Assembly: GCF_036917095.1 (NCBI RefSeq)
Contig: NZ_JBALFH010000002.1
Span: 35,074-99,073 of the forward strand
DNA length: 64,000 nucleotides
Direction of reading: 5' to 3'
Source of the DNA: Nostoc sp.
GTDB taxonomy: Bacteria; Cyanobacteriota; Cyanobacteriia; Cyanobacteriales; Nostocaceae
Shown here: positions 1 through 64,000 of the stretch, one piece after another
How positions within the stretch are numbered: the stretch's first letter is position 1
How the letters are laid out: each line of letters opens with the position of its first letter
Notes under the pieces: generated by a model
Database searches by the model: none
Seen by the model: only the letters and a program-made list of their open reading frames with translations
Told to the model about the DNA's origin: nothing
Translations under genes and position numbers: made by a program

Positions 1-149
1 AACTGAATTGCTAGTACGATTGTCCACAAGAAAGCGATACTGGCAAAAACCAAAGCCACCCCACGGGCGAATTTCCCACTGATGCCAGAGGGCGAGAAAC
101 CAATTAAAGCTGCGCCGATTAACGGCACTAGAATTAAAACACTAAGCAT
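1..149 (-). CDS. ndhD3: NDH-1 subunit 4 (NdhD, D3-type). Only the N-terminal 49 codons are present; the gene runs off the window start.
   Basis: The reverse strand from ATG at 149-147 translates to MLSVLILVPLIGAALIGFSPSGISGKFARGVALVFASIAFLWTIVLAIQ, a typical NdhD/NuoM N-terminus. It lies directly downstream of ndhF, as in ndhF3-ndhD3-cupA operons. Confidence 0.7.
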   Translation of the reverse strand, partial: MLSVLILVPLIGAALIGFSPSGISGKFARGVALVFASIAFLWTIVLAIQ

Positions 150-162
150 AGACTTCAGGTAA

Positions 163-202
163 GGGGAGTAGGGGGAGCAGGGGGAGTAGGGGGAGCAGGA
201 GG
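163..202. repeat. G-rich heptamer tandem repeat (GGGGAGT/GGGGAGC units), STRR-like
   Basis: ggggagtagggggagcagggggagtagggggagcagg is read directly. The same unit family recurs near 19400-19432, 21845-21880, 53358-53390, 53530-53563 and 59866-59935. Confidence 0.8.
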
Positions 203-250
203 AAAATAAAAACTCCTAACTTCTCCCTCCTAACTCAGCACCTAGCAATG

Positions 251-2107
251 TTAAAAAGGCAATTTATCTAGTAAACCCAATGACCAGCTGATGAAAAAAC
301 CCAGGACGCTGACAACTGCTAGGATGGTCAACATATAGCCCTGAGATTGCCCAGAAATGCTGTATTTTAAAGTTTGTCCGCCGAAAATTGTCGCAAACCC
401 AACTAAGTTTACTAAACCGTCAACCAAGTAGCGATCGCTCCAAGCAGAAATTTTAGATAGCAGTGCTACTGCACTTACCACCGTTACGCGATAAACTCGG
501 TCAATATAAAAATCATAACCTAACAAGTCTTGCAGAAATCTCCACCCCAAGATTCTGGATCTTGACCAAGCTTTGTGTAGATGAACTGTCGATCCTACAC
601 CTACGCCGAGGACGGTAGAAGCAAACAATGCTAACGCCACATACCAATTAATACTTTCCCAATCGGGTAGCAAGTACCATTGCTGTAGCATTAGAGGTAA
701 AAGCAGAGTCAATACTGTGAGAATCACCATTGGCAAGGCCATCTGCCAACCAACTTCTGGCGTGCGACGGGTCTTTTGTTGCGGTTTCCCCCAGAATACT
801 AATCTGAAGACTCTGGTCAAGTTCAATGCTGTCAAGCCATTGACCAATAATAAAACCCCAATCACCCAAGGGCTAATATTCACAAAACCGTCAGCCCATG
901 CTAACATTGCCCAAAAACTTCCCAATGGTAGCAGTGTCACCATCCCCGCTGAACCGACAACAAAAGCAGTGGTGGTGGCTGGCATCCTTGACCACAGACC
1001 GCCCATTTCTGTTAAGTCTTGGCTTTGGGTAGTCAAGATTACTGAACCAGAACTCATGAACAATAATGCTTTAGCGATCGCATGAGCTAACAGCAACATC
1101 AAGGCTACACCCCCTTGCTGCAACCCCACCGCCAAAAACGCTAACCCCATGTATGCACTGGTGGAATGAGATAGCGATCGCTTAATGTCAATTTGAGCTA
1201 TGGATACTAATGTTGCTCCAATCGCTGTCACCGTTCCCATAACTACCAAGGTATTCAAAGCAATTGGCGACAGTGCTAACAATGGTTGCAGTTTATACAA
1301 CAGATAAGCACCACCAGCTACTACTAGTGAGTTTCGCATTACCGAGGCAGGGTTGGGCCCTTCCATAGCCTCATCTAGCCACAGGTGCAGTGGAAATTGG
1401 GCGCATTTACCAGCAGGCCCGGCAATTAACGCCAATCCCAGCAATGCTGATGTCGTTGGACTTAAATTAGCTGTTTGTGCCCACTCGTATAAATCCGAAA
1501 AGTTCAAACTGCCAGCAAAGGTGGAAAGCGTCACCACAGCCATCAGCAGCAATAAGTCTCCCACCCGTTTAGTCCAAAACGCATCCCGCGCCGCTGTCAC
1601 TACTAGCGGTTGAGCATACCAGAAGCCCACCAGTAAGTAAGTCGAAAGCGTCAGGACTTCCAAAAGCGCATAGCTAACAAACAAAGAATCACTGATTGCT
1701 AGACCACTCAGCGCTGCTTCAAAAAATCCCAGCAGCGCAAAAAAACGCGCCAACGACCAGTCTTTTTCCATGTAACCCAGAGCGTAAACTTGTGCCAGTA
1801 AGCTTAACCCTGTAATTAAAACTGTTGCTCCAATGCTGACTGGCGATAGTTCTAAGCTCAAAGATAAGTCCAAATCCGCGGCTTTGAACCAATTAACCAG
1901 TAAGTTTTCTGGTTCTCTATCCCAGATATTTTTAAATACCAACAAGCTATGGGCAAAAGCCAAAACGGTCGTTAACAAATTGATGTATGCCGCAGGTCTT
2001 GGCCCTGTTCGCCGAATAATTCCTATTCCCCACGGCAACGTCAAAATTGCACCCAATAGGCTATATAAAGGCACAAACCAACTTGTTGAAAATAGAAATT
2101 GATTCAT
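251..2107 (-). CDS. ndhF3: NDH-1 subunit 5 (NdhF), CO2-uptake NdhF3 type
   Basis: This is a 618-aa polytopic membrane ORF of NuoL/NdhF type. Its size and position (divergent from ccmK, followed by ndhD) match the ndhF3-ndhD3-cupA arrangement next to ccm genes in Anabaena/Nostoc. Confidence 0.8.
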   Translation of the reverse strand: MNQFLFSTSWFVPLYSLLGAILTLPWGIGIIRRTGPRPAAYINLLTTVLAFAHSLLVFKNIWDREPENLLVNWFKAADLDLSLSLELSPVSIGATVLITGLSLLAQVYALGYMEKDWSLARFFALLGFFEAALSGLAISDSLFVSYALLEVLTLSTYLLVGFWYAQPLVVTAARDAFWTKRVGDLLLLMAVVTLSTFAGSLNFSDLYEWAQTANLSPTTSALLGLALIAGPAGKCAQFPLHLWLDEAMEGPNPASVMRNSLVVAGGAYLLYKLQPLLALSPIALNTLVVMGTVTAIGATLVSIAQIDIKRSLSHSTSAYMGLAFLAVGLQQGGVALMLLLAHAIAKALLFMSSGSVILTTQSQDLTEMGGLWSRMPATTTAFVVGSAGMVTLLPLGSFWAMLAWADGFVNISPWVIGVLLLVNGLTALNLTRVFRLVFWGKPQQKTRRTPEVGWQMALPMVILTVLTLLLPLMLQQWYLLPDWESINWYVALALFASTVLGVGVGSTVHLHKAWSRSRILGWRFLQDLLGYDFYIDRVYRVTVVSAVALLSKISAWSDRYLVDGLVNLVGFATIFGGQTLKYSISGQSQGYMLTILAVVSVLGFFISWSLGLLDKLPF

Positions 2108-2767
2108 TTAAATTTACCTTGACGACTCAGCCTTGATTTTAAAAAAGCTTTCAGACAATTATTTATTTTAATAAAATTAATTTAGTAAAACTTCAATCTT
2201 TTTTTTATTATTTATTCTAACTAAATTATTACAAGTATTTTTACTTTAATTTCCCCTATTAAACTTCGGTAAAATATAACTTTACATACGCTAAAGCATT
2301 TACTTGTCTTAACCTCACCTCCATTTTTACATTTCTATTTCTACTTTGAGCAAACTACTTTATACGATATATTTGAAAAAATTATATATTTTTCACCTAG
2401 TCATTGTGCATATAACGAAATTTCCCGAAACATAGAGACAGCATAAGATACAGCCCCCGCTCGCCCCTCGGCAGATGGAATTAGCCTTGGTTACGAATGT
2501 CGTTTTGTAAATGTGATAAAGAAATTATAAAGCATAAGTGGGTGCTCTAGGAATCAGTAAACTTTAATTGCCCAGAAGCACAGATAAATATTTGTTAAGT
2601 TTTTTAAAACTTTCTTATCATAAACTATTATAGTAATTTATATTGCCAGGGACGCCAAGCTTTCCTATGCTTAATTTGGAAGTGTTTTCTTAGCTTAAGA
2701 TAAAGCTCTCCCCGTCAAAAATTTCAAACGACAGTACAGATTGGATTAATTTTGTAGGAGTTCTGCG
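2108..2767. promoter_or_regulatory. 660-bp AT-rich divergent promoter region between ndhF3 and ccmK2
   Basis: There is no credible ORF. The region is strongly AT-rich and is flanked by divergently oriented low-CO2-related operons. No promoter elements were mapped. Confidence 0.4.
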
Positions 2768-3076
2768 GTGCCAATTGCAGTTGGAATGATTGAAACTAAA
2801 GGCTTTCCAGCAGTCGTAGAAGCTGCTGATGCGATGGTGAAAGCCGCCCGTGTCACTTTAGTAGGATATGAGAAAATTGGTAGCGCTCGCGTCACCGTGA
2901 TAGTTAGAGGAGATGTATCGGAAGTCCAAGCTTCTGTAGCAGCTGGGGTTGAAGCTGCTAGAAGAGTCAATGGTGGTGAAGTCTTATCCACTCACATTAT
3001 TGCTCGTCCTCACGAAAACCTAGAATACGTCTTGCCGATACGTTACACAGAAGCTGTGGAACAGTTCCGCACTTAA
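2768..3076 (+). CDS. ccmK2: Carboxysome shell protein CcmK (BMC-H), short form
   Basis: 102 aa, [57 protein letters not shown]. The GTG start is preceded by GGAG. It is the first gene of the ccm operon. Confidence 0.9.
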
Positions 3077-3165
3077 AAGCTGTTTAAACAAAGTAATTAA
3101 CGCTCTTTGCCTGATTGAGCATCACTTTTGTCCAAGGCTAAAAACTTTAAAAAGGGATTAAACTA

Positions 3166-3510
3166 ATGTCAATTGCAGTAGGAATGGTTGAAACGCTAGG
3201 CTTTCCAGCAGTCGTGGAAGCTGCTGATGCAATGGTGAAAGCTGCCCGCGTCACTTTAGTAGGCTATGAAAAAATCGGTAGTGGTCGGGTTACAGTGATT
3301 GTTCGGGGTGACGTGTCAGAAGTACAAGCTTCCGTGGCCGCAGGTGTTGAATCTGTAAAGCGAGTTAACGGCGGACAAGTGCTATCTACTCACATCATTG
3401 CTCGTCCTCACGAAAACTTGGAATACGTACTGCCAATTCGTTATACCGAAGACGTAGAGCAGTTCCGCGAGAATGTGAATGCAATTCGTCCTTTCGGTAG
3501 AAGACCGTAA
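3166..3510 (+). CDS. ccmK1: Carboxysome shell protein CcmK (BMC-H) with C-terminal extension
   Basis: 114 aa, close to identical to the upstream paralog across the BMC domain, plus a tail [13 protein letters not shown]. Confidence 0.9.
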
Positions 3511-3516
3511 TTTTTA

Positions 3517-3819
3517 ATGCAAGTTGCCAAAGTTCGCGGCACAGTAGTTAGCACACAAAAAGACCCAAGTCTCAGAGGTGTAAAACTACTATTGTTACAA
3601 TTAGTGGATGAAGATGGAAACATCCTCCCACAATATGAGGTAGCAGCAGATAGTGTGGGGGCGGGAGTAGATGAGTGGGTGCTTGTCAGTCGTGGCAGTG
3701 CTGCTCGTCAAGTTATAGGCAATGAACAACGACCATTAGATGCAGTGGTGGTGGCGATCATAGATACGATTCACGTTGAAGACCGTCTCATTTACAGCAA
3801 AAAAGATCAATATCGATAG
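3517..3819 (+). CDS. ccmL: Carboxysome vertex protein CcmL (EutN/CcmL family)
   Basis: 100 aa, MQVAKVRGTVVSTQKDPSLRGVKLLLLQ..., in the canonical position after ccmK. Confidence 0.9.
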   Translation: MQVAKVRGTVVSTQKDPSLRGVKLLLLQLVDEDGNILPQYEVAADSVGAGVDEWVLVSRGSAARQVIGNEQRPLDAVVVAIIDTIHVEDRLIYSKKDQYR

Positions 3820-3838
3820 TCAACAGTTAGAGAAGTGA

Positions 3839-3873
3839 GGAGTTATGAGTTAAAACTCATAACTCGTAACTCC
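3839..3873. repeat. Hairpin repeat of the ggagttatgag/ctcataactcc family
   Basis: ggagttatgagttaaaactcataactcgtaactcc is an imperfect palindrome. Related copies occur at 12222-12262, 12340-12392, 33380-33412 and 35609-35685. Confidence 0.7.
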
Positions 3874-3899
3874 TAACTTAATAGAGGAGGAATCTCGCG

Positions 3900-5903
3900 A
3901 TGGCAGTCCGCAGCACGGCGGCACCCCCAACCCCGTGGTCGAGGAATTTAGCTGAACCCAAAATCCATGAAACTGCCTTTGTCCATTCATTCTCCAATAT
4001 TATTGGGGATGTACGAATAGGTGCAAATGTAATTGTTGCTCCGGGGACTACGATTAGAGCGGATGAAGGCACACCTTTTTATATTGGTGAAAACACCAAT
4101 ATTCAAGATGGTGTTGTGATTCATGGATTGGAGCAAGGTCGAGTAATTGGCGATGACCAAAATAAATACTCGGTATGGGTTGGCGAAAACGCTTGCATTA
4201 CCCATATGGCTCTAATTCACGGACCAGCTTATGTTGGGGACAATTCCTTCATTGGCTTTCGCTCCACGGTGTTTAATGCCAGGGTGGGTGCAGGTTGCAT
4301 CGTGATGATGCACACTTTAATTCAAGACGTAGAAATTCCCCCAGGTAAGTATGTACCTTCGGGAGCGATAATTATCAGCCAGCAGCAAGCCGATCGCTTG
4401 CCAGATGTGCAAGATCGGGATAAAGAATTCGCTCATCATGTGGTTGGGATTAATCAGGCTTTACGAGCTGGTTATCTCTGTGCTGCGGATAGCAAATGTA
4501 TAGCACCCATTCGGGATGAGAATGCTAAATCTTATACAGGTAATGGTATTACTGTTTTAGAGTTGGAAAGGAGTAGTGAAGTGTCGAGCAATAGCTTGGG
4601 TGCAGAAACAATAGAGCAGGTGCGCTATCTATTGGAGCAAGGGTATAAGATTGGTACGGAACATGTAGACCAAAGACGGTTCCGCACGGGTTCTTGGACT
4701 AGTTGCCAACCAATTGAACCGAGATCCATCGGTGAAGCGATCGCAGCATTAGAAAGCTGTGTAAGAGACCATAGCGGCGAGTATGTCCGGCTATTTGGTA
4801 TTGATAAAGATAGACGGCGCGTATTAGAAACCATCATCCAACGTCCAGATGGTGATGTTAAACCAGCTACCAACTTTAAGGCTCCTGCTAGTCGTGGCAA
4901 TAGCAGTTACAGCAGTAATGGGAATGGTAACGGTAACAGTAACGGCTCTAGCAGTGGCAAAGTCAGTGGCGAAACTGTAGAGCAAATCCGCCAACTTTTG
5001 GCAGGTGGTTACAAAATTGGCATGGAACACGTAGATGAGCGCCGCTTCCGGACTGGTTCCTGGACTAGCTGCAAGCCAATTGAAGCAACTTCCACCAATC
5101 AAGTAATTTCCGCCTTAGAAGAATGTATAGCAAGCCATCAAGGCGAGTATGTGCGTTTAATCGGCATTGATACCAAAGCCAAACGGCGGGTATTAGAAAG
5201 CATTATCCAACGTCCAAATGGTCAAGTAGCCTCCTCTGGCAGTCAGAAATCATTTACTAGCAGTGGAGCCTCCACAGCGGGAACAGCTACCAGTAATCGC
5301 TTGAGTAGTGAAGTAGTAGGCCAACTCCGGCAGTTATTAGCTGGCGGCTATAAAATTAGTATTGAACACGTAGATGAGCGCCGGTTCCGCACTGGTTCTT
5401 GGACTAGTACCGGTCAAATTCAAGCCTCCTCAGAAAGAGAAGCGATCGCAGCCGTAGAAGGACACCTCGGCGAATACGAAGGAGAATATGTCCGCTTAAT
5501 TGGTATTGACCCCAAAGCCAAGCGGCGGGTATTAGAAACGATTATCCAACGTCCAAATGGTCAAGTAGCCTCCTCTGGCAGCCAGAAATCATTTACTAGC
5601 AGTGCATCCTCTGCTACTCCTACAGCAAAAGCTAGCAGTACTCGCTTGAGTAGTGAAGTCGTAGACCAACTCCGGCAATTATTGGCTGGCGGCTCTAAAA
5701 TTAGTATTGAACACGTAGACCAACGACGGTTCCGCACTGGTTCTTGGACTAGTACCGGTCAAATTCAAGCCTCCTCAGAAAGAGAAGCGATCGCAGCCGT
5801 AGAAGGACACCTCGGCGAATATCAAGGGGAGTATGTGCGTTTAATTGGTATTGACCCCAAAGCCAAGCGTCGGGTATTAGAAACGATTATTCAACGGCCA
5901 TAG
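3900..5903 (+). CDS. ccmM: Carboxysome organising protein CcmM: a gamma-carbonic-anhydrase-like domain plus four RbcS-like (SSUL) modules
   Basis: 667 aa. The N-terminus is a hexapeptide/LbH region. Four repeats follow, each containing EHVD(E/Q)[10 protein letters not shown]...GEYVRL(F/I)GID. AGGAGG lies upstream of the ATG. Confidence 0.92.
4565..4583 (+). promoter_or_regulatory. Putative internal ribosome-binding site and in-frame GTG for a short CcmM (M35-like) isoform
   Basis: GGAAAGGAG (4565-4573) is followed 7 nt later by an in-frame GTG at 4581 (4581-3900=681). It sits in the linker just before SSUL module 1. Confidence 0.45.
5217..5894 (+). repeat. Tandem 339-bp duplication inside ccmM (SSUL modules 3 and 4 with linkers)
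   Basis: The unit starting aatggtcaagtagcctcctctggcag begins at 5217 and again at 5556 (offset 339 = 113 codons). The two encoded modules are nearly identical. Confidence 0.85.
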
Positions 5904-6078
5904 CAGTGCTGAGTTAAAAGTGCTGAGTGCTGAGTTAATACTTTAAAGACACCAGTCACACCAACTGTAAACTCAGATTTTAAAACACACTCAGCACTGG
6001 CTCAACGCCCCGCTAACCCTAACAGCACTCAGCAATCAGCACTCAGAACTTCATCCGGCTTCCGAGGTTAAAATTTCC
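5904..6078. repeat. ccmM-ccmN spacer with direct and inverted TGCTGAGT/ACTCAGCA motifs
   Basis: gtgctgagttaaaagtgctgagtgctgagtt ... actcagcactgg ... gcactcagcaatcagcactcag is read directly. Confidence 0.6.
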
Positions 6079-6852
6079 ATGTCTGTGCCGCCACTGCGCC
6101 TCAGCAATAACTTTGATTCTTACATTAGTGGTGAGGTGACTATTCATCCAAGCGCGGTACTTGCACCTGGGGTGATCCTCCAAGCGGCTGCAAACAGCAA
6201 AATCATCATTGGGCCGGGGGTCTGTATTGGTATGGGATCGATTCTCCAAGTCCATGAAGGCACCCTAGAGGTAGAAACAGGCGCAAACCTGGGAGCCGGT
6301 TTTTTGATGGTTGGCAAAGGCAAAATTGGAGCAAATGCTTGCATTGGTTCAGCAACAACAGTTTTTAACTATTCAGTTGAACCTGGACAAGTAGTACCAC
6401 CGGGTTCGATTTTGGGAGACACCAGTCGGCAAATTGCCCAAACAAACCAATTGGAATCATCTACAAATAACCCAGCTTCTCCAAATACACCACCGCCCAA
6501 GGAAGAGGAAAATGGCTCAGGTGGAGTTAAGGAAAAGGTAATTTCCTCAACTAACTTCTCAGCTTCGGCTTTTGTGGATTTCAAACAAAATAAGTCGATT
6601 TCTTACTTTAAATCTCCCGCCACTCCAGAAAGTCAGTCTCCTCCCGTGGAGGAACCGACCAATGATACTAACTCCACCTTGGAGGAAGCCGCCCAACCGT
6701 CTACAGAACATAGCTCAGACCTCAGTCAGCCAACCACAGAATCCCCTAACGGTTTTGGGACTCAAATTTATGGGCAAGGGAGCATAAGCAGACTGTTGAC
6801 TACATTGTTTCCTCATAGACAATCATTGAGCGACCCAAACTCTGACGATTAG
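6079..6852 (+). CDS. ccmN: Carboxysome assembly protein CcmN
   Basis: 257 aa with an N-terminal hexapeptide-repeat (LbH) region and a Pro/Ser/Thr-rich linker. The C-terminal amphipathic segment GSISRLLTTLFPHRQSL resembles the CcmN encapsulation peptide. Its position between ccmM and ccmO is canonical. Confidence 0.85.
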   Translation: MSVPPLRLSNNFDSYISGEVTIHPSAVLAPGVILQAAANSKIIIGPGVCIGMGSILQVHEGTLEVETGANLGAGFLMVGKGKIGANACIGSATTVFNYSVEPGQVVPPGSILGDTSRQIAQTNQLESSTNNPASPNTPPPKEEENGSGGVKEKVISSTNFSASAFVDFKQNKSISYFKSPATPESQSPPVEEPTNDTNSTLEEAAQPSTEHSSDLSQPTTESPNGFGTQIYGQGSISRLLTTLFPHRQSLSDPNSDD

Positions 6853-6908
6853 TCCGAGTAAGTGTTAATTGTAAGTTGTCGGCTTTTTCCGTATTTTGGA
6901 GAATTCAC

Positions 6909-7697
6909 ATGGAAACATATAATCAACGGTCTATGAGTTCCAGCCAGGGAGCGAGTAGTCAAGAGACCTACCAAGATACTGCTTTGGGTTTAGTTTCTAC
7001 CCGCAGCTTTCCGGCCATAGTTGGTACGGCGGATATGATGCTGAAATCAGCGGGAGTTCACCTAATTGGGTATGAAAAAACTGGTAGCGGTCATTGTACT
7101 GCGATCGTCCGGGGTGGAATTGCTGACGTGCGTCTGGCGGTAGAATCAGGCGTGCAAACGGCTGAACAGTTTGGTCAGTTGGTTTCTAGTTTGGTGATTC
7201 CCCGACCTTATCCGAACCTAGATATAGTGCTTCCCATCACAACCCGTTTCACCAAATTGATGGAAGAAGGCAATTACAGCCGTTTGAGTAATCAAGCAAT
7301 TGGTTTGGTAGAAACGCGAGGATTTCCTGCGATGGTAGGAGCGTGTGATGCCATGCTCAAAGCTGCTGATGTTCATTTGGCAGCCTATGAAAAAATTGGT
7401 GCGGGTTTGTGTACAGCGATTATCCGTGGTTCCGTAGCCAATGTAGCGGTAGCAGTGGAAGCGGGAATGTTTGAGGCAGAACGCATTGGGGAATTGAATG
7501 CAGTGATGGTAATTCCTCGACCGTTAGACGAAATGGAGCTAACCTTGCCATTAGCAAGATGCTGGATAGAAGAACGCGAACCGTTAAACTTGCCAGTAAA
7601 TATTAAAGAGCAAGTTGCCGAAATCGAGGTACTAAGATTACCAGACTTAACCAAGCTACCGACAAAAGTTAAAGAAGAATTATGGAATGATGAATGA
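6909..7697 (+). CDS. ccmO: Carboxysome shell protein CcmO (tandem BMC domains)
   Basis: There are two BMC domains (GLVSTRSFPAIVGTADMMLKSAGV... and GLVETRGFPAMVGACDAMLKAADV...). The ATG at 6909, with GGAGA 8 nt upstream, is preferred over the TTG at 6876 used in the ORF track. Confidence 0.88.
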   Translation: METYNQRSMSSSQGASSQETYQDTALGLVSTRSFPAIVGTADMMLKSAGVHLIGYEKTGSGHCTAIVRGGIADVRLAVESGVQTAEQFGQLVSSLVIPRPYPNLDIVLPITTRFTKLMEEGNYSRLSNQAIGLVETRGFPAMVGACDAMLKAADVHLAAYEKIGAGLCTAIIRGSVANVAVAVEAGMFEAERIGELNAVMVIPRPLDEMELTLPLARCWIEEREPLNLPVNIKEQVAEIEVLRLPDLTKLPTKVKEELWNDE

Positions 7698-7950
7698 TGA
7701 TAGATGAATTTTGGAAAATCCTCATTCATTATTCAGCATTCATCGACAGAGTGGAAGGGATCTTACGCTTTTGCTGTTCTTGATAATAGCTTCTTGAATC
7801 CATAAATTAAATACCTTTATTTGAATATAAACAATAGAGTTCTATCTATGATAGAACTCGTAACTTTCTGTGAGCATCACTATATCATTTGCCAGTGTTC
7901 AGCAATACTAGTTTTATATCTATTAATCGCTATATACAGGAGAATCACCC

Positions 7951-8892
7951 TTGAACCAAGCGACGCTGCACCAGTTAAAGGTGTTCGAGGCGGCGGCACG
8001 GCACAGTAGCTTTACTCGTGCTGCTGAGGAATTGTTTCTCACCCAACCTACCGTTTCTATGCAGATCAAGCAACTCACAAAATCGGTAGGGTTGCCATTA
8101 TTTGAGCAAGTGGGAAAGCGGTTGTATCTAACGGAAGCAGGACGGGAATTATTTGCCACATGTCGGCAGATTTTTGACAATATAGCCCAGTATGAAATGA
8201 AGGTAGCAGATTTAAAAGGGCTAAAACAGGGACAATTACGCTTGGCAGTAATTACAACAGCAAAATACTTTATTCCACGTTTGTTAGGGCCCTTTTGCGA
8301 ACTTTATCCAGGGATTGATATCTCGCTGCAAGTAACGAATCACGAACAAATTTTGGAACGGATGAGTCAAAATCTGGACGACTTATATATTATGAGTCAA
8401 ATTCCAGACAATATAGATGTGACTTGCGAACCATTTTTAGAAAACCCTTTGATAGTCTTTGCACCAAATAATCATCCGTTGTCCAAAGAAAAAAATATTC
8501 CTATACAACGCTTGTCTAACGAACCTTTTATTATGCGAGAACCAGGTTCAGGAACTCGTCGCGCCGTCCAAAAGCTATTTGAAGAACAAGCGGTGACGGT
8601 AAAAGTCAAGCTAGAATTGGGAAGTAACGAAGCAATTAAACAAGCGATCGCAGGTGGTTTAGGAATTTCTGTTTTATCCCGTCATACCTTACTATTAGAC
8701 GCCTCAGAGTTCAGCATTTTAGATGTACAACACTTCCCGATTCAGCGACATTGGTACATGGTTTACCCATCTGGCAAACAGCTATCTATCGTCGCTCGTG
8801 CCTATTATGAGTATTTATTAGCTGCGGCAAAAAATATTGTCCAGCAAAATTCCAATCCTGCTTCTAGTACGCTTGAACCAACTCACGGTTAA
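7951..8892 (+). CDS. cmpR: LysR-type transcriptional regulator, CmpR/CbbR type
   Basis: 313 aa, MNQATLHQLKVFEAAARHSSFTRAAEELFLTQPTVSMQIKQL (LysR HTH). The TTG start is preceded by GGAGA. A cmpR-type gene sits immediately after ccmO in Anabaena PCC 7120, as I recall. Confidence 0.75.
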   Translation: MNQATLHQLKVFEAAARHSSFTRAAEELFLTQPTVSMQIKQLTKSVGLPLFEQVGKRLYLTEAGRELFATCRQIFDNIAQYEMKVADLKGLKQGQLRLAVITTAKYFIPRLLGPFCELYPGIDISLQVTNHEQILERMSQNLDDLYIMSQIPDNIDVTCEPFLENPLIVFAPNNHPLSKEKNIPIQRLSNEPFIMREPGSGTRRAVQKLFEEQAVTVKVKLELGSNEAIKQAIAGGLGISVLSRHTLLLDASEFSILDVQHFPIQRHWYMVYPSGKQLSIVARAYYEYLLAAAKNIVQQNSNPASSTLEPTHG

Positions 8893-8999
8893 AATAATTT
8901 GTAATTATGAATTACGAATTACCTAAAGGGGTTGACGGTTAAGCCGGGAAACATTGACAATTAACCAGCAGAATCATTAAAAAAGGGGGAAAACTGGCA

Positions 9000-10628
9000 G
9001 TGGTTAACCCGGAAATACCGTCTTGGCGCAAAACAGTACAAAGCGAGATTGTAGCTGTTACCGTGTATTCTGACAGAGCACTGGTTACACGGCGGGGTGT
9101 AGTTGATTTAACAGGAATTGAACAGGAATTAGTCATTACCCCACTGCCAGAGACTCTAGAAACGGAGTCTGTCAGGGTTAGCGGTACAGGGACGGTAGGG
9201 GTGCGCTTAGTGGGGGTTAGTAGCGATCGCATCTACACTACTGAACCTGTAGCGGAGCGAGTCGCACATTTGACAAGGCAAATTCAGCAAATAGAAGCAG
9301 AAAAACGCCATTTGCAAGCTCAAGTCGATGCTTTAGCATTACAGTCTAATTTCATTGCAGGCTTACGCGAAAAGACAGAAGAACCCTTTTCACAGAGTTT
9401 GTCTCGGAAAAATCTCAGCCTCAGCGAAACTTTGGATTTTTTGAACTTTCTTGGAAGCCAGTATAGTGAATATGCGATCGCATCTGGAGAGTGCAAAACC
9501 CAACAGCAGGAGTTAGACAAACAACTGCAAGCACTCCACACCTCATTGCAAAAAATCCAAACACCTCATCCTAAAGAGAGTTTTAGCTTAGTTGTCGCAG
9601 TTGAAGTAGCGGGTGAAGGCGAATTTGAATTAGAGGTGTCTTACATAGTAAATCGCGCTAGTTGGAATCCACTTTATGACTTGCGCTTTAGCACTACCAG
9701 CGATATTGTACATCTAAGTTACCTTGCAGAAATCACTCAAAGCAGCGGCGAAGATTGGATTGGGGCAAATCTTACCCTTTCTACCGCTAAACCAGGATTA
9801 GGTACACTTCCACCCAAACTTGAACCCTGGTATATTGATAGCCCACTTCCTCGAAGAATACGACAACGATTTACTGCCCAGGCACCACTGCTGCCTAGCA
9901 TACCAGAGCCGCCTGCTTCTGCTGCCAGAGCAGATTGGCAAGAACAAGACGAAGTTACAGAAGATAGTCTCATCCCAGCAGAAACCGTTACAGCAGAAGT
10001 ATCTAAAGAAGGGAGCGTAGTTACCTTTAAATTGAATAGTGGTGGTAACATTCCCAGTGATGGCGCACCCCATAAAACTACAATTTTCAATGATGATTAT
10101 CCTTGTAGCTTTGATTATGTAGCAATGCCACGCTTGGTAAGCTTTGCTTGTTTGCAAGCTAATGTGAAAAATAGCCCGAATGGTGCGACTTTGTTACCAG
10201 GTAAAGCGAATATTTTCCGCGACAATGTTTTTATTGGGACAACTCAGTTAGAGAATATTGCACCAGGGCAAGAGTTCAAACTGAATTTAGGGATTGATGA
10301 AGGTTTAAAAATTGAGCGCGACTTAGTTGAACGTCTGGTAGATAAAAGATTGATTAGCAACCAGCGCCGCATTACTTATAGCTATCGGTTGCTAATTACT
10401 AACTTACTAGACAAAGAACTAAATCTAAAACTAACTGAACAATTGCCAGTTAGCCGCAACGAGCAAATTAAAGTGCGCCTCAATCGCTGCAACCCACAAA
10501 TTCAACTTGGTGAAATGGGGATTTTAGAATGGCAATTAACTTTTCCACCTCAGGAGCGACGAGAAATATATTACCAGTTTAATATTGAACATCCGCCTGA
10601 ATTAACGGTGATTGGGTTAGATATTTAG
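9000..10628 (+). CDS. DUF4139/DUF4140 (TIGR02231-like) protein with a central coiled coil
   Basis: 542 aa. The start is ...VAVTVYSDRALVTRRGVVDL, there is a coiled-coil region RQIQQIEAEKRHLQAQVDAL, and the C-terminus is a beta-rich domain. The family call is from memory. Confidence 0.55.
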   Translation: MVNPEIPSWRKTVQSEIVAVTVYSDRALVTRRGVVDLTGIEQELVITPLPETLETESVRVSGTGTVGVRLVGVSSDRIYTTEPVAERVAHLTRQIQQIEAEKRHLQAQVDALALQSNFIAGLREKTEEPFSQSLSRKNLSLSETLDFLNFLGSQYSEYAIASGECKTQQQELDKQLQALHTSLQKIQTPHPKESFSLVVAVEVAGEGEFELEVSYIVNRASWNPLYDLRFSTTSDIVHLSYLAEITQSSGEDWIGANLTLSTAKPGLGTLPPKLEPWYIDSPLPRRIRQRFTAQAPLLPSIPEPPASAARADWQEQDEVTEDSLIPAETVTAEVSKEGSVVTFKLNSGGNIPSDGAPHKTTIFNDDYPCSFDYVAMPRLVSFACLQANVKNSPNGATLLPGKANIFRDNVFIGTTQLENIAPGQEFKLNLGIDEGLKIERDLVERLVDKRLISNQRRITYSYRLLITNLLDKELNLKLTEQLPVSRNEQIKVRLNRCNPQIQLGEMGILEWQLTFPPQERREIYYQFNIEHPPELTVIGLDI

Positions 10629-10733
10629 AGTCGCGGTTAGCGTTATTATTCAACTGTGTTCCCGAAATTAAGTAAACAAATATTATTAAGTATAACTGCC
10701 AGCAAAAGCACTCACCTCTAGGAGACACCGAAA

Positions 10734-11234
10734 ATGAATGTGCTGGTTCGAGAAGCACGAGTGGATGATGCTGCCGCGATTGTTAGCATTCTGAACCCAA
10801 TTATAGAAGCTGGTGTATATACCGCGTTTGATACGCCGCTCACAGTCGATGCCGAACGTGAGTATATTTCAAATTTTCCCCAGCGTGGGGTGTTCCATGT
10901 CGCTCTGCGCTTACCAGATCGGGCAGTTGTTGGGTTTCAAAGTCTGGAACCATTTGCAACCTTCACACATGCCTTTGACCATGTGGGAATCATCGGAACA
11001 TACGTAGATATCTTATACCAACGACAAGGTATTGGTAAGAGTCTATTCGAGGCTACTTTTGAGACTGCTCGTACCAAAGGATACGAAAAGATATTAACCT
11101 ACGTTCGCGCCGATAACGCAGGGGCGTTAGCTAGCTATCTCCAACGTGGTTTTCACATAATTGGGACGGCGCAAAGACAGGCTAAAATCAAAGGAACGTA
11201 TGTGGACGAGATCATCATCGAACGGTTTTTATAA
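10734..11234 (+). CDS. GNAT family N-acetyltransferase
   Basis: 166 aa. The core motif YQRQGIGKSLFEATFETAR (Q/RxxGxG/A) and the overall length are typical of the phosphinothricin-acetyltransferase-like GNAT group. Confidence 0.75.
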   Translation: MNVLVREARVDDAAAIVSILNPIIEAGVYTAFDTPLTVDAEREYISNFPQRGVFHVALRLPDRAVVGFQSLEPFATFTHAFDHVGIIGTYVDILYQRQGIGKSLFEATFETARTKGYEKILTYVRADNAGALASYLQRGFHIIGTAQRQAKIKGTYVDEIIIERFL

Positions 11235-11292
11235 ATAGCGTCTGCGCTCCTCACTGCTACGCTAAACTTATAGCACTGAGACACTTGCCGCC

Positions 11293-11961
11293 ATGTCTGT
11301 CACCAAAGATTTTGAAGTCCCAAAAGATGTTATATTTCCGCCAGGGGATTTATATAGTGACGAACCGCCTTTGGAAACTGACTTGCATCGGCTACAAATG
11401 ACACTGCTCATCCAATGCTTGGAGTGGTTGTGGCAAAATCGCAATGACTTTTATACATCGGGTAATCTCACTATTTATTACAGTCCACGCCAGCGCAAAT
11501 CAGAAAACTTCCGGGGGCCAGATTTTTTTGTGGTACTGGGGACTGAACGCAAACCCCGTAAAAGCTGGGTTGTCTGGGAGGAAGATGGCAAATATCCCAA
11601 TCTAATCATAGAAATCCTCTCGGATAGTACAGGTGATACCGATAAAGGCTTAAAAAAACAAATTTACCAAGATATCTTTCGCACACCAGATTACTTCTGG
11701 TTTGACCCGGAAACCTTAGAATTTTCAGGGTATCATTTGCTTGATGGTAAATATCAACCCCTGGAACCCAATTCCCAAGGCTGGTTGTGGAGTCAACAGC
11801 TAGGTTTGTATTTAGGGGTTTATCAAGAAAAGCTACGCTTTTTCACGCCTGAAGGAGAACTGGTTCCCACACCCGAAGAAGTCGCACAACAGGAGAAGCA
11901 ACGCAGCGATCGCTTGGCGGCAAAACTGAGAGAATTAAATATAGATCCAGATACTATTTAA
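11293..11961 (+). CDS. Uma2 family (DUF820) putative endonuclease
   Basis: 222 aa. ...GPDFFVVLG...YPNLIIEILSDST...K...Y gives the D...E-x-L/K core typical of the Uma2 proteins abundant in cyanobacteria. Confidence 0.7.
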   Translation: MSVTKDFEVPKDVIFPPGDLYSDEPPLETDLHRLQMTLLIQCLEWLWQNRNDFYTSGNLTIYYSPRQRKSENFRGPDFFVVLGTERKPRKSWVVWEEDGKYPNLIIEILSDSTGDTDKGLKKQIYQDIFRTPDYFWFDPETLEFSGYHLLDGKYQPLEPNSQGWLWSQQLGLYLGVYQEKLRFFTPEGELVPTPEEVAQQEKQRSDRLAAKLRELNIDPDTI

Positions 11962-11999
11962 CTTCCACGCTGTCTTGCTTGTGCCTGTTGGCGCGAATG

Positions 12000-12200
12000 C
12001 TATGAATCTTCAGGAAAAACCCATTTTGGCGGTTCCGTCATTTTTTTCCGCAGACGTTCTTGTGCCAACTCCAACATTTTGTCTAAGGGAGTCTCTTCAA
12101 TAAATTTTGCAGTGGCCTCTCTAAACTCGATATTGGGGCATTTATCCCCTAAAACACAGCCGTTAATGCAGGCTTGGGCGCAGTTAATTTTTTGCTCCAC
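12000..12200 (-). CDS. Small Cys-rich hypothetical protein
   Basis: 66 aa with a C-x3-C-x3-C-x5-CP motif (CAQACINGCVLGDKCP) near the N-terminus. It is an isolated ORF flanked by hairpin repeats. Confidence 0.45.
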   Translation of the reverse strand: MEQKINCAQACINGCVLGDKCPNIEFREATAKFIEETPLDKMLELAQERLRKKMTEPPKWVFPEDS

Positions 12201-12399
12201 AGTAAATTCCTCTCTCTAAAAGTTATGAGTTGTGAGTTATAATTTTCACCCCTAACTCTTTACTATCAGGCATTACCCTCCAGGTAAATTTTACCTTGCC
12301 AGTTGCCATCCCATTAGTCTAAATACTTACCATTTAGAAAGGTATCGGTTATGAGTTATGATTTTGACTCCTAACTTCTCACTCTTATGAAGGGCGCTC

Positions 12400-13794
12400 A
12401 TGTCAGAAGTTTTTGCCACTACTGGAACCATCGCTGCGATCGCTACTGCTGTTGTCCCCCAACAGGGTAGCGTTGGTATTGTGCGAGTATCCGGTTCCCA
12501 AGCAATGGCGATTGCCCAAACTCTTTTTCACGCACCAGGGCGACAAGTTTGGGAAAGTCACCGAATTCTCTACGGTTACATTCGCCATCCCCAGACGCAA
12601 CAAGTGGTGGATGAAACGCTGTTGCTGCTCATGAAAGCACCCCGTTCTTACACCCGTGAAGATGTAGTGGAATTTCATTGCCACGGCGGAATTATGGCAG
12701 TGCAGCAGGTGTTACAACTATGTCTAGAAAATGGCGCTAGGTTAGCCCAACCGGGAGAATTTACTCTCCGCGCCTTTTTAAATGGACGATTGGATTTAAC
12801 TCAAGCCGAAGGTATTGCCGATTTAGTAGGAGCGCGATCGCCCCAAGCTGCTCAAACTGCCTTAGCTGGTTTGCAGGGAAAATTAGCTCATCCAATCCGG
12901 CAGTTACGCGCTAACTGTTTGGATATTTTGGCAGAAATCGAAGCTCGAATCGATTTTGAGGAAGACCTTCCTCCGCTGGATGATAAAGTCATAATATCAG
13001 AAATCGAGAAAATTGCCGCAGAAATAACTAGATTATTAGCAACCAAAGACAAAGGTGAGTTGCTACGCACTGGTTTAAAAGTGGCAATTGTTGGGCGTCC
13101 GAATGTGGGTAAGTCGAGCTTATTGAACGCTTGGAGCCAGAGCGATCGCGCCATTGTGACTGACTTACCCGGTACAACCCGCGATGTGGTGGAATCGCAG
13201 TTAGTTGTCGGGGGAATTCCCGTACAAGTGCTAGATACAGCCGGGATTCGAGAAACAACCGACCAAGTGGAAAAAATTGGGGTGGAGCGATCGCGTCGTG
13301 CCGCCAATGCAGCAGATTTAGTCTTGCTTACCATCGACGCTTCATCTGGGTGGACGGAAGGCGATCGAGAAATTTATGAGCAGGTGCAACATCGTCCATT
13401 GATTCTAGTTATTAACAAAATCGATTTAGTAGAAGAGAGCGAAAGAAAAATTATTCTATCCCAAATCCCAAATCCTAAATCTAAAATTGTCACAGCAGCA
13501 GCAAAAAATCAAGGTATTGATGCTTTAGAAACAGCAATTTTAGAGATAGTTAAGGCAGGAAAAGTTCAAGCGGCTGATATGGATTTAGCCATTAACCAAA
13601 GGCAAGCAGCAGCCTTAACTCAAGCTAAAATTTCTTTGGAACAAGTACAAGCAACAATTGCCCAAAAGCTACCCCTTGATTTCTGGACAATTGACTTACG
13701 GGGTGCGATTCAAGCGCTAGGAGAAATTACCGGAGAAGATGTGACAGAATCAGTTTTAGATAGGATTTTTAGCAAGTTTTGTATTGGTAAATAA
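12400..13794 (+). CDS. mnmE: tRNA modification GTPase MnmE (TrmE)
   Basis: 464 aa with a G domain [12 protein letters not shown] ... DTAGIR ... NKID and the hallmark C-terminal CIGK. Confidence 0.93.
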
Positions 13795-14077
13795 ATGAGA
13801 GATTGGCAAAGGCAAAATGCAATCCAGCATTTATACAAAAGAAGGAAAAACGAACCGCAAAGGACGCAAAGGACACAAAGGAATGAGAGTTTTAGAGAGT
13901 TATTGCGGAAGCCCTATATACTAATATTTGTGAAGTGTCACTCTTATTAAAATTAACCTACAATTGATAAAAAATGTACATTTCAATTCGCTACGTCATC
14001 ACAGCGAGAGAAAAATTGCTACTTATTTTATCTCTGGCTAGGAATATTAAATACCGCCACAAGTAAACTAAATTCAT

Positions 14078-14848
14078 ATGTCTTTTATCGATGAAATTAA
14101 TCCTGTAAACGCGTTGATTGTGGGAGCCAGCCAAGGTATTGGTTTGGGTTTTGTCAAAAAATTGCTACAAGATGACAGAATAGCCAAAGTTTATGCAATT
14201 TCTCGCCAACCGGAATCAGCCTCCGATTTAATAGCTCTTGCAAGCGAACATTCTGAGCGATTAATTTGTATAAAGATGGATATTACTGACGAATCGCAGA
14301 TTATTGAAGCGGTTAAAAAAATACGTACCCAAGTTGATAAACTGCATTTGGTAATCAACTGTGTAGGACTGTTGCATGAAGATACTTTGCAACCTGAAAA
14401 AAGCTTAAGACAGATCAATTCAGAAAATTTGCTGCGCTACTTTCAGATAAATAGTATTGGTGCTGTCTTGCTAACTAAACATCTATTGCCCTTGTTTCGT
14501 CATCGAGAACGCAGCGTGTTTGCCACTATTTCTGCTAAATTAGGCAGTATTGGCGATAACCAACTTGGTGGATGGTATGGCTATCGCGCTTCTAAAGCAG
14601 CACTCAATATGTTGATGCGAACTGCGGCAATTGAGTATAAAAGAAGTTGTCCTCAAGCATTAATAGTGACATTGCATCCTGGTACAACAGATACGCGCCT
14701 TTCTCGTCCTTTCCAGGGAAATGTACCTGCGGAAAAATTATTCACAGTGGAACGTACCGTTACCCAATTATTGGCTGTGATTGAACAGCTTCAAGAAGGC
14801 GATAGTGGAGAGTTTTTCTCGTGGGATGGAAGCCGATTACCTTGGTAA
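14078..14848 (+). CDS. SDR family oxidoreductase
   Basis: 256 aa with a glycine-rich N-terminus VGASQGIGLG and the catalytic YRASKAALN (YxxxK). Confidence 0.8.
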   Translation: MSFIDEINPVNALIVGASQGIGLGFVKKLLQDDRIAKVYAISRQPESASDLIALASEHSERLICIKMDITDESQIIEAVKKIRTQVDKLHLVINCVGLLHEDTLQPEKSLRQINSENLLRYFQINSIGAVLLTKHLLPLFRHRERSVFATISAKLGSIGDNQLGGWYGYRASKAALNMLMRTAAIEYKRSCPQALIVTLHPGTTDTRLSRPFQGNVPAEKLFTVERTVTQLLAVIEQLQEGDSGEFFSWDGSRLPW

Positions 14849-14898
14849 CTGCGTTACGCTTGTGCTAGTGAAATTTACGTTACTTGTAACCAAAGCCT

Positions 14899-15228
14899 AT
14901 GAAGTTTTTTGTGCCAGCAGCCAAGGATGATATTAAAGCAGAGCAGGTGTATAGTGCTTTTGCTCGGTCTGTTAAAGCACCAATAACCGAAAAGCGTATT
15001 TGGAAGTTACAGTGGCGCGATCGCGAAATTGATATGGAATGCGAGGTAGGTAAACCTTTACCATCCTCTTATCAAACAGGGAAAGAGCTAGTTATGGCAA
15101 TCTTTGAGTGCGAAAACCTTTATAAGATTTGTACTCTTACCCGTGGAGGAGTAAAGGGAGAACCTATTTTGGTTGGCAAAAACTCTGTATCCTCAGCAAC
15201 ATATTTTTCAGATAATACAAACAATTGA
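14899..15228 (+). CDS. Hypothetical protein
   Basis: A 109-aa ORF with no competing frame. No recognisable motif. Confidence 0.4.
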   Translation: MKFFVPAAKDDIKAEQVYSAFARSVKAPITEKRIWKLQWRDREIDMECEVGKPLPSSYQTGKELVMAIFECENLYKICTLTRGGVKGEPILVGKNSVSSATYFSDNTNN

Positions 15229-15316
15229 CTCTACATTTTAAGGTGCGATCGCTTGTTTGATAAAAGTGGATGCGTAGGCGTAGCCCGTCGTAGACATCGC
15301 CTTGGTAGCATAGTTA

Positions 15317-16237
15317 CTAAGAACTAGGAAACTCTAACTCAGCGTTTCCCCCTCCTAACTGCACCACCTCAGATGGTAGGTGTCGCTCCAACCAATCTTC
15401 CAAATCAGCCATTACCTCAGGGTAATTTAGGTCACTCTGAATTTCGTGATAGGCTCCCGGATACTCGATTCTCAGCTTATCTGTGCAGTTTACCCGTTGG
15501 TAAAAGATGTCGCTTCCCGCAGGTAAAGCAACTCTGTCTGCACCGCCGTGGAGAATCAACAATGGTAATTGCCAATCACCTGCGCGAGCATTAATCCAAT
15601 CAACTGTTGCAAAGAATTCTGTAGCCAGACGGGCACTAGCAAGGGTATGTCGCAATGTATCCTGAGCGATGGCGGCTAAAACCTGCCGATCTCGTGAAGC
15701 AGTGCTTATGTCAATGCCTGTATTCAGGGTGAAACGCGGCCACACCCGTGAGAGCATTTTTCCTAAAAGCACGCGGATGGGTGAAACCCCAACTTTCCCC
15801 AAGGTTGGCGCTAGAGCGATCGCACCCTGCAATACTGATGCTTGTTGGGGATAGCGCAGAACGTAATCTAAGACAATCACCCCGCCTAAACTATGACCCA
15901 AGAGAAAAACTGGGCATCCAGGATTCTGAGTCTGAATTAACTGTAAAAAGGCTCCCACGTCTTCCCGAAACTCACTCCAAGCGTTGATATAGCCTTGCTG
16001 ACCTGATGAGCGTCCATGACCGCGCAAGTCTAAGCCGTAGACGGCATATTGTTTGGGTATCAAATGTTGAATCACATTACTATAGCGATCGCTGTGCGTT
16101 CCAAGTCCATGCACAATGGCTAATATTGCCCGTACTTTACCCTTTGGATGCCAGCTTTGATAATACAGGTCAAGTCCTCCAACACCTGGAAATCTGCCTT
16201 CTCTACGAGATGCTACGCGATCGCTGTAGTCAATCAT
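15317..16237 (-). CDS. Alpha/beta hydrolase (lysophospholipase/monoacylglycerol-lipase-like)
   Basis: 306 aa with the oxyanion region HGLGTHSDRY, the nucleophile elbow GHSLGG, and a late H in YPGAYHE. Confidence 0.8.
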   Translation of the reverse strand: MIDYSDRVASRREGRFPGVGGLDLYYQSWHPKGKVRAILAIVHGLGTHSDRYSNVIQHLIPKQYAVYGLDLRGHGRSSGQQGYINAWSEFREDVGAFLQLIQTQNPGCPVFLLGHSLGGVIVLDYVLRYPQQASVLQGAIALAPTLGKVGVSPIRVLLGKMLSRVWPRFTLNTGIDISTASRDRQVLAAIAQDTLRHTLASARLATEFFATVDWINARAGDWQLPLLILHGGADRVALPAGSDIFYQRVNCTDKLRIEYPGAYHEIQSDLNYPEVMADLEDWLERHLPSEVVQLGGGNAELEFPSS

Positions 16238-16394
16238 AAGGTTAATTTTTTACATATTTTCTCAGCAAGCTACTAATAATGTCAACATATTAAGAGTTTT
16301 ATACTTAACTCCTGTTTTTGTTTCAATACACAGAACCAAAAAACTTCCAAAGCCACAACTGCGTAGGCATAGCCCGCCGCAGGCATCGCTGCTA

Positions 16395-16492
16395 GAACCA
16401 AAGAAAGCAACATTGTAACCAGCGCTTTTAACCACAAACCCAGCTAATACATTACTCAAAGTTGCACCAAAGCCAATTGCACAGAACCTCAT
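16395..16492 (-). pseudogene. Probable remnant of an MFS transporter C-terminus
   Basis: FCAIGFGATLSNVLAGFVVKSAGYNVAFF resembles the last TM region of MFS transporters. The frame then runs into a dispersed repeat (gcgtaggcatagcccgccgcaggcatcgc). Confidence 0.3.
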
Positions 16493-16603
16493 ATAGCCCG
16501 ACGGAGCGCGGAATTTTTGCTATTTAATCGACGAAGCGAGTAGGGTAAAGTATTGCAGATTTGCAGGCGATTAGGAGAAGCAATGCTGGAGTGCAATAAC
16601 AAT

Positions 16604-16637
16604 AAAATTCCCGACTTCTGATAAAGTCGGGAATTTT
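16604..16637 (-). terminator. Rho-independent terminator downstream of the DUF4231 gene
   Basis: A perfect 14-bp stem, aaaattcccgactt / aagtcgggaatttt, with a 6-nt loop. On the minus strand it is followed by TTTTATT. Confidence 0.65.
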
Positions 16638-16734
16638 AGCCTTTCGAGTCAATCTGAAGAAATCCTATTTTAAATAATAACCACGAACAATACTTGACTG
16701 ATTAGTGACCACAGTTAGTTAATCAGGTGTGCTT

Positions 16735-17607
16735 TTATTTGGTTACTTCTGCTTTGTTTGAGTCATTAGATGGAGCTAATTCTGTCTTCTCGGATTGCGT
16801 CTCACTGGTTTGTTGCAATTGGTTGAGATGAATGTTGTTTACTTGAACAATAAAGTATTCTAATGCCTGACTTGCCTTTTGTTGTTGTTGGCTTTCATCA
16901 GACACATCATAGCAACGATAAGGCGGAGTTACTCCCAATATAAACTTCTCTTGTTCAGCTTCTAATAATTCAACGGCTGTGTTAGCAGCAAGCGAATTTT
17001 TCTGAAAAGGAAAAGAGGTAACTATACTGGCAACTATAGAAGCAATCGCTGGGCAAAGCACGGGGAGCCACTTGAGCCAAGCTTGTCCTGCTTCTAATTT
17101 GTCTACCAGAACTAAAATTGGTGTGACTCCTGATAAAATTACTGTCGCAATTTGCAAACCATAGTAAAGGTTTCTTGATACACCTCGAATTTTTTTATAA
17201 TCGTCAATCAAGTCTTGACTGTATTGTAAAGCCTTCCCTCTTGTCAGAGTCAGCGTATCTTTATTCCAGGAATTAGGATTGGTCAATAGATAACTATAGA
17301 GTTCCGCTTTTTTGGTGAGTTCTAACTGAGAAGCGGCCTTCTTATAGTTCTGAAATACTTGTCTATTGATAAGCAACAAAAAAAACACAAAAGTTAGAGA
17401 TACGGCTCCAGAAATTACAACTGTTTTATCATCTGAAAAGAAAATAATCACTAGTCCAGAAGAGACAAAAGCTGCCAGCAATAAATACTCAATTACCTTC
17501 AAGTTAAACAGCTTTTTCTCATCTGCTGGGGAGGATAAATTTTCAATCCTCTCAGAAATCTTACTTTGGTTTTTTTGGTCAAGATTAGTTAATTCAGCAT
17601 TAGTCAT
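16735..17607 (-). CDS. DUF4231 (SLATT-family) membrane protein with an extra N-terminal 2-TM segment
   Basis: 290 aa. ...YSQDLIDDYKKIRGVSRNLYYGLQIATVILSGVTPILVLV...WLKWLPVLCPAIASIVASIVTSFPFQKNSLAANTAVELLEAEQEKFILGVTPPY fits my memory of the DUF4231 pattern: W/Y-x-K-K, a 2-TM hairpin, then F-x-F-Q-x-N-W...E-x-L-x-x-E...Y. Confidence 0.55.
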   Translation of the reverse strand: MTNAELTNLDQKNQSKISERIENLSSPADEKKLFNLKVIEYLLLAAFVSSGLVIIFFSDDKTVVISGAVSLTFVFFLLLINRQVFQNYKKAASQLELTKKAELYSYLLTNPNSWNKDTLTLTRGKALQYSQDLIDDYKKIRGVSRNLYYGLQIATVILSGVTPILVLVDKLEAGQAWLKWLPVLCPAIASIVASIVTSFPFQKNSLAANTAVELLEAEQEKFILGVTPPYRCYDVSDESQQQQKASQALEYFIVQVNNIHLNQLQQTSETQSEKTELAPSNDSNKAEVTK

Positions 17608-18152
17608 TGGCTCTTACTTAATTAGTTATCGGGTGAGATGTAGCAATAAAAGGCATAGTAACAAATACAATTGGTTTGAGGGGTAGAAGTCAGGATAAGT
17701 TCGCTGGAGAGCAGCTTTAGTATAAAATAGCTAACCTTCTAACTTTTGCTTAGATATCCCTTCTATTAAGGATTTCAGGTCGTTTCTCCCTTGCCAAAAC
17801 CTTTGAGCATCTGTTATTAACTCCCACTTTGTGATTGACTAGTTGGCTTAGAATGCTTTACAAAAGCCAAAAATGTTTCTTTTGGTTGAGGTAAAATCAT
17901 TTAAATCCAGTAAGTCTAGTCAATCCCAACCATACATATATTTGATTGATAATGCAAGGGTTTTACCTTAGTAATTTTACGTATATAAAACCATTTTTTT
18001 TACATAAAACTCTGACTAGTTCCAAAAAATATATTACTATGATTTGCACTTTGCAATACTTGAATTGTTTTTTTGGGAATTTTAACCCTATCTGGGGTGT
18101 TAAGCTGTCGCGTAGAGATTGGCAACACCTATTTCCAGAGAAAGTTATACAA

Positions 18153-18215
18153 GAGTCTGTGATTTATCAAGATATCCTTCAACAAGGAAGACAGCAGGAA
18201 GCGCTAGCACTGATA
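18153..18215 (+). pseudogene. Short remnant resembling the C-terminal DUF4351 region of Rpn/PD-(D/E)xK transposase-like proteins
   Basis: ESVIYQDILQQGRQQEALALI matches the ESVIYQ(D/E)ILQxG...EAL.LI signature I associate with DUF4351. No upstream nuclease domain is present. Confidence 0.3.
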
Positions 18216-18217
18216 AG

Positions 18218-19387
18218 ATGCGAACAATTGCAGAAATTAATGAGAAAATTAGCCGCCAACGTGCGGTAGTGTTGACAACTGAAGAATTAAAAGCACGAGT
18301 TGTAGAAATTGGTGTTACTAAAGCTGCGAAAGAAGTTGATGTAATTACCACTGGCACGTTTGAGCCAATGGAATCAAGTGGTGCAATTATTAATCTGGGG
18401 CATACTGACCCGCCAATAAAAATTCGCCGCTGCTGGTTAGATGGCGTTCCAGCATACTCTGGTTTTGGGGCAGTAGATTTATATTTGGGTGCGAGTTGTG
18501 CTGTGGAGACGACAGACGGGGAGGAAGTCCGAGAACGTGGCGGCGGTCATGTAATCGAAGATTTAATCGCTGGTAAACCTATACACGTAAAAGCGCAAGG
18601 ACAAGTAACAGATTGTTATCCCAGAGCAACTTTTGAAACTACAGTTACCAGTGAAACGATTAATCAGTTTTACTTATTTAATCCGCGCAATCTTTATCAA
18701 AATTTTATTGTTGGTGTAAATGGTGGCGATCGCCCCCTCTTCACCTATCTCGGCCCTTTACAACCGCGTCTGGGAAATGCCGTTTACTCTAACCCCGGTG
18801 CTATTTCCCCCTTACTCAACGACCCCGATTTGCAACTCGTTGGTATAGGTACTCGAATTTTTTTAGGTGGTGGTATTGGCTATGTCGCCTGGGAAGGCAC
18901 TCAGCACTTCCCCTTGCAAAAGCGTTTAGCTAATCGTACACCGATTGGGCCTTCCGCCACTTTGGCTTTAATTGGTGATGCCAAGCAAATGGATGCTCAT
19001 TGGGTGCGGGGGTGTTACTTCAAAAGCTATGGTCCCTCATTGATGTTAGGCGTTGGTGTACCACTTCCTGTATTAAATGAACAAGTAGTTGAATACTGTG
19101 CCGTGCAAGATAAAGACTTAGTAGCCCCAATAGTGGATTTTTCTATTCCCCGGCGCGTCCGTCCCACTTTTGGTTTGGTGAGTTACGCTCAACTCAAATC
19201 TGGGCGGATCGTCATTGAGGGCAAAGCAGTACGCTCTGCCCCCTTAGCCAGTTTATTTTTTTCTAGGCAAGTCGCCCTAGAGTTGAAAAAGTGGATCGAA
19301 GCAGGTACGTTTACCCTGACAGAACCAGTTTCCCCAATTCCGATGGAGCGATCTTTTCTACCCCAAGACCGTCGGACGGATTTTTGA
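18218..19387 (+). CDS. COG1900/DUF39 homocysteine biosynthesis protein homolog
   Basis: MRTIAEINEKISRQRAVVLTTEELKARVVEIGVTKAAKEVDVITTGTFEPMESSGAIINLGHTDPPIKI closely parallels the N-terminus of methanogen COG1900 proteins. The start is set at ATG 18218 rather than the upstream extension in the track. Confidence 0.8.
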   Translation: MRTIAEINEKISRQRAVVLTTEELKARVVEIGVTKAAKEVDVITTGTFEPMESSGAIINLGHTDPPIKIRRCWLDGVPAYSGFGAVDLYLGASCAVETTDGEEVRERGGGHVIEDLIAGKPIHVKAQGQVTDCYPRATFETTVTSETINQFYLFNPRNLYQNFIVGVNGGDRPLFTYLGPLQPRLGNAVYSNPGAISPLLNDPDLQLVGIGTRIFLGGGIGYVAWEGTQHFPLQKRLANRTPIGPSATLALIGDAKQMDAHWVRGCYFKSYGPSLMLGVGVPLPVLNEQVVEYCAVQDKDLVAPIVDFSIPRRVRPTFGLVSYAQLKSGRIVIEGKAVRSAPLASLFFSRQVALELKKWIEAGTFTLTEPVSPIPMERSFLPQDRRTDF

Positions 19388-19492
19388 TCGTGGGGACTAG
19401 GAAGTAGGGGGGGGAGCAGCAGGGAGCAGGGGGAAAATTCCTCTCCTCTGCACCGTTCCCCTGCCCCTCTGCCTCTTCTCCATGCCCTATGC
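19388..19492. repeat. Composite hairpin repeat: G-rich heptamers, a 28-nt core and C-rich heptamers
   Basis: The core aaaattcctctcctctgcaccgttcccc (19434-19461) recurs as an exact reverse complement at 21812-21839. Confidence 0.8.
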
Positions 19493-20518
19493 CTACTCTT
19501 GAGTCGGTTTCGGTCGCTTGATGGGCTTAGGAGCGGGTGTTTTGGGTATAGGTTTTGACACCACAGGGGTGTCACCGCCTGCGCCTGTTTTCTTAATAGG
19601 ACGCGGGGTTTCGCCACTACGTCTGGGGGGGAATGGTTTTCTACCACCAGCACCACCAGGGCCACCAGCACGAGGACCACCTTTGAATGGTGGTCTGCGT
19701 TTTTTGGGCAAGTCAGCGATCGCCTCAGCTTTTTCTACGATCAAAACGTCAGCTTCTCGCTTGGCTTGGAAGTCCCAGAACTTGCCTACTGCTTTGGTGG
19801 TCAGCACACCCCTCAATTTCAACTTAAAATACTTGGGTTTGTCAGTTGGTTTGCGTGCAGCCTGTCTAATTTTGACTACCAAGCTTTTAGCATCAAAAGA
19901 TTGGTATACTACCTCACCACGAACAGAAAAACCACCATCTGCAACTTCTGATGAGGGGATTACGGGAATTGTGCTTAATTCAGAGTTTTCGGATAAGCCA
20001 TCATCGGGTGTTTGTAACTCTTGCAACTCCAAGTCTGACTCGTCTTCATCTGTTGAGTTTTTAGCCAGATTTTCTGGCTCCCAAACTCCGACGATTTGGA
20101 TGTGCAAGGTATCATTCTCTTGTCTTGTACGTGGATATACTACCCACAAGTGTTCTTTTTCTAAGTCTAGGTGATTCTTGACTAAGCTCATAATCCGGCC
20201 TAGGAGGACGGCATTGAGTTCTACACCATCGGTAGTCAGCAGCGTACCTTGAGTAAATTGTTCGCTGCTAGCATGATAGCGACCTCTAACTAACCCGATC
20301 GCTCGATATTGCATCGGCTCACTGGGAGGCGGAATCGGTTGCTGTCGATTGACTAAGTTCCCATTTGAGTCAGTCTCAATGGGGTTAACAGGCGAATTTT
20401 CAGGTTTAGAGGACTGGGCTGTTATATGAACGCTAGCAGCTGCCCCTATGTTAGTTGGGCCCTGGTTAGAGGCAGAAGAATTGGAGGATTCAGGCAATGG
20501 CATCAGGTCGGAATTCAT
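19493..20518 (-). CDS. Hypothetical protein with a basic Pro/Gly-rich C-terminal tail
   Basis: The start is set at ATG 20518, preceded by AAGGAG plus 5 nt. The tail is KKRRPPFKGGPRAGGPGGAGGRKPFPPRRSGETPRPIKK...KPIKRPKPTQE. No family was recognised. Confidence 0.6.
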   Translation of the reverse strand: MNSDLMPLPESSNSSASNQGPTNIGAAASVHITAQSSKPENSPVNPIETDSNGNLVNRQQPIPPPSEPMQYRAIGLVRGRYHASSEQFTQGTLLTTDGVELNAVLLGRIMSLVKNHLDLEKEHLWVVYPRTRQENDTLHIQIVGVWEPENLAKNSTDEDESDLELQELQTPDDGLSENSELSTIPVIPSSEVADGGFSVRGEVVYQSFDAKSLVVKIRQAARKPTDKPKYFKLKLRGVLTTKAVGKFWDFQAKREADVLIVEKAEAIADLPKKRRPPFKGGPRAGGPGGAGGRKPFPPRRSGETPRPIKKTGAGGDTPVVSKPIPKTPAPKPIKRPKPTQE

Positions 20519-20896
20519 AAAAACTCCTTGCGGCGGAGACACATCCCATTGTGGGATTTTACAAAGGCAGCTGGAAAGAGCATTTGTGCGATTGATGAAA
20601 GTATATTTGCTTTTCACAAAGTCACACTAGGGTACTCTATACAATACTAAAGGCGCTAAATTGAGTGTATAAACACTAAATGTGTAATTTAGCGCCTTTA
20701 CACTAGTTTCGGAAGCATATCATAGCTACAATTCTGACGGCTCCTCCTAAAGTCATCACTTACTTTAGCAGTGTAGATAGTTAATTGTTATAAAATTCAC
20801 AGGTAATTGGCGGTATTCCGCAAAGTTTTGGAAAATTTTAACTTTACGATTTGTGTAAATGATAATGTCATTAAAATTTAGGAGAAAGACAAAACT

Positions 20897-21790
20897 GTGT
20901 CTCAACCGCGCAATCGTTGGATAGTTCAAGTCGTCTTGGCGCTGGCAATTCTTGCTTTTGTGGGTGTTTCGGTGATTCCCATAATTGGAGCATTTAATAA
21001 TACGCCATCCTCAAGCCAGAATGCAGCTAGCACCAGAGGCACTTTGACTTCCGCTGACCAAAAATCAAAACTGGAAGACGAAGTACGGGGTTATGAACTG
21101 GTTTTGCAAAGGGAACCAGAAAATCAGACTGCGCTTAAGGGTCTATTACAGGCACGGCTGCAACTACTGAGTCAAAAAGAAAAAAATGAGGTTAAACCAG
21201 CTGATATCCAAGTCGTCATTGAACCTTTAGAAAAGCTAGCCAAGCTCAATCCCGAACAGTCAGAATATTCAGTGCTACTGTCTCAAGCCAAAGAGCAAAT
21301 TGGCGATCGCGAAGGAGCTGCTCAAGCTTATCGCTCCTTTTTGTCTACAAAACCTGGCGATTTGAAAGCTTTGCAAGGAATGGTGACTCTGTTGATCAGA
21401 CAGCAACGCCCAGAAGCAGCCATTGGTTTGCTACAAGAAACCCTTTCTAATGCAGCCCAAGCAAATACAATTCAGCCTGGAAGTGTTGATACAGTAGCCG
21501 TGCAGGTGCTATTAGGTTCTGTTCATGCTTCCCAGAAACGCTACGCTCAAGCTAGCTCTGTATATGACCAAGCAATTAAGAAAGATCCTAAGGATTTTCG
21601 CCCCGTTGTGGCAAAAGCGATGCTCTTGAAACAACAGGGCAAAAACGCAGATGCAAAACTTTTGTTTGATAGTGCCGCAGCTTTAGCACCTGCTCAGTAC
21701 AAAGATGAAATTAAGAAGGCAGCAACGGTTTCTCCCATTCCTAAACCTGCTGCATCTCCCGCGCCTTCACTGGAAAGTACGCCCAAGTAA
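20897..21790 (+). CDS. TPR repeat protein with an N-terminal membrane anchor
   Basis: 297 aa with a GTG start, a TM segment WIVQVVLALAILAFVGVSVIPIIGAF, and TPR-like helices (GAAQAYRSFLSTKPGDLKAL, YAQASSVYDQAIKKDPKDF). Confidence 0.7.
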   Translation: MSQPRNRWIVQVVLALAILAFVGVSVIPIIGAFNNTPSSSQNAASTRGTLTSADQKSKLEDEVRGYELVLQREPENQTALKGLLQARLQLLSQKEKNEVKPADIQVVIEPLEKLAKLNPEQSEYSVLLSQAKEQIGDREGAAQAYRSFLSTKPGDLKALQGMVTLLIRQQRPEAAIGLLQETLSNAAQANTIQPGSVDTVAVQVLLGSVHASQKRYAQASSVYDQAIKKDPKDFRPVVAKAMLLKQQGKNADAKLLFDSAAALAPAQYKDEIKKAATVSPIPKPAASPAPSLESTPK

Positions 21791-21811
21791 TGGGCATTGC
21801 GCATTGGGCAT

Positions 21812-21880
21812 GGGGAACGGTGCAGAGGAGAGGAATTTTAATTTTCCCCCTGCTCCCTGCTCCCCTGCCTCCCCTGCCTC
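21812..21880. repeat. Inverted copy of the 19388-19492 composite repeat
   Basis: ggggaacggtgcagaggagaggaatttt is followed by ccccctgctccctgctcccctgcctcccctgcctc. Confidence 0.8.
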
Positions 21881-21883
21881 TTA

Positions 21884-22504
21884 TCACGCTCCCTCAATGG
21901 CAGCAACGACACCAAAGACTAAAAACAGGCATCCGCCAATCAGGGTGAGTTGACGCTCAGAAATGCGTCCGGCAAGCATTTTGCCGCCGATAACTGCGAT
22001 CGCAGCACAAATGGCATGTCCTAAAATTGCACCTATTGTGACTCCAATGGGATTATTACCTGCTGCTAGGGCAATAGTGGCAATTTGCGTGCGATCGCCC
22101 CACTCTGCCATAAATGTCAATACAAAGGCTTCTATGATAATTGCCAAGGAAGTCTTTTGCTTTGGTAACTCCAAATCTGCTTTTTTCACCGCAGCTTCGG
22201 CTTCTTCTACAACTTCTGTATCACAAGCAGCAGGAGACATCTTACTAGCGTCATATAACAGCTTGAGACCAAAGGCAATAAACAAAGCTATTTCGGCGTA
22301 ATGAATATAACTTTTTGGTAACAAAGATACCGCTTGTCCAAATAGCACCGAAAGAATTGTCATCGCGGCTAGAGCGGCTGTGACACCTATAAATACCAGC
22401 CGCCGCGAGTGGTGCATTGCCAAAATCACAGCAATAAAAAATGTTTTATCGCCTAGTTCTGAAACTGTTATTAATAATAAACCTGCGGTAAAAGCTGTTA
22501 ACAC
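21884..22504 (-). CDS. mnx: GDT1/TMEM165 (UPF0016) family cation transporter, Mnx/SynPAM71-like Mn exporter
   Basis: 206 aa with two copies of the E-x-G-D-(K/R)-(T/S) signature: SELGDKTFFIA and AEWGDRTQIAT. Confidence 0.85.
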   Translation of the reverse strand: MLTAFTAGLLLITVSELGDKTFFIAVILAMHHSRRLVFIGVTAALAAMTILSVLFGQAVSLLPKSYIHYAEIALFIAFGLKLLYDASKMSPAACDTEVVEEAEAAVKKADLELPKQKTSLAIIIEAFVLTFMAEWGDRTQIATIALAAGNNPIGVTIGAILGHAICAAIAVIGGKMLAGRISERQLTLIGGCLFLVFGVVAAIEGA

Positions 22505-22552
22505 TCTCTCAAGCTCCTGAAAAATCGTTTACCGATGTGAAGCTTGATGAGA

Positions 22553-22712
22553 ACCAAAAGACCTCACCAAGTTTACACTTTTCGGTGTGAACTTAGTGAA
22601 GGTCTCGCTTTCAAATATTTATTACTTGCCATCTGAACCAGGCTCATCGCCAGTATGTTGATTCAGATGTACTGGCTTTCAACTTTTTTGCCAGCAGCTA
22701 CTCCCCTTCTAT
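22553..22712 (-). promoter_or_regulatory. yybP-ykoY-like Mn2+ riboswitch (aptamer about 22598-22712) with an overlapping intrinsic terminator (22553-22607)
   Basis: The minus-strand RNA is AGAAGGGGAGUAGCUGCUGGC...AUCAACAUAC...GAAAGCGAGACCUUC. This carries the GGGGAGUAG and AGACC hallmarks, with P1 pairing GAAGG/CCUUC. A roughly 20-bp hairpin plus UUUUGG follows and reuses GAGACCUUC. Confidence 0.7.
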
Positions 22713-22721
22713 GCGATTGCA

Positions 22722-22750
22722 ATTATACATATTTTTCATATAGATGTCAA
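22722..22750 (-). promoter_or_regulatory. Consensus sigma70-type promoter for the riboswitch-mnx transcript
   Basis: On the minus strand, TTGACA (22750-22745), a 17-nt spacer and TATAAT (22727-22722) lie about 10 nt upstream of the aptamer start. Confidence 0.6.
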
Positions 22751-22944
22751 GGGAGTAGGGGATGAAGAGGTATTACTGTGGAGTGAAACGGCGTATACAG
22801 ACCAATTTCGATGAGGTTCTCCCACTCCACCTTCGCGTAATCATGACTTTGCAATTTTTCTATAGTTGTTTTTATCCATTGCAAGTAGTCCGCATCATAT
22901 AGGGTTTGGGAATGTGCCTTTGGGGAAGACATGGCAGTTTCCAT
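22747..22944 (-). pseudogene. Truncated DUF29 gene (N-terminal about 45 residues only)
   Basis: LYDADYLQWIKTTIEKLQSHDYAKVEWENLIEI matches the DUF29 N-terminal signature (LYE.D...W......L.......D.ENL.EEIE). The frame then degenerates. Confidence 0.5.
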
Positions 22945-23207
22945 AGGAAATGGTTAGATAATTTCTCGCATCTCTTTACTATGATTGTAGTCTGGAAGAA
23001 TGCTTGGGTGTAGCCTGTCGTAGACATCCCACTCATACTACAACTGCGTAACCTATTGGTTGTGTAAAGTAAAACTATCAATAAAGTCAGAGGTGACGTA
23101 ATAATCACCTCAACCATTACTTACCTATACATAATGTCAATTCATTCAAAAAAGTGGATCTATGAATTGATGAATCATGCACAAGGGTAACGCTAAATCC
23201 TGTTCCA

Positions 23208-24182
<975 letters not shown>

Positions 24183-24402
24183 TTAATCACCTTTTAGTAT
24201 CTCCAGGATTTTACATCACCGAGTTGTACCAATATTTATTTTTGTAAATACGAGTTTAATATTTGGTAATAAATTAAGCATTTAAATTAAGGTTTATAGC
24301 TAACTTATTTGCGAAATATTAAGCTCATATTCATCTTGATACTCAATGCTCACAGATAACTTTTAGGTAGGCGATCGCAACTCTTATTTGAAAATATTAC
24401 TC

Positions 24403-26955
24403 TCAAGATTCCAATTCGCCATCATTAAAAGACCACTCCTTCGGTTTTTCAGCTAATGAGAGAGGTAAAGGATACTCACACTCGTCAGAAGTCCACCAAT
24501 GGCGCGATCTGAGAGTGTGTGTAATTGCATGATGGAGTATAAATTTCTCAGGTGATGGCGTTGCTAGGATATTTTGAGCGCGTGGCTGCGGAGTTTTCCA
24601 ATCTTTTCTACGTTCGGGATTGCGAGTAATATTTTTTGTAATGCACTTACCTGTCTGAGAATCAAGTTTAGTTATTGATTTTCCATCTTTGGTAGTTTCT
24701 TTTTCGTATCCCCTTACTATCCAAGCTTGATAACGGCTCATCTGTTTAGCCAATTTGTTAGTCCGAGACTTTTCAGCAATGCTTAGGACTGTTTGAGTAA
24801 ACGCAGTTGTATTCAGATGGCAGTTTTGTGGAATAAACATTCCTTTTGTAAAAGAGGCTGTACCTTTTATGAATGTTTCTTGCTTTGTATTAAGTCCATA
24901 TCCTTGCGGAACTTCATTATTCATTCTGTCACGTACACGAACAATGTGAATTTTGTTTGTCGGTGGTTTATCTGGCTCGAACTTGCTGTCTTGTAACCAA
25001 GTCCAATAGCTGCGAGCATTTTGACCGTGAACAAATAGATATATATCGTCAGCAGCAGAGTATGTCTGGCTCAATGTAGTCAGCATATTACTGATAACTT
25101 GATCGCAATTAACCTTAGATGTTCTGTGCTTTGCTAATTCGCAAATTGTATCAGGCATGGTTCTAAAATGCAGATCCCTCTGAGGTAATAACACTCTGAC
25201 TTCATTCTTATAAATTGCCACTAAAATTGGCTCATTAAAACTTTGGCTTGCTGTTGTCTGGTTCCGCCGACTTACATACAAAGCAGCATAGACAGTGTTA
25301 TCGTCAGGAGTTGATAAAGGGTAATTTAGGTCGAATGGCAAAATGGCATCCAGAATTGCAGCAAGAGCACGATTATAAAGATTCTGTTGCAAATCTTCGT
25401 CTGTTCTGGCTTCCCCAGTTTCATTATTATCTACCTTCTCTGTGGACAAGATGCACTGAGGAATAAAATTGTATTTAGGTAAAAGAGATTTTAGATAAGG
25501 TTTTGGATCTTGATTACCACGATATCTAGTATGGTCTGGAGATAGAATTTCTATGATCATCGGCATTGGATGTTCAGGTTGATTCTGCTGCCCAAATTCT
25601 CGAATACGACGGTCATTGATAATTGTTCGACCGTTTCTTTCTATCTCTTCTAAAGGATCGGCTAAACCTTCGGATGTATAAAACTCTAGATTGAGACTGT
25701 TGCCAAAGTAATGCTTGGCAACGAATGCAAGAGCGTCTCGGACTTCTTCTGTGCGGTAACGTACTTGAATAGTTAAGTTATTTGCTCGTTCAGCTAAGAA
25801 TACCTGTAAGTTTCTACTAATATCGGGAAGTTTTCCCTTGGAAGGTCTATTAATAATTGGCGTGTCTTGAAATCGCTGCTTAATGGATTTATTCAAGTCT
25901 GTCTTAACAGTTATCTTTTGCCAGGGAGGAGAAATTATAACGCTAGGTGGTAATATATCTTTGATTTGTTTAAGTAATGTTCTCTCGTCCTCAAAAGTAA
26001 ATCCTGTTCCCCATCCCGCCTTCTGATAGACTCGTGCAGGAACCAAAATATCTGTCTGGTCTGTTTGAAGAAAATTTAATGGGTTTGCCAAGACATCCGT
26101 TATGTTTGGAATTTGCACTGATAAACGTTCTAAAATTTGGCTCACCTGTCGGTTTTTCCATTGGGGGACATACTCAGTTCCTTCCCGACGGTAATTTGCT
26201 TCCAGAACCGTAAAGGCATTTGGCTGTAGTAGGTTGTAGTCTCCTAGCCAAGATCGTAATCTACGAACATAGCATCTTGTAGTACGTTTCTCTAACCGAA
26301 TATCTGAGTCCTTTCCTTGTTTAACTATCCAACGCTTCATCTGAAAGTGAAGGTTGATTTTTTTAGGATCTATATCACTTTGAGTTGATATAACAAGCGC
26401 CACAGATGCTCGATGACCATGCGTATTTGAAAACGGCGGCCAAGATACAAGTTCAACAGTATTTCCGCTTCGTCCTGGGCCAAATAAAAACTTGAATGAA
26501 TTTTCTCCTAGTTGATATTCGTGCTTGCTGAGTTCCCACGCGATCGCCCAAGAAGGTGCCCAAAATTTGAGATGATTAGGTGCTGCTTCAGTCCAATGAA
26601 ACTGATCGACACTGCAATATGGTTTTAACGCTTTATGTTCTGATTCTGGGTAGCATACTTCAACCCATCTCTTGAATATAAGAGCTAGAATCTCTGGGTC
26701 AACTTCTTCATAAGCCAGAAAAGTAGCGGGGTTTGGTTCGCCATTAACCATCAACTTATTGTCGATAAAGCGGATCTGTGGCAGCAATAATCGGATCGTA
26801 TTAAGTAATGAAGTTGTTGGGGCGTTTTCTTCAGGTTCTCCATAATGGGTATTAAATTTTTTTAAATTGGGAAACGGCATCACAAAACCAGTGATATCCC
26901 TGACCAATTTCTCGTTATATTCAAGGTAGATGGGCTGGTAGTAATTAATACTCAA
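24403..26955 (-). CDS. Large PIWI-like protein, candidate PIWI-RE family member. Third gene of the three-gene island.
   Basis: 850 aa. Its TTG start overlaps the upstream stop (TTGA). It has a MID-like Y487-x-K489...Q500, VRVRD676 resembling the Argonaute xRDG strand, and a C-terminal YPLPLSLA (828-835) resembling the Ago C-terminal PxPxYYAHLA. The family call rests on these weak motifs plus operon context. Confidence 0.5.
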   Translation of the reverse strand: MSINYYQPIYLEYNEKLVRDITGFVMPFPNLKKFNTHYGEPEENAPTTSLLNTIRLLLPQIRFIDNKLMVNGEPNPATFLAYEEVDPEILALIFKRWVEVCYPESEHKALKPYCSVDQFHWTEAAPNHLKFWAPSWAIAWELSKHEYQLGENSFKFLFGPGRSGNTVELVSWPPFSNTHGHRASVALVISTQSDIDPKKINLHFQMKRWIVKQGKDSDIRLEKRTTRCYVRRLRSWLGDYNLLQPNAFTVLEANYRREGTEYVPQWKNRQVSQILERLSVQIPNITDVLANPLNFLQTDQTDILVPARVYQKAGWGTGFTFEDERTLLKQIKDILPPSVIISPPWQKITVKTDLNKSIKQRFQDTPIINRPSKGKLPDISRNLQVFLAERANNLTIQVRYRTEEVRDALAFVAKHYFGNSLNLEFYTSEGLADPLEEIERNGRTIINDRRIREFGQQNQPEHPMPMIIEILSPDHTRYRGNQDPKPYLKSLLPKYNFIPQCILSTEKVDNNETGEARTDEDLQQNLYNRALAAILDAILPFDLNYPLSTPDDNTVYAALYVSRRNQTTASQSFNEPILVAIYKNEVRVLLPQRDLHFRTMPDTICELAKHRTSKVNCDQVISNMLTTLSQTYSAADDIYLFVHGQNARSYWTWLQDSKFEPDKPPTNKIHIVRVRDRMNNEVPQGYGLNTKQETFIKGTASFTKGMFIPQNCHLNTTAFTQTVLSIAEKSRTNKLAKQMSRYQAWIVRGYEKETTKDGKSITKLDSQTGKCITKNITRNPERRKDWKTPQPRAQNILATPSPEKFILHHAITHTLRSRHWWTSDECEYPLPLSLAEKPKEWSFNDGELES

Positions 26956-29900
26956 AGTTTCACTCCGTGAATGAAATGGGTTAGTCGAGTTAGCGGGTAA
27001 TAAACTGGCCCATACAGGGTTTTGATCAGCCTTCCAGAAGCACCACCTTTATTGATTGCGCTGCCCAAGAGCTTGCGGGCAGCTAACAAAATAGAGTTTT
27101 GCTCCGAATCCCCAGACGAATTTCCCTTTGCGGTTTCTGGCATAAACGCGGCATCTACAAACCAGACAACTGTTTTGCGACCACCGCGAGTACTACGTCC
27201 GATTAATTGAGTTAAATTAACCGTTAACGTCCAGATAAGCGGCGTTTTGAGCGCAATTTTAGCGATTTTATCAGGTAATCGAGAAAAAATTTGCGGGATT
27301 GTAAGAAAAGTGTCTCGTGCATGTCGAGCATGTCTCTGAATAACCTCGACGGCTAGTTTGTCGATGATATCTATCGTTTCCTTATTAACCCCACTGATAA
27401 CTGTTTGATTATCGTCTGGGCTAGGGTGCTGTCTAACAGCAATCACCATACCACCAAAGTATGGCTCTCCAGTCAAGGGATGCATCATGTTAATAGCACG
27501 AGATATAGCACCCATTGGCGCAATTAAAAACTCCTTACCACGGCCTGGAAACTCAGTGAGTTTAGACCGAGAAACCTGATCGTCTGAAACCCAGCGACCA
27601 TCTTGAACAACGTAAGATGCCCTATCAAGATAGGGATTTTTTAGAGAATTGTAAAACGCCTTAGCTTCTGCATAGCTATTTGTCACAATTAGCAGATTTT
27701 TGCGATCACTACCAACATTTGCTGCTAAATAATCTTGAAATTGCTCAAGTAGTGGCTTACCTTGTTTGCTTTTACGGCAAAGTCCTGCAATCATCCGACT
27801 AATGTTCTCCTGCCGATCATCCCCTTGACTACCGGAGATAAAGACAGGATTTCCTGCATCATCGACAACGGGGCAATAAAAGAATTCACTGTCATGCGCT
27901 ACCGCTTTAGACTTCTCAGGAGGCGGTTCAATTAACAAAGTTGGCTTTAATTGCACATGAAAAGGATATGATTGTTCAGTATTTCCTGAGTAACTAGTTG
28001 CTGATGTAACTAACAAATTTGCTGGAGTCAGCCCATCTATGCTGAAGATAGAATTCCATTGGCTTAGAAGTGACCTACCCAAGGCAATCCCGCGAAATAT
28101 TCTAAGTTGTCTGTTGAGGAATTGAGCGCTAGTTACGGAACCAACAGGAGAATTAGGTAACAAGCTTTCAAAGTCACTTGGAGGGGTCATTGGTAAGGTA
28201 GATTCCAGGTCAACGCTAGCGTAACCTCTAGCAGATACGTGTTTACCTAATGCACCTAATACATGGGCTGCATAAATGGCTAGTTGCAGTAATTTAGCAA
28301 GGTTGTCTATGAAGCGCTCGACATCAGATTCTAGTTGTTCAAATTTAATATCCCATCGCGTTGTTTGAATAAACTTTTTGCAGTTAGGATGGGGTACTGT
28401 AGTGAGCAAGTCTCCTGCTAATAATGCTCCAGAAACTAATGCTAAACGTTCTGCAACTACTGTGTCACTAGAGTTAAGACCAATGGTGTCAGGGCTAACA
28501 GGATTATTTTGTATTCGCTTAAAAATTTCACGGTAGCGATCGTAGTTACGCTGATATTTAGATAAGGTTTGTTTTCGGATTTTGTTAGCACTACTTTGAA
28601 CATGTGCTAATCCTGAAAGTTGTTCAGCTAATTTATCAAAAAATGTCCAAGCTGTAAATAATCTTCCTTCCTGGGTATATGCTTTTAACAGGTTTTCAAT
28701 TTCTTGACGGGAACTTTTACCTTTAATTGTGTTTGTAATATTTCTCATCAAATACATTAAAGCCCCAATTCCTCGGTTGGCTAAATGTCGTTGATCTTCT
28801 GACTGTTCTAAATAAGGATCGCGGTATCTCCCTGGCACAACCACTTCGCCTTCCATCAGACCATGTACATGTTGATAAGATTCAGTTCTTGTCCATGTAT
28901 CTTGCAACAAATCGAAAGATGCAAGTGTCTCTGTAGGATAGAAAATTTCATCTAGCTTGGGTTGAGCAAGATCAACTTCATCAATGATTAACAAATCTGT
29001 TGTTAGTGCTAAATATTCAAGGATGGTAATATTTTCAGTCAAATTGTGTGGAGCAACTTTCTTCTGAATAAACCCTTGTAAAGTTCCAACTATGAGTTGG
29101 GCATTTTCTAATGTATTAGCTTTAATATGTCTGGGACAGATAGGAGCTAGGGGACAACTATAAACCTTATTCGGATCATTAACATCTTGTAGCTTGCCGA
29201 AGCATGGTGGTCTGCTACGCTGACCACTTGATGTTTGTGGAATCTGAGGCTGTGCCAAGCTATACAATGGACAGGATTGTGACAGCCATTTGAAACCAGG
29301 ATGGGTGAAAGGCTGCTGTTTGTTACTGAACATTACAGCCTGATTTAATCGGCTGAGGTGCTTGTGTCGTTCCGATTCTCCAATAATCGGAACTGCCCTG
29401 ATCCCAACTTTTTGAGCAAATTCAAGCCAGTTTTGTACTTCACCTACACTATTTGTAGCAATCGCAACTCTTTTATTGCTATCTACCAAGAGTGCAACTA
29501 GGCAATCAATTAGGGTGGATTTGCCACTTCCAGTCGGGCCTAAAATATGACCTTCTCCATCAATAAAAATCTCTCTAGCTTCTTGATCCTGTTGAATATC
29601 CCAATAGGTTGACTGATTAAGTATTTGCCCTGCGTCGTACCCTAAAATAGGTTTCAATTCAGTTCCTTTCTTAATCAAATCAGCTAGGGGTATTTTGATG
29701 GACTGACGATCCTTGGAAAGATTAATGCTGGGAATTTGAGTGGCATACTTTACACCAATATTGGCAATTTCTTTTGAAATTCTGATTGTGCGCGTCTGCT
29801 GTGGATTAATGTTGAACTCGTAGTCACCAGCCGGGGCTGGTCTATATTTCGTTTGCCGAAACTTTAATGGCTCTTGAGTCAGCAGCCTTTCGTATAGGTC

Positions 29901-30284
29901 ATACCGAGCCAATGCCATCTTTTTAGTTGGCGTAATTTTGTTGCTTGGGTAGTCGATGTCAAAACCTAGCCAACCAGAAGCCGAACTTTTGGCAACGTCA
30001 TCATAGCTACGGAGAGCAATTTCCCAGCTAATTGAACTACGGAATTCTGGCGCTAAATGGCGTAGATGCTTCAAGATATCCCACTGTGCATCTGTCGTAC
30101 CTGGCTCTCGGTAGCCTTGCATCAGTAAATGTGCTTTCCGAATAGCTTGGTCAGGGAAATGAGTCCACAGAGCATGAAGCATTAATTCTGTACGGGCAAA
30201 ATCGGAAAATTTCATCTCAATCGGTGGTGATTCACCTCCCATTACTTTTTTTAGCGCCTCATTCAAAGTACTGCTATCTCTCAC
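26952..30284 (-). CDS. DinG/XPD-like superfamily-2 helicase with a putative 4-Cys Fe-S insertion and a long N-terminal extension
   Basis: 1110 aa with Walker A GPTGSGKST (249-257) and Walker B IIDEVD (433-438). Cys338, Cys361, Cys377 and Cys383 lie between them. A motif VI-like QLIGRSTRGGRK sits near the C-terminus. The GTG start overlaps the upstream stop (GTGA). Confidence 0.7.
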   Translation of the reverse strand: MRDSSTLNEALKKVMGGESPPIEMKFSDFARTELMLHALWTHFPDQAIRKAHLLMQGYREPGTTDAQWDILKHLRHLAPEFRSSISWEIALRSYDDVAKSSASGWLGFDIDYPSNKITPTKKMALARYDLYERLLTQEPLKFRQTKYRPAPAGDYEFNINPQQTRTIRISKEIANIGVKYATQIPSINLSKDRQSIKIPLADLIKKGTELKPILGYDAGQILNQSTYWDIQQDQEAREIFIDGEGHILGPTGSGKSTLIDCLVALLVDSNKRVAIATNSVGEVQNWLEFAQKVGIRAVPIIGESERHKHLSRLNQAVMFSNKQQPFTHPGFKWLSQSCPLYSLAQPQIPQTSSGQRSRPPCFGKLQDVNDPNKVYSCPLAPICPRHIKANTLENAQLIVGTLQGFIQKKVAPHNLTENITILEYLALTTDLLIIDEVDLAQPKLDEIFYPTETLASFDLLQDTWTRTESYQHVHGLMEGEVVVPGRYRDPYLEQSEDQRHLANRGIGALMYLMRNITNTIKGKSSRQEIENLLKAYTQEGRLFTAWTFFDKLAEQLSGLAHVQSSANKIRKQTLSKYQRNYDRYREIFKRIQNNPVSPDTIGLNSSDTVVAERLALVSGALLAGDLLTTVPHPNCKKFIQTTRWDIKFEQLESDVERFIDNLAKLLQLAIYAAHVLGALGKHVSARGYASVDLESTLPMTPPSDFESLLPNSPVGSVTSAQFLNRQLRIFRGIALGRSLLSQWNSIFSIDGLTPANLLVTSATSYSGNTEQSYPFHVQLKPTLLIEPPPEKSKAVAHDSEFFYCPVVDDAGNPVFISGSQGDDRQENISRMIAGLCRKSKQGKPLLEQFQDYLAANVGSDRKNLLIVTNSYAEAKAFYNSLKNPYLDRASYVVQDGRWVSDDQVSRSKLTEFPGRGKEFLIAPMGAISRAINMMHPLTGEPYFGGMVIAVRQHPSPDDNQTVISGVNKETIDIIDKLAVEVIQRHARHARDTFLTIPQIFSRLPDKIAKIALKTPLIWTLTVNLTQLIGRSTRGGRKTVVWFVDAAFMPETAKGNSSGDSEQNSILLAARKLLGSAINKGGASGRLIKTLYGPVYYPLTRLTHFIHGVKL

Positions 30285-31324
30285 TTCAAAACTCCCTTGA
30301 CACGCTTAATTAATTCTGACTCTGAAAAAACAGGCAAATTTCCCTTATACCGACTTTTAAAAGCTGCTTGGTATGCTAAATTTGTCCATCGGTAATCTGG
30401 GATTACAAAGAATGATTGAGATTGGCCAATATTTGGAATCGTATCTTGATTTAATTCTCTAGCTAACATGGTGGCGCTTCCCCAATCTTTCGCGTCAATT
30501 GCCCAAATATCTCCAGTCGGTAGTGTCACTTTCAGATCAGCCTTGTCTAGTTCTGGCCATAGTTCTACTTGCAATCCCATTTTTTCGAGAGTTCGAGCTA
30601 AACGCAATTCTATGAGCGAAGGTCTAATTAGGCAGATGACGGTATCTTCTATCGGTGCTCTATCTACTCGTCCTTCTAATGGTTCACAACAGCCTTCGAT
30701 ATCTCGTGCGGCACAATCCAAATATCCACCGCAAGTCTTGCATAATGGCATTGACTCAGATTGCGGTGGTGCATCCCGATATGCTTGCATCAATAGGTCT
30801 AAAACTGGATCGATATCAGGATTATTAGAGCGAAATAAGGCAATTATTAAATCCGAAGGAAATGGGTTCTCAGCAATAAATCGACGGAAAAGTGTGTAGG
30901 TACTGTGGGGTAAGCTAAGTCGTTCAATTTCTGCCATTAGGCGTGGAATGTAGCTTTGATTCTGCTCTCGTTCCAAATTTAATGCGTATCTGCTAGCCCA
31001 AGCTTCGCATTCTTCTGAGGGGCGCGTCATATTTCCAATTAATGGGTCTTCAGGATAATCGACGAATTCGGAAAAGTCTGGCTCAACTGCCTCTACTGAC
31101 TTTCTGGCCCCCTCAACCATACACAATATAGCTGGATGTCGCATTTCCTCATCCCGCAGTATCCATTTCAAACTCAATCCTTGAAATGCTTCATATAATG
31201 GCTGTGGAAACGGTTGTGAGTCCTCGACTAGATAAGCTGGCTCACCTCGGTTAATGCGATCGCAAATCTGCACAAGTCCTTTACATAACTTGATGAGCAG
31301 AATTTCATCCTCACTGAATTGCAT
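30281..31324 (-). CDS. PD-(D/E)xK (restriction-endonuclease fold) protein with a Cys cluster. First gene of the three-gene island.
   Basis: 347 aa with E239...D272...D277-A-K279 (LPTGDIWAIDAKDWGS) and the cluster C195-x2-C198-x5-C204-x7-C212-C213. Confidence 0.6.
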   Translation of the reverse strand: MQFSEDEILLIKLCKGLVQICDRINRGEPAYLVEDSQPFPQPLYEAFQGLSLKWILRDEEMRHPAILCMVEGARKSVEAVEPDFSEFVDYPEDPLIGNMTRPSEECEAWASRYALNLEREQNQSYIPRLMAEIERLSLPHSTYTLFRRFIAENPFPSDLIIALFRSNNPDIDPVLDLLMQAYRDAPPQSESMPLCKTCGGYLDCAARDIEGCCEPLEGRVDRAPIEDTVICLIRPSLIELRLARTLEKMGLQVELWPELDKADLKVTLPTGDIWAIDAKDWGSATMLARELNQDTIPNIGQSQSFFVIPDYRWTNLAYQAAFKSRYKGNLPVFSESELIKRVKGVLK

Positions 31325-31475
31325 ATCCAGACTTTTATATAGCGATATTGACCGTTATTTTAATACGTTTGAACTACTTTTTAGACTTTAAGAATATTTA
31401 TAATCACGTTATTATTCATCGAGGTAGACTAAATGTTTATAGCCCCCTCGATTTCCCATATAAATTTACCTTTAA

Positions 31476-33203
31476 CTAATACTTCCGCTCTTTTGGCTCA
31501 AACATAGTAATCGCCACCGGACGATATTGAATGTCAATTCCCGCAGGTGAATAGTAAGCCATTGTGTGTTTTAGAAAGTTAGCATCATCTCGCTCGGAAT
31601 AATCTTCGCGGAAGTGTGCGCCACGGCTTTCTTGACGATTCAGGGCTGATGCTAAAATCGTTTGTCCCACTACCATCAAACTTCGCAATTCTAAGGCTTC
31701 CACTAGTTCGGTATTCCAGCAGCTACCTTTGTCATCTAAATAAATTTGTGGATATCGCTGTTGTATTTCTTCTAGTTTGTGCAACCCTTCACTCATTAAT
31801 GCCTCAGTGCGGAAGACGCCACAGTAATCAGTCATACAATCCTGGAAGGCTTGACGAACTTGATTAATGCGATACTGTCCTGGTTGTTCTAACAAAGCTT
31901 GGATTTGTTGCTGTGCTTCCCTTACATATCGTTGCTCATCCACAGAGGGTAACTTACGTTTTTGTACAAATTGTGCGATCGCAGCCCCAGTTCGCTTACC
32001 ATAAACTACACACTCCAGCAGAGAATTACTCCCCAAGCGATTCGCTCCATGTACGGAAACACAAGATGTTTCGCCAGCCGCAAAGAAAGCCTCAACTAAA
32101 CCATCGCCACTACTGCGGACTTGCCCATCAGTATTAACTGGGATACCACCCATACAATAATGAATTGTCGGGCGAACTGGCATAGGTTGAGTTACCGCGT
32201 CAACGCCTACTAAACGGTGTGCTTCTTCCCAACAGAAGGGGACGCGACTCATAATTTTTTCTTTGCCCATATGACGTAGGTCAAGATAGACAAAGGGGCC
32301 ACCAGCACTTCCATCAAGATGAATACCACGGCCGGCGCGAATTTCGTAAGCGATCGCTCGTGAGGTAATATCACGAGGAGCTAGTTCCATGCGACTGGGT
32401 GCATAGTTCGCCATAAAGCGATCGCCTTCACTATTGATCAGATACGCCCCTTCACCCCGTACTGCTTCTGAAATCAACACGCCTACGGGATATAAACCAG
32501 TGGGATGAAATTGGACAAATTCCATATCTTCAAGGGGCAAACCTGCGATCGCAGTCATTGCCAAACCATCACCCGAAGAAGCGTAATCATTAGAGGTGGT
32601 GTTATAAACGCGACCATAGCCCCCCGTGGCAAACATCACCGCCTTGGCTCGCACCACCTCTATACGTCCATCCAAAAGATGGAACATCACCACACCCTTC
32701 GCCTCATTTTCTTCCAAAATGAGACGCATCACATACCATTCTTCATAAACTTGCACCCCATAACGCCGCAAATTGTTAACCAATTCGTGCAAAATCGCGT
32801 GACCGGTCTTATCAGCGGCATAGCAAGTGCGGTTGTGGGAATGTCCGCCAAAAGCCCGTTGGGCAATGCGCCCATCGGATAAGCGAGAGAACAAAACGCC
32901 CATGTGTTCCAAGTCAATCACCACATCTGGCGCTTCCTGGGTGAGAATTGCCACAGCATCTTGGTCTGCCAAGTAATCAGAACCTTTGACAGTATCAAAA
33001 GCATGTGCTTTCCAACTATCTTCTGAATCAACATTTCTCAGCGACGCAGCCATACCACCTTGAGCCGCCACCGAGTGGGAACGAATTGGGTGGGTTTTGG
33101 CAACCACAGCAATATTTAAACTGGGGTCAGTGCGGGCAATTTCCACAGCAGCGCGACATCCCGCCAATCCACCCCCGACAATAATCACATCGTGTTCCAG
33201 CAT
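31476..33203 (-). CDS. sdhA: Succinate dehydrogenase/fumarate reductase flavoprotein subunit
   Basis: 575 aa with the FAD motif [15 protein letters not shown] and the covalent-FAD His region [14 protein letters not shown], and [13 protein letters not shown]. Confidence 0.9.
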
Positions 33204-33291
33204 AATTAGCCCCTGATTGCAAACCCTGCTGTTCTATTGTAGAGAGGTGATTAATCAGGTATGCGTTGCGATTGTTGTCGTGGCGTCTCTA

Positions 33292-33321
33292 CAAAAAAAT
33301 TCCCTGCCTATAGACAGGGAA
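33292..33321 (-). terminator. Rho-independent terminator after the 106-aa membrane protein gene
   Basis: The hairpin is ttccctgcctatagacagggaa. On the minus strand it is followed by TTTTTTT. Confidence 0.6.
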
Positions 33322-33413
33322 GTTATTACAAATTTTTAAATTAGAAGTGAAAAGTTAAAAATCAAGAGTTATGGGACAAAGGGAGTGACTCATAACTCAT
33401 AACTCCTAAATCT

Positions 33414-33734
33414 TTAGCTAGTTGCTTGCACAGGTTGTTGCTGAGACACATTACCTGGCATAGGTTCCATTTTGGTTTCAGGCCCTACAGGAGTGAGTTC
33501 AATATGATTTAACAAGGTAGTGACAAACGCAAACAACAAGAAAGGTAGCGATAACAGAACGACCAGACCCGCTGTTGCTAAAGCGTACACGGGTCGCTTG
33601 GCACCCATTAGCGCCAAGGCTGATGCCAAACTTAGGGTAATTGTAATCAACCAAACAATTATTTGACCGTAGATATCACCGAAAGTCAGGGTACAGACAA
33701 ACCGATACTTTTGAATATTATTTCCGATCATCAA
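33414..33734 (-). CDS. Hypothetical small membrane protein (two TM segments)
   Basis: 106 aa with hydrophobic stretches IIVWLITITLSLASALALMG and LATAGLVVLLSLPFLLFAFVTTLL. Confidence 0.5.
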   Translation of the reverse strand: MMIGNNIQKYRFVCTLTFGDIYGQIIVWLITITLSLASALALMGAKRPVYALATAGLVVLLSLPFLLFAFVTTLLNHIELTPVGPETKMEPMPGNVSQQQPVQATS

Positions 33735-34666
33735 ATTTGCCTCAAGTCTCTCCTAATAGGTTCTACGTTAGAACCATGTTTGTCTTGTAGACAATTTCTA
33801 AATATTTTTGCAAGCTTTGTAATATCACTTCACAATCAACTTTTATTGTTACAAAGCGCAATTCCTAGTAGAGAATGGCGTAAACCAACCATAGCCTACG
33901 GCAAGTCCTTCTCCTGTAGTCGTCAGAGTTGCTATGCTGTTGGCGTCCCTTGCGCGTGTCGCAGGCAAGCCTCTCATTCACGTTAGCGTCTTTGTTCGTG
34001 TAACATTGACCATAGGAGAAGAGAAGGCTTTACGCTGTGCGATCGCTATCATTGACGCTTGTTCGCACAGCGTCTAGTAGAGAAGTGATGGTAGGTAGCT
34101 TGTCACTCGAAAGAAGCTTTTGCTTTTGCGCCATGTATCATAATTCATAGCCGCAGTGTGCTTGGCTAAGACTTTTTATTTTTCTCGTATTTATTGAAAC
34201 AATAGAGTTATCATTTTGTCGTTCCAATTAATATAATCGCTATAATTTCCCTCCAGACGCGATAGTCTCAACTAGCCCCAGCACTTATGAAGTAAAGCAA
34301 AATGGTTTTGACTCCTCAACAATTAGAGTTACAGCACAAATGCCAATGTGCTGAAGAGTTCGCACAAATACTAAGAAAGCTCAGTGTTGATGTAGACTAA
34401 GTTTTTTGATAAAAGTTTTCGCAATCCTGATGACCTCTTTAACAAATAGACTCTTTGTCTAAAGCCAAGAGAATTTTTGTCATCTGTCAAATTCCAGATA
34501 TCCAGGATAAAGTATTTAATTTTTTGCTAGTAAATATTAAGTAGATAAAACCAGTAAAGTCAAGATGTAAAAACCAATTTTTTGGTGTTAAATTTTGAGT
34601 ATTGCCCGAATTTGTTGACTGAAATCAACAAAATCCTTTATTTTCCGTGGCAATATTGTTCTAGGA

Positions 34667-35608
34667 GTGAATGTGAATAATATTTTTCTTCGTAAAGGTG
34701 TGTTTTGGTTGCCAAGTATCGCTGCTTTTGCAGTCCTGAGTAGCGGCTTATCTGCAAGTGCCCAGACAGCTGACAAAGCGAACAGTCAGGCATTAAACGA
34801 GCCTTCCGCAACCGTCGCGTCTCCCAACGAGTTTAGTACAGAACTAGACATTGCAAGTCAAAATGTCTCTCCAAGTGCCCAGACAGCTGACACAGCGAGC
34901 AGTCAGGCATTAAACGAGCCTTCTGCAACCGTCGCTTCTCCCAACGAGTTTAGTACAGAACTAGACACTGCGAGTCAAAATGTCTCTACAGAAACAACTG
35001 AGACATCTACAATCACAAATTTAACTAAGGTAAAAGAAAATGGCAGTGTAACGCCTACACCTTTTCCAGGCACAGTGGCAACCTCATCTGCGACACTCAC
35101 TTCTGAGCCTGTGCAACCGACTTCTCAAACTACTACTCAACCATCTGCTCCCAAAGTGGCGCAATCGGATATTGATTTAGGTAGAACGACCCGTGGCGGT
35201 AGCAGCTATGTTGGCGTCGCTGCTAACATTGGTGTGAGTGGTGGAGACTCATCTTTAGGCGACGGTAACTTTGCGGTAGTTAGCAAAATCGGACTGACAA
35301 ATTCTATCTCTGTGCGACCCTCAGCCGTATTTGGTGACAATACTACAGTTCTACTTCCTATCACCTACGATTTTTCCTTCAAGTCAGCAGATGCTTTTAC
35401 CGAACCCTTAGCTATTGCACCTTACGTCGGAGTTGGTGGAGCTTACAAAACTGGTGATGATTCGCAATTAGCCTTTTTGGTAACTGGTGGCATTGATGTG
35501 CCTCTAAATTCTCAATTTACGGCAACGGCTGCTGTGAATGCTGGATTTTTTGATGAAACTGATATTGGCTTGTTGTTAGGAGTTGGTTACAACTTCACTG
35601 GCTTTTAA
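34667..35608 (+). CDS. Secreted OMP-like beta-barrel protein with tandem 39-aa N-terminal repeats
   Basis: The signal peptide ends ...LSASAQTAD. The C-terminal about 150 aa alternate in beta-strand fashion and end in ...GVGYNFTGF (terminal Phe). The start may be GTG 34673, 5 nt after AGGAG. Confidence 0.6.
   Translation: MNVNNIFLRKGVFWLPSIAAFAVLSSGLSASAQTADKANSQALNEPSATVASPNEFSTELDIASQNVSPSAQTADTASSQALNEPSATVASPNEFSTELDTASQNVSTETTETSTITNLTKVKENGSVTPTPFPGTVATSSATLTSEPVQPTSQTTTQPSAPKVAQSDIDLGRTTRGGSSYVGVAANIGVSGGDSSLGDGNFAVVSKIGLTNSISVRPSAVFGDNTTVLLPITYDFSFKSADAFTEPLAIAPYVGVGGAYKTGDDSQLAFLVTGGIDVPLNSQFTATAAVNAGFFDETDIGLLLGVGYNFTGF
34757..34990 (+). repeat. Two tandem 117-bp units inside the OMP-like gene
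   Basis: The unit agtgcccagacagctgaca... starts at 34757 and again at 34874. The copies differ at only a few positions. Confidence 0.85.
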
Positions 35609-35685
35609 GAGTTAGAAGTTATGAGTTAGAAGTTAAGAGTTCGTAATGTTTTACTCCTAACTCTTAACTCATAACTCCTAACTTT

Positions 35686-37005
35686 CTACTTGGGGGTAAC
35701 TTTGTCAATTACCTTGATTTTGCCATCGTCTCCTACTGTCCAAACATCGTAAACACCGACGACATCGCCGTTAGCATCAACATCTACATTGCCACTTGCT
35801 CCTTGGTAGTTAATCTTAGTGCCAGCTTTAAGTAACTTCAGCCCCTCGCAGACATCGGTAACTTCTGTGCCAGGCCCATCAGCCACTTCACGGATTTTGC
35901 TAGCTATACCAACACCTGTATTTTCCTTAGCAGCTTGTGCTGCCAATATCAATAAAGCAGACGCATCCCAAGCTTGAGGAGCGTATTCTCCTGGCGCACC
36001 ACCCTTTTTATCCTTCCACAATTTGTTGAAAGCTTCTAGTGCTTTGCCATCGGAACCGGGTACTGTACCGATCGCTCCAGTTAAAATAAATTTATCACCA
36101 TCTTTGCCAACTTGTTCTGGAAAAGTAGGTGATTTCACCCCATCTGTCAGTAAAATTTGCACTCCCTTCGTCACACCTTGCTGATAGGCGGCTTTCAAAA
36201 ACAGACTACCAGTTTCCGCATAAAGCACAGCTAGGACTGCATCTGGTTTACCAGCAAAAGCAGCGGACGCTTCTGTATCAAATGTCTGGGCTTTTGGGTC
36301 ATAGCGGACAGGCTTACCTTTATTAACGACAGTTCCACCCAATTTTTCAAAAGTTTGCACAAATGCTTTTTCAAAGCCAACGCCATAGTCGTTATTAATT
36401 ACAACTGTAGAAACTCGCTTGAAACCCTTTTTTCTGGCAAGTTGGGCTAAAGCTAGTGCTTGGTAGGTATCAGGGGGAGCAGTACGCGCCCAAAAGCCTT
36501 TATAGTCGCCTTTTTGGGCCTTTTCAGTAAAGACAGGACTGGTACTACCAGGGGAAACTAGCATTACTTTATTCGGCGTGGCAACAGAGACTGCTGCACT
36601 AGAAACGCTACTGGCAAATGAACCAACTACACCTGCTACTTTATCTAAAGTTGCTAGTTTGGTCATCCCAGCAGCACCATATCTGGGGTCGGTTTGGTCG
36701 TCTACTTGCACCAAAGTAACTGGTTCGCCATTCACCCCACCGCAAGCGTTGACCGTATCGACTAGTAAAGGGACAGAACCTAGCATCTGCTGTCCAACAG
36801 AAGCTAAGTCACCTGTTGTCGGTAACAGGGAACCAATTTTTAGCCCTTTAGCACTGCTTGTGGTAGTTGAGTTTGCCGCTGGGGTAGCGCTACTTCCATT
36901 GTTAGCTGTGCCATTGGGGGTACTATTTTCGCTACAAGCCCCAACTAGGAACCCAATTGCTAGGGTAGCTATACTGAAGGTTAAGGCGGCGCTAATTTTT
37001 CTCAT
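35686..37005 (-). CDS. ABC transporter substrate-binding lipoprotein, LivJ/NatB-like (Peripla_BP_6)
   Basis: 439 aa with a lipobox LVGAC and type I periplasmic-binding-fold motifs (IGSLLPTTGDLASVGQ..., VVGSFASSVS). Confidence 0.75.
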   Translation of the reverse strand: MRKISAALTFSIATLAIGFLVGACSENSTPNGTANNGSSATPAANSTTTSSAKGLKIGSLLPTTGDLASVGQQMLGSVPLLVDTVNACGGVNGEPVTLVQVDDQTDPRYGAAGMTKLATLDKVAGVVGSFASSVSSAAVSVATPNKVMLVSPGSTSPVFTEKAQKGDYKGFWARTAPPDTYQALALAQLARKKGFKRVSTVVINNDYGVGFEKAFVQTFEKLGGTVVNKGKPVRYDPKAQTFDTEASAAFAGKPDAVLAVLYAETGSLFLKAAYQQGVTKGVQILLTDGVKSPTFPEQVGKDGDKFILTGAIGTVPGSDGKALEAFNKLWKDKKGGAPGEYAPQAWDASALLILAAQAAKENTGVGIASKIREVADGPGTEVTDVCEGLKLLKAGTKINYQGASGNVDVDANGDVVGVYDVWTVGDDGKIKVIDKVTPK

Positions 37006-37196
37006 AAATAACTTTGACTCCTTAGATATTTAGGAGCCTACAAGTAAGATTCAAACTAGATTTCTCAGTTAGCTGGATCTTATCAGGACTCCAAAAGATA
37101 AATCATATCATCCATCTTTAGGAGTAGAAATATTTACCACCAGATTAGTATTACTGTTATACACAGAATATGCTCTGTGTATTAAAAGCTCGAAAA

Positions 37197-37288
37197 CGGA
37201 GAGGGAGGGATTCGAACCCTCGGTACGGAGTTGCCTGCCGTACAACAGATTAGCAATCTGCCGCTTTCGACCACTCAGCCACCTCTCC
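37197..37288 (-). tRNA. trnS: tRNA-Ser(GCU), class II, canonical
   Basis: The reverse complement is GGAGAGGUGGCUGAGUGGUCGAAAGCGGCAGAUUGCUAAUCUG...GAGGGUUCGAAUCCCUCCCUCUCCG, with anticodon loop UUGCUAA, a long variable arm and a canonical T loop. Confidence 0.9.
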
Positions 37289-37330
37289 ATGACTCACGAA
37301 TATCAATGTTACCAGAGTTGCTCTTAAGAG

Positions 37331-37387
37331 TCAATAGTCATTTTTCATTGGTCATTGGTCATTAGTCATTAGTCATTAGTCATTGGT
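37331..37387. repeat. STRR2-type heptamer tandem repeat (TCATTGG/TCATTAG)
   Basis: tcattggtcattggtcattagtcattagtcattagtcattggt is read directly. Confidence 0.85.
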
Positions 37388-37429
37388 TATTTATAAAACT
37401 TTAAGGACTAAGGACAAATGACTAATTTT

Positions 37430-39785
<2,356 letters not shown>

Positions 39786-40146
39786 TTAACCCTAATGCCC
39801 TTCAATATTTCTTAACGGTTTAATCGTTCTCATTATACGTTGCAATCTGTTACATTTGGCAGTTATTGTGCGATCGCTTCCCCAAAAAACTTTTATCAAA
39901 GGGAATTTTACCTACACATAACTACCCAACAAAATTACTAATACCATTGTTGGCAATAGGTTATAGCGAGTATTTTATCTAGATTTAGGTGCAGCAAATT
40001 TAGCGAAACAAAAGTAATTCCTTTGACAGAAAATAGCTAATCTCAAAAGTAGTTGATTTCTTTGTGAATCCGTGTATCTAATCTGAGAAAATATCTAGGG
40101 TACTGATTATAGACTGCTATTAAACACCTCAGTTAGGTAAAAGATT

Positions 40147-41235
40147 ATGAGTGGATCGCAGGAGCTAAAACACTTTGGACATCACCTGATTTTAGGTATT
40201 TCCGGCACTACACTAAGCGATGACGATAAACGCGCACTCAGTGAATTAAAGCCGATTGGGGTGATATTTTTTGCTAAAAACTTTTTGGATGGCACTCCAT
40301 ATCAGGTTTGGTTAGAAAGCTTCAAGGATTTAAACGACCAGATACGAGAATATGCTGAACGTGATTCAATGTTTATGACTCTGGATCATGAAGGAGGTCG
40401 TGTAATTCGCACACCAATGCCAATTACGCGATTTCCTCATGCATTGTTGTTGCGATCGCACGCCTATGAAGTAGCAAAAGCCACAGCATTAGAACTAAAA
40501 TCACTGGGAATAAATTTATCATGGGCACCTGTAGCAGATATTTTTTCCCATCCCCACAACCCTGTGATTGGGCCTCGCGCCTTTGGTAACACTCCCGAAA
40601 CTGCTACTCAAGGTGCGCGTGATTATTACCTTGGACTTCGAGATTCAGGAATTTTGGGATGCGCCAAGCACTTCCCCGGACATGGAGACACCAGTAAAGA
40701 CTCTCACATTGAGCTACCAATACTGAATTTAACTCTAGAAGACCTGCGACTTCGAGAACTTATACCCTTTAAAACCTTAATCGAAGTACAGATTCCTTTG
40801 ATTATGACTGTCCATATCTTATTTCCCAAGATAGATCCTGATGTGCCAGGAACGCTTTCTCAGGCTATCCTCAAAACCATACTTAGAGAGGAACTTGGCT
40901 TTGAGGGAGTAGTTGTATCTGATGATTTGGATATGAAAGCGATCTCAGATATATTCATGAAAGCTGGTACTGTGGCGCGGTCATTTAATGCAGGCTGCGA
41001 TCTGTTTATTGTGTCGCGTAATATTAATTCATCATCTATTGAAAGAACTTATCGGATTGCTGAAGATTTCGTAGATTCCCTCAGTAACGGTAGCTTAGAT
41101 GAAGCAGTCGTAGAAGCAGCTAGAGAAAGAATTGAGAAACTATTGGCAGTAACACCGCAATATCCCGTAAGTGCTCTGGATAAAGATATACTATTGCAAC
41201 ATGCTGAACTAGCGATCGCTAGTTCCTATTCATAA
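40147..41235 (+). CDS. nagZ: Beta-N-acetylhexosaminidase (GH3, NagZ)
   Basis: 362 aa with KHFPGHGDTSKDSH and the GVVVSDDLDMKA motifs of GH3 NagZ. Confidence 0.88.
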   Translation: MSGSQELKHFGHHLILGISGTTLSDDDKRALSELKPIGVIFFAKNFLDGTPYQVWLESFKDLNDQIREYAERDSMFMTLDHEGGRVIRTPMPITRFPHALLLRSHAYEVAKATALELKSLGINLSWAPVADIFSHPHNPVIGPRAFGNTPETATQGARDYYLGLRDSGILGCAKHFPGHGDTSKDSHIELPILNLTLEDLRLRELIPFKTLIEVQIPLIMTVHILFPKIDPDVPGTLSQAILKTILREELGFEGVVVSDDLDMKAISDIFMKAGTVARSFNAGCDLFIVSRNINSSSIERTYRIAEDFVDSLSNGSLDEAVVEAARERIEKLLAVTPQYPVSALDKDILLQHAELAIASSYS

Positions 41236-41334
41236 CCCAAGTGCATTCAAGTTGCATATTAGCGATTGCCAAAAGGCTAACTAAGATTGCATTTCTTATT
41301 TTGAATTTTAAATTTTAAATTTTTAATTATTTAG

Positions 41335-41405
41335 TGGGTGGTATAGGGGTCGAACCTATTTCTGCGGGTTAAAAGCCCGCTGCACAGCCGGTATGCCAAC
41401 CACCC
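41335..41405 (-). tRNA. trnK: tRNA-Lys(UUU). Last gene of the array.
   Basis: Acceptor GGGUGGU/ACCACCC, anticodon arm GCGGG-CUUUUAA-CCCGC, T arm AUAGG-UUCGACC-CCUAU. No encoded CCA. Confidence 0.7.
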
Positions 41406-41464
41406 TAGTTAATTTGAAAAAAAAATGAGCAAGTGCAATTTGTAATACCAACATTAGATATAAA

Positions 41465-41536
41465 TCCACCAGGGAGGTACTGCCCCTCCTATTTCTGTGT
41501 TATCAGCACAGCGCCTCGCTTTTCGGCTTCAGGTGG
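41465..41536 (-). tRNA. tRNA-Ile(GAU)-like, atypical
   Basis: Anticodon arm CUGUG-CUGAUAA-CACAG. The T loop is GGCAGUA instead of UUCRANU. There is one U-U mismatch in the acceptor and a 3-bp D stem. Confidence 0.4.
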
Positions 41537-41542
41537 AAAAAG

Positions 41543-41625
41543 AGGAAGATGGAGGAATCGAACCCCTACAGTTGCCCGTACTCCAAGGTTCAAGCTTGGT
41601 TGCCGTCCATTCAGCAGCATCTTCC
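41543..41625 (-). tRNA. trnS: tRNA-Ser(UGA), class II (83 nt)
   Basis: Acceptor GGAAGAU/AUCUUCC, anticodon arm CCAAG-CUUGAAC-CUUGG, a long variable region and T loop UUCGAUU. Confidence 0.6.
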
Positions 41626-41632
41626 ATTCAGG

Positions 41633-41707
41633 GGTATCTGACGGGGCTTGAACCCGCTATGACTGGTTCCACAAACCAGCGCCTCGACCACTTTGGCTTC
41701 AGACACC
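41633..41707 (-). tRNA. trnH: tRNA-His(GUG) with encoded G-1
   Basis: G-1 opposite C73, acceptor GUGUCUG/CAGAUAC, anticodon arm CUGGU-UUGUGGA-ACCAG, T loop UUCAAGC. Confidence 0.75.
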
Positions 41708-41713
41708 AAAAGT

Positions 41714-41786
41714 GGATACTGGTCGGATTTGAACCGACATCTTTCTGCTTGCAAGGCAGACGCTTTCCCAGTTAAGCTACAGACCC
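41714..41786 (-). tRNA. tRNA-Ala(UGC)-like with a defective acceptor stem
   Basis: Anticodon arm UCUGC-CUUGCAA-GCAGA and T arm GUCGG-UUCAAAU-CCGAC. The acceptor GGGUCUG versus CAGUAUC has two mismatches and lacks the G3-U70 pair. Confidence 0.4.
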
Positions 41787-41793
41787 ATTAAAC

Positions 41794-41820
41794 CAATTCG
41801 CAATTCGCAATTCGCAATTA
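41794..41820. repeat. Heptamer tandem repeat (CAATTCG x3)
   Basis: caattcgcaattcgcaattcgcaatta is read directly. Confidence 0.8.
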
Positions 41821-41821
41821 C

Positions 41822-41890
41822 GTTTTGTGACGGGGATTTAAACCCCGACACAAAACACGCTGCTTCCATAAGCAGGGGACTTAAACCCCC
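41822..41890 (-). other. Two T-arm-like hairpins (possible tRNA remnants or minihelices)
   Basis: The minus strand reads GGGGG-UUUAAGU-CCCCU, then GUUUUGUG-U-CGGGG-UUUAAAU-CCCCG-U-CACAAAAC. The second is an acceptor-like helix stacked on a T-arm-like hairpin. Confidence 0.35.
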
Positions 41891-41982
41891 AAACTTTATT
41901 AAATAAGTTACCAGTTAACAGTTCGTTCGCGTTGGGGTAGCCTGCTGTTAGACATAGTGCAATCGTAATCTACAAACTCAGT

Positions 41983-42639
41983 TTATTTACTGCTATAAAG
42001 TTTTGCCCAATAACCTCTAGGAGGTTTCTCAATCTCATAAGCTTTACACCATTTTTCTACTGCCTTATCACTTACACCAAAATCTTGAGCTATGTGAGCA
42101 GTTGGTTTAGTCCATACTAGCTCGTGTAATTCTTCTTTAGATGGACGTTCAACCTTTCTAGACTTAGGTCTTGCCGAATAACGCCTTTTCATTTTTACTC
42201 GGCTTGCTTGACGTTGAAAATCTTTAATATTCCCGTTGAAAACGTTTGATTTAATTTCGAGAAAGTCCTCCCACCAATAAAAAGGAGAACTAATATTGGG
42301 TAGATCGGTTCTAATTATGATACCTCGGTAATCAAAACTGGGGTAAATAACCCGATCTTTATCTGGTAAGTAAATGGCGTAGTAATCAAAATCATCTTTC
42401 TGATACTGGCGTTTATGATTTCCATGCTTATCATTCCATGATGTATTAGCGAAAATTCGCCCAATGCTAGAATATTTAACCTGGATTTTCAGAAAGTTAT
42501 TTTCCTTCCATGCTACTAAATCAAATGGCAAGTGTTCGCAAATCAAAGGGGTGAAAATTACATAACCTTTAACAGTCAAATCAGCTATGGTTTTCGCTAC
42601 AGCTAGGTCTGCTTTTCCTTTTGTATGATGAGTGTTCAT
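41983..42639 (-). CDS. PD-(D/E)xK endonuclease of the group-I-intron-associated (I-Ssp6803I-like, PDDEXK_5) type with a C-terminal HTH-like tail
   Basis: 218 aa. The N-terminus TKGKADLAVAKTIADLTVKGYVIFTPLICEHLPFDLVAWKENNFLKIQVKYSS fits KG..aE..v...l...G..V..P......DLv......l.iQVK. The C-terminus is HIAQDFGVSDKAVEKWCKAYEIEKPPRGYW. Confidence 0.65.
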   Translation of the reverse strand: MNTHHTKGKADLAVAKTIADLTVKGYVIFTPLICEHLPFDLVAWKENNFLKIQVKYSSIGRIFANTSWNDKHGNHKRQYQKDDFDYYAIYLPDKDRVIYPSFDYRGIIIRTDLPNISSPFYWWEDFLEIKSNVFNGNIKDFQRQASRVKMKRRYSARPKSRKVERPSKEELHELVWTKPTAHIAQDFGVSDKAVEKWCKAYEIEKPPRGYWAKLYSSK

Positions 42640-42641
42640 GA

Positions 42642-42690
42642 ATTGAACCTAAATAATAAGAACAAATTTATCATTATTTAGGTTCAATTA
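42642..42690. repeat. Perfect 15-bp inverted repeat immediately upstream of the endonuclease ATG
   Basis: ttgaacctaaataat ... attatttaggttcaa with a 15-nt loop. Confidence 0.75.
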
Positions 42691-42700
42691 TGCCCACCCA

Positions 42701-42744
42701 CTGAGTATGGCGTACTCAGATGCTACCGATTACATCACACCCGC
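42701..42744 (-). pseudogene. Truncated tRNA-Gly-like 5' part: acceptor, D arm and anticodon arm with GCC
   Basis: GCGGGUGUGAUGUAAUCGGUAGCAUCUGAGUACGCCAUACUCAG shares its first 15 nt with the adjacent tRNA-Gly(UCC). No T arm or 3' acceptor strand follows. Confidence 0.5.
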
Positions 42745-42753
42745 AATGTTCAG

Positions 42754-42824
42754 AGCGGACGGCGAGATTTGAACTCGCACGAAGACGGTGGAAACGTCTC
42801 ATGCTGCCGTTACATCACACCCGT
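42754..42824 (-). tRNA. trnG: tRNA-Gly(UCC)
   Basis: Anticodon arm AGACG-UUUCCAC-CGUCU and T arm GCGAG-UUCAAAU-CUCGC. The acceptor ACGGGUG/CGUCCGC has an A1-C72 mismatch and two G-U pairs. Confidence 0.65.
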
Positions 42825-42828
42825 ATCA

Positions 42829-42901
42829 AGCTGGTAACAGGAATTGAACCTGCAACCTACTGATTACAAGTCAGTTGCTCTGCCAATTGAGCTACACCAG
42901 C
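42829..42901 (-). tRNA. trnT: tRNA-Thr(UGU)
   Basis: GCUGGUGUAGCUCAAUUGGCAGAGCA-ACUGA-CUUGUAA-UCAGU...GCAGGUUCAAUUCCUGU-UACCAGC-U. Confidence 0.8.
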
Positions 42902-42909
42902 ACTAATTT

Positions 42910-42987
42910 TGGTGACGGGGGCAGGAGTCGAACCTGCCGATATTCAGGTTATGCAGCCCCACGAGCCACCGTTGCTCTATCCCCGCA
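42910..42987 (-). tRNA. Aberrant tRNA (Met/fMet-like CAU or Cys GCA) with an apparent 8-nt anticodon loop. CCA is encoded.
   Basis: The loop is CUGCAUAA between poorly paired UGGGG/CCUGA. There is a mismatch at acceptor position 1-72, the T arm is GCAGG-UUCGACU-CCUGC, and the 3' end is ACCA. Confidence 0.4.
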
Positions 42988-42997
42988 TATTCACCAA

Positions 42998-43070
42998 TAC
43001 CCCTGACTGGATTTGAACCAGCAACCTCTTCGTTCTAGGCGAAGCGCCTCTTCCGTTGGGCTACAAGGGC
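42998..43070 (-). tRNA. Class I (short variable arm) tRNA with the Leu anticodon UAG
   Basis: GCCCUUGUAGCCCAACGGAAGAGGCG-CUUCG-CCUAGAA-CGAAG-AGGUU-GCUGGUUCAAAUCCAGU-CAGGGGU-A. It has C33, G1-U72 and A73. Confidence 0.55.
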
Positions 43071-43073
43071 AAA

Positions 43074-43148
43074 GTCTGAGTGGCAGGGATTGAACCTGCG
43101 ACCTGGAGTTCCCAAAACTCCCGCGCTCCCAACTGGGCTACACTCAGA
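43074..43148 (-). tRNA. trnP: tRNA-Pro(UGG), copy 1
   Basis: Acceptor UCUGAGU/ACUCAGA, anticodon arm GGAGU-UUUGGGA-ACUCC, T loop UUCAAUC. Confidence 0.7.
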
Positions 43149-43153
43149 TATTT

Positions 43154-43229
<76 letters not shown>

Positions 43230-43233
43230 TTAG

Positions 43234-43307
43234 TACCCCTGACAGGATTTGAACCTGCAAAATCTGGACTCTGATTCCAGCACGTATGCCAGTTCCGTCA
43301 CAGGGGC
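43234..43307 (-). tRNA. Class I tRNA with the Leu anticodon CAG
   Basis: GCCCCUGUGACGGAACUGGCAUACGUG-CUGGA-AUCAGAG-UCCAG-AUUUU-GCAGGUUCAAAUCCUGU-CAGGGGU-A. Confidence 0.6.
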
Positions 43308-43310
43308 ATA

Positions 43311-43383
43311 TCGGGATGGCAGGATTTGAACCTGCGACTCCATGCTCCCAAAGCATGGCTTCTGGCCGCTGAATTACATCCCG
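43311..43383 (-). tRNA. trnP: tRNA-Pro(UGG), copy 2
   Basis: CGGGAUGUAAUUCAGCGGCCAGAAGC-CAUGC-UUUGGGA-GCAUG...GCAGGUUCAAAUCCUGC-CAUCCCG-A. Confidence 0.8.
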
Positions 43384-43384
43384 T

Positions 43385-43462
43385 TGGTACTCCTGGTGGG
43401 AGTCGAACCCACAACCAAACAGATTTTAAGTCTGTCACCTCTTCCAATTGGGCTACAGGAGC
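43385..43462 (-). tRNA. Class I tRNA with the Leu anticodon UAA. CCA is encoded.
   Basis: GCUCCUGUAGCCCAAUUGGAAGAGGUG-ACAGA-CUUAAAA-UCUGU-UUGGUU-GUGGGUUCGACUCCCAC-CAGGAGU-ACCA. Confidence 0.6.
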
Positions 43463-43468
43463 AAATTT

Positions 43469-43545
43469 TGGTGCTCTTGGTGGGAATCGAACCCACAACA
43501 TACCGTTTTTGAGACGGCAGCCTCTTCCAGTTGGGCTACAAGAGC
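43469..43545 (-). tRNA. Class I tRNA with the Leu anticodon CAA. CCA is encoded.
   Basis: GCUCUUGUAGCCCAACUGGAAGAGGCU-GCCGU-CUCAAAA-ACGGU-AUGUU-GUGGGUUCGAUUCCCAC-CAAGAGC-ACCA. Confidence 0.65.
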
Positions 43546-43550
43546 AAGTT

Positions 43551-43626
43551 TGGCAGCCCCGCCAGGACTCGAACCTGGAATCTTCGCCTTCAAAGGGCGC
43601 TATGTTGCCAATTACACCACAGGGCT
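43551..43626 (-). tRNA. trnQ: tRNA-Gln(UUG). CCA is encoded.
   Basis: Acceptor AGCCCUG/CGGGGCU, anticodon loop CUUUGAA, T arm CCAGG-UUCGAGU-CCUGG, G73-CCA. Confidence 0.75.
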
Positions 43627-43629
43627 TTA

Positions 43630-43702
43630 TTGCCAGGGCAGGGTTTGAACCTGCAACCTCATCGTTCAGAGCGATGCGACTTACCAATTCGTCCACCCGG
43701 CA
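43630..43702 (-). tRNA. trnQ: tRNA-Gln(CUG)
   Basis: Acceptor UGCCGGG/CCUGGCA, anticodon arm CAUCG-CUCUGAA-CGAUG, T loop UUCAAAC. Confidence 0.75.
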
Positions 43703-43707
43703 ATGAT

Positions 43708-43782
43708 TGGCTGCCTCAGTAGGACTCGAACCTACAACCGCGCGGTTAACAGCCGCTTGCTCTACCGTTGAGCTATGAGGCA
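43708..43782 (-). tRNA. trnN: tRNA-Asn(GUU). CCA is encoded.
   Basis: UGCCUCAUAGCUCAACGGUAGAGCA-AGCGG-CUGUUAA-CCGCG...GUAGGUUCGAGUCCUAC-UGAGGCA-GCCA. Confidence 0.8.
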
Positions 43783-43788
43783 ACGAAG

Positions 43789-43863
43789 CCCCCCAGGTCG
43801 GAATCGAACCGACGACCTCCTGTTCTTCAGACAGGCGCTAACTACCAACTGAGCTACCGGGGG
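43789..43863 (-). tRNA. trnF: tRNA-Phe(GAA)
   Basis: Acceptor CCCCCGG/CUGGGGG, anticodon arm CCUGU-CUGAAGA-ACAGG, T arm GUCGG-UUCGAUU-CCGAC. Confidence 0.7.
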
Positions 43864-43870
43864 ATAAGGA

Positions 43871-43937
43871 GGAGAGATAGGTTTTACCCAGTGGACTGGT
43901 TTAATTCAACTCGAATTAGCCACTCCATCATCTCTCC
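43871..43937 (-). other. 67-nt tRNA-Ser-like remnant or structured spacer without a T arm
   Basis: GGAGAGAUGAUGGAGUGG...CCUAUCUCUCC has a perfect 7-bp terminal helix GGAGAGA/UCUCUCC and a Ser-like 5' end. The interior folds as a hairpin (UAAUUC-GAGUU-GAAUUA), not a cloverleaf. Confidence 0.35.
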
Positions 43938-43944
43938 CATGTAA

Positions 43945-44019
43945 CGAGAGTGGAGGGATTTGAACCCTCACGTCTTCAGTTTCGTAGACTGAGATGTTAT
44001 CCAGTTACACCACACTCTC
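43945..44019 (-). tRNA. trnR: tRNA-Arg(ACG)
   Basis: Acceptor GAGAGUG/CACUCUC, anticodon arm UCAGU-CUACGAA-ACUGA, T arm GAGGG-UUCAAAU-CCCUC. Confidence 0.75.
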
Positions 44020-44023
44020 AAAA

Positions 44024-44113
44024 CGGAGAGAACAGGATTTGAACCTGCGACGGATATTAACTACCCGTTTCCTCTTAGCAGGAGGACGCTTTCAGCCACT
44101 CAGCCACCTCTCC
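44024..44113 (-). tRNA. trnS: tRNA-Ser(GCU), class II. Array copy.
   Basis: GGAGAGGUGGCUGAGUGGCUGAAAGCG-UCCUC-CUGCUAA-GAGGA, a long variable arm, then GCAGGUUCAAAUCCUGU-UCUCUCC-G. Confidence 0.8.
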
Positions 44114-44117
44114 ATAG

Positions 44118-44200
44118 TGGGTCGAGCAGGATTTGAACCTGCGTGCAAAAAAGAACAGTTTTACAGACTGTCGCCTTCAGCCAGACTCGGCCACCGACCC
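44118..44200 (-). tRNA. trnY: tRNA-Tyr(GUA), class II
   Basis: GGGUCGGUGGCCGAGUCUGGCUGAAGGCG-ACAGU-CUGUAAA-ACUGU, a 12-nt variable region, then GCAGGUUCAAAUCCUGC-UCGACCC-A. Confidence 0.7.
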
Positions 44201-44207
44201 ATAATCA

Positions 44208-44279
44208 TTCCCTCGACGAGAATTGAACTCGCATCTGTGCTTTGAAAGAACACTGACTTAACCATTAGTCCACGAGGGC
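44208..44279 (-). tRNA. trnE: tRNA-Glu(UUC). Array copy.
   Basis: Anticodon arm GUGUU-CUUUCAA-AGCAC and T arm GCGAG-UUCAAUU-CUCGU. The acceptor GCCCUCG/CGAGGGA has a G1-A72 mismatch. Confidence 0.65.
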
Positions 44280-44341
44280 ATAATTTACCGAATTTTAGAT
44301 TTTGGATTAAATTTATTAATCTAAAATCTAAAATTGTCTGA

Positions 44342-44413
44342 CACAGGGACTAGGATTTGAACCTAGAACATCGGATTTGGAGTCACGAGGTGTTACCGTT
44401 ACACCATCCCTGC
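44342..44413 (-). tRNA. tRNA-Trp(CCA)-like with a disrupted anticodon stem (possible pseudogene)
   Basis: The loop CUCCAAA is typical of tRNA-Trp, but the flanks CGUGA/UCCGA give only 2 to 3 base pairs. The acceptor GCAGGGA/UCCCUGU and T arm CUAGG-UUCAAAU-CCUAG are intact. Confidence 0.4.
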
Positions 44414-44416
44414 ATT

Positions 44417-44493
44417 TGGTGGCAGCGGCGGGATTTGCACCCGCATATACCAGGGTATGAACCTGGGGCTTTGCTGATTAAGCTACGCTGCGA
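44417..44493 (-). tRNA. trnM: tRNA-Met(CAU) with a 1-72 mismatch. CCA is encoded.
   Basis: Anticodon arm CCAGG-UUCAUAC-CCUGG and T loop UGCAAAU. The acceptor CGCAGCG/CGCUGCC has C1-C72 unpaired, which is initiator-like. The 3' end is ACCA. Confidence 0.6.
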
Positions 44494-44496
44494 CAG

Positions 44497-44570
44497 AGGT
44501 CAGGGCGGGATTTGAACCCGCGCTAATCGGTTTTGCAGACCAACGCCTTCAACCACTTGGCTACCTGACC
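44497..44570 (-). tRNA. trnC: tRNA-Cys(GCA)
   Basis: Acceptor GGUCAGG/CCUGACC, anticodon arm UUGGU-CUGCAAA-ACCGA, U73 discriminator. Confidence 0.8.
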
Positions 44571-44573
44571 ATT

Positions 44574-44650
44574 TGGGAGTCCCGACGAGATTTGCACTCG
44601 CAATCTTCAGTTTGAGAAACTGACGGCTTAAACTATTCGCCTACAGGACT
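44574..44650 (-). tRNA. trnE: tRNA-Glu(CUC). CCA is encoded.
   Basis: Acceptor AGUCCUG/CGGGACU, anticodon arm UCAGU-UUCUCAA-ACUGA, T loop UGCAAAU, C73-CCA. Confidence 0.65.
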
Positions 44651-44654
44651 ACAA

Positions 44655-44728
44655 CCAGGGTGACGGGACTTGAACCCGCAACATTTCCGCAGACAACGGA
44701 ACGCTCTAGCCAGTTGAGCTACACCCCG
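44655..44728 (-). tRNA. trnD: tRNA-Asp(GUC). First gene of the array.
   Basis: Acceptor CGGGGUG/CACCCUG, anticodon arm UUCCG-UUGUCUG-CGGAA, T arm GCGGG-UUCAAGU-CCCGU, G73. Confidence 0.75.
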
Positions 44729-44738
44729 ATTTTTGGGA

Positions 44739-44778
44739 ATCTGTGCCTAAACTTTTAGGTTTTTAGGCACAGATTTTG
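44739..44778. repeat. Perfect 14-bp palindrome at the upstream edge of the tRNA array
   Basis: aatctgtgcctaaa cttttaggtttt tttaggcacagatt, 11 nt from the 5' end of the first tRNA. Confidence 0.7.
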
Positions 44779-45230
44779 TTGGTGAACTTGCCCATTTCTT
44801 ATTTAGTTTTCAAGGTTCAGAAAATTTACTGTTAGAAACTGTTAGGAAAACAACCAACACTCTAGGTAGCAAGCCTGTTATGTATTACGGATGTATTCAG
44901 TGGTTTTGATGAGTGCAAACTTAGAACTTTTTTCGTTTATTGCCTCTACTGCCGATGGTTTACAAGTAGAAACAGCTTTGTTGACTGGGGACTTTGGTTT
45001 ATTCCAACGCCTGTCCTTTAGTTGGATGTAGAACATAAATTTGACTCTTGAGAAGCTTTGTCTTTCGCCTCACTACAAATATACTACAAAATACTACAAG
45101 AGGTGTCAAGGGGTTTTAGAAAGTTTTTTTGAAATTGTCTAGAAAAGCTTCTGCGCTTAGATTTGACCTTGCTAAACCCTCTGAAAACTAAAACTACAGC
45201 TTATGATTGGTTGATCTTTAAAAGCCTGAC

Positions 45231-46067
45231 GTGACAGACAACTCCTTGAAGCGACAACAGATAATTAGTATTGTCGCGATCGCCTCTACGATTACAGCTT
45301 GTAGTATCACCCCACAACTGGGGTTGAACAAGCCTTTAAGCAAAATCCATATTGCACAAGTTCAAGCTCATCCAGCAAAGGGCCAAATTAATGCCCAACT
45401 ACCGCCAGCCAAAGTAGAAAACCCTACCTTTACAATCCCAGCTAAATTTCAAGGAAAAACTGTTTATCAGGTGCATCCCAGGAATAACGAGAAGGTTATT
45501 GCTCTAGGCATTGATGATGGGCCCTGGCCGAAGACAACCCTAGAAATGCTGGGTATCCTGAAGCAAAATGATGTTAAGGTGACATTTTTTTGGGTAGGAC
45601 AAGCTTTGCAAGCAAATCCCGACCTAGCCAAGCGTGAGGTAGCCGAGGGACACGCCATTGGCAACCATACTTGGCATCATTGGTATCGGCGAATGGATGA
45701 AGCTACAGCCAAGAGTGAAATCGATCGCACAGCCGACCTGATATACAAAACCACAGGAGTTAAAACTGCTCTGTTTCGTCCTCCTGGAGGCTTTTTAAAT
45801 AACGGACTAGCCGCTTACGCCAAAAGCCAGAAAGACGCTGTAATTATGTGGTCGCTAACTTCAGCTGATACCGATCCTCACGCCAAACCGCAGGCATTTG
45901 TAAATAATGTCCTGAAAGGCGCGAAACCTGGTTCTATTGTTTTAATGCATGACGGTGGTGGCGATCGCCAAAGAACTGTAGAAGCTTTGCCACAAATCAT
46001 CAGTGGACTCAAACAGCAAGGCTACCGATTTGTGACAATTCCCGAATTGCTACAAATGGAGCAATAA
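45231..46067 (+). CDS. Polysaccharide deacetylase (NodB homology domain) family protein
   Basis: 278 aa with a GTG start, a signal/anchor segment, and the motifs IALGIDDGPWP, HAIGNHTWHH and LFRPPGG. Confidence 0.85.
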   Translation: MTDNSLKRQQIISIVAIASTITACSITPQLGLNKPLSKIHIAQVQAHPAKGQINAQLPPAKVENPTFTIPAKFQGKTVYQVHPRNNEKVIALGIDDGPWPKTTLEMLGILKQNDVKVTFFWVGQALQANPDLAKREVAEGHAIGNHTWHHWYRRMDEATAKSEIDRTADLIYKTTGVKTALFRPPGGFLNNGLAAYAKSQKDAVIMWSLTSADTDPHAKPQAFVNNVLKGAKPGSIVLMHDGGGDRQRTVEALPQIISGLKQQGYRFVTIPELLQMEQ

Positions 46068-46100
46068 AGGTGAGAAATTCTCCTCACCCTACTATTTCGT

Positions 46101-46493
46101 TTATTCACTCATGACAGAAGCACTACTTTCTTGAGCTTCTTGCCAAAGTTTGTGCAAAAAGAACTCAGCGCGATCGCTCATAGTGGTAACGAACACACCG
46201 ACAGCATCCTTAGAACTATTTGATAGCCAAGAACCCCGCAGGGTGACTTCCATATATTCGGCATCGCAAGCACAGAGGGCGATGATTCCTCTGTCATCTC
46301 TTTTTACCTCAGCCCTGAGTACTTCTACTCCTGGCAAATCAACAGGAAGCAAAAAGGAAGCGGTATTGGGTTCAATGCATAAACCTTGCCCAACTCGCAG
46401 GGCTAAAATCACTCGCTGTGCTACCCATTCTTCTAGCGACAGAGTGAGACATTCCAAATCAAAACTGCTTTCAGTGTAAGTTAATTTCAGCAT
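46101..46493 (-). CDS. Conserved hypothetical protein
   Basis: A 130-aa ORF with clean coding appearance and no recognised motif. Confidence 0.5.
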   Translation of the reverse strand: MLKLTYTESSFDLECLTLSLEEWVAQRVILALRVGQGLCIEPNTASFLLPVDLPGVEVLRAEVKRDDRGIIALCACDAEYMEVTLRGSWLSNSSKDAVGVFVTTMSDRAEFFLHKLWQEAQESSASVMSE

Positions 46494-46509
46494 TCCTTAT
46501 GCTCTCCTG

Positions 46510-47049
46510 TTATTCCAGGTTTGCTTGCATATCTATCCAAAACTGTTCGGCAAAAGAAATCGCGGGGTGCATTGGTGCTTTTGGTTTGGTACGCAGTTGC
46601 ATACCAGCTTCAAACAGGGTGCGATCGCCTTTACGGGAGTTACATCTCTCACAAGCTGTGACTACGTTATCCCAAGTGTGAGAACCGCCTTTAGAACGCG
46701 GCATCACATGATCTAGCGTTAAATGTTTGGCGCTGCCGCAATATTGGCAACTGTGATGATCTCGTCGCAACACTTCCCGCCGATTCACGGGCGGAACTTT
46801 CCACATCCGCTCATTGGAAGTGATTGTCAAGCGAATGTGTTTTGGTACATCAATTACCAGACTGGGTGAGTGAATTTGCCATCCGCCTTCTGTGCTAAAA
46901 CCCAGCGGTTGAGCTTTGTTGCTTACTAACAGCACAATCGCCCGCTTGATATTGACCCGGCACAGTGGTAAGTAATTTTGAGAAAACACCACCACAGATT
47001 GCTCTAACACTTGCATTGCGTTCGCGCCGCGCATGGAAGATATCGTCAC
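46510..47049 (-). CDS. HNH endonuclease domain protein
   Basis: 179 aa with RRDHHSCQYCGS...LTLDHVMPRSKGGSHTWDNVVTACERCNSRKGDR (HNH with a CxxC...CxxC zinc site). Confidence 0.85.
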   Translation of the reverse strand: MTISSMRGANAMQVLEQSVVVFSQNYLPLCRVNIKRAIVLLVSNKAQPLGFSTEGGWQIHSPSLVIDVPKHIRLTITSNERMWKVPPVNRREVLRRDHHSCQYCGSAKHLTLDHVMPRSKGGSHTWDNVVTACERCNSRKGDRTLFEAGMQLRTKPKAPMHPAISFAEQFWIDMQANLE

Positions 47050-47062
47050 AGCTTAACTCCTT

Positions 47063-47102
47063 ATAAAAAAACCCCCGCTTCAAGTTTTCGGTGAAGCGGG
47101 GG
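47063..47102 (-). terminator. Rho-independent terminator
   Basis: The minus strand reads CCCCCGCUUCA-CCGAAAACU-UGAAGCGGGGG followed by UUUUUUUAU, downstream of the 82-aa ORF. Confidence 0.75.
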
Positions 47103-47130
47103 TTAGAATTGACCGGAAAATTTTCTGGTC

Positions 47131-47379
47131 TCATATCGGTACAGTATTTCTTTGCCTGTACCCCCCGCTTTGTTCATCTAGTTCTGGTTTCGCAATCAGC
47201 GCACTAATGCTGAGATATCTAGATTCATAATTACCCTCTGTGATTTGCCCATGATTCCGGCTACCATCGCCCATAAATAAATACTCCACTTCCATAGCAG
47301 CTGATTCCCAACCGGCTCGGCAATTGGTAGCGCAAAAAGAAGTGGAGATGGGGTAAATGGATTTCACAGAAAATTTCAC
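47131..47379 (-). CDS. Small hypothetical protein
   Basis: An 82-aa ORF followed by a strong terminator. No family was recognised. Confidence 0.4.
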   Translation of the reverse strand: MKFSVKSIYPISTSFCATNCRAGWESAAMEVEYLFMGDGSRNHGQITEGNYESRYLSISALIAKPELDEQSGGYRQRNTVPI

Positions 47380-47447
47380 CTATTGAACATTCCTTTAAAC
47401 ATACTACACTTGTATTACTATCCTGTCTATACCTTTAAGGAGAAAAA

Positions 47448-47786
47448 GTGATGCATACGATCGCCCGCACCCCAACCACCGATATGGAAGTTACCAGCAT
47501 CCGCCTAGAGCGGGAACTCAAAGATAAACTCAAAGAAATAGCTGGGAATCAGGGATATCAAGCTCTGATCCGAGATATCCTTTGGAATTATGTCCAGCAA
47601 AAATCAGGTGAGTGGAAGCCTCGATTTTCGCGAACCGACATTCGAGCTAGCATAGCTGCCACAGCTCAGCAAGAAGAACGCTGTGTACTCACAGGTCAAC
47701 TAATTCAACCCCAACAACCAATGTTGTTAGGACTGACGAGGAATGGCGATATGGTTCCTCTGAGCGTCGAGAGTTTGGCTGGATAG
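47448..47786 (+). CDS. Hypothetical protein with a ribbon-helix-helix-like N-terminus
   Basis: 112 aa. EVTSIRLERELKDKLKEIAGNQGYQALIRDILWNYV resembles a CopG/RHH fold. AGGAG lies upstream and a terminator follows. Confidence 0.5.
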   Translation: MMHTIARTPTTDMEVTSIRLERELKDKLKEIAGNQGYQALIRDILWNYVQQKSGEWKPRFSRTDIRASIAATAQQEERCVLTGQLIQPQQPMLLGLTRNGDMVPLSVESLAG

Positions 47787-47800
47787 TCTTATATTTAGGC

Positions 47801-47849
47801 AAATGCAGCCCAATTATTAGTAAAAATAATTGGGCTGCATTTAAAATTT
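47801..47849 (+). terminator. Rho-independent terminator
   Basis: An 18-bp stem aaatgcagcccaattatt / aataattgggctgcattt followed by a T-rich tract. Confidence 0.7.
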
Positions 47850-48265
47850 AGTAAAATTTAGCTTCATTGATATTTTACTGAGAGTTACGGAGATAAAAGA
47901 GTAGCTTGTTAAACCTACTAGCTTAAAAAAAAAATTCATAAAAATTTATTAAATAAGTTAAGTGATTTTACGCGATCTTAAAGGCGATTTCGCTGTAATT
48001 CCAGAGAAATTACGGTTTATGTATACTTACAGACAGGATAAAGTTAGTAGATTATTTCAACATAGAGCAGCCAAAAATAAGCTAACTTAGGATAACTTAA
48101 GTATTTACTTACTTATGTAACAATGTAGCAATTTGCTTGATCCAGTGCTAACTTGGCCATCTGAGAGAGAAAAGGGCTATAACAGGTGAGAGAAAGGATT
48201 CATACAAGATTTATCAATTATCAGGGTGTAGCAACACAACTAACGGTGAAAAATATGCCAAAAGG

Positions 48266-50329
48266 TTGGGTGCAAAAACAATGGTGTTATTATCCGAGGG
48301 CGTGCCAAGAATGAAAAAGCCTTTATCGTCGCCGCCACATTACGTCGATGACATAGATCGACTACAACCTTACCAAGTTAAGCTGATGCAGCATCAGGAA
48401 GAACCTGCCCGCCAGTTGGTACAAAAGATTAACCAAATCATTGCTAATACCTCGGCGTCGGCATCGATGCTGCAAGATATTGCCCAATTACTAGGAATTG
48501 TTTTTAAAGTAGATTGCTGCTGCTTGGTTTCAGTAACGGGTGAGACAACCGAGGGAGCGACTACTACTAATTGGTGTGCTGATGAGTATCTAGGGTTGCC
48601 ACACCCAGAAGAGATGTTTTCAATGGAACAGTTGCTTATGCACTCGCCAGTGCTGCAATGTGCTGCTGAACCATTGACTATTGAAGACATTTCTCTAATT
48701 CACAACAGTCTGGTAATTGGTTGTCAATATTTGCCACTACCACTAAAAGCAGTTTTGGCAATTCCCACCCGATTTGGTGGCAATAATAATGGGGTGATTA
48801 ATCTGATTAAATTCCAACCTTATGATTGGAGTGAATCAGAAAAACAATTGCTCAAAGAAGTGGAGTCAGCTTGCGCGATCGCTTTTTCTCGCGTAGCACA
48901 AGCCCAGCTAATTGCTCATCAACAACAGGATCTGCAAAAGAACAACCAGTATCAAAGCTTGATTAAGCAATTAACTATACTGAGTCGTAGCAACTTGGAG
49001 CTTAATCAAATGCTCCAGTTAATTATCGCCTCGACTGCGGAATCTTTACAGGCAGATCGGGGTCTGCTTATACTACTTAAATATACAGATCCACTATTTA
49101 GGACTCAAGCTAAAAAACAAATTCCTAAAGCTAAAGCTAGAGTAATCGGTGAATGGGCTAAGGCAACACAAATTTCCCGCACTACTAAATCAGAGTCCTT
49201 AGATGAGTCTTTCTTGCTTTCAGAGTGTGGTTTATGCCAGCGTGCCTTCATGGAATCTGGAAAAGCTGTAATCTTCGATGACTATACAGACCAAAATGAT
49301 ACCTCGACAGCTGCTCCATTATTTGCAATAGAGGAATTGCCTGCGGTACTATTAATGCCATTAGAGAGTCAAGGTAAAATCTTAGGATTCTTGGTGCTAC
49401 AGCAAGCTGTCACTCGCAATTGGCAAGCAGCAGAAATAAATCTTGTGGAAATGGTTTGTGCTCAAGTAAGTAACGCCATAATTCAATCACAGACATTGCG
49501 CCAAGTCCAAACATTGGTAGATGAGCGGACGGCGAAACTACAGAGCAGTCTGGAACTCCAGGCAAAATTGCATGAAAGAACACGGCAGTATGTTGAGCAG
49601 CTACGGAAACTCAACGAACTCAAAGATGAATTCTTGAGCAACATGAGCGATCGCTTGCGCTATCCTCTAACAAACATGCTGATGTCAATTCGTAACTTGC
49701 GTTTGCCAGGAATAGCAGCAGAACGTCAAGTTAGATATCTGGATATCCTAGAGCAGGAATGTACAAAAGAAATCAACTTGATTAATGACTTGTTGACGCT
49801 CCAAAAACTAGAGTCGCCTCACGAAGCCCCGCAATTAGAATCTATAGATTTAAATACTAGAATCCACGATATAGCAGCATCTTTTGAGAAAAAGCTCGCA
49901 GAGAAGGGATTAAAGATTTCTGTAGATTTACCAGAGGAATCGCTAAAACTGCAAACTGAACTGGAAAGTTTTGACCGCATTCTTCAAGAGTTATTAACAA
50001 ATGCCTGTAAATACTCAGATCATGATACCATCGTGCATTTGCAAGCTGCTCACCAAGTAGATCGACAAATCGATCGAGTTATCATGAAGGTAACCAATAC
50101 AGGACGCGCCATTTCTCAAGAAGAAGCGACCTATATCTTTGACAAGTTCCGTCGCGGAAAAGGGCGCTGGACTCCAGGAACTGGCTTGGGACTTGCTTTA
50201 GTCAAGTCTTTAGTGCAGCATCTAAATGGAGCGATCGCTGTTGAAAGTCTCCAAATCTCGGATTCCGAACAGAGCGAAATTTGCTTCACCCTGACTCTGC
50301 CCCAATTTTCAGACGAAAGCAAACCATAA
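48266..50329 (+). CDS. GAF-domain sensor histidine kinase
   Basis: 687 aa with two GAF-like regions, HisKA (ELKDEFLSNMSDRLRYPLT) and HATPase_c (LLTNACKYS, GTGLGLALVKSLVQ). The start is uncertain (TTG 48266, ATG 48281 or ATG 48311). Confidence 0.8.
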   Translation: MGAKTMVLLSEGVPRMKKPLSSPPHYVDDIDRLQPYQVKLMQHQEEPARQLVQKINQIIANTSASASMLQDIAQLLGIVFKVDCCCLVSVTGETTEGATTTNWCADEYLGLPHPEEMFSMEQLLMHSPVLQCAAEPLTIEDISLIHNSLVIGCQYLPLPLKAVLAIPTRFGGNNNGVINLIKFQPYDWSESEKQLLKEVESACAIAFSRVAQAQLIAHQQQDLQKNNQYQSLIKQLTILSRSNLELNQMLQLIIASTAESLQADRGLLILLKYTDPLFRTQAKKQIPKAKARVIGEWAKATQISRTTKSESLDESFLLSECGLCQRAFMESGKAVIFDDYTDQNDTSTAAPLFAIEELPAVLLMPLESQGKILGFLVLQQAVTRNWQAAEINLVEMVCAQVSNAIIQSQTLRQVQTLVDERTAKLQSSLELQAKLHERTRQYVEQLRKLNELKDEFLSNMSDRLRYPLTNMLMSIRNLRLPGIAAERQVRYLDILEQECTKEINLINDLLTLQKLESPHEAPQLESIDLNTRIHDIAASFEKKLAEKGLKISVDLPEESLKLQTELESFDRILQELLTNACKYSDHDTIVHLQAAHQVDRQIDRVIMKVTNTGRAISQEEATYIFDKFRRGKGRWTPGTGLGLALVKSLVQHLNGAIAVESLQISDSEQSEICFTLTLPQFSDESKP

Positions 50330-50934
50330 TTCTGAAAGTGACTAAAAAACAGAACACAACAGAGAACCCTGATTTCCAGTCTCTCTCTGATGACACCAAC
50401 CTGGAAGGGGATTTGCCTGCTGATACAGTTGCTTTGGCAGCCAAAGTAGAAGTTGAAATTGAGAAAATAGCAGAGCGACAGCGGCAAATTACTGCTAAAG
50501 TCCAAATCCCCCAACCAGTGGAACAGATTTGGAAGGTTCTGACAGATTATGAAGCCTTGCCTGACTTTCTCCCCAACCTCGCCAAGAGTCGTCTAATGGA
50601 ACATCCCAATGGTGGCATTAGACTAGAGCAAGTAGGCTCCCAGCGCTTACTGAATTTCAACTTTAGTGCGCGGGTAGTTCTGGATTTAGAAGAATACTTC
50701 CCCAAAGAAATTAATTTTCGCATGGTAGAGGGAGATTTTAAAGGCTTTTCTGGTAGCTGGTGCTTAGAGCCTTATTCCCTCGGTGAGTATGTAGGAACAA
50801 ATCTTTGCTACACAATTCAAGTTTGGCCTAAACTCACTATGCCAGTAGGAATCATTGAAAATCGCTTGAGTAAAGATTTGCGGTTAAATCTTCTGGCTAT
50901 TTACCAACGTGTAGAAGAGTTAGCCAAGCTTTGA
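50281..50934 (+). CDS. SRPBCC (cyclase/dehydrase, START-like) family protein
   Basis: VEQIWKVLTDYEALPDFLPNLAKSRLMEH...FRMVEGDFKGFSGSWCLEP. The true start may be the in-frame GTG at 50338, just after the kinase stop. Confidence 0.7.
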   Translation: MLHPDSAPIFRRKQTIILKVTKKQNTTENPDFQSLSDDTNLEGDLPADTVALAAKVEVEIEKIAERQRQITAKVQIPQPVEQIWKVLTDYEALPDFLPNLAKSRLMEHPNGGIRLEQVGSQRLLNFNFSARVVLDLEEYFPKEINFRMVEGDFKGFSGSWCLEPYSLGEYVGTNLCYTIQVWPKLTMPVGIIENRLSKDLRLNLLAIYQRVEELAKL

Positions 50935-51037
50935 ACCTTATGTATAGTTAAACTATCATTCAGTTTTGTCCCTGAATGATAGTTTAATTTCGCAGATTTC
51001 CAGCAAAAGTATTTTTTGCTTTTTGATTGTTTTTAAG

Positions 51038-51110
51038 TACCCCCAGGGGAATTCGAATCCCCGTTACCTCCGTGAAAGGGAGGTGTCCTAGGCCTCTAGA
51101 CGATGGGGGC
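51038..51110 (-). tRNA. trnE: tRNA-Glu(UUC), canonical chromosomal copy
   Basis: GCCCCCAUCGUCUAGAGGCCUAGGACACCUCCCUUUCACGGAGGUAACGGGGAUUCGAAUUCCCCUGGGGGUA. Confidence 0.92.
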
Positions 51111-51437
51111 ATCGGACTCAGACCTTTTATAAGGTAACCAATTTCCTAGCCTTTGTCAACAGCTTTTGCCAAAAAAAGTTTATGGCGGCTAAACTGGGTG
51201 GAGGCAAAAGCTTGAAAAGGATACAAAGACATGGAGACACGTAAAAAAGTCCATAGAAGCTTATGCGGGAAGCCGCAGGTTGCGTCAGTGTCCGGCGATC
51301 GGAATTTAGAGGGACGCCCAGATAGAAAAAACGCTAAATTCAGCAATGAACAAAGGGTATGATGTTGTACCCTGTAGAGTTAATATCTAAAATTTTTATA
51401 CAAAAGATTTTGAAAGAAATCGCTCAAAATCTACAAA

Positions 51438-53357
51438 ATGGAAGCATCTTTTGAAATCACCCTACAGATGGCGATCGCCGTCCTTGCTGGCATTAGCGCC
51501 CAAGTGCTGGCTGCATACTTTCGGATACCCAGCATTGTCTTGTTATTGCTGTTAGGCATCCTCTTTGGCTCTGATGGCATTGGGCTGTTGCATCCCCATT
51601 TACTAGGCACTGGGCTGGAAGTTATTGTCGCCCTAGCAACGGCCATAATTTTGTTTGAAGGCGGACTTAACTTGGATCTGCGAGAGTTAGGTAGAGTTTC
51701 AGTCAGCCTGCAATTGCTCGTCACTTTAGGAACGCTGATCACATTGCTCGGTGGGAGTATGGCAGCCCACTGGCTGGGAGAATTTCCTTGGAACATAGCT
51801 TTTCTCTATGCTTCCATAGTTGTGGTTACAGGCCCAACCGTTGTTGGCCCTTTGCTCAAACAAATCAATGTAGATCGGCAAGTGGCAACACTTTTGGAAG
51901 GTGAAGGGGTTTTAATTGACCCTGTAGGGGCTATCCTTGCCTTCGTTGTCCTCGATACCATTTTGAACGGCGATGCTGACCCCATTAATGCGATCGTCGG
52001 TTTACTAATGCGCCTGGGTGTTGGCGCGGCAATTGGTGGTGCTGGCGGTTATCTGATGAGCTTGATTTTCAAACGCGCCAGTTTTCTGTCATTCGAGCTA
52101 AAAAACTTAGTGGTGTTGGCGATACTTTGGAGCCTGTTTACCTTATCGCAAATCATCCGCAGTGAATCGGGAGTAATGACAACAGTAGTTGCAGGAGCAG
52201 TCTTTGCTAACTCCTCAGTCCCAGAAGAACGTCTGTTACGGAGCTTTAAGGGTCAGCTGACAATTCTCAGCGTCTCGGTGCTATTTATCTTATTAGCTGC
52301 TGACCTATCCATTGCCAGTGTGTTTGCTTTAGGTTGGGGTAGTTTATTAACTGTTTTGGTATTAATGTTTGTCGTTCGCCCAATTAATATCCTCTTGTGT
52401 ACCTGGAACAGCGATCTCAACTGGCGACAAAAACTGTTTTTAAGCTGGGTTGCTCCTAGAGGAATTGTTGCTGCTTCTGTCGCTTCTTTTTTTGCGATTT
52501 CCTTGACCCAGCGCGGCATTAACGGCGGAGATTCCATCAAGGCTTTAGTTTTCCTGACAATTATCATGACTGTTGTTTGCCAAGGGCTAACAGCAGGCTG
52601 GGTTGCTAAATGGTTGCAAATCACTTCAAAAGACGTAACTGGGGCAGTGATTGTGGGTTGTAATCCCTTGAGTCTTTTGATTGCCCGGTTCTTTCAAGAA
52701 CGGGGAGAAAACGTGGTGATGATTGATACTGACCCCGAATGTCTTGTGCAAGCCGAGGCACAAAATCTGCGGGTGATTGCCAGCAGTGGGCTTGATGCTG
52801 CTGTTTTGGAAGAGGCAGGACTTGCTTCTATGGGTACTTTTTTGGCTATGACAAGTAATGGTGAGGTGAATTTTGTTTTGGCTCAACGGGCAGCTGAGGA
52901 ATTTAAACCCCCGCGTGTCTTAGCTGTTTTCCCCCGCGATCCGCAAGCGAATACCTCGGTTAATAATAAAGTCAATCAAGCTTTTATTCCAGATTTAGCA
53001 ATTAAAACTTGGAATGAATATCTGAATGATGGGCGCGTCAAGTTGGGAACAACTACGCTAAACGATCTGGAATTTTCTACTCAATGCGATCGCATCCAAG
53101 AAAAGATTCGGACTGGGGTGTTGATACCGCTATTGGTAGAACGAGATGAACGCTTACAGGTAATGCCAGCTAACCAAGATTGGGAAGTTGGCGATCGCAT
53201 TATTTACCTGTTGCATGACCCCAGACCTAGCCTTTTAAAACGCTTATCTGGTGCTACCCAATCCACTCCCCTATCTTTAGAAAAGTTACCGGAAGTTGAA
53301 GACCTATCCCTCGCCCAATTGTCTCAATTTTCCGCTAGTGAGGCTCCTGGGGGATGA
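51438..53357 (+). CDS. CPA1-type cation:proton antiporter with a C-terminal TrkA/RCK-like domain
   Basis: 639 aa. The N-terminal about 400 aa are polytopic (Na+/H+ exchanger-like), followed by VIVGCNPLSLLIARFFQERGENVVMID (a Rossmann-like RCK N-lobe). Confidence 0.8.
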   Translation: MEASFEITLQMAIAVLAGISAQVLAAYFRIPSIVLLLLLGILFGSDGIGLLHPHLLGTGLEVIVALATAIILFEGGLNLDLRELGRVSVSLQLLVTLGTLITLLGGSMAAHWLGEFPWNIAFLYASIVVVTGPTVVGPLLKQINVDRQVATLLEGEGVLIDPVGAILAFVVLDTILNGDADPINAIVGLLMRLGVGAAIGGAGGYLMSLIFKRASFLSFELKNLVVLAILWSLFTLSQIIRSESGVMTTVVAGAVFANSSVPEERLLRSFKGQLTILSVSVLFILLAADLSIASVFALGWGSLLTVLVLMFVVRPINILLCTWNSDLNWRQKLFLSWVAPRGIVAASVASFFAISLTQRGINGGDSIKALVFLTIIMTVVCQGLTAGWVAKWLQITSKDVTGAVIVGCNPLSLLIARFFQERGENVVMIDTDPECLVQAEAQNLRVIASSGLDAAVLEEAGLASMGTFLAMTSNGEVNFVLAQRAAEEFKPPRVLAVFPRDPQANTSVNNKVNQAFIPDLAIKTWNEYLNDGRVKLGTTTLNDLEFSTQCDRIQEKIRTGVLIPLLVERDERLQVMPANQDWEVGDRIIYLLHDPRPSLLKRLSGATQSTPLSLEKLPEVEDLSLAQLSQFSASEAPGG

Positions 53358-53567
53358 GGGGATGGGGAGGCAGGGGGCAGGGGAGAAGATGCTGTAATTT
53401 CCCAGCAATAGAGGGTTTCAGAGCCTATAAATTTATTTATGCTTAATGTTAAATATTTATTTCGAGATGCATAGCACAAGAAATAATGTGTCCAAAATCA
53501 AGTCCCTAAATTTATTTATGGGCTTTTCCCCCCTGCTCCCTGCTCCCTGCCCCCTGCCCACTCTTTA
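53358..53567. repeat. G-rich heptamer arm and complementary C-rich arm flanking an AT-rich core of about 130 bp
   Basis: gggatgaggggatggggaggcagggggcagggg ... cccctgctccctgctccctgccccctgccc. Confidence 0.75.
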
Positions 53568-54227
53568 TTAGCCTTGGGAAGGAATAAATCCGCCTTCTGG
53601 TGGTTGTTGTAAATTATCAATTTCTGGTCTTAGCGCTTCTTGATACATTTGCCATTCTTGCCACAGTAAAGCAGATAAATGCACTATGGCAAGAATTAAG
53701 GTCGCCACAGAAATTAGATAACTGTGGATTGTATAAAGGTGTTGGATTGTAACTGTGTTAATCGCTCCACCCCCAGTTAGGATGTCGCGCAATTGTCCAC
53801 CAATAAAAGGAATCGCTTCGATGGTTCCTAGTTCAATGTTAAAACGCCAGTATCCTTCTTGAGTCCAATCTAGGATCATCGCTGTCCAATTCAGCCCGAT
53901 CGCACTTAAGGTAAGCAAAATGCCGCTAATCCAAGCAGCCAGCCAACTCTGGCGAAATTGCCGACCTAAAAACATCACCACAATTTGAATCAGAGCGATC
54001 GCAATTACCGCGTTACCAGCAATATCATGCGCTCTCCAAAACAACCAGCCGTATGGCAGTTGTGTATTAATCATCTTCAATGAGTTATAAGCTCCGCCTG
54101 CTGTCGGTTCATAGTAAAAAGAAAGCATTACTCCGGTAGAGATATAAATTAAGCACAAAGTCAAAATCACGAACGATATTATCGTCGCTACTCGTCGCAA
54201 AATCCTATCGAACTGGGTGCTTTGCAT
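53568..54227 (-). CDS. Cytochrome b6/b N-terminal-domain paralog
   Basis: 219 aa, alignable by eye to PetB (FYYEPT..., RAHDIAGN, WTQEGYW, YTIHSY..., AIVHL). The position of the second heme-ligand His appears to be Gln (ALIQIV). Confidence 0.65.
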   Translation of the reverse strand: MQSTQFDRILRRVATIISFVILTLCLIYISTGVMLSFYYEPTAGGAYNSLKMINTQLPYGWLFWRAHDIAGNAVIAIALIQIVVMFLGRQFRQSWLAAWISGILLTLSAIGLNWTAMILDWTQEGYWRFNIELGTIEAIPFIGGQLRDILTGGGAINTVTIQHLYTIHSYLISVATLILAIVHLSALLWQEWQMYQEALRPEIDNLQQPPEGGFIPSQG

Positions 54228-54324
54228 AGCTCACCCCTCCTGTTCTTAACTAGGTATTTATTCTTATTACAATTTTAGCTAAGAAATATTAATAAATCTT
54301 GCATTACCCAGAAAAATAAGTTTT

Positions 54325-55038
54325 TTAAATCAAATATTGCACCCAAGTTTTTAAAGGTTCTGGCGAACCATACCAAATCCCAGGACTTCTTGGTGAATGC
54401 CTCACACCTTCAATCACCAGATTTTCTGCTCCTTCTAAATGAGCAGCTTCAATGGGTGTAATGCCATCTCCCCAAGTGTTGCCTTTACCGCAGGTTAATT
54501 GGTAACTACTGTAAGCTAACCAGCTACCAGGCCGCCTTTCTCCAAAGATAGTTTTGCCAGCGACGCAAACGTAACGAACGTTTTTGTAAAAAGCTCCTGG
54601 GTAGTTATTGTTAACAAAATCTAGATTGGAGCGCGTCCAGCGTTCTTGACTAATATGGGGTGTACCCAAGGTGATGAGAGTAGCAATCAGGGGATGCGCT
54701 TCCCAGAGGGATGGTTTAAGATTACCTTTTGCCAAATAAGGCTTTTCGCCCATGTAGATGCGGGATATCCAACCTCCGGCTGAGTGACCAATCAAATTAA
54801 TTTGAGTAGCATTGTGTTGCCGCAATGTGTGCTCGATCGTAAGATTGAGTTGTTGCAGAATTGGCGTTATAGGTCTTCCTCCAATAGTGGGTAACCAGTC
54901 ACGGCGTCGCAGTGGTACTGTAACCGTGGGAAAATCTAACTGTTGTAGGAATTGTTCTAGTTGGCGGTATGCGATCGCGCTTTCTAGATATCCAGGCAAA
55001 ATAACTGTCGGTAACGGCATTTTAAATTTTGGATGCAA
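54325..55038 (-). CDS. Alpha/beta hydrolase (lipase/esterase-like)
   Basis: 237 aa with the nucleophile elbow GHSAGG. Confidence 0.7.
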   Translation of the reverse strand: MHPKFKMPLPTVILPGYLESAIAYRQLEQFLQQLDFPTVTVPLRRRDWLPTIGGRPITPILQQLNLTIEHTLRQHNATQINLIGHSAGGWISRIYMGEKPYLAKGNLKPSLWEAHPLIATLITLGTPHISQERWTRSNLDFVNNNYPGAFYKNVRYVCVAGKTIFGERRPGSWLAYSSYQLTCGKGNTWGDGITPIEAAHLEGAENLVIEGVRHSPRSPGIWYGSPEPLKTWVQYLI

Positions 55039-55638
55039 TGATTGAGGGTTTGAACTTTTTTGACGAAGAAGTAGTCAGAAGTTAAAAGTTAGAATTGCGA
55101 TCGCATGACTGACTCCTTTTATAAAAACCCAAATAGCTTTCGTGAGCTTTAGGGCTAGAATGCCAATAAAATTGTGCAATTTGCAACAGTTTTAGGGCTG
55201 CTTATGTGGTAGTATTTTCACATAGGGAGTAGTCTCGGACAAGCAAGAGTGCCATCTATTACATAAGCGTAGTTGACTGGGAAACAGCAGAAAAAACAAG
55301 GCAACTTCACCAGATGTTTTAATGTACTCAGACTTGTGCATTCACTTAAACTTGATAAATATCCCAAAGCAAATATAAATTTTAATTGTGTGCGTCATAA
55401 GAATAAAAAATCAAAAGTAGTGATTTCTCAAATATCTCTTTAGCAAACTCAAATTTATATGATCCGGGATCGTTGATTGATTAAAAACTTGAATAAATGG
55501 CAATTTTGGCGTTTTGATTGCCAGCACAGAAAGTTATTATCCCTTTAGAGGGATGCATATCTTGCCATATCTTGCAAGATAGTCGGAAATAGAAAATCGC
55601 TAGTCAACTGTAACTGAGTCGAGTGAACGAGAACACCT

Positions 55639-57285
55639 ATGTCTTACGTCTCCCTGCTGAAAAATATACCAGATATCTTAAGCCAGCCAATTGGGATAGC
55701 AGCTATAGCCTCCCTTGGCATCCACGGTGCGATCGCCATGCTTGTGCCATTGATGCCTATGGAGTCTAACAAGCCCAAAGAAACAGCATCTTCCAAAACA
55801 GTCGGATTATTGGAATTGAGCCAAGCCGACCAAAACCGTTTGCCGCAAACCACACCCCAAGTTGGTTTACAACAATTACCTCCAATAGCAACACTTTCTG
55901 CTCCTAACTTTAACGCCCAAAGTGTATTGCCGCCATTGGCACCAGGGGCATCTGGTCAACTAGGAATGCCTCCGCTATCCCCATCATCGAATAATTATCC
56001 GGTTTCTTCCTTACCTTCAAGGCAGACTTTGCGGATGATTCCTAGTGACAATTTGCGATTTGACGCCTCTAAATTTGACAGTTCTAAATACAATACCAAC
56101 GTTAAATTTTCTCCATCAGTTCCTCGTGTGAATGTCAGTGACACTAAATACGAGCCACCTAAGCTGCTGGCTGCAAACAGATTCCCAGAATTGCAGTCGC
56201 GGCAAATACCTGATGATATTATGCAAAAGCCGCTGCCTGTAAATAGATTGCCAGTATTGCAGTCGCAGCAAATACCTGATGATATTCTACGGAATACCCA
56301 ATCTCCAAACTTATCTGACACTACCTCCGTTGCAACAGTACAGGGAAATAGGGCTTCACAAATGATGCAATCGGGTAATGATGTGTCTAGAATTGCTCCA
56401 AACCCGCTGATAACTTCTCTAAAACAAGCTCCAAGTAGTGGGGATACTTTAATTGGAAGTAGGGTAAGCACGCCCCAGACAGCCGATTTATCGGCGAAGG
56501 GAACTCAACTGGCGATGATCGGCCAGCTAGACTCCTACGCGAACCTGAGAAAAGAAGTCCAGCGAGAATACCCGAATGCTGAACAAAAGCCAGTTATTCG
56601 TCAAACATTACCTGCGGATAAGCAGAATCTTGAAGGGGCTGTTTTAGGTGTATTAGTGGTAGATCCTGATGGCAAGGTCTTAGATATCAAGTTTCAAGAC
56701 AAGTTAGTTTCCCCAGAATTGAAATTAAAAGCAAGGGAATACTTTAACAAGCAATCCCCCAAGGGAGATAAACAGATCAGTTCCTATCCATTTAACCTGC
56801 TTTTCCAAAAAAACAGTAGCAATACTATTGGAACTACTCAACAGCTAAGACCTTCATCATTATCTGCGCCGGGAATCAATAAGAATCAGCTTACCCCCTC
56901 ACCAACAGCTACTTTTAAACCATTACCCAATCTGCAAATCAGAAATAGCCAGCCTGCGTCTTCAGCAACAGGTACTCTCAAACCATTAACTGCACCAAGA
57001 GTCAATAGCAATCAGCCTGAGTTCTCACCGATAGCTACTCCCAAACCATTATCTGAACTGCCAATCAGAAATAGCCAACCTGCGTCTTCACCAGCAGGTA
57101 ATCTTAAACCATTATTTGCACCGGGAGTAAATAGCAATCAACTTACGCCCTCACCAGCAGTTACCTCTAAACCATTATCTGAAAATAAGAGTCAGTCTAC
57201 AACCTCCGCTGCATCCGATCAAAAATTAGTAGAACGGCTGCGCGAAGTGAAGGAAAACAGACAAAAATCTAATTCAGAACAATAA
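55639..57285 (+). CDS. Membrane-anchored Pro/Ser/Gln-rich repeat protein with a TonB_C-like segment
   Basis: 548 aa with an N-terminal TM (IGIAAIASLGIHGAIAMLVPLM). Internal repeats include FPELQSRQIPDDIM / LPVLQSQQIPDDIL and about 30-aa xKPLx units near the C-terminus. The central segment AVLGVLVVDPDGKVLDIKF resembles TonB C-terminal domains. Confidence 0.5.
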   Translation: MSYVSLLKNIPDILSQPIGIAAIASLGIHGAIAMLVPLMPMESNKPKETASSKTVGLLELSQADQNRLPQTTPQVGLQQLPPIATLSAPNFNAQSVLPPLAPGASGQLGMPPLSPSSNNYPVSSLPSRQTLRMIPSDNLRFDASKFDSSKYNTNVKFSPSVPRVNVSDTKYEPPKLLAANRFPELQSRQIPDDIMQKPLPVNRLPVLQSQQIPDDILRNTQSPNLSDTTSVATVQGNRASQMMQSGNDVSRIAPNPLITSLKQAPSSGDTLIGSRVSTPQTADLSAKGTQLAMIGQLDSYANLRKEVQREYPNAEQKPVIRQTLPADKQNLEGAVLGVLVVDPDGKVLDIKFQDKLVSPELKLKAREYFNKQSPKGDKQISSYPFNLLFQKNSSNTIGTTQQLRPSSLSAPGINKNQLTPSPTATFKPLPNLQIRNSQPASSATGTLKPLTAPRVNSNQPEFSPIATPKPLSELPIRNSQPASSPAGNLKPLFAPGVNSNQLTPSPAVTSKPLSENKSQSTTSAASDQKLVERLREVKENRQKSNSEQ

Positions 57286-57497
57286 TCACCCGCTGGTGAT
57301 TTTGGATTAAGAAGAAGCTAAAAGTTATGAATGATAAAGACTCTGAATTTATCATTCATCTTTAAAATATCTTTTTTGGGAGTTGACGAACTGGCGATCG
57401 CTAGTTCGTCATATTCTATATAACTAAGTTTGAAATTCGTTACAAGCTTATACCTATAAATACACTTAGGTATTTCCAACAAATAAATTCTCCAATT

Positions 57498-57553
57498 TTG
57501 TGGGGTGGGTATCTCACCCGCCTTTAATTAGTGGCGAGATGCCTACCCCACAA
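57498..57553. repeat. Imperfect inverted repeat downstream of petJ (terminator-like)
   Basis: ttgtggggtgggtatctcacccgcc ... ggcgagatgcctaccccacaa. Confidence 0.6.
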
Positions 57554-57574
57554 GAAGTATACGGTACAGTTACT

Positions 57575-57949
57575 TTACCAGCCTTGCTCTGCATTCTGAA
57601 AAACGTAAGCAGCTACCTCCAGAATCTCCTCAGGACTTAACTTGCCTTTAAAGGCAGGCATAGCATTTTTTCCATTTTGTACTTGGTGGATAATCGCCTC
57701 GATGGAGTCGCTATCATAATTTTCTAGGTACTTTGACAATGCTTCCTGTTTCAAGGTCTTCTGGCTGATAAGGATATTTCCGCCACCTATATGGCAAGAA
57801 GCGCAGTTAGCCTCGAAAATTTTAGCACCGTTGGATATTTCGGCAGCTAGTGCTGGACTAATGAATGTCAATTTGAATAAAGCGATCGCTGACAGTAGAA
57901 TTAATAAAAGTATTCTCAACAGAATTTCCTCGCAAGAAGCCTCCAGCAA
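57575..57949 (-). CDS. petJ: Cytochrome c6 (or c6-like) precursor
   Basis: 124 aa. The signal peptide ends [10 protein letters not shown]. The heme site is CASCH and the distal Met lies in NAMPAF. Confidence 0.85.
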
Positions 57950-58142
57950 GAGTATAAACGCGATTAATCCCTAATTAAGTCAAAATTGATCGAAATTGGC
58001 GGTAACGAATTCATCCTTCCATCGCCACAGGTTGGTTAGCGTCTTTGGGGAGGACAGAACTCGTTACCGCCATTTATTCGTGTGGCGTGTTGCTATAAGC
58101 TAATTTCACTGGTAAATCAGTCTTGTGTCAACGGCGATGTTT

Positions 58143-58562
58143 TTAGCCTTGGACAGTAACTGTACCGACCATGCCAGCACCACGGTGGGGTTCGCAGTAA
58201 AAGGTGTAGTCACCAGCAGGTGCGTCTGCTGCAAAGGTGGTCGTTTCCTTTTGACCAGGACTCATGAGCAACTTTTTATGAGACAGAGATTTAGCTAAAT
58301 CGGCGCTCTTAGAGGGGTTTTTGGCAGCATCAAACACAACATTATGGGGAGGAACTTTATTGTTCACCCATTCAATGGTGTCACCTGGTTTAATTGTCAA
58401 CTTTTTCGGTTCAAATGCCAGCATTCCTTTATCGCTACCCAATTTCACCTGGTAAGTTTCAGCCGAAGCGCTGGGAGTAAAAACAGCGAAGCTGCTAACA
58501 ACTAAAACGATAGTCAACACAGCTAAACCAAAGCGTCGCCAGCTTGCTGAAATCAATTTCAT
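58143..58562 (-). CDS. petE: Plastocyanin precursor
   Basis: 139 aa with copper ligands in PHNVVF and YTFYCEPHRGAGMVG. Confidence 0.92.
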   Translation of the reverse strand: MKLISASWRRFGLAVLTIVLVVSSFAVFTPSASAETYQVKLGSDKGMLAFEPKKLTIKPGDTIEWVNNKVPPHNVVFDAAKNPSKSADLAKSLSHKKLLMSPGQKETTTFAADAPAGDYTFYCEPHRGAGMVGTVTVQG

Positions 58563-58850
58563 GGCTCTCTCCTAACAAATAATTTTTTTCCTTTTCTCAT
58601 TTTAAATAAAATCAACACCAAATATGACAATCTGTCATAGATACAATTTTTTTTTTAAGAATGGCGAGTAATTTATTGCAAAAAGCTATGCAATCAGTAA
58701 TAAATTCTATACTCCCATAGCCCAAAAAGCCTGTGAATAAAGGTAAACAGAAAAATAAAATATTTTTATTTTTTCTTTAGAAATATTCTGGTTTTTTAAA
58801 ACTTTTTTGTGCGCCAACAGGAACATTTTGTGCTGTCGGTAAAACTAGGT

Positions 58851-58926
58851 ATTGGGGACTAGGGATTAAGGACTGAATTCTTTTCAATCCCCAATCCCCA
58901 GTACCCAGTACCCAATATCCAGTACT
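58851..58926. repeat. STRR1-type heptamer repeats (CCCCAGT/CCCCAAT) with an inverted G-rich partner
   Basis: attggggactagggattaaggact ... caatccccaatccccagtacccagtacccaat. Confidence 0.8.
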
Positions 58927-58937
58927 AATTTTGGGAT

Positions 58938-59429
58938 TTAGTAGTAGATTTTTCCGCCTCCCCACTTAGTGCCAACGATTTTGGGTTGTAACAGAATATG
59001 ACCGGCGATCGCTTCCAAGTCGTCATCCGTCAGATTTCGCATTGCTGTGAAAATATCTGCACTCTTGATACTGGGGTGGATTTCGGAAATCTCTTCTTCC
59101 CCGTCGTATGTAGTGGGATTTTTCAGGTAATCCACCAAGCCTTCAACATTATTACGGTTGGGTGTTGCCAGTGCCAGATCGTCTGGAGTGAGTCCCACGT
59201 TCTGGTTTGTCTTGGTAACTCCCCCAGCATGACATTGGGCGCAAGCGTAATTAAATAAGCGTTTGCCTTCTTTGACTTGTTTCAGGCTGAGTACGGTGGT
59301 ATCACCCTGAGCATTTAATGGCACTGTTCGGGTAGCTTTGTCCAGTTCCACTGCTGTCGCGCTACCGACAAGCAACTGAAACGAGAGAAAAACAGTAACC
59401 ACGACAACGCCAATTAGTCTTCTAAACAT
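58938..59429 (-). CDS. psbV: Photosystem II cytochrome c-550 (PsbV) precursor
   Basis: The start is set at ATG 59429, preceded by AAGGGGA. The signal is MFRRLIGVVVVTVFLSFQLLVGSATA, the heme site is CAQCH, and the C-terminus is KWGGGKIYY. Confidence 0.92.
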   Translation of the reverse strand: MFRRLIGVVVVTVFLSFQLLVGSATAVELDKATRTVPLNAQGDTTVLSLKQVKEGKRLFNYACAQCHAGGVTKTNQNVGLTPDDLALATPNRNNVEGLVDYLKNPTTYDGEEEISEIHPSIKSADIFTAMRNLTDDDLEAIAGHILLQPKIVGTKWGGGKIYY

Positions 59430-59562
59430 GTTTCCCCTTAAAAATTTATGACGCTCAACACAGCTAAGAAAGCGATTCTCAATCTCCAAGCTGTTAATAG
59501 CTAATGACCCATTGTTTTTTGTCATTAGCTATCAGTGATTAGCCAAAGCCCGAGATAACCCT

Positions 59563-59778
59563 TCAGGTGACCTCGTTATCGCCCTCCAAGTCGCTAGTAC
59601 CTTTTGGGCGTGTTTCAGACGATATTTGGGAAATAATTGCCTTTGCATCTTCTAACGCCAAACGGGTCTTTTGGTGTTTGTAGGCGATTCCCAGTTGGTT
59701 GCACAGAGAAAACACTTTTTCTACAGGTATACTGTAGTCGGCTGCTATCTCTGCGATCGATAGGTCTGCAAAACCCAT
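59563..59778 (-). CDS. Small conserved protein, possibly with an IF-2 N-terminal-like domain
   Basis: 71 aa, LSIAEIAADYSIPVEKVFSLCNQLGIAYKHQKTRLALEDAKAI. The family call is from memory only. Confidence 0.4.
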   Translation of the reverse strand: MGFADLSIAEIAADYSIPVEKVFSLCNQLGIAYKHQKTRLALEDAKAIISQISSETRPKGTSDLEGDNEVT

Positions 59779-59865
59779 AATGCTTGTTAACTGATAGATA
59801 GAGATTGAGTCGCTGTAATACCAATATCACGTTAGGAGTGCAATTTGTTGCCCAAAATACTGTTT

Positions 59866-59976
59866 GGGGATCGGGAGGGGGCAGGGGGAAGGGAGCAGGG
59901 GGCAGGGGGCAGGGGGAGCAGGGGGAGCAGGGGAAGAATTTTTAACTCTTGACTAATGACTAATGACTAATGACTA
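59866..59976. repeat. Heptamer repeat block: GGGGCAG/GGGGAGC units then TGACTAA units
   Basis: gggagggggcagggggaagggagcagggggcagggggcagggggagcagggggagcagggg ... gactaatgactaatgactaatgacta. Confidence 0.85.
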
Positions 59977-60813
59977 TTAACCCTTTCCCCCGGTAAAGGT
60001 GACGCTTTGAATAAAGTAACGATTAAAAAAGGCGTAAATACCTAAAGCTGGTAGGGTGAAGACCATAGAAGCCGCCATAATGTAGTTCCAATAGCTGATA
60101 TATTGACCCTTGAAGGTGTTCAGCCCCAAAGGGAGGGTAAACATTTCTGGGTCAAATAGGATAACTATAGGCAGTAAAAAATTATTCCAACTCCCCATAA
60201 ACACAAAAACTGCCTGTGCTGCTAGTGCTGGTTTTGCTAAAGGTAAGACAATATGTCGGAAGATTCCAAAGGTATTTAAGCCATCAAGTTGAGCTGCTTC
60301 TTCTAGTTCTTTAGGAAAATTAACGAAAAACTGTCGCATCATGAAGATAAAAGTGGCATTAACCATGCTGGGGACAATCATGCCTTGGTAAGAATTTAGC
60401 CAGCCGATCGCTTTTAAAATCAAAAATGTGGGAATTAGAGTGATTTGTGTGGGTACTGCCAGTACTGCCAAAATTAAGAAGAACCAAAAGCGCTTACCTA
60501 CAAAGCGCAGTCTTGCCAAGGCATAACCAGCCATTGAATTTAACAATAAGTTTAAAAGAGTGACGCTGATGGCGATCGCTACACTGTTGAACAACCAGCG
60601 CCAAAACAGCGGTTCTTGGAGAAAGATTTGTCTGTAGTTATCGAGAGTAAAATTTTTGGGGAGAAAGTTGGGTTCACCGCCGACAATCTCTGTTAGCGGC
60701 TTAAATGAGGCTGAAAGTGCCCAGAGAAAGGGAATTAGGGTAACGATCGCATAGAGTGTCAGCAAGACATACAACAGGGCTTTGAGCCAGGAGAAGCCAG
60801 AAATGTTAGTCAA
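59977..60813 (-). CDS. Carbohydrate ABC transporter permease (MalG/UgpE-like)
   Basis: 278 aa with 6 TM segments and an EAA-loop-like EEAAQLDGLNTFGIFRHIVLPLAKP. Confidence 0.85.
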   Translation of the reverse strand: MTNISGFSWLKALLYVLLTLYAIVTLIPFLWALSASFKPLTEIVGGEPNFLPKNFTLDNYRQIFLQEPLFWRWLFNSVAIAISVTLLNLLLNSMAGYALARLRFVGKRFWFFLILAVLAVPTQITLIPTFLILKAIGWLNSYQGMIVPSMVNATFIFMMRQFFVNFPKELEEAAQLDGLNTFGIFRHIVLPLAKPALAAQAVFVFMGSWNNFLLPIVILFDPEMFTLPLGLNTFKGQYISYWNYIMAASMVFTLPALGIYAFFNRYFIQSVTFTGGKG

Positions 60814-61718
60814 ATCCGTTCGCCTCCAAAAAGTCGCCGCTGAATCAAAGTGATGGCAATGATGACTGATGCTAACAGAAATGCGATCGCGGCTGCATAT
60901 CCCATTTGTAAATTCCGAAATACAGCTTGGTAAATTAGCAGCACCACAGTTAAGGTGGCGTTGTTTGGCCCGCCAGTACCGCCAGAGAAGATGTAAGACT
61001 GGTCAAAAAGCTGAAAAGTCCCAATCACCCCTACTGCTACCACAAAGAAGGTTACAGGCCCAAGCAAGGGAAAAGTAATGTGGATAAATTGCTGCCACCC
61101 ATTTGCGCCATCAAGTTCCGCCGCCTCATAAAGCGTTTGAGGTATATCTTGCAATGCCGCCAGATAAATTACCATGAAAAACGGCGCGGTTGACCAAATG
61201 TTCATCATCATAATGCCTTTGAGCGCAACTGCTGGATCGCCCAACCAGTTATAAGTAGGTAGCCCCACAAAAGCGAGAAAATCGTTTAGTAGCCCGTCGG
61301 TGTTATAAATCCACATAAAGATCAGCGTCAGCACTGCTGAAGAAGTGACTGTTGGTAAAAAGTAGAGAATGCGCCACCAGTTTTTACCGCGAATCCCAGA
61401 ATTCAGTGTTACCGCCAGAATTAAAGCTAGGACAGTTTGAGCTGGCACAACAATGGCTACATATTCGGCTGTGTTTCTCAAAGCAATCCAAACCCTTTCA
61501 TCTTCAGCCAATCGCGTAAAGTTCCGAAAACCGATGAACTCGTACTGAATACCGCCAAGGAGTCGGACTTTTTGCAGGGAAAGAAAAACGGCGTAGAGAA
61601 TGGGTAAGACTACAAAAGTTCCTAAAACCAAAATAGTGGGCATCATAAACATATACCCAGCCAAGCCTTCGGTGATATTCCATCTGGGGTTTCTGCGCCG
61701 CCTGTTAATTTCAAACAC
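60810..61718 (-). CDS. Carbohydrate ABC transporter permease (MalF/UgpA-like)
   Basis: 302 aa with the EAA loop YEAAELDGANGWQQFIHITFPLLGP. It overlaps the downstream permease gene by 4 nt. Confidence 0.85.
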   Translation of the reverse strand: MFEINRRRRNPRWNITEGLAGYMFMMPTILVLGTFVVLPILYAVFLSLQKVRLLGGIQYEFIGFRNFTRLAEDERVWIALRNTAEYVAIVVPAQTVLALILAVTLNSGIRGKNWWRILYFLPTVTSSAVLTLIFMWIYNTDGLLNDFLAFVGLPTYNWLGDPAVALKGIMMMNIWSTAPFFMVIYLAALQDIPQTLYEAAELDGANGWQQFIHITFPLLGPVTFFVVAVGVIGTFQLFDQSYIFSGGTGGPNNATLTVVLLIYQAVFRNLQMGYAAAIAFLLASVIIAITLIQRRLFGGERI

Positions 61719-61967
61719 TACTAAACCTCCGCTTAATCCCGCACTAACCCGACTGTAGCGATGGGTCGTGCATGATTATTTATCGTACTCCTGTAATAAA
61801 AATATTTAACCTGATTAAATGAGTCTCTATCTTTGGAAAGCTTAGACGCAAAACAACGAGTTAAGAGATATTGCTTGTATAAGTTAATTGTATATGTGAC
61901 TTAGGGAACTATATATTTAGTTTCCTTAGAGATGCTAATTAACTCGACTCAAGCAACAGGACACAAA

Positions 61968-64000
61968 ATGTCATATACAACCTACTTACGTTCGATTAAA
62001 ACTGAACTCCAAAGAACTGGGAAAACTCAAAAAAACTTACGAGTCAAAACTATCATAGAACAGTTTGGTTATCAGCGTAGAAGTCAATCATTCATAGATA
62101 ATTTTAATACTGCTCTTGATGCAATGGGGCTTTGTGCAAGTCCTGAATTTGATTTGTATATTCCATTAGATACAAAAATAGCTATTTCTATTAAAGGTGT
62201 AGAACCAATAAATCAAGTAGCTGAATCTCAACTAATTTCACCCTCACTAAAAGAGGCAATTTCAGTCAAGCATGATTTTTTCTACTACTTATTTGATTTC
62301 GGCTATGAACAAGAATATGAACGATTCCAAGCATGTTTAGATTCTCAGCAGCCAGTAGGTATTTTTTTGATTCCACAAGTAGAAGATTTCTTCTGTGATA
62401 TTGTTGTCAAAATCTTTAATTATGAATTAATTAGAAAATATCAGTATAGCGGTTATAATAGTATACCGAAAGTTGCCAATAGGAAAATTCCTACAAGTAT
62501 TGCCTCAGAAGATACAGATTGTGAAGATGAGCAAGAAAAACCCATCTCCGATGCTGGTATTTTTCAGTTTTATCGCTCAACGATGACCAGCATTATACTT
62601 GGTAATACTGGTTTAGAGTTACTTGATTCTGAAAAATTCGATCGGCAATTTGAGCAGATATCTCTATATGCCAATAAATATAATTCCGAACAGTTTTTTA
62701 TTTTATTTCATTGTCCATCGGTATTAGAAATCCAAGCTCATCAGCAAGAAGATGCTTTAGGATACTTGGTAGATAGAGTTGCCAGTAAAATTCCTTTTAC
62801 TTTTACTCTCAGGTGTAAATATCCAAATCAAGCCTCTATTGAATATGAAGAGGAAATATACGCCCATTTTCGTTTACTTATGGAACTTCCATATTATCAA
62901 ATAGAAGAAGATGATGCATGTTTGCGAGATTACTTTATAGAATTACAAAAGGCTCAAATGCAGGCTGAATCACAGTTATTTTTAAAGATGAAAAATGAAC
63001 ATTTTTACACTCTGAAGTGGCAACAAGAAAGTAAAGAATATATCTATCTCAAGTACTTTGCTATTAAAACTTTGGAAAATCTAGGATATGGATTGTCTAA
63101 TATCGGCTGTGAAGTTGAGTTGACTTCTAGGGATGAGGAAACAATAGATGAAGATCCATCAGATTCAAATGATTATGAAGATTACCAAAGTGAAATCATC
63201 CAAGTCTATGTAAAAAATCAGATAGTGGTTGAGATAGAAACTCTCAAATACCAAGATTTTCAGGATGGTAATCTCTTTTTAGATCCAATTAAAAGAATTT
63301 TAAGAAAATCAAAAGTATGGCCGAATAAACTAGAAAGTCTTTGGTTGGTAATTCCCGGTTTTGAGATAGCACGCAACTATTACCAACTAAAAAAAGCTAA
63401 GGAAATATTAGAATATAAGTTGTCTGGATATTATGGCGATCGCTTCCAGGTTGTAATCATGGCTCCTGATTATGAAAAACACCAATTAGTCCCAGTATCA
63501 TTTGACTCTATCGATTATCCATCTTTTGAGTATGTGGCTAAAAAACCTAGTTTAGTACAAGCATATCCAATTACTAACCGCATCAAAGAATTTAAGCTTG
63601 ATTTTAGCCAAGTACAAGGGTTAAATCAAGAAAAAGAAAAACTAACTAGACTCCTAAAGCTGCAATCTAAAGGATACAATAGTTCAATTGGTGGAATTCT
63701 TTTCTATGGCTTACCAGGATGCGGTAAAACTCTACTAGCAAATGCCTTTGCTAATGAGTCTGGGAGATATTTCTTTAAGTTCTCTCCTGCTGATCTTGTC
63801 AGTGTTTGGATAGGGCAAAGTCAAAAAAATATTCGAGATATCTTTGCTCAAGCTAAGAAAAAATCTCCTTCACTTTTATTCATTGACGAGTTAGACAGTA
63901 TTGGATTTAATCGTAACGAAGACAACGCACACACAGACCAAAAAGCAACTATCAATCAATTACTCATAGAACTAAATAATCTTCAGAATAGTGATGTAAT
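61968..64000 (+). CDS. Large protein with a novel N-terminal region of about 560 aa, ending in a classical AAA+ ATPase module. It is open at the window end.
   Basis: The frame is open from ATG 61968 (AGGA 7 nt upstream; alternative ATG 61932) to the last base, and is absent from the ORF track because it has no stop. The end of the translation reads ILFYGLPGCGKTLLANAFA (Walker A) ... SLLFIDELDSIG (Walker B). Confidence 0.7.
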   Translation, partial: MSYTTYLRSIKTELQRTGKTQKNLRVKTIIEQFGYQRRSQSFIDNFNTALDAMGLCASPEFDLYIPLDTKIAISIKGVEPINQVAESQLISPSLKEAISVKHDFFYYLFDFGYEQEYERFQACLDSQQPVGIFLIPQVEDFFCDIVVKIFNYELIRKYQYSGYNSIPKVANRKIPTSIASEDTDCEDEQEKPISDAGIFQFYRSTMTSIILGNTGLELLDSEKFDRQFEQISLYANKYNSEQFFILFHCPSVLEIQAHQQEDALGYLVDRVASKIPFTFTLRCKYPNQASIEYEEEIYAHFRLLMELPYYQIEEDDACLRDYFIELQKAQMQAESQLFLKMKNEHFYTLKWQQESKEYIYLKYFAIKTLENLGYGLSNIGCEVELTSRDEETIDEDPSDSNDYEDYQSEIIQVYVKNQIVVEIETLKYQDFQDGNLFLDPIKRILRKSKVWPNKLESLWLVIPGFEIARNYYQLKKAKEILEYKLSGYYGDRFQVVIMAPDYEKHQLVPVSFDSIDYPSFEYVAKKPSLVQAYPITNRIKEFKLDFSQVQGLNQEKEKLTRLLKLQSKGYNSSIGGILFYGLPGCGKTLLANAFANESGRYFFKFSPADLVSVWIGQSQKNIRDIFAQAKKKSPSLLFIDELDSIGFNRNEDNAHTDQKATINQLLIELNNLQNSDV

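Follow-up and report, generated by a model that had tools for sequence, protein, structure and literature searches.

A Nostoc operon assigned to a divergent cyanobacterial subclade of the pPIWI-RE system, with a predicted non-cleaving Argonaute-like protein

Operon layout and family assignment

The chromosomal operon described here, found in a 64,000-nt stretch (the window) of Nostoc sp. contig NZ_JBALFH010000002.1 (GCF_036917095.1), is almost certainly a pPIWI-RE three-gene system, and sequence comparison places it in a divergent cyanobacterial subclade that shares ~20% identity with the other family members. This assignment draws on the profiles of all three proteins, the Argonaute fold of the third, the strict gene order with overlaps and the homology of the helicase to the P. 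stutzeri DinG. The pPIWI-RE system was predicted and catalogued in 2013 by Burroughs, Iyer and Aravind (PMC3702460); it also goes by the names 'pAgo type III' (PADLOC) and 'PIWI-RE system' (Swarts and colleagues). The operon and its borders are made up as follows:

24168 to 24402, minus strand: intergenic stretch between the PIWI gene and por, 235 bp, 28.5% GC, containing a HIP1-like GCGATCGC site
24403 to 26955, minus strand: gene 3, PprPIWI, 850 aa, TTG start, long-Argonaute-like architecture
26952 to 30284, minus strand: gene 2, PprDinG, 1110 aa, GTG start, DinG/XPD-type SF2 helicase with N-terminal Z domain
30281 to 31324, minus strand: gene 1, PprRE, 347 aa, ATG start, restriction-endonuclease fold; helical Y-like N-terminus, Zn ribbon and PD-(D/E)xK domain
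31325 to 31475, minus strand: sdhA-REase intergenic region, 151 bp, 28.5% GC, a hairpin followed by AT-rich DNA

The three open reading frames share one strand and are joined by 4-nt start/stop overlaps, GTGA at 30281-30284 between genes 1 and 2 and TTGA at 26952-26955 between genes 2 and 3, with coordinates exactly as an earlier, sequence-only reading had given them. That reading had also set the island between por and sdhA and described its borders as AT-rich and non-coding, and both statements hold: profiles match sdhA (NF004613, 1212 bits) and por, the light-dependent protochlorophyllide reductase (TIGR01289, 7.7e-162), on either side of the operon, and the GC content of both flanking stretches compares with 41.1% in the island (rank 8 of 114 among 7-kb windows) and 43.1% in the window. 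The hairpin, which directly follows the sdhA stop codon, is kept in an island-free Nostoc (locus L015), as are the final ~80 bp ahead of por. The operon promoter presumably lies within the AT-rich sdhA-REase intergenic DNA, where a weak promoter-like site is located at 31439-31411; sites of this kind are not enriched relative to shuffled sequence. Since no neighbouring defence genes were found in the window and no homologue was found on the plasmids, phages and viral contigs searched, guilt by association lends no support within the window.

All three proteins match pPIWI-RE family models in Pfam (PF13111, PF18157, PF13032, PF18154, PF18155 and PF18156) and in PADLOC, where the scan matched PprRE, PprDinG and PprPIWI. 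Together with the Argonaute fold and the conservation of the genes as a unit, these matches bear out the PIWI-RE call of the sequence-only reading, and the exact gene 3 protein is already annotated "pPIWI_RE module" in UniRef. Several features agree with the system as described (PMC3702460): the gene order REase, DinG, PIWI with translational coupling; a helicase whose N-terminus carries a Z domain and which has an insert with four cysteines; a nuclease in which a Zn ribbon precedes the PD-(D/E)xK domain; and a PIWI protein with X, MID and PIWI regions. A cyanobacterial member, from Acaryochloris, was already used in that study. As a point of difference, the Y domain of gene 1 and the MID domain of gene 3 score just under their Pfam cutoffs. 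The view that no experimental work on PIWI-RE exists is out of date, since Huang et al. 2022 (PMC10991935) studied PsPIWI-RE of Pseudomonas stutzeri DSM 4166 in vitro and through a gene knockout. That the system is not an already characterised one is in keeping with the searchable literature up to mid-2026, in which we found no established function and no defence phenotype for a PIWI-RE system, and with a sequence search for solved structures of PIWI-RE proteins, which found none.

The Argonaute-like protein

The regions of the gene 3 protein are the following:

24415 to 25296, minus strand: PIWI (RNase H-fold) domain, aa 554-847; S562, H643/G644 and S833 at catalytic-equivalent positions, R673 present, A793
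25342 to 25614, minus strand: MID core, aa 448-538, with family-conserved pocket residues D483-P484-K485, K489, Q500 and R529
25864 to 26865, minus strand: N-terminal pPIWI_RE_X region (PF13111), aa 31-364, Pfam 1.1e-23, 84.4 bits (cutoff 30.5)

Gene 3 matches PADLOC PprPIWI over residues 2-845 (7.7e-88) and Pfam RNaseH_pPIWI_RE (PF13032; 4.6e-20, 73.0 bits, cutoff 25); the match to MID_pPIWI_RE (PF18157) reaches 2.4e-5 and 25.0 bits against a cutoff of 26.6, and the classical Argonaute PAZ, MID and PIWI Pfam models do not match. Its AlphaFold2 model (pLDDT 91.6, pTM 0.92) has an Argonaute fold, with an N/PAZ-like lobe, MID and PIWI. In a Foldseek search of the PDB, the model gave 109 matches at E ≤ 1e-3, and the best 50 are all Argonaute/PIWI (E 1e-13 to 4e-11), so that the structural comparison proposed for the 850-aa protein came out in favour of the Argonaute reading. 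Similarity to the long pAgos KmAgo, PliAgo, RsAgo, PfAgo and TtAgo extends over the full length (Foldseek E ~1e-13, TM 0.35-0.48), with the X region occupying the place of their N-L1-PAZ-L2 half, although sequence identity is only ~8-12% and PIWI-RE differs in its obligatory operon with a nuclease and a helicase and in an extra PIWI helix. In the model, this helix (600-609) comes after the first beta-meander (strands 554-564, 573-582 and 585-589), and the column ahead of it, W in 82 of 104 representatives, is F597 in gene 3.

The motifs that had been singled out in gene 3 fared unequally. In the MID-like Y487-x-K489...Q500, K489 and Q500 are conserved in the family, whereas Y487 is confined to the cyanobacterial clade. 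The family-invariant MID residues D483-P484-K485, K/R489 and Q500 are all present, and a weak hhalign match (E 0.005) pairs K489 with TtAgo K422 and Q500 with TtAgo Q433. The C-terminal YPLPLSLA (828-835) contains, as suggested, the PxPLxLA equivalent of the Argonaute PxPxYYAHxxA. The candidate RDG strand VRVRD (672-676) was rejected after mapping onto PsPIWI-RE and inspection of the model secondary structure, which place the RDG equivalent at H643/G644 and VRVRD on the next strand, where it bears R673.

Residues were mapped by profile-HMM alignment onto PsPIWI-RE, family column statistics and model secondary structure rather than by structural superposition. Of the two aspartates whose mutation abolished cleavage in PsPIWI-RE (PMC10991935), D525 corresponds to S562 and D610 to G644 (adjacent to H643), and the family His at the position equivalent to the Argonaute YAH corresponds to S833. 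None of the 29 clade members carries an acidic residue at these three mapped slicer positions, which do not include the glutamate-finger position of the DEDX tetrad. The name-giving Arg, R639 in PsPIWI-RE, is retained as R673; all 29 members of the clade have it, as do 99 of the 104 other representatives. The name-giving Glu (PsPIWI-RE E718), found in 102 of the 104 non-cyanobacterial representatives, is A793 here, and its column holds A, S, I, V or L in 29/29 clade members, Acaryochloris included. As the PsPIWI-RE E718A mutant retained full activity (PMC10991935), we regard A793 as a deviation of the subclade and no ground for exclusion from the family. With S562, G644 and A793 in place of D525, D610 and E718, the gene 3 protein is predicted to be non-cleaving, unlike the catalytically active PsPIWI-RE. 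PsPIWI-RE nevertheless belongs to the same family, as it is scored at 3e-24 by a profile built from the window protein's own family, and it shares the DinG partner and a 4-nt dinG/piwi overlap, ATGA in that operon.

The nuclease and the helicase

Genes 1 and 2 contain these elements:

27174 to 27209, minus strand: helicase motif VI QLIGRSTRGGRK, aa 1026-1037, invariant, including GRSTRGGRK (1029-1037)
28971 to 28988, minus strand: Walker B / motif II IIDEVD, aa 433-438, invariant
29136 to 29273, minus strand: four-cysteine stretch C338, C361, C377 and C383 between Walker A and Walker B, invariant in 7 orthologues
29514 to 29540, minus strand: Walker A GPTGSGKST, aa 249-257, invariant
29733 to 30218, minus strand: pPIWI_RE_Z domain (PF18155), aa 23-184, Pfam 5.8e-34, 117.9 bits (cutoff 25)
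30290 to 30616, minus strand: PD-(D/E)xK nuclease domain, aa 237-345, a Pfam match with conserved E239, D263 and D277-A-K279
30686 to 30742, minus strand: Zn-ribbon cysteine cluster of C195, C198, C204 and C213; C212 is variable

Gene 1 matches Pfam pPIWI_RE_REase (PF18154; 1.3e-27, 96.6 bits, cutoff 26.1) and PADLOC PprRE over residues 37-333 (2.4e-19), and more weakly pPIWI_RE_Y (1e-3, 19.9 bits, under the cutoff of 26.7). The cysteine cluster noted earlier is well founded: its four cysteines are invariant in 7 cyanobacterial orthologues and agree with the Zn-ribbon element of the REase described in 2013 (PMC3702460). The proposed core of E239, D272 and D277-A-K279 needs one amendment. All residues stand at the positions claimed, and E239, D277 and K279 are conserved, but D272 is not kept in relatives while D263 is a conserved acidic residue, so that the core is likely E239...D263...D277-A-K279.

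Gene 2 matches PADLOC PprDinG over its full length (2.6e-99) and typeIV_DinG over residues 248-595 (7e-5), and it shares 28% identity (E 4e-13) with the C-terminal part of the DinG whose gene lies beside that of PsPIWI-RE. GPTGSGKST, IIDEVD and GRSTRGGRK all lie at the residues first assigned to them, and motif VI is common to the helicase of the P. stutzeri operon, where it reads LTQLIGRGRRGG. The DinG/XPD clade is defined by a 4Fe-4S domain with four cysteines between Walker A and B and by a sizeable helical insert ahead of the second RecA-like domain; in gene 2, the four-cysteine stretch is a candidate 4Fe-4S cluster domain, and ~320 residues separate Walker B from a TSAT motif (760-763). 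The four cysteines do lie where those of XPD/DinG helicases are found, but an hhalign comparison with E. coli DinG was not significant (E 0.14), aligning only C377-x5-C383 with C199-x5-C205, and gave no statistical confirmation of DinG-clade membership. The model searches were similarly divided, since the two PADLOC helicase models matched and Pfam DEAD_2 and Helicase_C_2 did not.

Distribution and selection

The order REase, DinG, PIWI is intact in 8 further cyanobacterial loci, whose flanks fall into 5 different contexts, and this recurrence upholds the three genes as a co-conserved unit; in the Crocosphaera locus L085 the helicase gene is split. In a survey of the sdhA junction, the island stood beside sdhA in none of the 80 sdhA loci kept for comparison (79-98% sdhA identity; best tblastn matches in a species-representative genome set), several of which lie on contigs that end soon after sdhA and are hence uninformative. 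It is absent from genomes with 96-97% identical sdhA and present in more distant ones. This patchiness, an island dS below that of the flanks and a GC content below that of the window point to accessory, defence-like behaviour.

These observations also bear on whether the operon serves housekeeping genome maintenance, resolving R-loops, replication-transcription conflicts or chromosome-segregation problems, as has been suggested for TtAgo and PsPIWI-RE. Such a role would fit the P. stutzeri piwi-re deletion, which forms filaments and is ~15-fold more sensitive to ciprofloxacin (PMC10991935), the description of DinG as acting on R-loops (PMC3702460), the protection from ciprofloxacin that several pAgos confer and the position of the Nostoc island among core genes. 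The presence of the island in distant genomes and not in close relatives, the different flanks in other cyanobacteria, and the low GC and a dS under that of the flanks, which mark an accessory, exchangeable module, all speak against it, and we consider it improbable.

Purifying selection acts on each of the three genes, whose dN/dS is 0.05-0.26 in three independent comparisons (0.05-0.08 for gene 1). Together with the nuclease core, Zn-ribbon cysteines, Walker A/B, four cysteines and motif VI, which are invariant across sequences ~50% divergent, this argues for functional integrity. A decaying or selfish remnant, non-functional or kept only as an addictive nuclease module, might be suspected from the missing catalytic residues and family Glu of the PIWI protein and from the split Crocosphaera gene. 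We deem this highly improbable in view of the three intact reading frames, the dN/dS values and the invariant motifs; moreover, the catalytic aspartates are also absent from most members of the whole pPIWI-RE family, so that their loss is the family norm and no sign of decay.

Proposed mechanism

How might such an operon work? We propose a four-step sensor mechanism, every step of which is conjectural and to which we give about an even chance. The gene 3 protein would bind the 5' end of a short nucleic-acid guide in its MID pocket (K485, K489, Q500 and R529), and the guide would pair with matching nucleic acid of the invader, a DNA:RNA heteroduplex or R-loop being the likeliest form. Heteroduplex recognition is suggested by PsPIWI-RE, which cleaves only with RNA-guide/DNA-target or DNA-guide/RNA-target (PMC10991935), and by the reasoning of Burroughs et al. 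from DinG activity on R-loops (PMC3702460). As the catalytic aspartates are missing, the gene 3 protein itself would make no cut; it would instead recruit or license the helicase, putatively an Fe-S protein of the DinG type, for unwinding of the target or translocation along it, after which the Zn-ribbon PD-(D/E)xK nuclease would cleave the DNA. RNA-dependent restriction of invading DNA is the function predicted in 2013 (PMC3702460). Points against this mechanism include the sole experimental homologue, PsPIWI-RE, which is ~20% identical and catalytically active, and the only reported in vivo PIWI-RE phenotype, which is ciprofloxacin sensitivity, not defence.

By analogy, the proposed mechanism would resemble the hand-over from an inactive Argonaute to a helicase-nuclease in DdmDE, a plasmid-defence system of Vibrio cholerae, with a long-Argonaute-like protein and two separate effectors. 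In both, an inactive Argonaute-like protein would find the target by a guide, and an SF2 helicase and a PD-(D/E)xK nuclease would destroy it; DdmE is among the Foldseek matches of the first gene 3 model. However, the PADLOC scan matched no DdmD or DdmE model and no sequence relationship was detectable; DdmE, which uses DNA guides, belongs to the short pAgos and has an INS domain according to reviews, whereas the gene 3 protein is full length, and DdmD fuses the helicase and nuclease that are separate proteins here. Type IV-A CRISPR-Cas with CasDinG likewise combines a guide-bearing, non-cutting complex with a DinG-family helicase, the kin of the typeIV_DinG match, but a search of the window found no CRISPR array or cas gene, and targeting would be Argonaute-like, not Cascade-like.

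Alternatively, once an invader has been recognised by means of the guide, the nuclease and the helicase might degrade DNA indiscriminately, so that the host cell dies or is arrested. Abortive infection of this kind is the mode of action of short pAgo, SPARDA and long-B pAgo-nuclease systems; according to reviews, characterised inactive pAgos with associated effectors often share it, and here a predicted inactive PIWI protein is accompanied by a separate nuclease as the first operon gene. Nevertheless, a processive helicase partner better suits directed target destruction, as in DdmDE and CasDinG, than collateral killing, and targeted restriction was what Burroughs et al. argued for (PMC3702460), so that we consider abortive infection rather unlikely.

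Returning to the sensor mechanism, S562, G644 and S833, the lack of any acidic residue there across the clade and the conserved MID pocket speak for a sensor and not a slicer. The clade has also lost the otherwise near-invariant R539 (L in gene 3), R670, R721 and H833; given the loss of these three arginines and of the Glu at 793, its nucleic-acid binding may differ from that of the rest of the pPIWI-RE family. Taken together, the operon is a candidate bacterial immune system of a kind already known; and because its clade lacks both PsPIWI-RE cleavage aspartates and the name-giving Glu, the PIWI protein probably serves as a guide-loaded sensor whose effectors are the helicase and the nuclease.

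The PIWI-RE operon and its chromosomal setting

The island consists of three open reading frames, whose coordinates and strand are exactly those proposed in the sequence-only reading and which carry every motif quoted there at the residues named:

30281-31324, minus strand: gene 1, nuclease (PprRE), 347 aa, ATG start
26952-30284, minus strand: gene 2, candidate DinG-type helicase (PprDinG), 1110 aa, GTG start
24403-26955, minus strand: gene 3, PIWI protein (PprPIWI), 850 aa, TTG start

Genes 1 and 2 share a 4-base start/stop overlap (GTGA), as do genes 2 and 3 (TTGA), and the dinG/piwi overlap in the PIWI-RE operon of Pseudomonas stutzeri is likewise 4 nt. The neighbors were confirmed by profile matches as sdhA (NF004613, 1212 bits) and por, the light-dependent protochlorophyllide reductase gene (TIGR01289, 7.7e-162). 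The AT-rich noncoding borders noted earlier were also recovered, with 28.5% GC in both flanking intergenic stretches versus 43.1% in the whole window; the island itself has 41.1% GC, rank 8 of the 114 7-kb windows. Neither direct nor inverted repeats bound it, the window holds no CRISPR-like array, and promoter-like and terminator-like sites are no more frequent than in shuffled sequence. Directly upstream of sdhA lies a 106-aa ORF (33414-33734, minus strand) without a Pfam or NCBIfam match; most of the 13 Nostoc loci inspected have a counterpart in this position, and in three island-bearing loci (L001, L002, and L090) it is called as a 105-aa gene.

On sequence profiles, the three genes are unambiguously a PIWI-RE system, as the sequence-only reading had it: Pfam and PADLOC models match all three products. 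Gene 1 matches pPIWI_RE_REase (1.3e-27) and PprRE (2.4e-19); gene 2 matches pPIWI_RE_Z (5.8e-34), PprDinG over its full length (2.6e-99), and, more weakly, the DinG model of type IV CRISPR (7e-5); and gene 3 matches pPIWI_RE_X (1.1e-23), RNaseH_pPIWI_RE (4.6e-20), and PprPIWI (7.7e-88), its match to MID_pPIWI_RE (2.4e-5) falling slightly below the Pfam cutoff. PADLOC's pAgo type III corresponds to the PIWI-RE systems of the field (Olijslager et al. 2024). The exact gene 3 protein carries the pPIWI_RE module annotation in UniRef. None of the three proteins is covered by an NCBIfam model, and no PDB chain matched in sequence searches that used each protein as well as PIWI profiles of the clade and of the whole family. 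The island represents no new kind of system: PIWI-RE operons have been recognized since 2013 and are covered by Pfam and PADLOC models. The earlier description of its function as undescribed was largely correct, because the literature to mid-2026 yielded no system-level mechanism and no experimental work beyond that on PsPIWI-RE of P. stutzeri DSM 4166; this one experimentally studied homologue is what it had missed.

The helicase and the nuclease retain their motifs

Gene 2 combines a Walker A motif (GPTGSGKST), a Walker B motif (DEVD) preceded by four invariant cysteines (338, 361, 377, and 383), a stretch of ~320 residues between Walker B and the TSAT motif, and a motif VI of the form QLIGRSTRGGR. 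Comparison with Escherichia coli DinG by hhalign was nonsignificant, the sole aligned stretch placing C377-x5-C383 on C199-x5-C205, which we take to be Fe-S cluster cysteines. The DinG encoded beside PsPIWI-RE is a clear homologue (28% identity, E 4e-13), and the Walker, four-cysteine, TSAT-spacing, and motif VI features are those by which Burroughs et al. (PMC3702460) assigned these proteins to the DinG clade, of which gene 2 is a candidate member. The DinG-like gene of Crocosphaera chwakensis (L085, 4617-7943) is split in the gene calls into a 1038-aa ORF and a further one of 63 aa, which could reflect a frameshift close to the 3' end or an error of sequencing there.

In gene 1, the cysteine cluster C195, C198, C204, and C213 coincides in position with the Zn ribbon that Burroughs et al. 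(PMC3702460) described for the REase protein in 2013. The conserved PD-(D/E)xK core comprises E239, D263, and D277-A-K279; D272, previously proposed as a core residue, is not conserved.

An Argonaute fold without the mapped catalytic residues

From an alignment of 111 family sequences, AlphaFold2 modeled the 850-aa protein at a pLDDT of 91.6 and a pTM of 0.92, superseding a run on 29 closely related sequences in which the PIWI domain had a pLDDT of 67. Long Argonautes and PIWI proteins account for all of the best 50 structure matches of the model in the PDB (E 1e-13 to 4e-11), including KmAgo, PliAgo, RsAgo, PfAgo, human AGO1/2, and animal PIWIs, with full-length alignments. The Argonaute likeness suspected from short motifs reappears in the predicted fold. 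Conserved residues of the MID pocket are D483-P484-K485, K489, Q500, and R529. In a weak hhalign match, these K489 and Q500 residues fall on K422 and Q433 of TtAgo, presumably its 5'-phosphate ligands; outside the MID domain, hhalign of the PIWI family against TtAgo gave no significant alignment.

The PsPIWI-RE gene sequence, which Huang et al. 2022 give in their supplement, was mapped through the family profile HMM, as mapping by MAFFT --add was visibly wrong.

Positions of PsPIWI-RE and their counterparts in the window protein (mutational effects from Huang et al. 2022, PMC10991935)
D525: S562; mutation abolished cleavage
D610: G644, with H643 adjacent; mutation abolished cleavage
R639: R673; name-giving Arg, dispensable in vitro
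E718: A793; name-giving Glu, dispensable in vitro
H758, in PLH-LA, the equivalent of Argonaute YAH-LVA: S833

After this mapping, we dropped the aspartates at columns 582 and 676 as candidate catalytic positions, and with them the earlier comparison of VRVRD to the Argonaute RDG strand. At the positions of PsPIWI-RE D525 and D610, all 29 members of the cyanobacterial clade have nonacidic residues. Among 104 noncyanobacterial representatives, six are acidic at the first position, 34 at the second, and none at both, and the absence of slicer residues is therefore the norm in the family, as noted by Burroughs et al. (PMC3702460) and Huang et al. (PMC10991935).

The clade does depart from the family elsewhere. 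Column 793 is Glu in 102/104 of the representatives and in 0/29 clade members, and column 833 is His in 87/104 and Ser or Thr in 29/29; the clade has accordingly lost the partner in the R-E pair (E793 to A) and the His at the Argonaute catalytic position. It also lacks three near-invariant basic residues, one beside the 5'-phosphate pocket, and has gained an invariant D676/R792 pair. It is ~20% identical to other family representatives and forms one 50%-identity cluster among the 147 clusters detected by the clade profile. Judged from these alignments, loss of the name-giving Glu is peculiar to the cyanobacterial clade. Together with the loss of several basic residues, it is the only unexpected feature, and a whole clade without the glutamate that names the family amounts to a small correction to the family definition.

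Distribution, selection, and exchange

Four further Nostoc loci carry the operon between sdhA and por as the window does (strains JL33, UHCC 0702, and NIES-2111 and a sequencing-run contig with the same protein as NIES-2111), and it has entirely different neighbors in Pleurocapsa, Crocosphaera, Hormoscilla, and a metagenome contig; the three genes are thus co-conserved as a unit. By tblastn against plasmids in PLSDB and phages in INPHARED, we found no homologues of the PIWI protein, nor did a scan of IMG/VR viral contigs reveal any.

Relatives without the operon were sought among the best 80 tblastn sdhA loci of a species-representative genome set (79-98% sdhA identity), none of which has it beside sdhA, several contigs being uninformative as they end soon after this gene. 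In four Nostoc genomes (sdhA 96-97% identical), the distance from sdhA to por downstream of it is 0.5-2.9 kb, and the interval is either filled with other content or empty, as in the near-empty 540-bp gap of L015; these four island-free genomes are closer to the window genome than are two island-bearing strains. Across Nostoc genomes (loci L004-L018), the 3' flank of sdhA is variable and otherwise holds small ORFs without known function (L007 and L011), a FUSC-family transporter (L012), a desaturase or kinase in some, or a rearrangement with an S41 peptidase and GcpE (L006, L008-L010, L013, and L014). Only L013, among the Nostoc genomes inspected, has a defense-like content, an AAA_21 ATPase pair. 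A dedicated defense hotspot is unsupported by this inventory, which is mostly transporter, small ORFs, desaturase, kinase, and rearranged core genes.

All three genes are under purifying selection, with dN/dS of 0.05-0.08 (nuclease), 0.10-0.13 (helicase), and 0.18-0.26 (PIWI protein), which contradicts the view that the operon is decaying. The dS of the island is ~1.2- to 6-fold below that of flanking sdhA and por in 3/3 comparisons (window versus L090, L001, and L002), and the PIWI gene is a mosaic, codons 351-398 and 699-849 being far more diverged than the remainder. Both patterns suggest, short of proof, that the module has been exchanged among Nostoc strains through recombination at the fixed sdhA-por site.

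Other features of the window

About 27 tRNA genes form a dense array (41334-44729, minus strand), with others at 37196-37289 and 51037-51110. Long tRNA gene clusters are known from Anabaena and other Nostocales, and this array resembles them; it contains two Pro-tgg, two Cys-gca, five Leu isoacceptors, and an aberrant tRNA with a malformed anticodon loop (44340-44414). Within it, between tRNA-Ala and tRNA-Gly, a 218-aa ORF (41983-42639, minus strand) encodes a PD-(D/E)XK endonuclease domain (PDDEXK_5, 8.8e-19) and has no NCBIfam match. A 290-aa ORF (16735-17607, minus strand) carries a DUF4231 domain (3e-9), which we take to be a SLATT-like membrane domain frequent in conflict-system effectors. 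ORFs with long tandem repeats at 5139-5900 and 56858-57183 (period 345 x 2.2 copies and period 126 x 2.6 copies) probably encode repeat-domain proteins.

A possible mechanism and its significance

What is directly visible is an intact nuclease core, intact helicase motors, tight operon coupling, and a protein of Argonaute fold that keeps the guide-end pocket and has none of the mapped catalytic residues. From this we infer that the PIWI protein would be loaded with a short guide, recognize complementary invader nucleic acid, and then recruit the helicase and the nuclease, whereby the DNA would be destroyed. The target would probably be a DNA:RNA hybrid, because PsPIWI-RE is active only on heteroduplex combinations (Huang et al. 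2022, PMC10991935) and Burroughs et al. (PMC3702460) cite the activity of DinG on R-loops. Less probably, the operon might act in an abortive-infection mode, or it might serve genome maintenance, the sole observation in favor of the latter being the ciprofloxacin phenotype of a P. stutzeri mutant (Huang et al. 2022, PMC10991935).

In mechanism, guided recruitment of the helicase and nuclease would most closely resemble DdmDE, where a catalytically inactive Argonaute passes its target on to a helicase-nuclease. DdmDE has no detectable sequence relationship to the Nostoc operon. It is tempting to speculate further that the cyanobacterial clade is a functionally distinct PIWI-RE variant, an obligate noncutting, long-Argonaute-like sensor with its own type of guide end or duplex that acts by hand-off only and is exchanged at the sdhA-por site; taken jointly, we consider these propositions rather unlikely. 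If they were true, the guide end or the kind of duplex might differ from those of other PIWI-RE proteins, and hand-off of the target to two separate proteins, a DinG helicase and a nuclease, would be an independently arisen DdmDE-like mechanism.

PIWI-RE is the one recognized branch of prokaryotic Argonaute immunity for which we found no solved structure, known guide or target, or demonstrated defense phenotype in the literature to mid-2026, and a tractable example therefore has experimental value. The Nostoc locus offers a clean case: its operon is intact and under purifying selection, some natural strains carry the island at this chromosomal site and others lack it there, and for the genus genetic tools exist and cyanophages are known. 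The predicted pure-sensor PIWI protein sharpens the hypothesis that the helicase and the nuclease would be the effectors.

What the first reader, a model, noticed from the sequence alone, without database searches (positions are those of the whole stretch)
41335..44728. 3.4-kb polycistronic-looking array of about 28 tRNA or tRNA-like genes on the minus strand
Twenty-eight cloverleaf-capable units lie head to tail with spacers of mostly 3 to 10 nt. By my manual folding the transcription order is Asp, Glu(CUC), Cys, Met, Trp-like, Glu(UUC), Tyr, Ser(GCU), Arg(ACG), Phe, Asn, Gln(CUG), Gln(UUG), Leu(CAA), Leu(UAA), Pro, Leu(CAG), Leu(GAG), Pro, Leu(UAG), Met/Cys-like, Thr, Gly(UCC). The endonuclease gene follows, then Ala-like, His, Ser(UGA), Ile-like and Lys. 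Nineteen amino acids are nominally covered; I found no Val. Canonical chromosomal tRNAs elsewhere in this window (tRNA-Ser 37197-37288 and tRNA-Glu 51038-51110) are solitary. Similar 'tRNA arrays' are known from some cyanobacteria, for example the cluster on the delta plasmid of Anabaena PCC 7120, and have been linked to survival under translational stress. Their origin and normal role remain unclear. This copy has several unusual members, reported as separate findings.
Basis: partly seen in the sequence, partly recalled or inferred. Interest (0 to 1): 0.7.

Follow-up and report, generated by a model that had tools for sequence, protein, structure and literature searches.

The report
Stress-inducible tRNA gene array (trn operon)
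This is a real chromosomal array of 28 tRNA genes in a Nostoc cyanobacterium, a relative of the known stress-induced 'trn operon' of Anabaena PCC 7120. It has the same repressor-controlled promoter, it lies next to the repressor gene, and a selfish endonuclease gene has replaced its valine tRNA.

Summary
ARAGORN tRNAs on the minus strand at 41334-44729, and Rfam passes 25 of them.

The array is homologous to, and in the same gene order as, the Anabaena/Nostoc PCC 7120 trn operon (an "L-array") and about 55 other Nostocales arrays. Its promoter (45109-45081) carries the published TrcR operator repeats (TGTAGTAT) over the -10 box. The probable repressor gene trcR, with an exact copy of its published operator, lies 2.3 kb upstream, beyond a conserved HNH gene.

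Contigs from one probable RNA run of a related Nostoc span several tRNA genes. They stop at the predicted promoter.

Valine is missing because a free-standing PD-(D/E)XK homing-endonuclease cassette replaced the 3' part of Gly(GCC), Val(UAC) and Arg(UCU).

The five Leu-anticodon tRNAs lack the long variable arm, yet they show strong compensatory covariation. That marks them as constrained RNAs rather than decaying copies.

Most likely mechanism: a polycistronic backup tRNA set, repressed by TrcR and induced under translational stress.

Verdict: a new member of a known kind, of moderate to low interest.

The parts
45068..45109 (-). Promoter of the array. The -35 box TTGACA is at 45109-45104, followed by a 17-nt spacer and the -10 box TAGTAT at 45086-45081. 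Three tandem TrcR-type repeats (TTGTAGTAT 45099-45091, TTGTAGTAT 45089-45081, TTGTAGTG 45078-45071) overlap the -10 box and the expected start near 45074.
   Evidence: The layout is the same as the Anabaena trn promoter. It is conserved upstream of 48 of 57 arrays. The published operator is TGTAGTAT over the -10 box TAGTAT (PMC10272220).
44730..45067 (-). Non-coding leader of about 340 nt, with a 14-bp hairpin at 44773-44740 just before the first tRNA.
   Evidence: The 52-aa ORF inside it carries stop codons in at least 10 related strains. Chromosomal arrays keep a leader of about 350 nt; plasmid arrays have about 85 nt.
42754..44728 (-). First block of 23 tRNA genes, in order of transcription: Asp(GUC) 44728-44655, Glu(CUC) 44650-44577, Cys(GCA) 44570-44497, Met(CAU) 44492-44420, Trp-like 44413-44342, Glu(UUC) 44279-44208, Tyr(GUA) 44200-44118, Ser(GCU) 44113-44024, Arg(ACG) 44019-43945, Phe(GAA) 43863-43789, Asn(GUU) 43782-43711, Gln(CUG) 43702-43630, Gln(UUG) 43626-43554, Leu(CAA) 43545-43472, Leu(UAA) 43462-43388, Pro(UGG) 43383-43311, Leu(CAG) 43307-43234, Leu(GAG) 43229-43157, Pro(UGG) 43147-43075, Leu(UAG) 43070-42998, Met/Cys-like 42986-42914, Thr(UGU) 42901-42829, Gly(UCC) 42824-42754.
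   Evidence: CCA is encoded after Glu(CUC), Met, Asn, Gln(UUG), Leu(CAA), Leu(UAA) and Leu(GAG).
43871..43938 (-). A 68-nt structured element between Arg(ACG) and Phe. It is not a tRNA. It is present in some related strains and genera and absent from others.
   Evidence: A related strain skips it (joint 43866-43939). No Rfam family matches it.
44291..44335 (-). AT-rich palindromic spacer between the Trp-like unit and Glu(UUC).
   Evidence: It varies by insertions and deletions in related strains.
42693..42744 (-). The 5' fragment of a tRNA-Gly(GCC) gene, broken at the junction of T-stem and T-loop.
   Evidence: One search aligns it with intact Gly(GCC) genes in L005, L010 and L016. The same junction occurs in L091.
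41983..42689 (-). Homing-endonuclease cassette. A 17-bp hairpin (42689-42641) abuts the start codon. The ORF at 42639-41983 encodes 218 aa with an N-terminal PD-(D/E)XK nuclease domain and a C-terminal HTH-like domain.
   Evidence: Pfam PF11645, E=9e-19. A weak match to I-Ssp6803I (PDB 2OST) aligns the D...QxK motif. There are more than 500 homologs. Six of seven sampled homologs lie 70-77 nt downstream (3') of a tRNA-Arg(UCU) gene.
41787..41897 (-). A 111-nt repeat-rich insertion with three hairpins and three copies of CGAATTG. Related strains lack it.
   Evidence: joint 41786-41898.
41335..41786 (-). Second block of five tRNA genes: Ala-like (UGC) 41786-41714, His(GUG) 41706-41633, Ser(UGA) 41625-41544, Ile-like (GAU) 41536-41465, Lys(UUU) 41405-41335.
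   Evidence: The Ala-like unit has the body of the Ala(GGC) genes of related arrays joined to a UGC anticodon arm.
46510..47049 (-). HNH endonuclease gene, the ortholog by position of Anabaena alr0856. It is followed by a 130-aa ORF (46493-46101), the counterpart of alr0857.
   Evidence: Pfam HNH. It is 65-71% identical to the array-linked HNH genes on plasmids. The trcR-HNH-ORF130 module is conserved in all 78 chromosomal loci that reach far enough upstream to hold trcR. alr0856 and alr0857 are derepressed in a trcR deletion mutant (PMC10272220).
47401..47786 (+). Probable trcR gene (ORF 47448/47451-47786, 111-112 aa, ribbon-helix-helix). The 18-nt operator ATACTACACTTGTATTAC lies at 47401-47418. 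Read on the minus strand, the same site forms a promoter (TAGACA-17-TAGTAT, 47429-47401) that points towards the HNH gene.
   Evidence: The operator matches the published TrcR operator exactly (PMC10272220). Pfam gives only weak RHH hits. The protein is 72-100% conserved next to HNH in the related loci.

Best explanation
The region is a chromosomal long tRNA array (an 'L-array'), the counterpart of the Anabaena PCC 7120 trn operon. It holds 28 tRNA or tRNA-like genes and one embedded homing-endonuclease gene.

All are transcribed as one precursor from a single sigma-70-type promoter at 45109-45081. Tandem TGTAGTAT repeats cover the -10 box and the start site of that promoter. These repeats bind the ribbon-helix-helix repressor TrcR, whose probable gene lies 2.3 kb upstream.

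Under normal growth the array is kept nearly silent. When translation is impaired, repression is relieved. The precursor is cut by the normal tRNA-processing enzymes, and CCA is added to the units that do not encode it. A second, sequence-divergent tRNA set then joins the pool and helps survival. It may do so as extra substrate for translation, or as replacements or decoys for tRNAs cut by stress-induced RNases.

Shown here: the genes, the homology and shared gene order, the promoter and operator sequences, the linkage to trcR and HNH, the structural constraint on the tRNAs, and RNA-like coverage that starts at the promoter.

Inferred from Anabaena: TrcR binding, induction by stress, aminoacylation and the fitness benefit.

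The array is also a target for mobile endonuclease genes. One of them deleted the Val(UAC) and Arg(UCU) genes in this lineage.
For: - **Gene count.** 27 ARAGORN calls and 25 Rfam calls, plus the Ile-like ortholog.
- **Homology.** BLASTN finds pCC7120delta and 19 other Nostoc plasmids. The backbone order is the same in L001-L003 and in about 55 chromosomal arrays.
- **Promoter.** TTGACA-17-TAGTAT with three operator repeats, almost identical to the Anabaena trn promoter. It is conserved in 48 of 57 arrays. TrcR footprints TGTAGTAT over the -10 box of trn, and the operon is derepressed in a trcR deletion mutant (PMC10272220).
- **Repressor locus.** An exact 18-nt TrcR operator lies 30 nt before an RHH ORF. 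It is arranged divergently from an HNH gene and a hypothetical gene, as all0854 is from asr0855, alr0856 and alr0857.
- **Transcription.** Contigs of run X1 cover about 41600-45085, with zero depth above 45086 and over the neighbouring deacetylase gene. Single contigs span 44069-44502, 44620-45058 and 43118-43359.
- **Selective constraint.** In the Leu-type tRNAs 99.5% of cells are paired and 17 of 20 pairs show changes on both sides. No shuffle out of 500 reached this.
- **Supernumerary copies.** The array Ser(GCU) and Glu(UUC) are only 71% and 58% identical to the solitary copies with the same anticodon in this window.
- **Function in Anabaena.** 100- to 1000-fold induction by ribosome-targeting antibiotics, 23 of 26 tRNAs aminoacylated, presence in polysomes, and a competitive advantage (PMC8421152).
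Against: - No expression data exist for this strain. X1 is a related strain (90-99% identity), its RNA status is only guessed, and contigs carry no strand.
- The identity of the TrcR ORF rests on synteny, the operator and weak Pfam RHH hits (E=0.01, below the cut-off). It was not compared directly with All0854.
- Several members look damaged. These are the Trp-like and Met-like units with 8-nt anticodon loops and uncompensated stem changes, the Ala-like unit with a mismatched acceptor stem, A1 in Gly(UCC), and the truncated Gly(GCC).
- Array size varies from 5 to 31 genes among close relatives, so much of the array is dispensable.
- No terminator was found after Lys(UUU).
- In Anabaena the deletion did not change protein recovery, so how the array benefits the cell is unsettled.
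Confidence: 0.85

Rival explanations
1. The array is mainly a selfish, decaying mobile element. Homing endonucleases (the HNH gene upstream and the embedded cassettes) spread and maintain it, and the host gains nothing. Its tRNAs are drifting towards pseudogenes.
For: - Related strains differ greatly by insertions and deletions, from 5 to 31 genes.
- About 1-kb cassettes carrying PD-(D/E)XK, HNH or other ORFs sit at different positions in different strains.
- This copy has a truncated Gly(GCC), has lost Val and Arg(UCU), and has degenerate Trp-like and Met-like units.
- Arrays occur on plasmids.
Against: - Compensatory covariation keeps the cloverleaf across genera.
- The promoter and operator are conserved in 48 of 57 arrays.
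- The chromosomal position downstream of trcR-HNH is the same across several Nostocales genera.
- Anabaena shows regulated induction, aminoacylation and a competitive advantage.
Confidence: 0.1
2. The array's main role is not to feed translation. It replaces or decoys tRNAs that are cut by stress-induced tRNA-targeting RNases such as VapC-type toxins or anticodon nucleases, and it works together with RtcB repair.
For: - In Anabaena, rtcB is co-regulated with the operon, VapC genes are induced late, and only operonic tRNAs were seen to be cleaved. The authors themselves propose a sponge role (PMC8421152).
- Here the array copies differ by 29-42% from the housekeeping copies with the same anticodon, as expected for variants that are insensitive to a nuclease or act as decoys.
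Against: No toxin or rtcB gene was found next to the array in this window. In Anabaena the operonic tRNAs are charged and found in polysomes. Nothing in the sequence separates this reading from simple tRNA supply.
Confidence: 0.25
3. The array is a relic of a phage or an integrative element, brought in to adjust codon usage for foreign genes.
For: tRNA arrays are known in phages and ICEs (PMC8421152 introduction; PMC4758250). Endonuclease genes inside tRNA clusters recall segB of phage T4.
Against: The flanking genes are ordinary chromosomal genes: phytoene desaturase, a GH3 hydrolase, a polysaccharide deacetylase and trcR. Their order is the same in dozens of Nostoc genomes. No phage, integrase or transfer genes were seen within 5 kb. 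In Anabaena the anticodons did not match the codon usage of stress genes.
Confidence: 0.03

Closest known systems
trn operon (L-array) of Anabaena/Nostoc sp. PCC 7120 on plasmid pCC7120delta (Puerto-Galan & Vioque 2012; Santamaria-Gomez et al. 2021, PMC8421152; Wang et al. 2023, PMC10272220)
   Same: - The backbone order is shared: Asp-Glu(CUC)-...-Tyr-Ser(GCU)-Arg(ACG)-Phe-Asn-Gln-Gln-Leu(CAA)-Pro-Leu...-Met-Thr-Gly(UCC)-...-Ala-His-Ser(UGA)-Ile(GAU).
- The tRNAs are 73-85% identical in DNA.
- Both have Leu tRNAs with a short variable loop, an odd Ile(GAU), and CCA encoded in only some members.
- The promoter has the same layout, with TGTAGTAT repeats over the -10 box.
- An HNH gene with a hairpin and T-run in its leader lies upstream.
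   Different: - This array is chromosomal and lies 2.3 kb from the probable trcR gene. In Anabaena trcR is chromosomal and the array is on a plasmid.
- The leader is about 340 nt rather than about 85 nt.
- The HNH gene here is the alr0856-type paralog (65-71% identical), and a deacetylase gene sits between it and the array.
- This array has extra Cys, Met, Trp-like, Leu(CAG), a second Pro and a terminal Lys(UUU).
- It lacks Val(UAC), Arg(UCU) and the internal Lys.
- It carries a PD-(D/E)XK endonuclease cassette.
Chromosomal tRNA arrays of Nostoc punctiforme PCC 73102 and other cyanobacteria (cited in PMC4758250 and PMC8421152)
   Same: They are the same kind of array in the same genus, and the literature reports them as related to the Anabaena array with the same gene order. 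About 45 Nostoc genomes carry an array at the same site as the window.
   Different: The papers I could read describe neither the linkage to trcR nor the per-strain content. This copy differs from its closest relatives by the endonuclease cassette and the loss of Val and Arg(UCU). It shares that junction with one MAG (L091).
I-Ssp6803I, the PD-(D/E)XK homing endonuclease in the group I intron of tRNA-fMet in Synechocystis PCC 6803 (PDB 2OST; Pfam PF11645)
   Same: Both have the same nuclease fold family, the D...QxK motif aligns, and both are linked to tRNA genes in cyanobacteria.
   Different: The ORF here is not in an intron, and no group I intron was detected. It stands free between tRNA genes. 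It carries an extra C-terminal HTH-like domain of about 70 aa. Its relatives sit 70-77 nt downstream of intact tRNA-Arg(UCU) genes.
segB in the tRNA gene cluster of phage T4 (cited in PMC8421152)
   Same: Both are free-standing homing-endonuclease genes embedded in a tRNA gene cluster. SegB is thought to promote inheritance of the flanking tRNA genes.
   Different: The nuclease family is different (SegB is GIY-YIG, from my own knowledge). SegB is in a phage, not a chromosome. No cleavage data exist for the ORF here.
tRNA array units of Firmicutes, Acidithiobacillus ICEs, mycobacteria and their phages (Tran et al. 2016, PMC4758250)
   Same: It meets the formal definition of at least 20 tRNA genes at a density of at least 2 per kb.
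   Different: There is no sequence relationship beyond generic tRNA similarity; the Bacillus and Priestia plasmid hits cover only 6-8% of the query. Those arrays have no known TrcR-type control.

Membership tests
tRNA array unit (Tran et al. 2016) | At least 20 tRNA genes at a density of at least 2 per kb | tested here: met
   27-28 genes in 3.4 kb, about 8 per kb. The definition is quoted in the abstract of PMC4758250.
Cyanobacterial L-array / trn operon | Sequence homology and shared gene order with the Anabaena 7120 array | tested here: met
   BLASTN hit to NC_003273.1 at 77.8% over 34% of the query. The order of more than 20 genes is shared.
Cyanobacterial L-array / trn operon | All genes on one strand with short spacers, consistent with one transcription unit | tested here: met
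   All genes are on the minus strand and 20 of 26 spacers are 3-12 nt. RNA-like contigs span several genes.
Cyanobacterial L-array / trn operon | Promoter with tandem 9-nt repeats (TrcR site TGTAGTAT) over the -10 box and start site | tested here: met
   45099-45071 holds three repeats, and the -10 box TAGTAT lies inside the second. Compared.
Cyanobacterial L-array / trn operon | HNH endonuclease gene upstream | tested here: met
   HNH gene at 46510-47049. It is the chromosomal alr0856-type, 65-71% identical to the all8564-type.
Cyanobacterial L-array / trn operon | Supernumerary to a complete housekeeping tRNA set | tested here: inconclusive
   Two solitary genes in the window duplicate array anticodons, Ser(GCU) and Glu(UUC), at 71% and 58% identity. 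The rest of the genome is not visible.
Cyanobacterial L-array / trn operon | Silent in standard growth, induced by translational stress, repressed by TrcR | not testable with these tools
   There is only indirect support: low, promoter-bounded coverage in one probable RNA run of a related strain.
Cyanobacterial L-array / trn operon | tRNAs are processed and aminoacylated | not testable with these tools
   Covariation shows structural constraint. Charging is shown only in Anabaena.
TrcR (All0854) repressor, for ORF 47448-47786 | RHH protein, autoregulated through ATACTACACTTGTATTAC about 30-50 nt before its start codon | tested here: met
   The exact 18-mer lies at 47401-47418, which is -47 to -30 from the start codon (motif). 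The Pfam RHH hits are weak and below the cut-off. No direct alignment with All0854 was made.
I-Ssp6803I-like PD-(D/E)XK homing endonuclease (PF11645) | PDDEXK_5 domain with the catalytic D...QxK motif | tested here: met
   PF11645 at 68 bits. D40, Q53 and K55 align with the motif in 2OST.
I-Ssp6803I-like PD-(D/E)XK homing endonuclease (PF11645) | Encoded inside a group I intron | tested here: not met
   No group I intron hit up to E=5 in 41200-45250. The ORF lies between a truncated tRNA gene and an intact one, and its relatives lie downstream of intact tRNA-Arg(UCU) genes.
I-Ssp6803I-like PD-(D/E)XK homing endonuclease (PF11645) | Present in some and absent from other, otherwise syntenic loci | tested here: met
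   It is absent from 77 of the 80 chromosomal loci collected. The three exceptions are distant, differently placed relatives in L006 and L013 and one in L064 (P0039). Those loci have Gly(GCC)-Val-Arg(UCU) at the site instead.
Class II bacterial tRNA-Leu | Long variable arm (tRNA of about 85 nt or more) | tested here: not met
   The five Leu-anticodon units are 73-75 nt with variable loops of 4-5 nt. All 160 found in related arrays are 70-80 nt. A73 and a Leu-like D-arm are kept.

The most novel reading that the evidence does not exclude
The five Leu-anticodon tRNAs with a short variable loop are a natural 'class I' tRNA-Leu family in bacteria. They are strongly constrained and conserved across Nostocales arrays. 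They could be charged differently from housekeeping tRNA-Leu, either with another amino acid or without LeuRS editing. TrcR derepression would then deliberately change decoding under stress. This might contribute to the lower translational fidelity reported for the trcR deletion mutant.

A lesser version of the same idea: the physical linkage trcR-HNH-array marks the chromosomal locus as the ancestral home from which the plasmid arrays, including the Anabaena one, were copied.
Probability: 0.1. Interest if true: 0.75.

Novelty: new member of a known kind. Interest (0 to 1): 0.3.

Why it matters
The array itself is a known kind of element, so finding one is not news. This copy adds four things.

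- **Linkage to the repressor.** In the chromosomes of many Nostocales the array lies directly downstream of the probable repressor locus (trcR, HNH, a small ORF). In Anabaena the two are on different replicons. This suggests where the plasmid arrays came from and gives a compact, self-contained regulatory unit to study.
- **The missing valine tRNA.** Isotypes can go missing through endonuclease-cassette turnover rather than through selection on decoding.
- **Constraint on the odd Leu tRNAs.** The Leu tRNAs without the long variable arm are under clear structural constraint. This makes the questions of which enzyme charges them, and with what amino acid, directly testable.
- **A natural series of arrays.** Dozens of closely related strains carry 5 to 31 genes at the same site. 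This is a natural deletion series for asking which members matter.

Tried and rejected
- **Group I intron.** I tested whether the endonuclease ORF lies in a group I intron that splits the Gly(GCC) gene. Rfam gave no intron hit up to E=5. The anticodon arm of the fragment is intact, and the break is at the T-loop. Related strains have Val and Arg(UCU) at that place. Rejected in favour of a free-standing cassette with an adjacent deletion.
- **Leader ORF.** I tested whether the 52-aa ORF in the leader (44878-45036) is a real first gene. It has in-frame stops in at least 10 related strains. Rejected.
- **Runs of organisms B, C and I.** The RNA-seq runs X2-X18 and X25-X36 were ranked as holding 24-47% of the sampled words. 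When X2 and X10 were laid, only 22-34-nt low-complexity or generic tRNA pieces matched. I treated these as false positives of the index.
- **The 68-nt unit.** I asked whether the unit at 43871-43938 is a decayed tRNA. It folds as a closed multi-stem structure with little covariation and no T-arm. It remains unexplained.
- **Frameshift suppressors.** I asked whether the Trp-like and Met-like units with 8-nt anticodon loops are frameshift suppressors. Their stem changes are not compensated, and variants among strains break pairs. Pseudogenes are the likelier reading.
- **Literature on the short Leu tRNAs.** The three papers I could search never use the term 'variable arm', and a library search found nothing on this. 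The 2012 FEMS paper by Puerto-Galan and Vioque is not in the library, so I make no claim of priority.
- **Terminator.** The scan found no convincing terminator after Lys(UUU).

Full report
**Observation.** ARAGORN finds 29 tRNA genes in the window. Twenty-seven of them lie head to tail on the minus strand between 41334 and 44729. Rfam's tRNA model passes its gathering score for 25 of the 27, at 46.8-72.4 bits. The two failures are Ser(UGA) at 41544-41625, which scores best as tRNA-Sec at 33.6 bits, and the unit at 42914-42986, which scores 23.9 bits.

Twenty of the 26 spacers are 3-12 nt. The exceptions are 62, 81, 138 and 967 nt. That unit folds as a cloverleaf with anticodon GAU and the unusual T-loop GCAGTAC. 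It occurs at the same place, with compensatory changes in three stems, in other arrays, including the Anabaena 7120 operon after His and Ser(UGA). So 28 units is a fair count.

One is a 52-nt 5' fragment of a Gly(GCC) gene (42693-42744). The other is a 68-nt structured unit that is not a tRNA (43871-43938).

**What it is.** A BLASTN search of plasmids with the array finds pCC7120delta of Nostoc/Anabaena sp. PCC 7120 and 19 other Nostoc plasmids, plus Calothrix and Tolypothrix plasmids, at 73-85% identity. ARAGORN on three of them shows the same backbone order.

A scan of one genome per species with an alignment of the upstream HNH protein returned 80 chromosomal loci. In about 45 Nostoc genomes, mostly lichen cyanobionts, an array of 5 to 31 tRNAs lies at exactly the window's position. 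That position is between a polysaccharide deacetylase gene and a GH3 hydrolase gene, with phytoene desaturase beyond. The best HNH identity to the window is 96-97%. Arrays also follow the same HNH module in Tolypothrix, Cylindrospermum, Spirirestis and Plectonema. Fischerella and others have the module without an array.

The literature already records related arrays in Anabaena 7120, N. punctiforme PCC 73102, Acaryochloris marina and Oscillatoria PCC 6506 (PMC4758250). It also states that such arrays occur on chromosomes as well as plasmids (PMC8421152). This is therefore a new member of a known kind.

**Promoter and regulator.** About 345 nt upstream of the first tRNA lies TTGACA (45109-45104), a 17-nt spacer and TAGTAT (45086-45081). 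Three tandem repeats, TTGTAGTAT, TTGTAGTAT and TTGTAGTG, cover the -10 box and the expected start site. The Anabaena trn promoter has the same layout.

Santamaria-Gomez et al. showed that two such repeats over the -10 box and start site are enough to confer trn-like regulation. Wang et al. showed that TrcR footprints TGTAGTAT over the -10 box TAGTAT and that the operon is derepressed in a trcR deletion mutant. With a strict pattern, the promoter is found upstream of 48 of 57 arrays. It lies about 350 nt from the first tRNA in chromosomal arrays and about 85 nt in plasmid arrays.

At 47401-47418 the window holds ATACTACACTTGTATTAC, an exact copy of the published trcR autoregulatory operator. 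It lies 30 nt before a 111-112-aa ORF with a ribbon-helix-helix-like N-terminus. Pfam's RHH hits for that ORF are weak. This ORF is arranged divergently from an HNH gene (46510-47049) and a 130-aa ORF. That matches Anabaena, where all0854 (trcR) faces asr0855, alr0856 (HNH) and alr0857, all derepressed in the trcR deletion mutant.

The trcR-HNH-ORF130 module is conserved in all 78 of the 80 chromosomal loci that reach far enough upstream to hold trcR. The papers I read do not mention that chromosomal arrays are physically linked to trcR. I regard this as a modest new point.

**Transcription.** I found no run from this exact strain. One run flagged "RNA?" (X1) holds contigs from a Nostoc that is 90-99% identical to the window. 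Its depth along 16.5 kb is very uneven. It is 88 over the solitary tRNA-Glu, 23-83 over trcR and the HNH leader, 2-10 over the array, and 0 over the GH3 gene and most of the deacetylase gene. That pattern looks like RNA rather than DNA.

Within the array, coverage runs from about 41600 to 45085 and is zero above 45086, which is the -10 box. It falls from about 10 at the 5' end to about 1 at the 3' end. Single contigs span 44069-44502 (five units), 44620-45058 (two tRNAs plus the leader) and 43118-43359 (four units). The endonuclease ORF is also covered.

This fits one precursor that starts at the predicted promoter. The caveats are that the strain is only related, that contigs have no strand, and that the RNA label is a guess. 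Other listed RNA runs proved to be false positives of the index.

**Why Val is missing.** Related arrays read Thr-Gly(UCC)-Gly(GCC)-Val(UAC)-Arg(UCU)-[Ala(GGC)]-Ala(UGC)-His. In the window, identity to Gly(GCC) runs up to the end of the 5' strand of the T-stem. It is then replaced by a 17-bp hairpin, a 218-aa ORF and about 200 nt of flank before an Ala gene. One Nostoc MAG with a much smaller array (L091) has the identical junction.

The ORF has a PF11645 PD-(D/E)XK domain (E=9e-19). Its D40, Q53 and K55 align with the motif of I-Ssp6803I (PDB 2OST), although the pairwise match is weak (E=0.085). It has more than 500 homologs, which NCBI names "group I intron-associated PD-(D/E)XK endonuclease". 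No group I intron is detectable here.

In six of seven sampled homologs the gene starts 70-77 nt after an intact tRNA-Arg(UCU) gene. Five of these tRNA genes are solitary chromosomal copies. The sixth lies inside another array, between Arg(UCU) and Ala. The cassette therefore sits where Arg(UCU) belongs. The simplest reading is a free-standing homing-endonuclease gene tied to tRNA-Arg(UCU). A later deletion would then have removed the 3' part of Gly(GCC), Val and Arg(UCU). That deletion is an inference.

Other strains carry cassettes of about 1 kb at other array positions. Some have an HNH nuclease fused to the same C-terminal motif (RKVERPSKEEL...FGVSDKAVEKWCKAY.IEKPPRGYWAK). Others encode a microbial-type PARG or unknown proteins. 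The arrays are thus hot spots for modular endonuclease genes. Santamaria-Gomez et al. made a similar comparison with segB of phage T4.

**State of the tRNAs.** The five Leu-anticodon tRNAs are 73-75 nt with variable loops of 4-5 nt, not the long arm of every ordinary bacterial tRNA-Leu. All 160 Leu-anticodon genes in the related arrays are 70-80 nt.

On 49 distinct sequences from several genera, the cloverleaf is paired in 99.5% of cells. Seventeen of 20 pairs show changes on both sides. No shuffle out of 500 reaches the observed values, and sliding the partner columns collapses pairing to 33-45%. A73 is invariant and the D-arm resembles that of tRNA-Leu. These are constrained RNAs, not decaying copies.

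From established work on E. coli LeuRS (my own knowledge, not tested here), A73 and the tertiary core matter for leucylation and the long arm does not. Leucylation is therefore plausible. Anabaena has four such genes and only three of its 26 array genes went undetected, so at least one short Leu tRNA is charged in vivo (this is an inference).

By contrast, the Trp-like unit has an extra base that gives an 8-nt anticodon loop and a weak stem. Variants of it among strains break pairs. The Met/Cys-like unit has an inserted G, giving the loop CUGCAUAA, plus two stem-weakening changes relative to the Met(CAU) form found in most strains. Both are probably pseudogenes.

The Ala-like unit joins the body of the Ala(GGC) genes of related arrays to a UGC anticodon arm, and its acceptor stem is mismatched. 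Gly(UCC) starts with A1 where relatives have G1. Seven units encode CCA and the rest do not. The array Ser(GCU) and Glu(UUC) are 71% and 58% identical to the solitary genes with the same anticodon in this window. This fits a supernumerary, divergent set.

**Mechanism and confidence.**
- The region is an L-array orthologous to the trn operon: about 0.95.
- It is one TrcR-repressed transcription unit that starts near 45074: about 0.8. This rests on sequence identity to mapped Anabaena elements and on the X1 coverage.
- It is induced by translational stress and aids survival: about 0.6. This is carried over from Anabaena.
- How it helps the cell is open even in Anabaena. The candidates are extra tRNA supply, replacement of cleaved tRNAs, and a decoy role for toxin RNases.

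The wide variation in array size among near relatives and the damaged members show that many individual genes are dispensable.

**Novelty and interest.** The kind of element, its regulator and its phenotype are published, and related Nostoc chromosomal arrays are on record. This copy adds four things: the linkage to trcR, the explanation for the missing Val, the link between an endonuclease family and tRNA-Arg(UCU), and quantitative evidence that the short Leu tRNAs are constrained. I rate it a new member of a known kind, with interest about 0.3.

Noticed in passing
window 47401-47786 (+): Probable trcR gene with an exact copy of its published 18-nt operator (ATACTACACTTGTATTAC), only 2.3 kb from the array. 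The trcR-HNH-ORF130 module is conserved in all 78 chromosomal loci that reach far enough upstream to hold trcR, and many have an array just downstream. The papers I read do not mention this linkage.
   Followed up: yes
window 47065-47429 (-): The HNH gene has a leader of about 330 nt. It starts at a promoter that shares the trcR operator and ends in a hairpin plus T-run (47102-47065) right before the HNH ribosome-binding site. The same hairpin and T-run precede all8564 in Anabaena (L001 1750-1790). In run X1 the leader has depth 83 while the HNH ORF has depth 2-3. This looks like an attenuator.
   Followed up: partly
window 41983-42639 (-); L086, L087, L089, L093, L094, L095: The PD-(D/E)XK endonuclease family, which NCBI names 'group I intron-associated', sits 70-77 nt downstream of an intact tRNA-Arg(UCU) gene in six of seven sampled genomes and not in an intron. 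Each copy has a hairpin abutting its start codon.
   Followed up: partly
L014 13533-14501, L030 13448-14498, L042 10471-11347, L071 3643-4520, L006 15056-16177: Cassettes in other arrays encode HNH or PD-(D/E)XK nucleases fused to the same C-terminal motif of about 55 aa (RPSKEEL...FGVSDKAVEKWCKAY.IEKPPRGYWAK). This suggests modular homing endonucleases that share one DNA-binding module.
   Followed up: partly
L007 13940-15196, L014 14733-15704, L087 1156-1992: A 278-288-aa microbial-type poly(ADP-ribose) glycohydrolase gene (PF10021) is embedded in several arrays. A TIGR02452-family gene (alr1372) is listed among the genes derepressed in the Anabaena trcR deletion mutant.
   Followed up: no
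window 43871-43938 (-): A 68-nt structured element between Arg(ACG) and Phe, closed by a 9-bp stem. It is conserved in Nostoc, Tolypothrix and other genera but cleanly absent from many strains. It is not a tRNA and matches no Rfam family.
   Followed up: partly
window 44730-45067 (-): The leader of about 340 nt is conserved in length and partly in sequence across chromosomal arrays of several genera. It does not code for protein, because its ORF has stop codons in many strains. Plasmid arrays have only about 85 nt. Its role is unknown.
   Followed up: partly
window 42998-43545 (-): Five Leu-anticodon tRNAs lack the long variable arm, as do all 160 in related arrays. Many have a G1-U72 wobble pair and all have A73. 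Covariation strongly supports the class I cloverleaf.
   Followed up: yes
window 44342-44413 and 42914-42986 (-): Two units have 8-nt anticodon loops: ACUCCAAA in the Trp-like unit and CUGCAUAA in the Met-like unit. The Trp-like form is fixed in the Nostoc clade, whereas other genera keep a normal Trp(CCA). The Met-like form is shared by about eight strains. The stem changes are not compensated.
   Followed up: partly
window 41714-41786 (-): The Ala-like gene looks chimeric. It has the body of the Ala(GGC) genes of related arrays and the anticodon arm of their Ala(UGC) genes, with two mismatches in the acceptor stem as folded by ARAGORN.
   Followed up: partly
window 41335-41405 (-); L053 12589-12660; L055 11165-11237: The terminal Lys(UUU) is kept in almost every array. 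In two genomes it is the only tRNA left at the site, and in L053 a trn-type promoter still lies 535 nt upstream. In most strains a hairpin plus T-run precedes it; that hairpin is deleted in the window.
   Followed up: partly
window 41787-41897 (-): A 111-nt insertion with three hairpins and three copies of the heptamer CGAATTG is skipped in contigs of related strains. It is probably a small Nostoc repeat element.
   Followed up: no
runs X2-X18 and X25-X36: Many very small RNA-seq runs from unrelated studies were ranked as holding 24-47% of the query words. Of these, X2 and X10 were laid, and only 22-34-nt pieces matched. This appears to be an artefact of the run index for tRNA-rich queries.
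   Followed up: partly

Follow-up and report, generated by a model that had tools for sequence, protein, structure and literature searches.

A 64,000-nt stretch of Nostoc sp. DNA (hereafter the window) contains a dense array of tRNA genes in which a gene for a putative endonuclease lies next to half of a tRNA-Gly, and the question raised by this locus is what the gene is and how it relates to the broken tRNA beside it. The array consists of more than 20 tightly packed tRNA genes on the same strand, has counterparts with a shared gene order in the trn operon of pCC7120delta, to which it is homologous, and in other Nostocales arrays, and matched 20 Nostoc plasmid records by blastn (including NC_003273.1), and it is thus an L-type array (Table 1). 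As the preliminary description had stated, the gene is the only credible open reading frame (ORF) in the array; the remaining ORFs overlap tRNA genes.

Table 1. Coordinates of the features of the tRNA array and its embedded gene (positions in the window).
Feature	Position	Strand	Basis or remark
L-type tRNA array of the host	41334..44729	(-)	27 ARAGORN calls in 3.4 kb; one (44340-44414) with unreadable anticodon
tRNA-Ala(UGC)	41714..41786	(-)	Downstream bound of the cassette
Window-specific insert of 111 nt between ORF and tRNA-Ala	41787..41897	(-)	Flanked by TTTAAT direct repeats
Intact ORF, 218 aa, ATG start	41983..42639	(-)	PDDEXK_5 nuclease, disordered linker, C-terminal helical DNA-binding domain
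C-terminal DNA-binding domain (predicted), residues 160-218	41986..42162	(-)	Common to HNH endonucleases of tRNA clusters
N-terminal nuclease domain, residues 4-126, I-Ssp6803I-like fold	42262..42630	(-)	Pfam, AlphaFold/Foldseek
Hairpin-forming inverted repeat, immediately preceding the start codon	42641..42689	(-)	3' arm carries an SD-like AGG
Remnant GGGCA, 3'-terminal 5 nt of the cassette tRNA-Arg(UCU) lost by deletion	42691..42695	(-)	blastn block, intact tRNA-Arg 3' ends
Truncated tRNA-Gly(GCC) pseudogene, 5' 46 nt	42699..42744	(-)	Covers the 5' strand of the acceptor, the D and anticodon arms and the first part of the variable region
Intact tRNA-Gly(UCC), paralogous to the tRNA-Gly(GCC) pseudogene	42753..42824	(-)	ARAGORN, Rfam

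The 218-aa product matched the Pfam family PDDEXK_5 (PF11645) over residues 4-100 with 68.3 bits (E = 8.8e-19; gathering cut-off 26.1 bits). An AlphaFold model was obtained with a mean pLDDT of 80.6 (~90 in the nuclease domain), and the best four Foldseek matches of this model were chains of 2OST, the PD-(D/E)XK enzyme I-Ssp6803I (E = 6e-8 to 2e-4, ~24% identity over 119 columns), followed by Hjc resolvases. A sequence-only search of the PDB gave a weak match to 2OST (E = 0.085), the relation being seen by the fold search. Residues K7, K9, D11, E35, D40, Q53 and K55 are invariant among 22 homologues, and D40...Q53/K55 align with the catalytic-type D...QVK motif of 2OST, the roles of the I-Ssp6803I residues being taken here from the alignment alone. 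Family profile, predicted fold and motif residues agree with the earlier assignment of the gene to the PD-(D/E)XK endonucleases of the I-Ssp6803I kind. The product is 93-97% identical to the copies in four other Nostoc arrays, with a dN/dS of 0.21-0.45 indicating purifying selection. The ORF is a real, intact and free-standing relative of the homing endonuclease I-Ssp6803I; homing-endonuclease activity of its product, including DNA cleavage, the target and homing itself, we infer from sequence.

I-Ssp6803I is an endonuclease of a group I intron in the tRNA-fMet gene of Synechocystis. The two proteins are alike in being cyanobacterial and tied to a tRNA gene, but I-Ssp6803I (~150 aa) is encoded in the anticodon loop, whereas the ORF lies downstream of a tRNA-Arg(UCU) gene in other arrays, is free of any intron, and has in addition a beta-rich middle part and a predicted C-terminal DNA-binding domain. 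Residues 160-218 match the C-terminus of phrog_15471, an HNH endonuclease (E = 9e-10), and are 73% identical (82% at the DNA level) to the C-terminus of an HNH protein encoded within another array (G101); the same domain is also found on phage HNH proteins lying among tRNA genes. The tail had been described as HTH-like, and a C-terminal DNA-binding tail is indeed predicted, with a weak match to HTH_28 (residues 180-205, E = 0.03). A search of a plasmid collection found no full-length homologue and gave matches to the C-terminal domain only, in proteobacterial plasmids. The ORF product is an I-Ssp6803I-like PD-(D/E)XK head joined to the C-terminal domain used by the HNH homing endonucleases of tRNA clusters, which makes this domain a candidate "tRNA-cluster address label".

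In the sister arrays (G277, G224, G285, G039 and Kastovskya) an intact tRNA-Arg(UCU) precedes the ORF at a distance of 51 nt, and in G277 the order is tRNA-Gly(GCC), tRNA-Val(UAC), tRNA-Arg, hairpin, ORF. The recurrence of this layout in related arrays indicates that the association is not due to chance; in G039 the ORF is a degraded pseudogene. Among the arrays lacking the ORF, tRNA-Arg and tRNA-Ala are 4-5 nt apart in the PCC 7120 delta plasmid, HK-01 and G231, and separated by a 96-nt spacer in G101, and the tRNA-Arg of these four is only 52-58% identical to the allele found with the ORF. G277 and G231 are 97% identical until tRNA-Val ends; the match is interrupted at tRNA-Arg and picks up again at tRNA-Ala. 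A cassette of ~0.87 kb, comprising a distinct tRNA-Arg(UCU) allele, the hairpin and the ORF, replaces the resident tRNA-Arg(UCU) between tRNA-Val(UAC) and tRNA-Ala in some L-arrays. The cassette allele is present in 5 of 389 Nostocaceae genomes, namely the four with the array-type ORF and G039 with its remnant. In a quick IQ-TREE analysis the array-type clade spans families (Nostoc, Kastovskya, Floridaenema; SH-aLRT 98).

Some further observations on the cassette may be recorded here. Ordinary recombination would give the same occurrence of the allele only with the ORF or its remnant, and ordinary recombination in the flanking tRNA genes could be an alternative route by which the cassette entered the arrays. 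A phage origin of the cassette tRNA-Arg was considered and dropped, its identity to phage and to chromosomal types being similar (56-68%).

Homologues of the ORF also occur in chromosomes and cyanophages. They follow a same-strand tRNA-Arg(UCU) at 76 of 80 genome loci and at 29 of 29 Nostocaceae loci, and in cyanophages the same holds for Sf-FR1 and for 17/17 viral contigs; in most loci the ORF starts 51-83 nt past the tRNA 3' end. Their presence is patchy (73 of 201 genomes of the family, 91 of 127 Nostoc genomes), and many copies carry stops or truncations. Empty chromosomal sites were found in G201, G214 and G216, and remnants in G135 and G174. The gene thus has the pattern of a free-standing homing gene, sporadic at a fixed site with both empty and degraded sites, and this distribution fits the earlier suggestion of a mobile, homing-endonuclease-like gene. 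A 35-nt tRNA-Arg core is identical in 15 phage contigs, of which 7 have the ORF and 8 lack it, and a 'resistant allele' is therefore not a general explanation. Membership of the family is by itself no proof of homing, since two examples of distant PDDEXK_5 paralogues in Nostocaceae (~30% identity), for which the canonical intron-borne type had been expected, have neither a tRNA nor an intron nearby.

We hypothesize, with a probability of roughly 0.6 for the explanation as a whole, that the locus represents a free-standing homing-type gene carried in a tRNA-Arg cassette. The enzyme would cut those tRNA-Arg(UCU) loci that lack the ORF, the break falling at the tRNA gene's 3' end or close to it, and repair would copy the ORF, and in arrays also the linked tRNA-Arg allele, from the donor, as in the 'intronless homing' of T4 SegB, SegF and SegG. 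SegB is a free-standing GIY-YIG endonuclease encoded within the T4 tRNA gene cluster, and SegF and SegG are free-standing GIY-YIG enzymes known for 'intronless homing'. The resemblance to SegB lies in a free-standing nuclease gene among tRNA genes, in its presence/absence polymorphism between related genomes, and in flanking tRNA genes that appear to travel along. The ORF differs from SegB in its PD-(D/E)XK fold, in its occurrence in bacterial arrays and chromosomes besides phages, in its strict pairing with one tRNA species, and in that its homing role is one that we infer.

The strongest competitor is a domesticated, non-selfish role for the protein in the service of the host or the array. 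It might, for instance, act on the tRNA-Arg(UCU) locus as a nuclease or regulator, contribute to defence, or regulate its own gene through the inverted repeat. The purifying selection, the fixed position and the conserved inverted repeat upstream would all be expected of such a gene, and PF11645 has been listed among defence-associated domains (PMC12284385). The chromosomal clade in the tree roughly follows taxonomy across Nostocales, and because of this a long vertical residence beside tRNA-Arg is as likely as repeated invasion for that clade. However, a cellular role is difficult to reconcile with the patchy presence, the clean empty sites and the many broken copies described above, and both halves of the protein point elsewhere, the nearest characterised relative being a homing endonuclease and the C-terminal module being common to phage HNH homing endonucleases. 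We consider domestication unlikely.

The half-tRNA beside the ORF was compared with the sister arrays. The fragment is identical to L037 1221-1266, the 5' 46 nt of a tRNA-Gly(GCC) that is intact in a sister array (L037 1221-1292); the tRNA-Gly(GCC) of G277 begins with this sequence. The fragment is ~87% identical (counted from the sequences) to the tRNA-Gly(GCC) of G039 (L032 5729-5774; enclosing blastn block 89.5%). Beyond position 46-52 its sequence is that of the tRNA-Arg end and the hairpin, and a blastn block aligns window 42695-42543 with L032 6040-6192. The junction between the Gly and Arg parts lies within 42693-42698, at a GGG microhomology. Neither ARAGORN nor Rfam (E<=1) called a tRNA at the fragment, which has no T arm and no complete cloverleaf. 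From the match to the 5' end of tRNA-Gly(GCC) and the GGG-joined 3' end of tRNA-Arg, the half-tRNA is therefore a deletion chimera, in which the 5' part of tRNA-Gly(GCC) is fused to the last 5 nt of tRNA-Arg(UCU), and it should be annotated as a deletion product. Blocks collinear with the sister arrays delimit the deletion, which amounts to ~175 nt relative to G277. The deletion came later than the cassette and ran between GGG microhomologies; with it the window lost tRNA-Val(UAC), the tRNA-Gly(GCC) T arm and almost the whole of tRNA-Arg(UCU), whereas the ORF and hairpin stayed intact.

The deletion might have been inflicted by the nuclease itself, through a cut at or near its own tRNA-Arg(UCU) and microhomology-mediated end joining. 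It stops 5 nt before the tRNA-Arg 3' end, in the presumed target region, the GGG microhomology was used, and arrays with such ORFs show many rearrangements. However, the deletion is equally well explained if similar tRNA sequences slipped or recombined with each other, the placing of the target near the tRNA-Arg 3' end is a presumption, and three sister arrays hold the ORF and tRNA-Arg undamaged. A self-inflicted origin thus appears distinctly improbable.

The preliminary description had read the locus differently, taking the fragment as the scar left when the endonuclease gene entered a tRNA-Gly gene. It had recognised the tRNA-Gly(GCC) nature of the fragment and its missing T arm correctly, giving it 44 nt (42701-42744), 2 nt fewer than found here; of the first 15 nt said to be shared with tRNA-Gly(UCC) (42754-42824), 14 agree and position 1 differs (G versus A). 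The fragment does abut the hairpin and ORF, and the paralogous tRNA-Gly(UCC) adjoins it, which is what an insertion scar might look like. But related arrays have the ORF at the same position behind a complete tRNA-Arg(UCU), the kind of finding that the preliminary description had itself named as fatal to the scar, with intact tRNA-Gly(GCC) and tRNA-Val further upstream (intact tRNA-Gly(GCC) in G277 and G039), the window retains the last 5 nt of tRNA-Arg, and no 3' half of a tRNA-Gly was found downstream of the ORF. The fragment is accordingly not an insertion scar. The NCBI name of the homologues ('group I intron-associated PD-(D/E)XK endonuclease') implies that the ORF, like that of I-Ssp6803I, lies in a tRNA gene interrupted by a group I intron. 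At the sensitivity of the Rfam models this can be dismissed almost with certainty, as a covariance-model search gave no Rfam group I intron match (E<=1) in 41200-45000 or beside a chromosomal paralogue, and sister loci have complete flanking tRNAs, with the ORF beginning after them. For proteins of this type the label "group I intron-associated" is misleading.

Endonuclease genes in tRNA arrays are already described, and the idea that such enzymes reshuffle the arrays has been published before (PMC8421152, PMC5966550). Santamaria-Gomez et al. 2021 (PMC8421152) described ORFs 'embedded within L-operons' and frequent insertions, duplications and deletions in L-arrays, and drew the analogy with SegB; in the main text of that paper neither 'PDDEXK' nor 'restriction' occurs, and its passages on homing endonucleases name the HNH family only. 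The all8564-type HNH homing endonuclease next to the trn operon of Anabaena PCC 7120 has in common with the present ORF an L-array host and a proposed role in spreading or reshaping arrays (PMC8421152), but it is an HNH protein encoded upstream of the array and is without the C-terminal domain of the ORF. The HNH endonucleases in phage and mycobacterial tRNA arrays (PMC5966550; Bacillus phage Izhevsk) share that C-terminal domain and lie between tRNA genes; they differ in having an HNH nuclease domain, and no fixed tRNA partner is seen for them.

Should tRNA-Arg(UCU) loci prove to be its target, the enzyme would be the first PD-(D/E)XK homing endonuclease that is both free-standing and paired with a defined tRNA, and homing of this kind, if true, would give a concrete mechanism for the exchange and loss of tRNA genes in L-arrays and phage clusters, so far proposed only by analogy with T4 SegB. 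A more far-reaching possibility, which we offer tentatively and regard as somewhat doubtful, is a modular nuclease guild specialised on phage and cyanobacterial tRNA clusters, with PD-(D/E)XK or HNH heads on one C-terminal DNA-binding domain. Its PD-(D/E)XK branch would be dedicated to the tRNA-Arg(UCU) loci of cyanophages, L-arrays and Nostocales chromosomes and would drive tRNA gene replacement, spread and breakage, the window deletion being a self-inflicted cut followed by microhomology repair.

The hairpin before the ORF has arms of 22 nt (42641-42662 and 42668-42689) that are 91% complementary, the outer 17 bp being perfect; the palindrome noted earlier is present, but is larger than the perfect 15 bp ascribed to it. 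As RNA it folds with -32.1 kcal/mol (z -8.9), and it is kept in the sister arrays with one compensatory change (A:T to C:G). An analogous hairpin precedes the chromosomal paralogues, for which RNAalifold on 53 spacers gave a consensus of just 4 bp; a 10-bp chromosomal stem is 91% paired, with covariation short of significance (score reached in 95 of 500 shuffles). What is conserved in the chromosomal hairpin is mainly its sequence, and RNA structure there is not claimed as proven. Because no promoter-like site was found in 41700-42900, the ORF is probably read from the array transcript, and its translation is probably held low by the hairpin, in which both the AUG and the SD-like AGG are buried.

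The insert between the ORF and tRNA-Ala was not found at the corresponding place in G277 and G039 and is not part of the cassette. Within it are a heptamer repeat and hairpins of two kinds, two of them T-arm-like and one terminator-like, the terminator-like site lying at 41875-41860. Its motif GGGGTTTAARTCCCC is present in 9 copies in the genome, compared to 0 for the control.

The tRNA array, in which an Rfam search was also run, comprises 27 tightly packed tRNA calls, and a long gap within it contains the ORF under study (positions are collected in the table). The preliminary description of a 218-aa ORF, a palindrome and a tRNA-Gly-like fragment was correct. The predicted protein matches PF11645 (PDDEXK_5) over residues 4–100 with a score of 68.3 bits (Pfam cut-off 26.1), and the HTH-like C-terminal tail described for it corresponds to weak Pfam HTH matches at residues 180–205. 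No group I intron model was matched in 41200–45000 at E ≤ 1 (Rfam), indicating that the ORF is free-standing. The inverted repeat folds as RNA at –32.1 kcal/mol (z = –8.9), with an SD-like AGG and the AUG buried in the hairpin. The fragment was called as a tRNA neither by ARAGORN nor by Rfam at E ≤ 1.

Features of the window array and ORFs embedded in the orthologous array of genome G101
Feature	Window position	Strand	Description
tRNA array	41334-44729	-	27 tRNA calls
Long gap in array	41787-42752		contains the ORF
ORF	41983-42639	-	218 aa, sole credible ORF in the array
Inverted repeat	arms 42641-42662 and 42668-42689		directly upstream of the ORF
Fragment	42699-42744	-	upstream of the inverted repeat; 5′ acceptor strand, D arm and anticodon arm (GCC) of a tRNA-Gly, no T arm
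Insert	41787-41897		111 nt, between the ORF and tRNA-Ala
Terminator-like hairpin	41860-41875	-	with T-rich tail, within the insert
Empty site of the G101 277-aa ORF	junction 41537-41540
G101 ORF			277 aa, second PDDEXK_5 protein, 31 nt past tRNA-Ser(UGA)
G101 ORF			295 aa, HNH protein (HNH endonuclease)
G101 ORF			288 aa, microbial PARG-like protein

An AlphaFold model of the ORF protein, built with 22 homologues (mean pLDDT 80.6), consists of a well-defined domain (residues 5–126), a disordered linker (143–161) and a helical C-terminal domain (168–217). In a Foldseek search of the PDB, the best four matches were the four chains of 2OST (E = 6e-8 to 2e-4), the homing endonuclease I-Ssp6803I from a Synechocystis tRNA-fMet group I intron, followed by archaeal Hjc resolvases. 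By sequence alone, 2OST was matched only at E = 0.085, with the D...QVK motif aligned. Residues of active-site type are conserved: 22 homologues of 48–93% identity all share D40, Q53 and K55, as well as K7, K9, D11 and E35. The dN/dS values between array-type copies are 0.21–0.45, showing that the protein has been under purifying selection. The Pfam family and the I-Ssp6803I-like fold support the earlier reading of the ORF as a homing-endonuclease-like gene.

In arrays, chromosomes and cyanophages alike, the ORF lineage shows strict pairing with tRNA-Arg(UCU). On chromosomes, this tRNA gene lies directly upstream on the same strand in all 29 loci of a first Nostocaceae set and, among GTDB species representatives, in 76 of 80 loci, and the window genome carries a 55%-identical paralogue of the ORF ~50 nt past its housekeeping tRNA-Arg(UCU). 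The chromosomal clade is broadly in line with taxonomy in a quick maximum-likelihood tree. Presence of the ORF is patchy (73/201 family genomes, 91/127 Nostoc genomes), and many copies have decayed through stop codons or truncations. Homology ends ~8 nt beyond the tRNA 3′ end in three ORF-less Nostoc genomes (G201, G214 and G216), while G174 keeps the hairpin with the ORF absent, and G135 retains a remnant of the ORF with an internal deletion. Both the array and the chromosomal lineages have a hairpin that masks the start codon and SD-like motif; for the chromosomal hairpin, pairing was 91% and covariation was not significant.

Among cyanophages, Synechococcus phage Sf-FR1 encodes, 67 nt past tRNA-Arg(UCU), a 144-aa PDDEXK_5 protein that is 43% identical to residues 1–129 of the ORF protein and lacks its C-terminal domain. 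All 17 IMG/VR relatives lie 56–67 nt past tRNA-Arg(UCU), with a variable downstream tRNA; throughout cyanophage contigs L147 and L148–L164, it is the short 144-aa protein lacking the C-terminal domain that occupies this position. Viral contigs that have an identical 35-nt core of tRNA-Arg(UCU) and extend downstream of it are polymorphic, the ORF being present in 7 and absent in 8 of the 15 (L183–L198).

In the ORF-less arrays of pCC7120delta, Nostoc HK-01 plasmid 3 and genome G231, the order is tRNA-Val, tRNA-Arg(UCU), tRNA-Ala with an Arg–Ala gap of 4–5 nt (96 nt at the ORF-less site of G101), and the tRNA-Arg is only 52–58% identical to the ORF-linked tRNA-Arg. The ORF-bearing array of Nostoc genome G277 is 97% identical to that of G231 up to the end of tRNA-Val, unrelated over tRNA-Arg, hairpin and ORF, and aligned again from tRNA-Ala. 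This break and the array comparisons define the inserted unit as a ~0.87-kb cassette of tRNA-Arg allele, hairpin and ORF, which replaced the resident tRNA-Arg. Among 389 Nostocaceae genomes, 5 carry the ORF-linked allele: four of them have an array-type ORF and the fifth (G039) has a remnant. The window genome no longer has the allele. In the quick maximum-likelihood tree, the array-type copies make up a single clade (SH-aLRT 98) that spans Nostoc, Floridaenema and Kastovskya (Coleofasciculaceae, 87% identity).

The array of G039, from another genus of the same family, reads tRNA-Thr, tRNA-Gly(UCC), intact tRNA-Gly(GCC), a 90-nt spacer, tRNA-Val(UAC), tRNA-Arg(UCU), hairpin, degraded ORF remnant and tRNA-Ala. 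Three other Nostoc species (G224, G285 and G277) carry an intact, 93–97% identical ORF 51 nt past an intact tRNA-Arg(UCU), and the order in G277 is tRNA-Thr, tRNA-Gly(GCC), tRNA-Val(UAC), tRNA-Arg(UCU), hairpin, ORF. The window fragment is identical to the first 46 nt of the G277 tRNA-Gly(GCC). In blastn, window 43075–42699 is collinear with 5397–5774 of the G039 locus L032, and window 42695–42543, starting with the last 5 nt of tRNA-Arg, with 6040–6192. These orders and blocks indicate that tRNA-Gly(GCC) in the window has been stripped of its T arm and 3′ strand, that tRNA-Val(UAC) is gone, and that of tRNA-Arg(UCU) only the final 5 nt survive; the loss amounts to 265 nt relative to G039 or about 175 nt relative to G277. 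Both deletion ends share a GGG microhomology (GTGGG in the Gly T stem, GAGGG at the Arg acceptor end). Judged from these alignments, the fragment is a deletion chimera, and the deletion took out the ORF's own partner tRNA.

The fragment had previously been taken as the scar of an insertion into a tRNA-Gly gene. This explanation is refuted by the sister arrays, which have the ORF behind a complete tRNA-Arg(UCU), with an intact tRNA-Gly(GCC) upstream in G039 and G277, an outcome that the earlier reading had itself named as refuting it. In the neighbouring intact tRNA-Gly(UCC), the first nucleotide is A at window 42824 and G in G039, so that the terminal pair of the acceptor stem is an A1–C72 mismatch.

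Residues 160–211 of the ORF protein match the C-terminus of the phage HNH-endonuclease family phrog_15471 (E = 9e-10). In G101, the orthologous array (L055, G101:C16:88500-94500), at the same chromosomal locus adjoining the same 362-aa gene, contains three other embedded ORFs, and its PDDEXK_5 and HNH proteins both carry the ORF's C-terminal domain. Between the HNH protein and the window ORF, this domain is 73% identical at the protein level and 82% at the DNA level. The window has the empty site of the 277-aa PDDEXK_5 gene. All 13 IMG/VR loci matching only the C-terminal domain (L170–L182) lie <1.5 kb from tRNA genes, most between two, and a Pfam scan identified 8 of 9 such proteins as HNH endonucleases; Bacillus phage Izhevsk (L145) has a matching HNH gene within a tRNA cluster. 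Since PDDEXK_5 and HNH proteins have this domain in common, the ORF protein is a modular fusion of the kind usual among free-standing homing endonucleases.

Horizontally spreading L-arrays with "linked or embedded" protein genes, and an HNH homing endonuclease adjoining the Anabaena trn operon, together with an analogy to SegB, are already described (PMC8421152). Mycobacterial tRNA arrays contain HNH endonucleases more often than any other genes, and a role in the diversity of the tRNA repertoire has been attributed to them (PMC5966550); PF11645 in phage Sf-FR1 is listed as a defence-associated domain (PMC12284385). In a text-only literature search of incomplete coverage, we found no published pairing of a PD-(D/E)XK endonuclease with tRNA-Arg(UCU), and no account of the cassette or of a C-terminal domain shared in this way. 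The chief value of our analysis is that it ties a single nuclease lineage to a single tRNA gene in a manner open to testing.

We hypothesize that tRNA-Arg(UCU) loci lacking the ORF are the target of the predicted enzyme. The simplest site for the cut would be the 3′ end of the tRNA or its flank, the place disrupted by insertion, and repair would then copy the ORF and flanking sequence. No sigma-70-like promoter was seen in 41700–42900, and the ORF is therefore probably read from the array transcript. The hairpin over the SD-like motif and start codon may limit its translation; translation-limiting hairpins are known for some phage endonuclease genes.

The hairpin arms of both types (chromosomal L002, 2152–2201; window) end in GAACC and GGTTC, the two halves of a tRNA T-arm consensus, and in the chromosomal type 7 nt of the 5′ arm (GAACCCT) also occur in the T arm of the adjacent tRNA-Arg. 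At the ORF-less site past tRNA-Arg in G174 (L046), the hairpin is followed directly by a GGGTTTAAGTCCCC repeat motif, which in the window also sits downstream of the ORF. A viral 201-aa PDDEXK_5 relative (L169, 1383–2106) lies 45 nt past tRNA-Gly(GCC) instead of tRNA-Arg(UCU), and might represent a branch paired with another tRNA. A Chitinophagales (Bacteroidota) MAG contig (L125) encodes a full-length homologue (55% identity), with tRNA-Arg(UCU) 952 nt away on the opposite strand; either the gene was transferred from cyanobacteria or the contig was wrongly binned.

The 111-nt insert, missing at the same place in G277 and G039, has TTTAAT direct repeats at both flanks and contains three heptamer repeats as well as two T-arm-like hairpins. 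The genome has 9 occurrences of its core motif GGGGTTTAARTCCCC (control, 0), and the insert has the look of an inserted small dispersed repeat, not of tRNA relics. The terminator-like hairpin within it could sever the distal tRNAs (Ala, His, Ser and Lys) from the array transcript.
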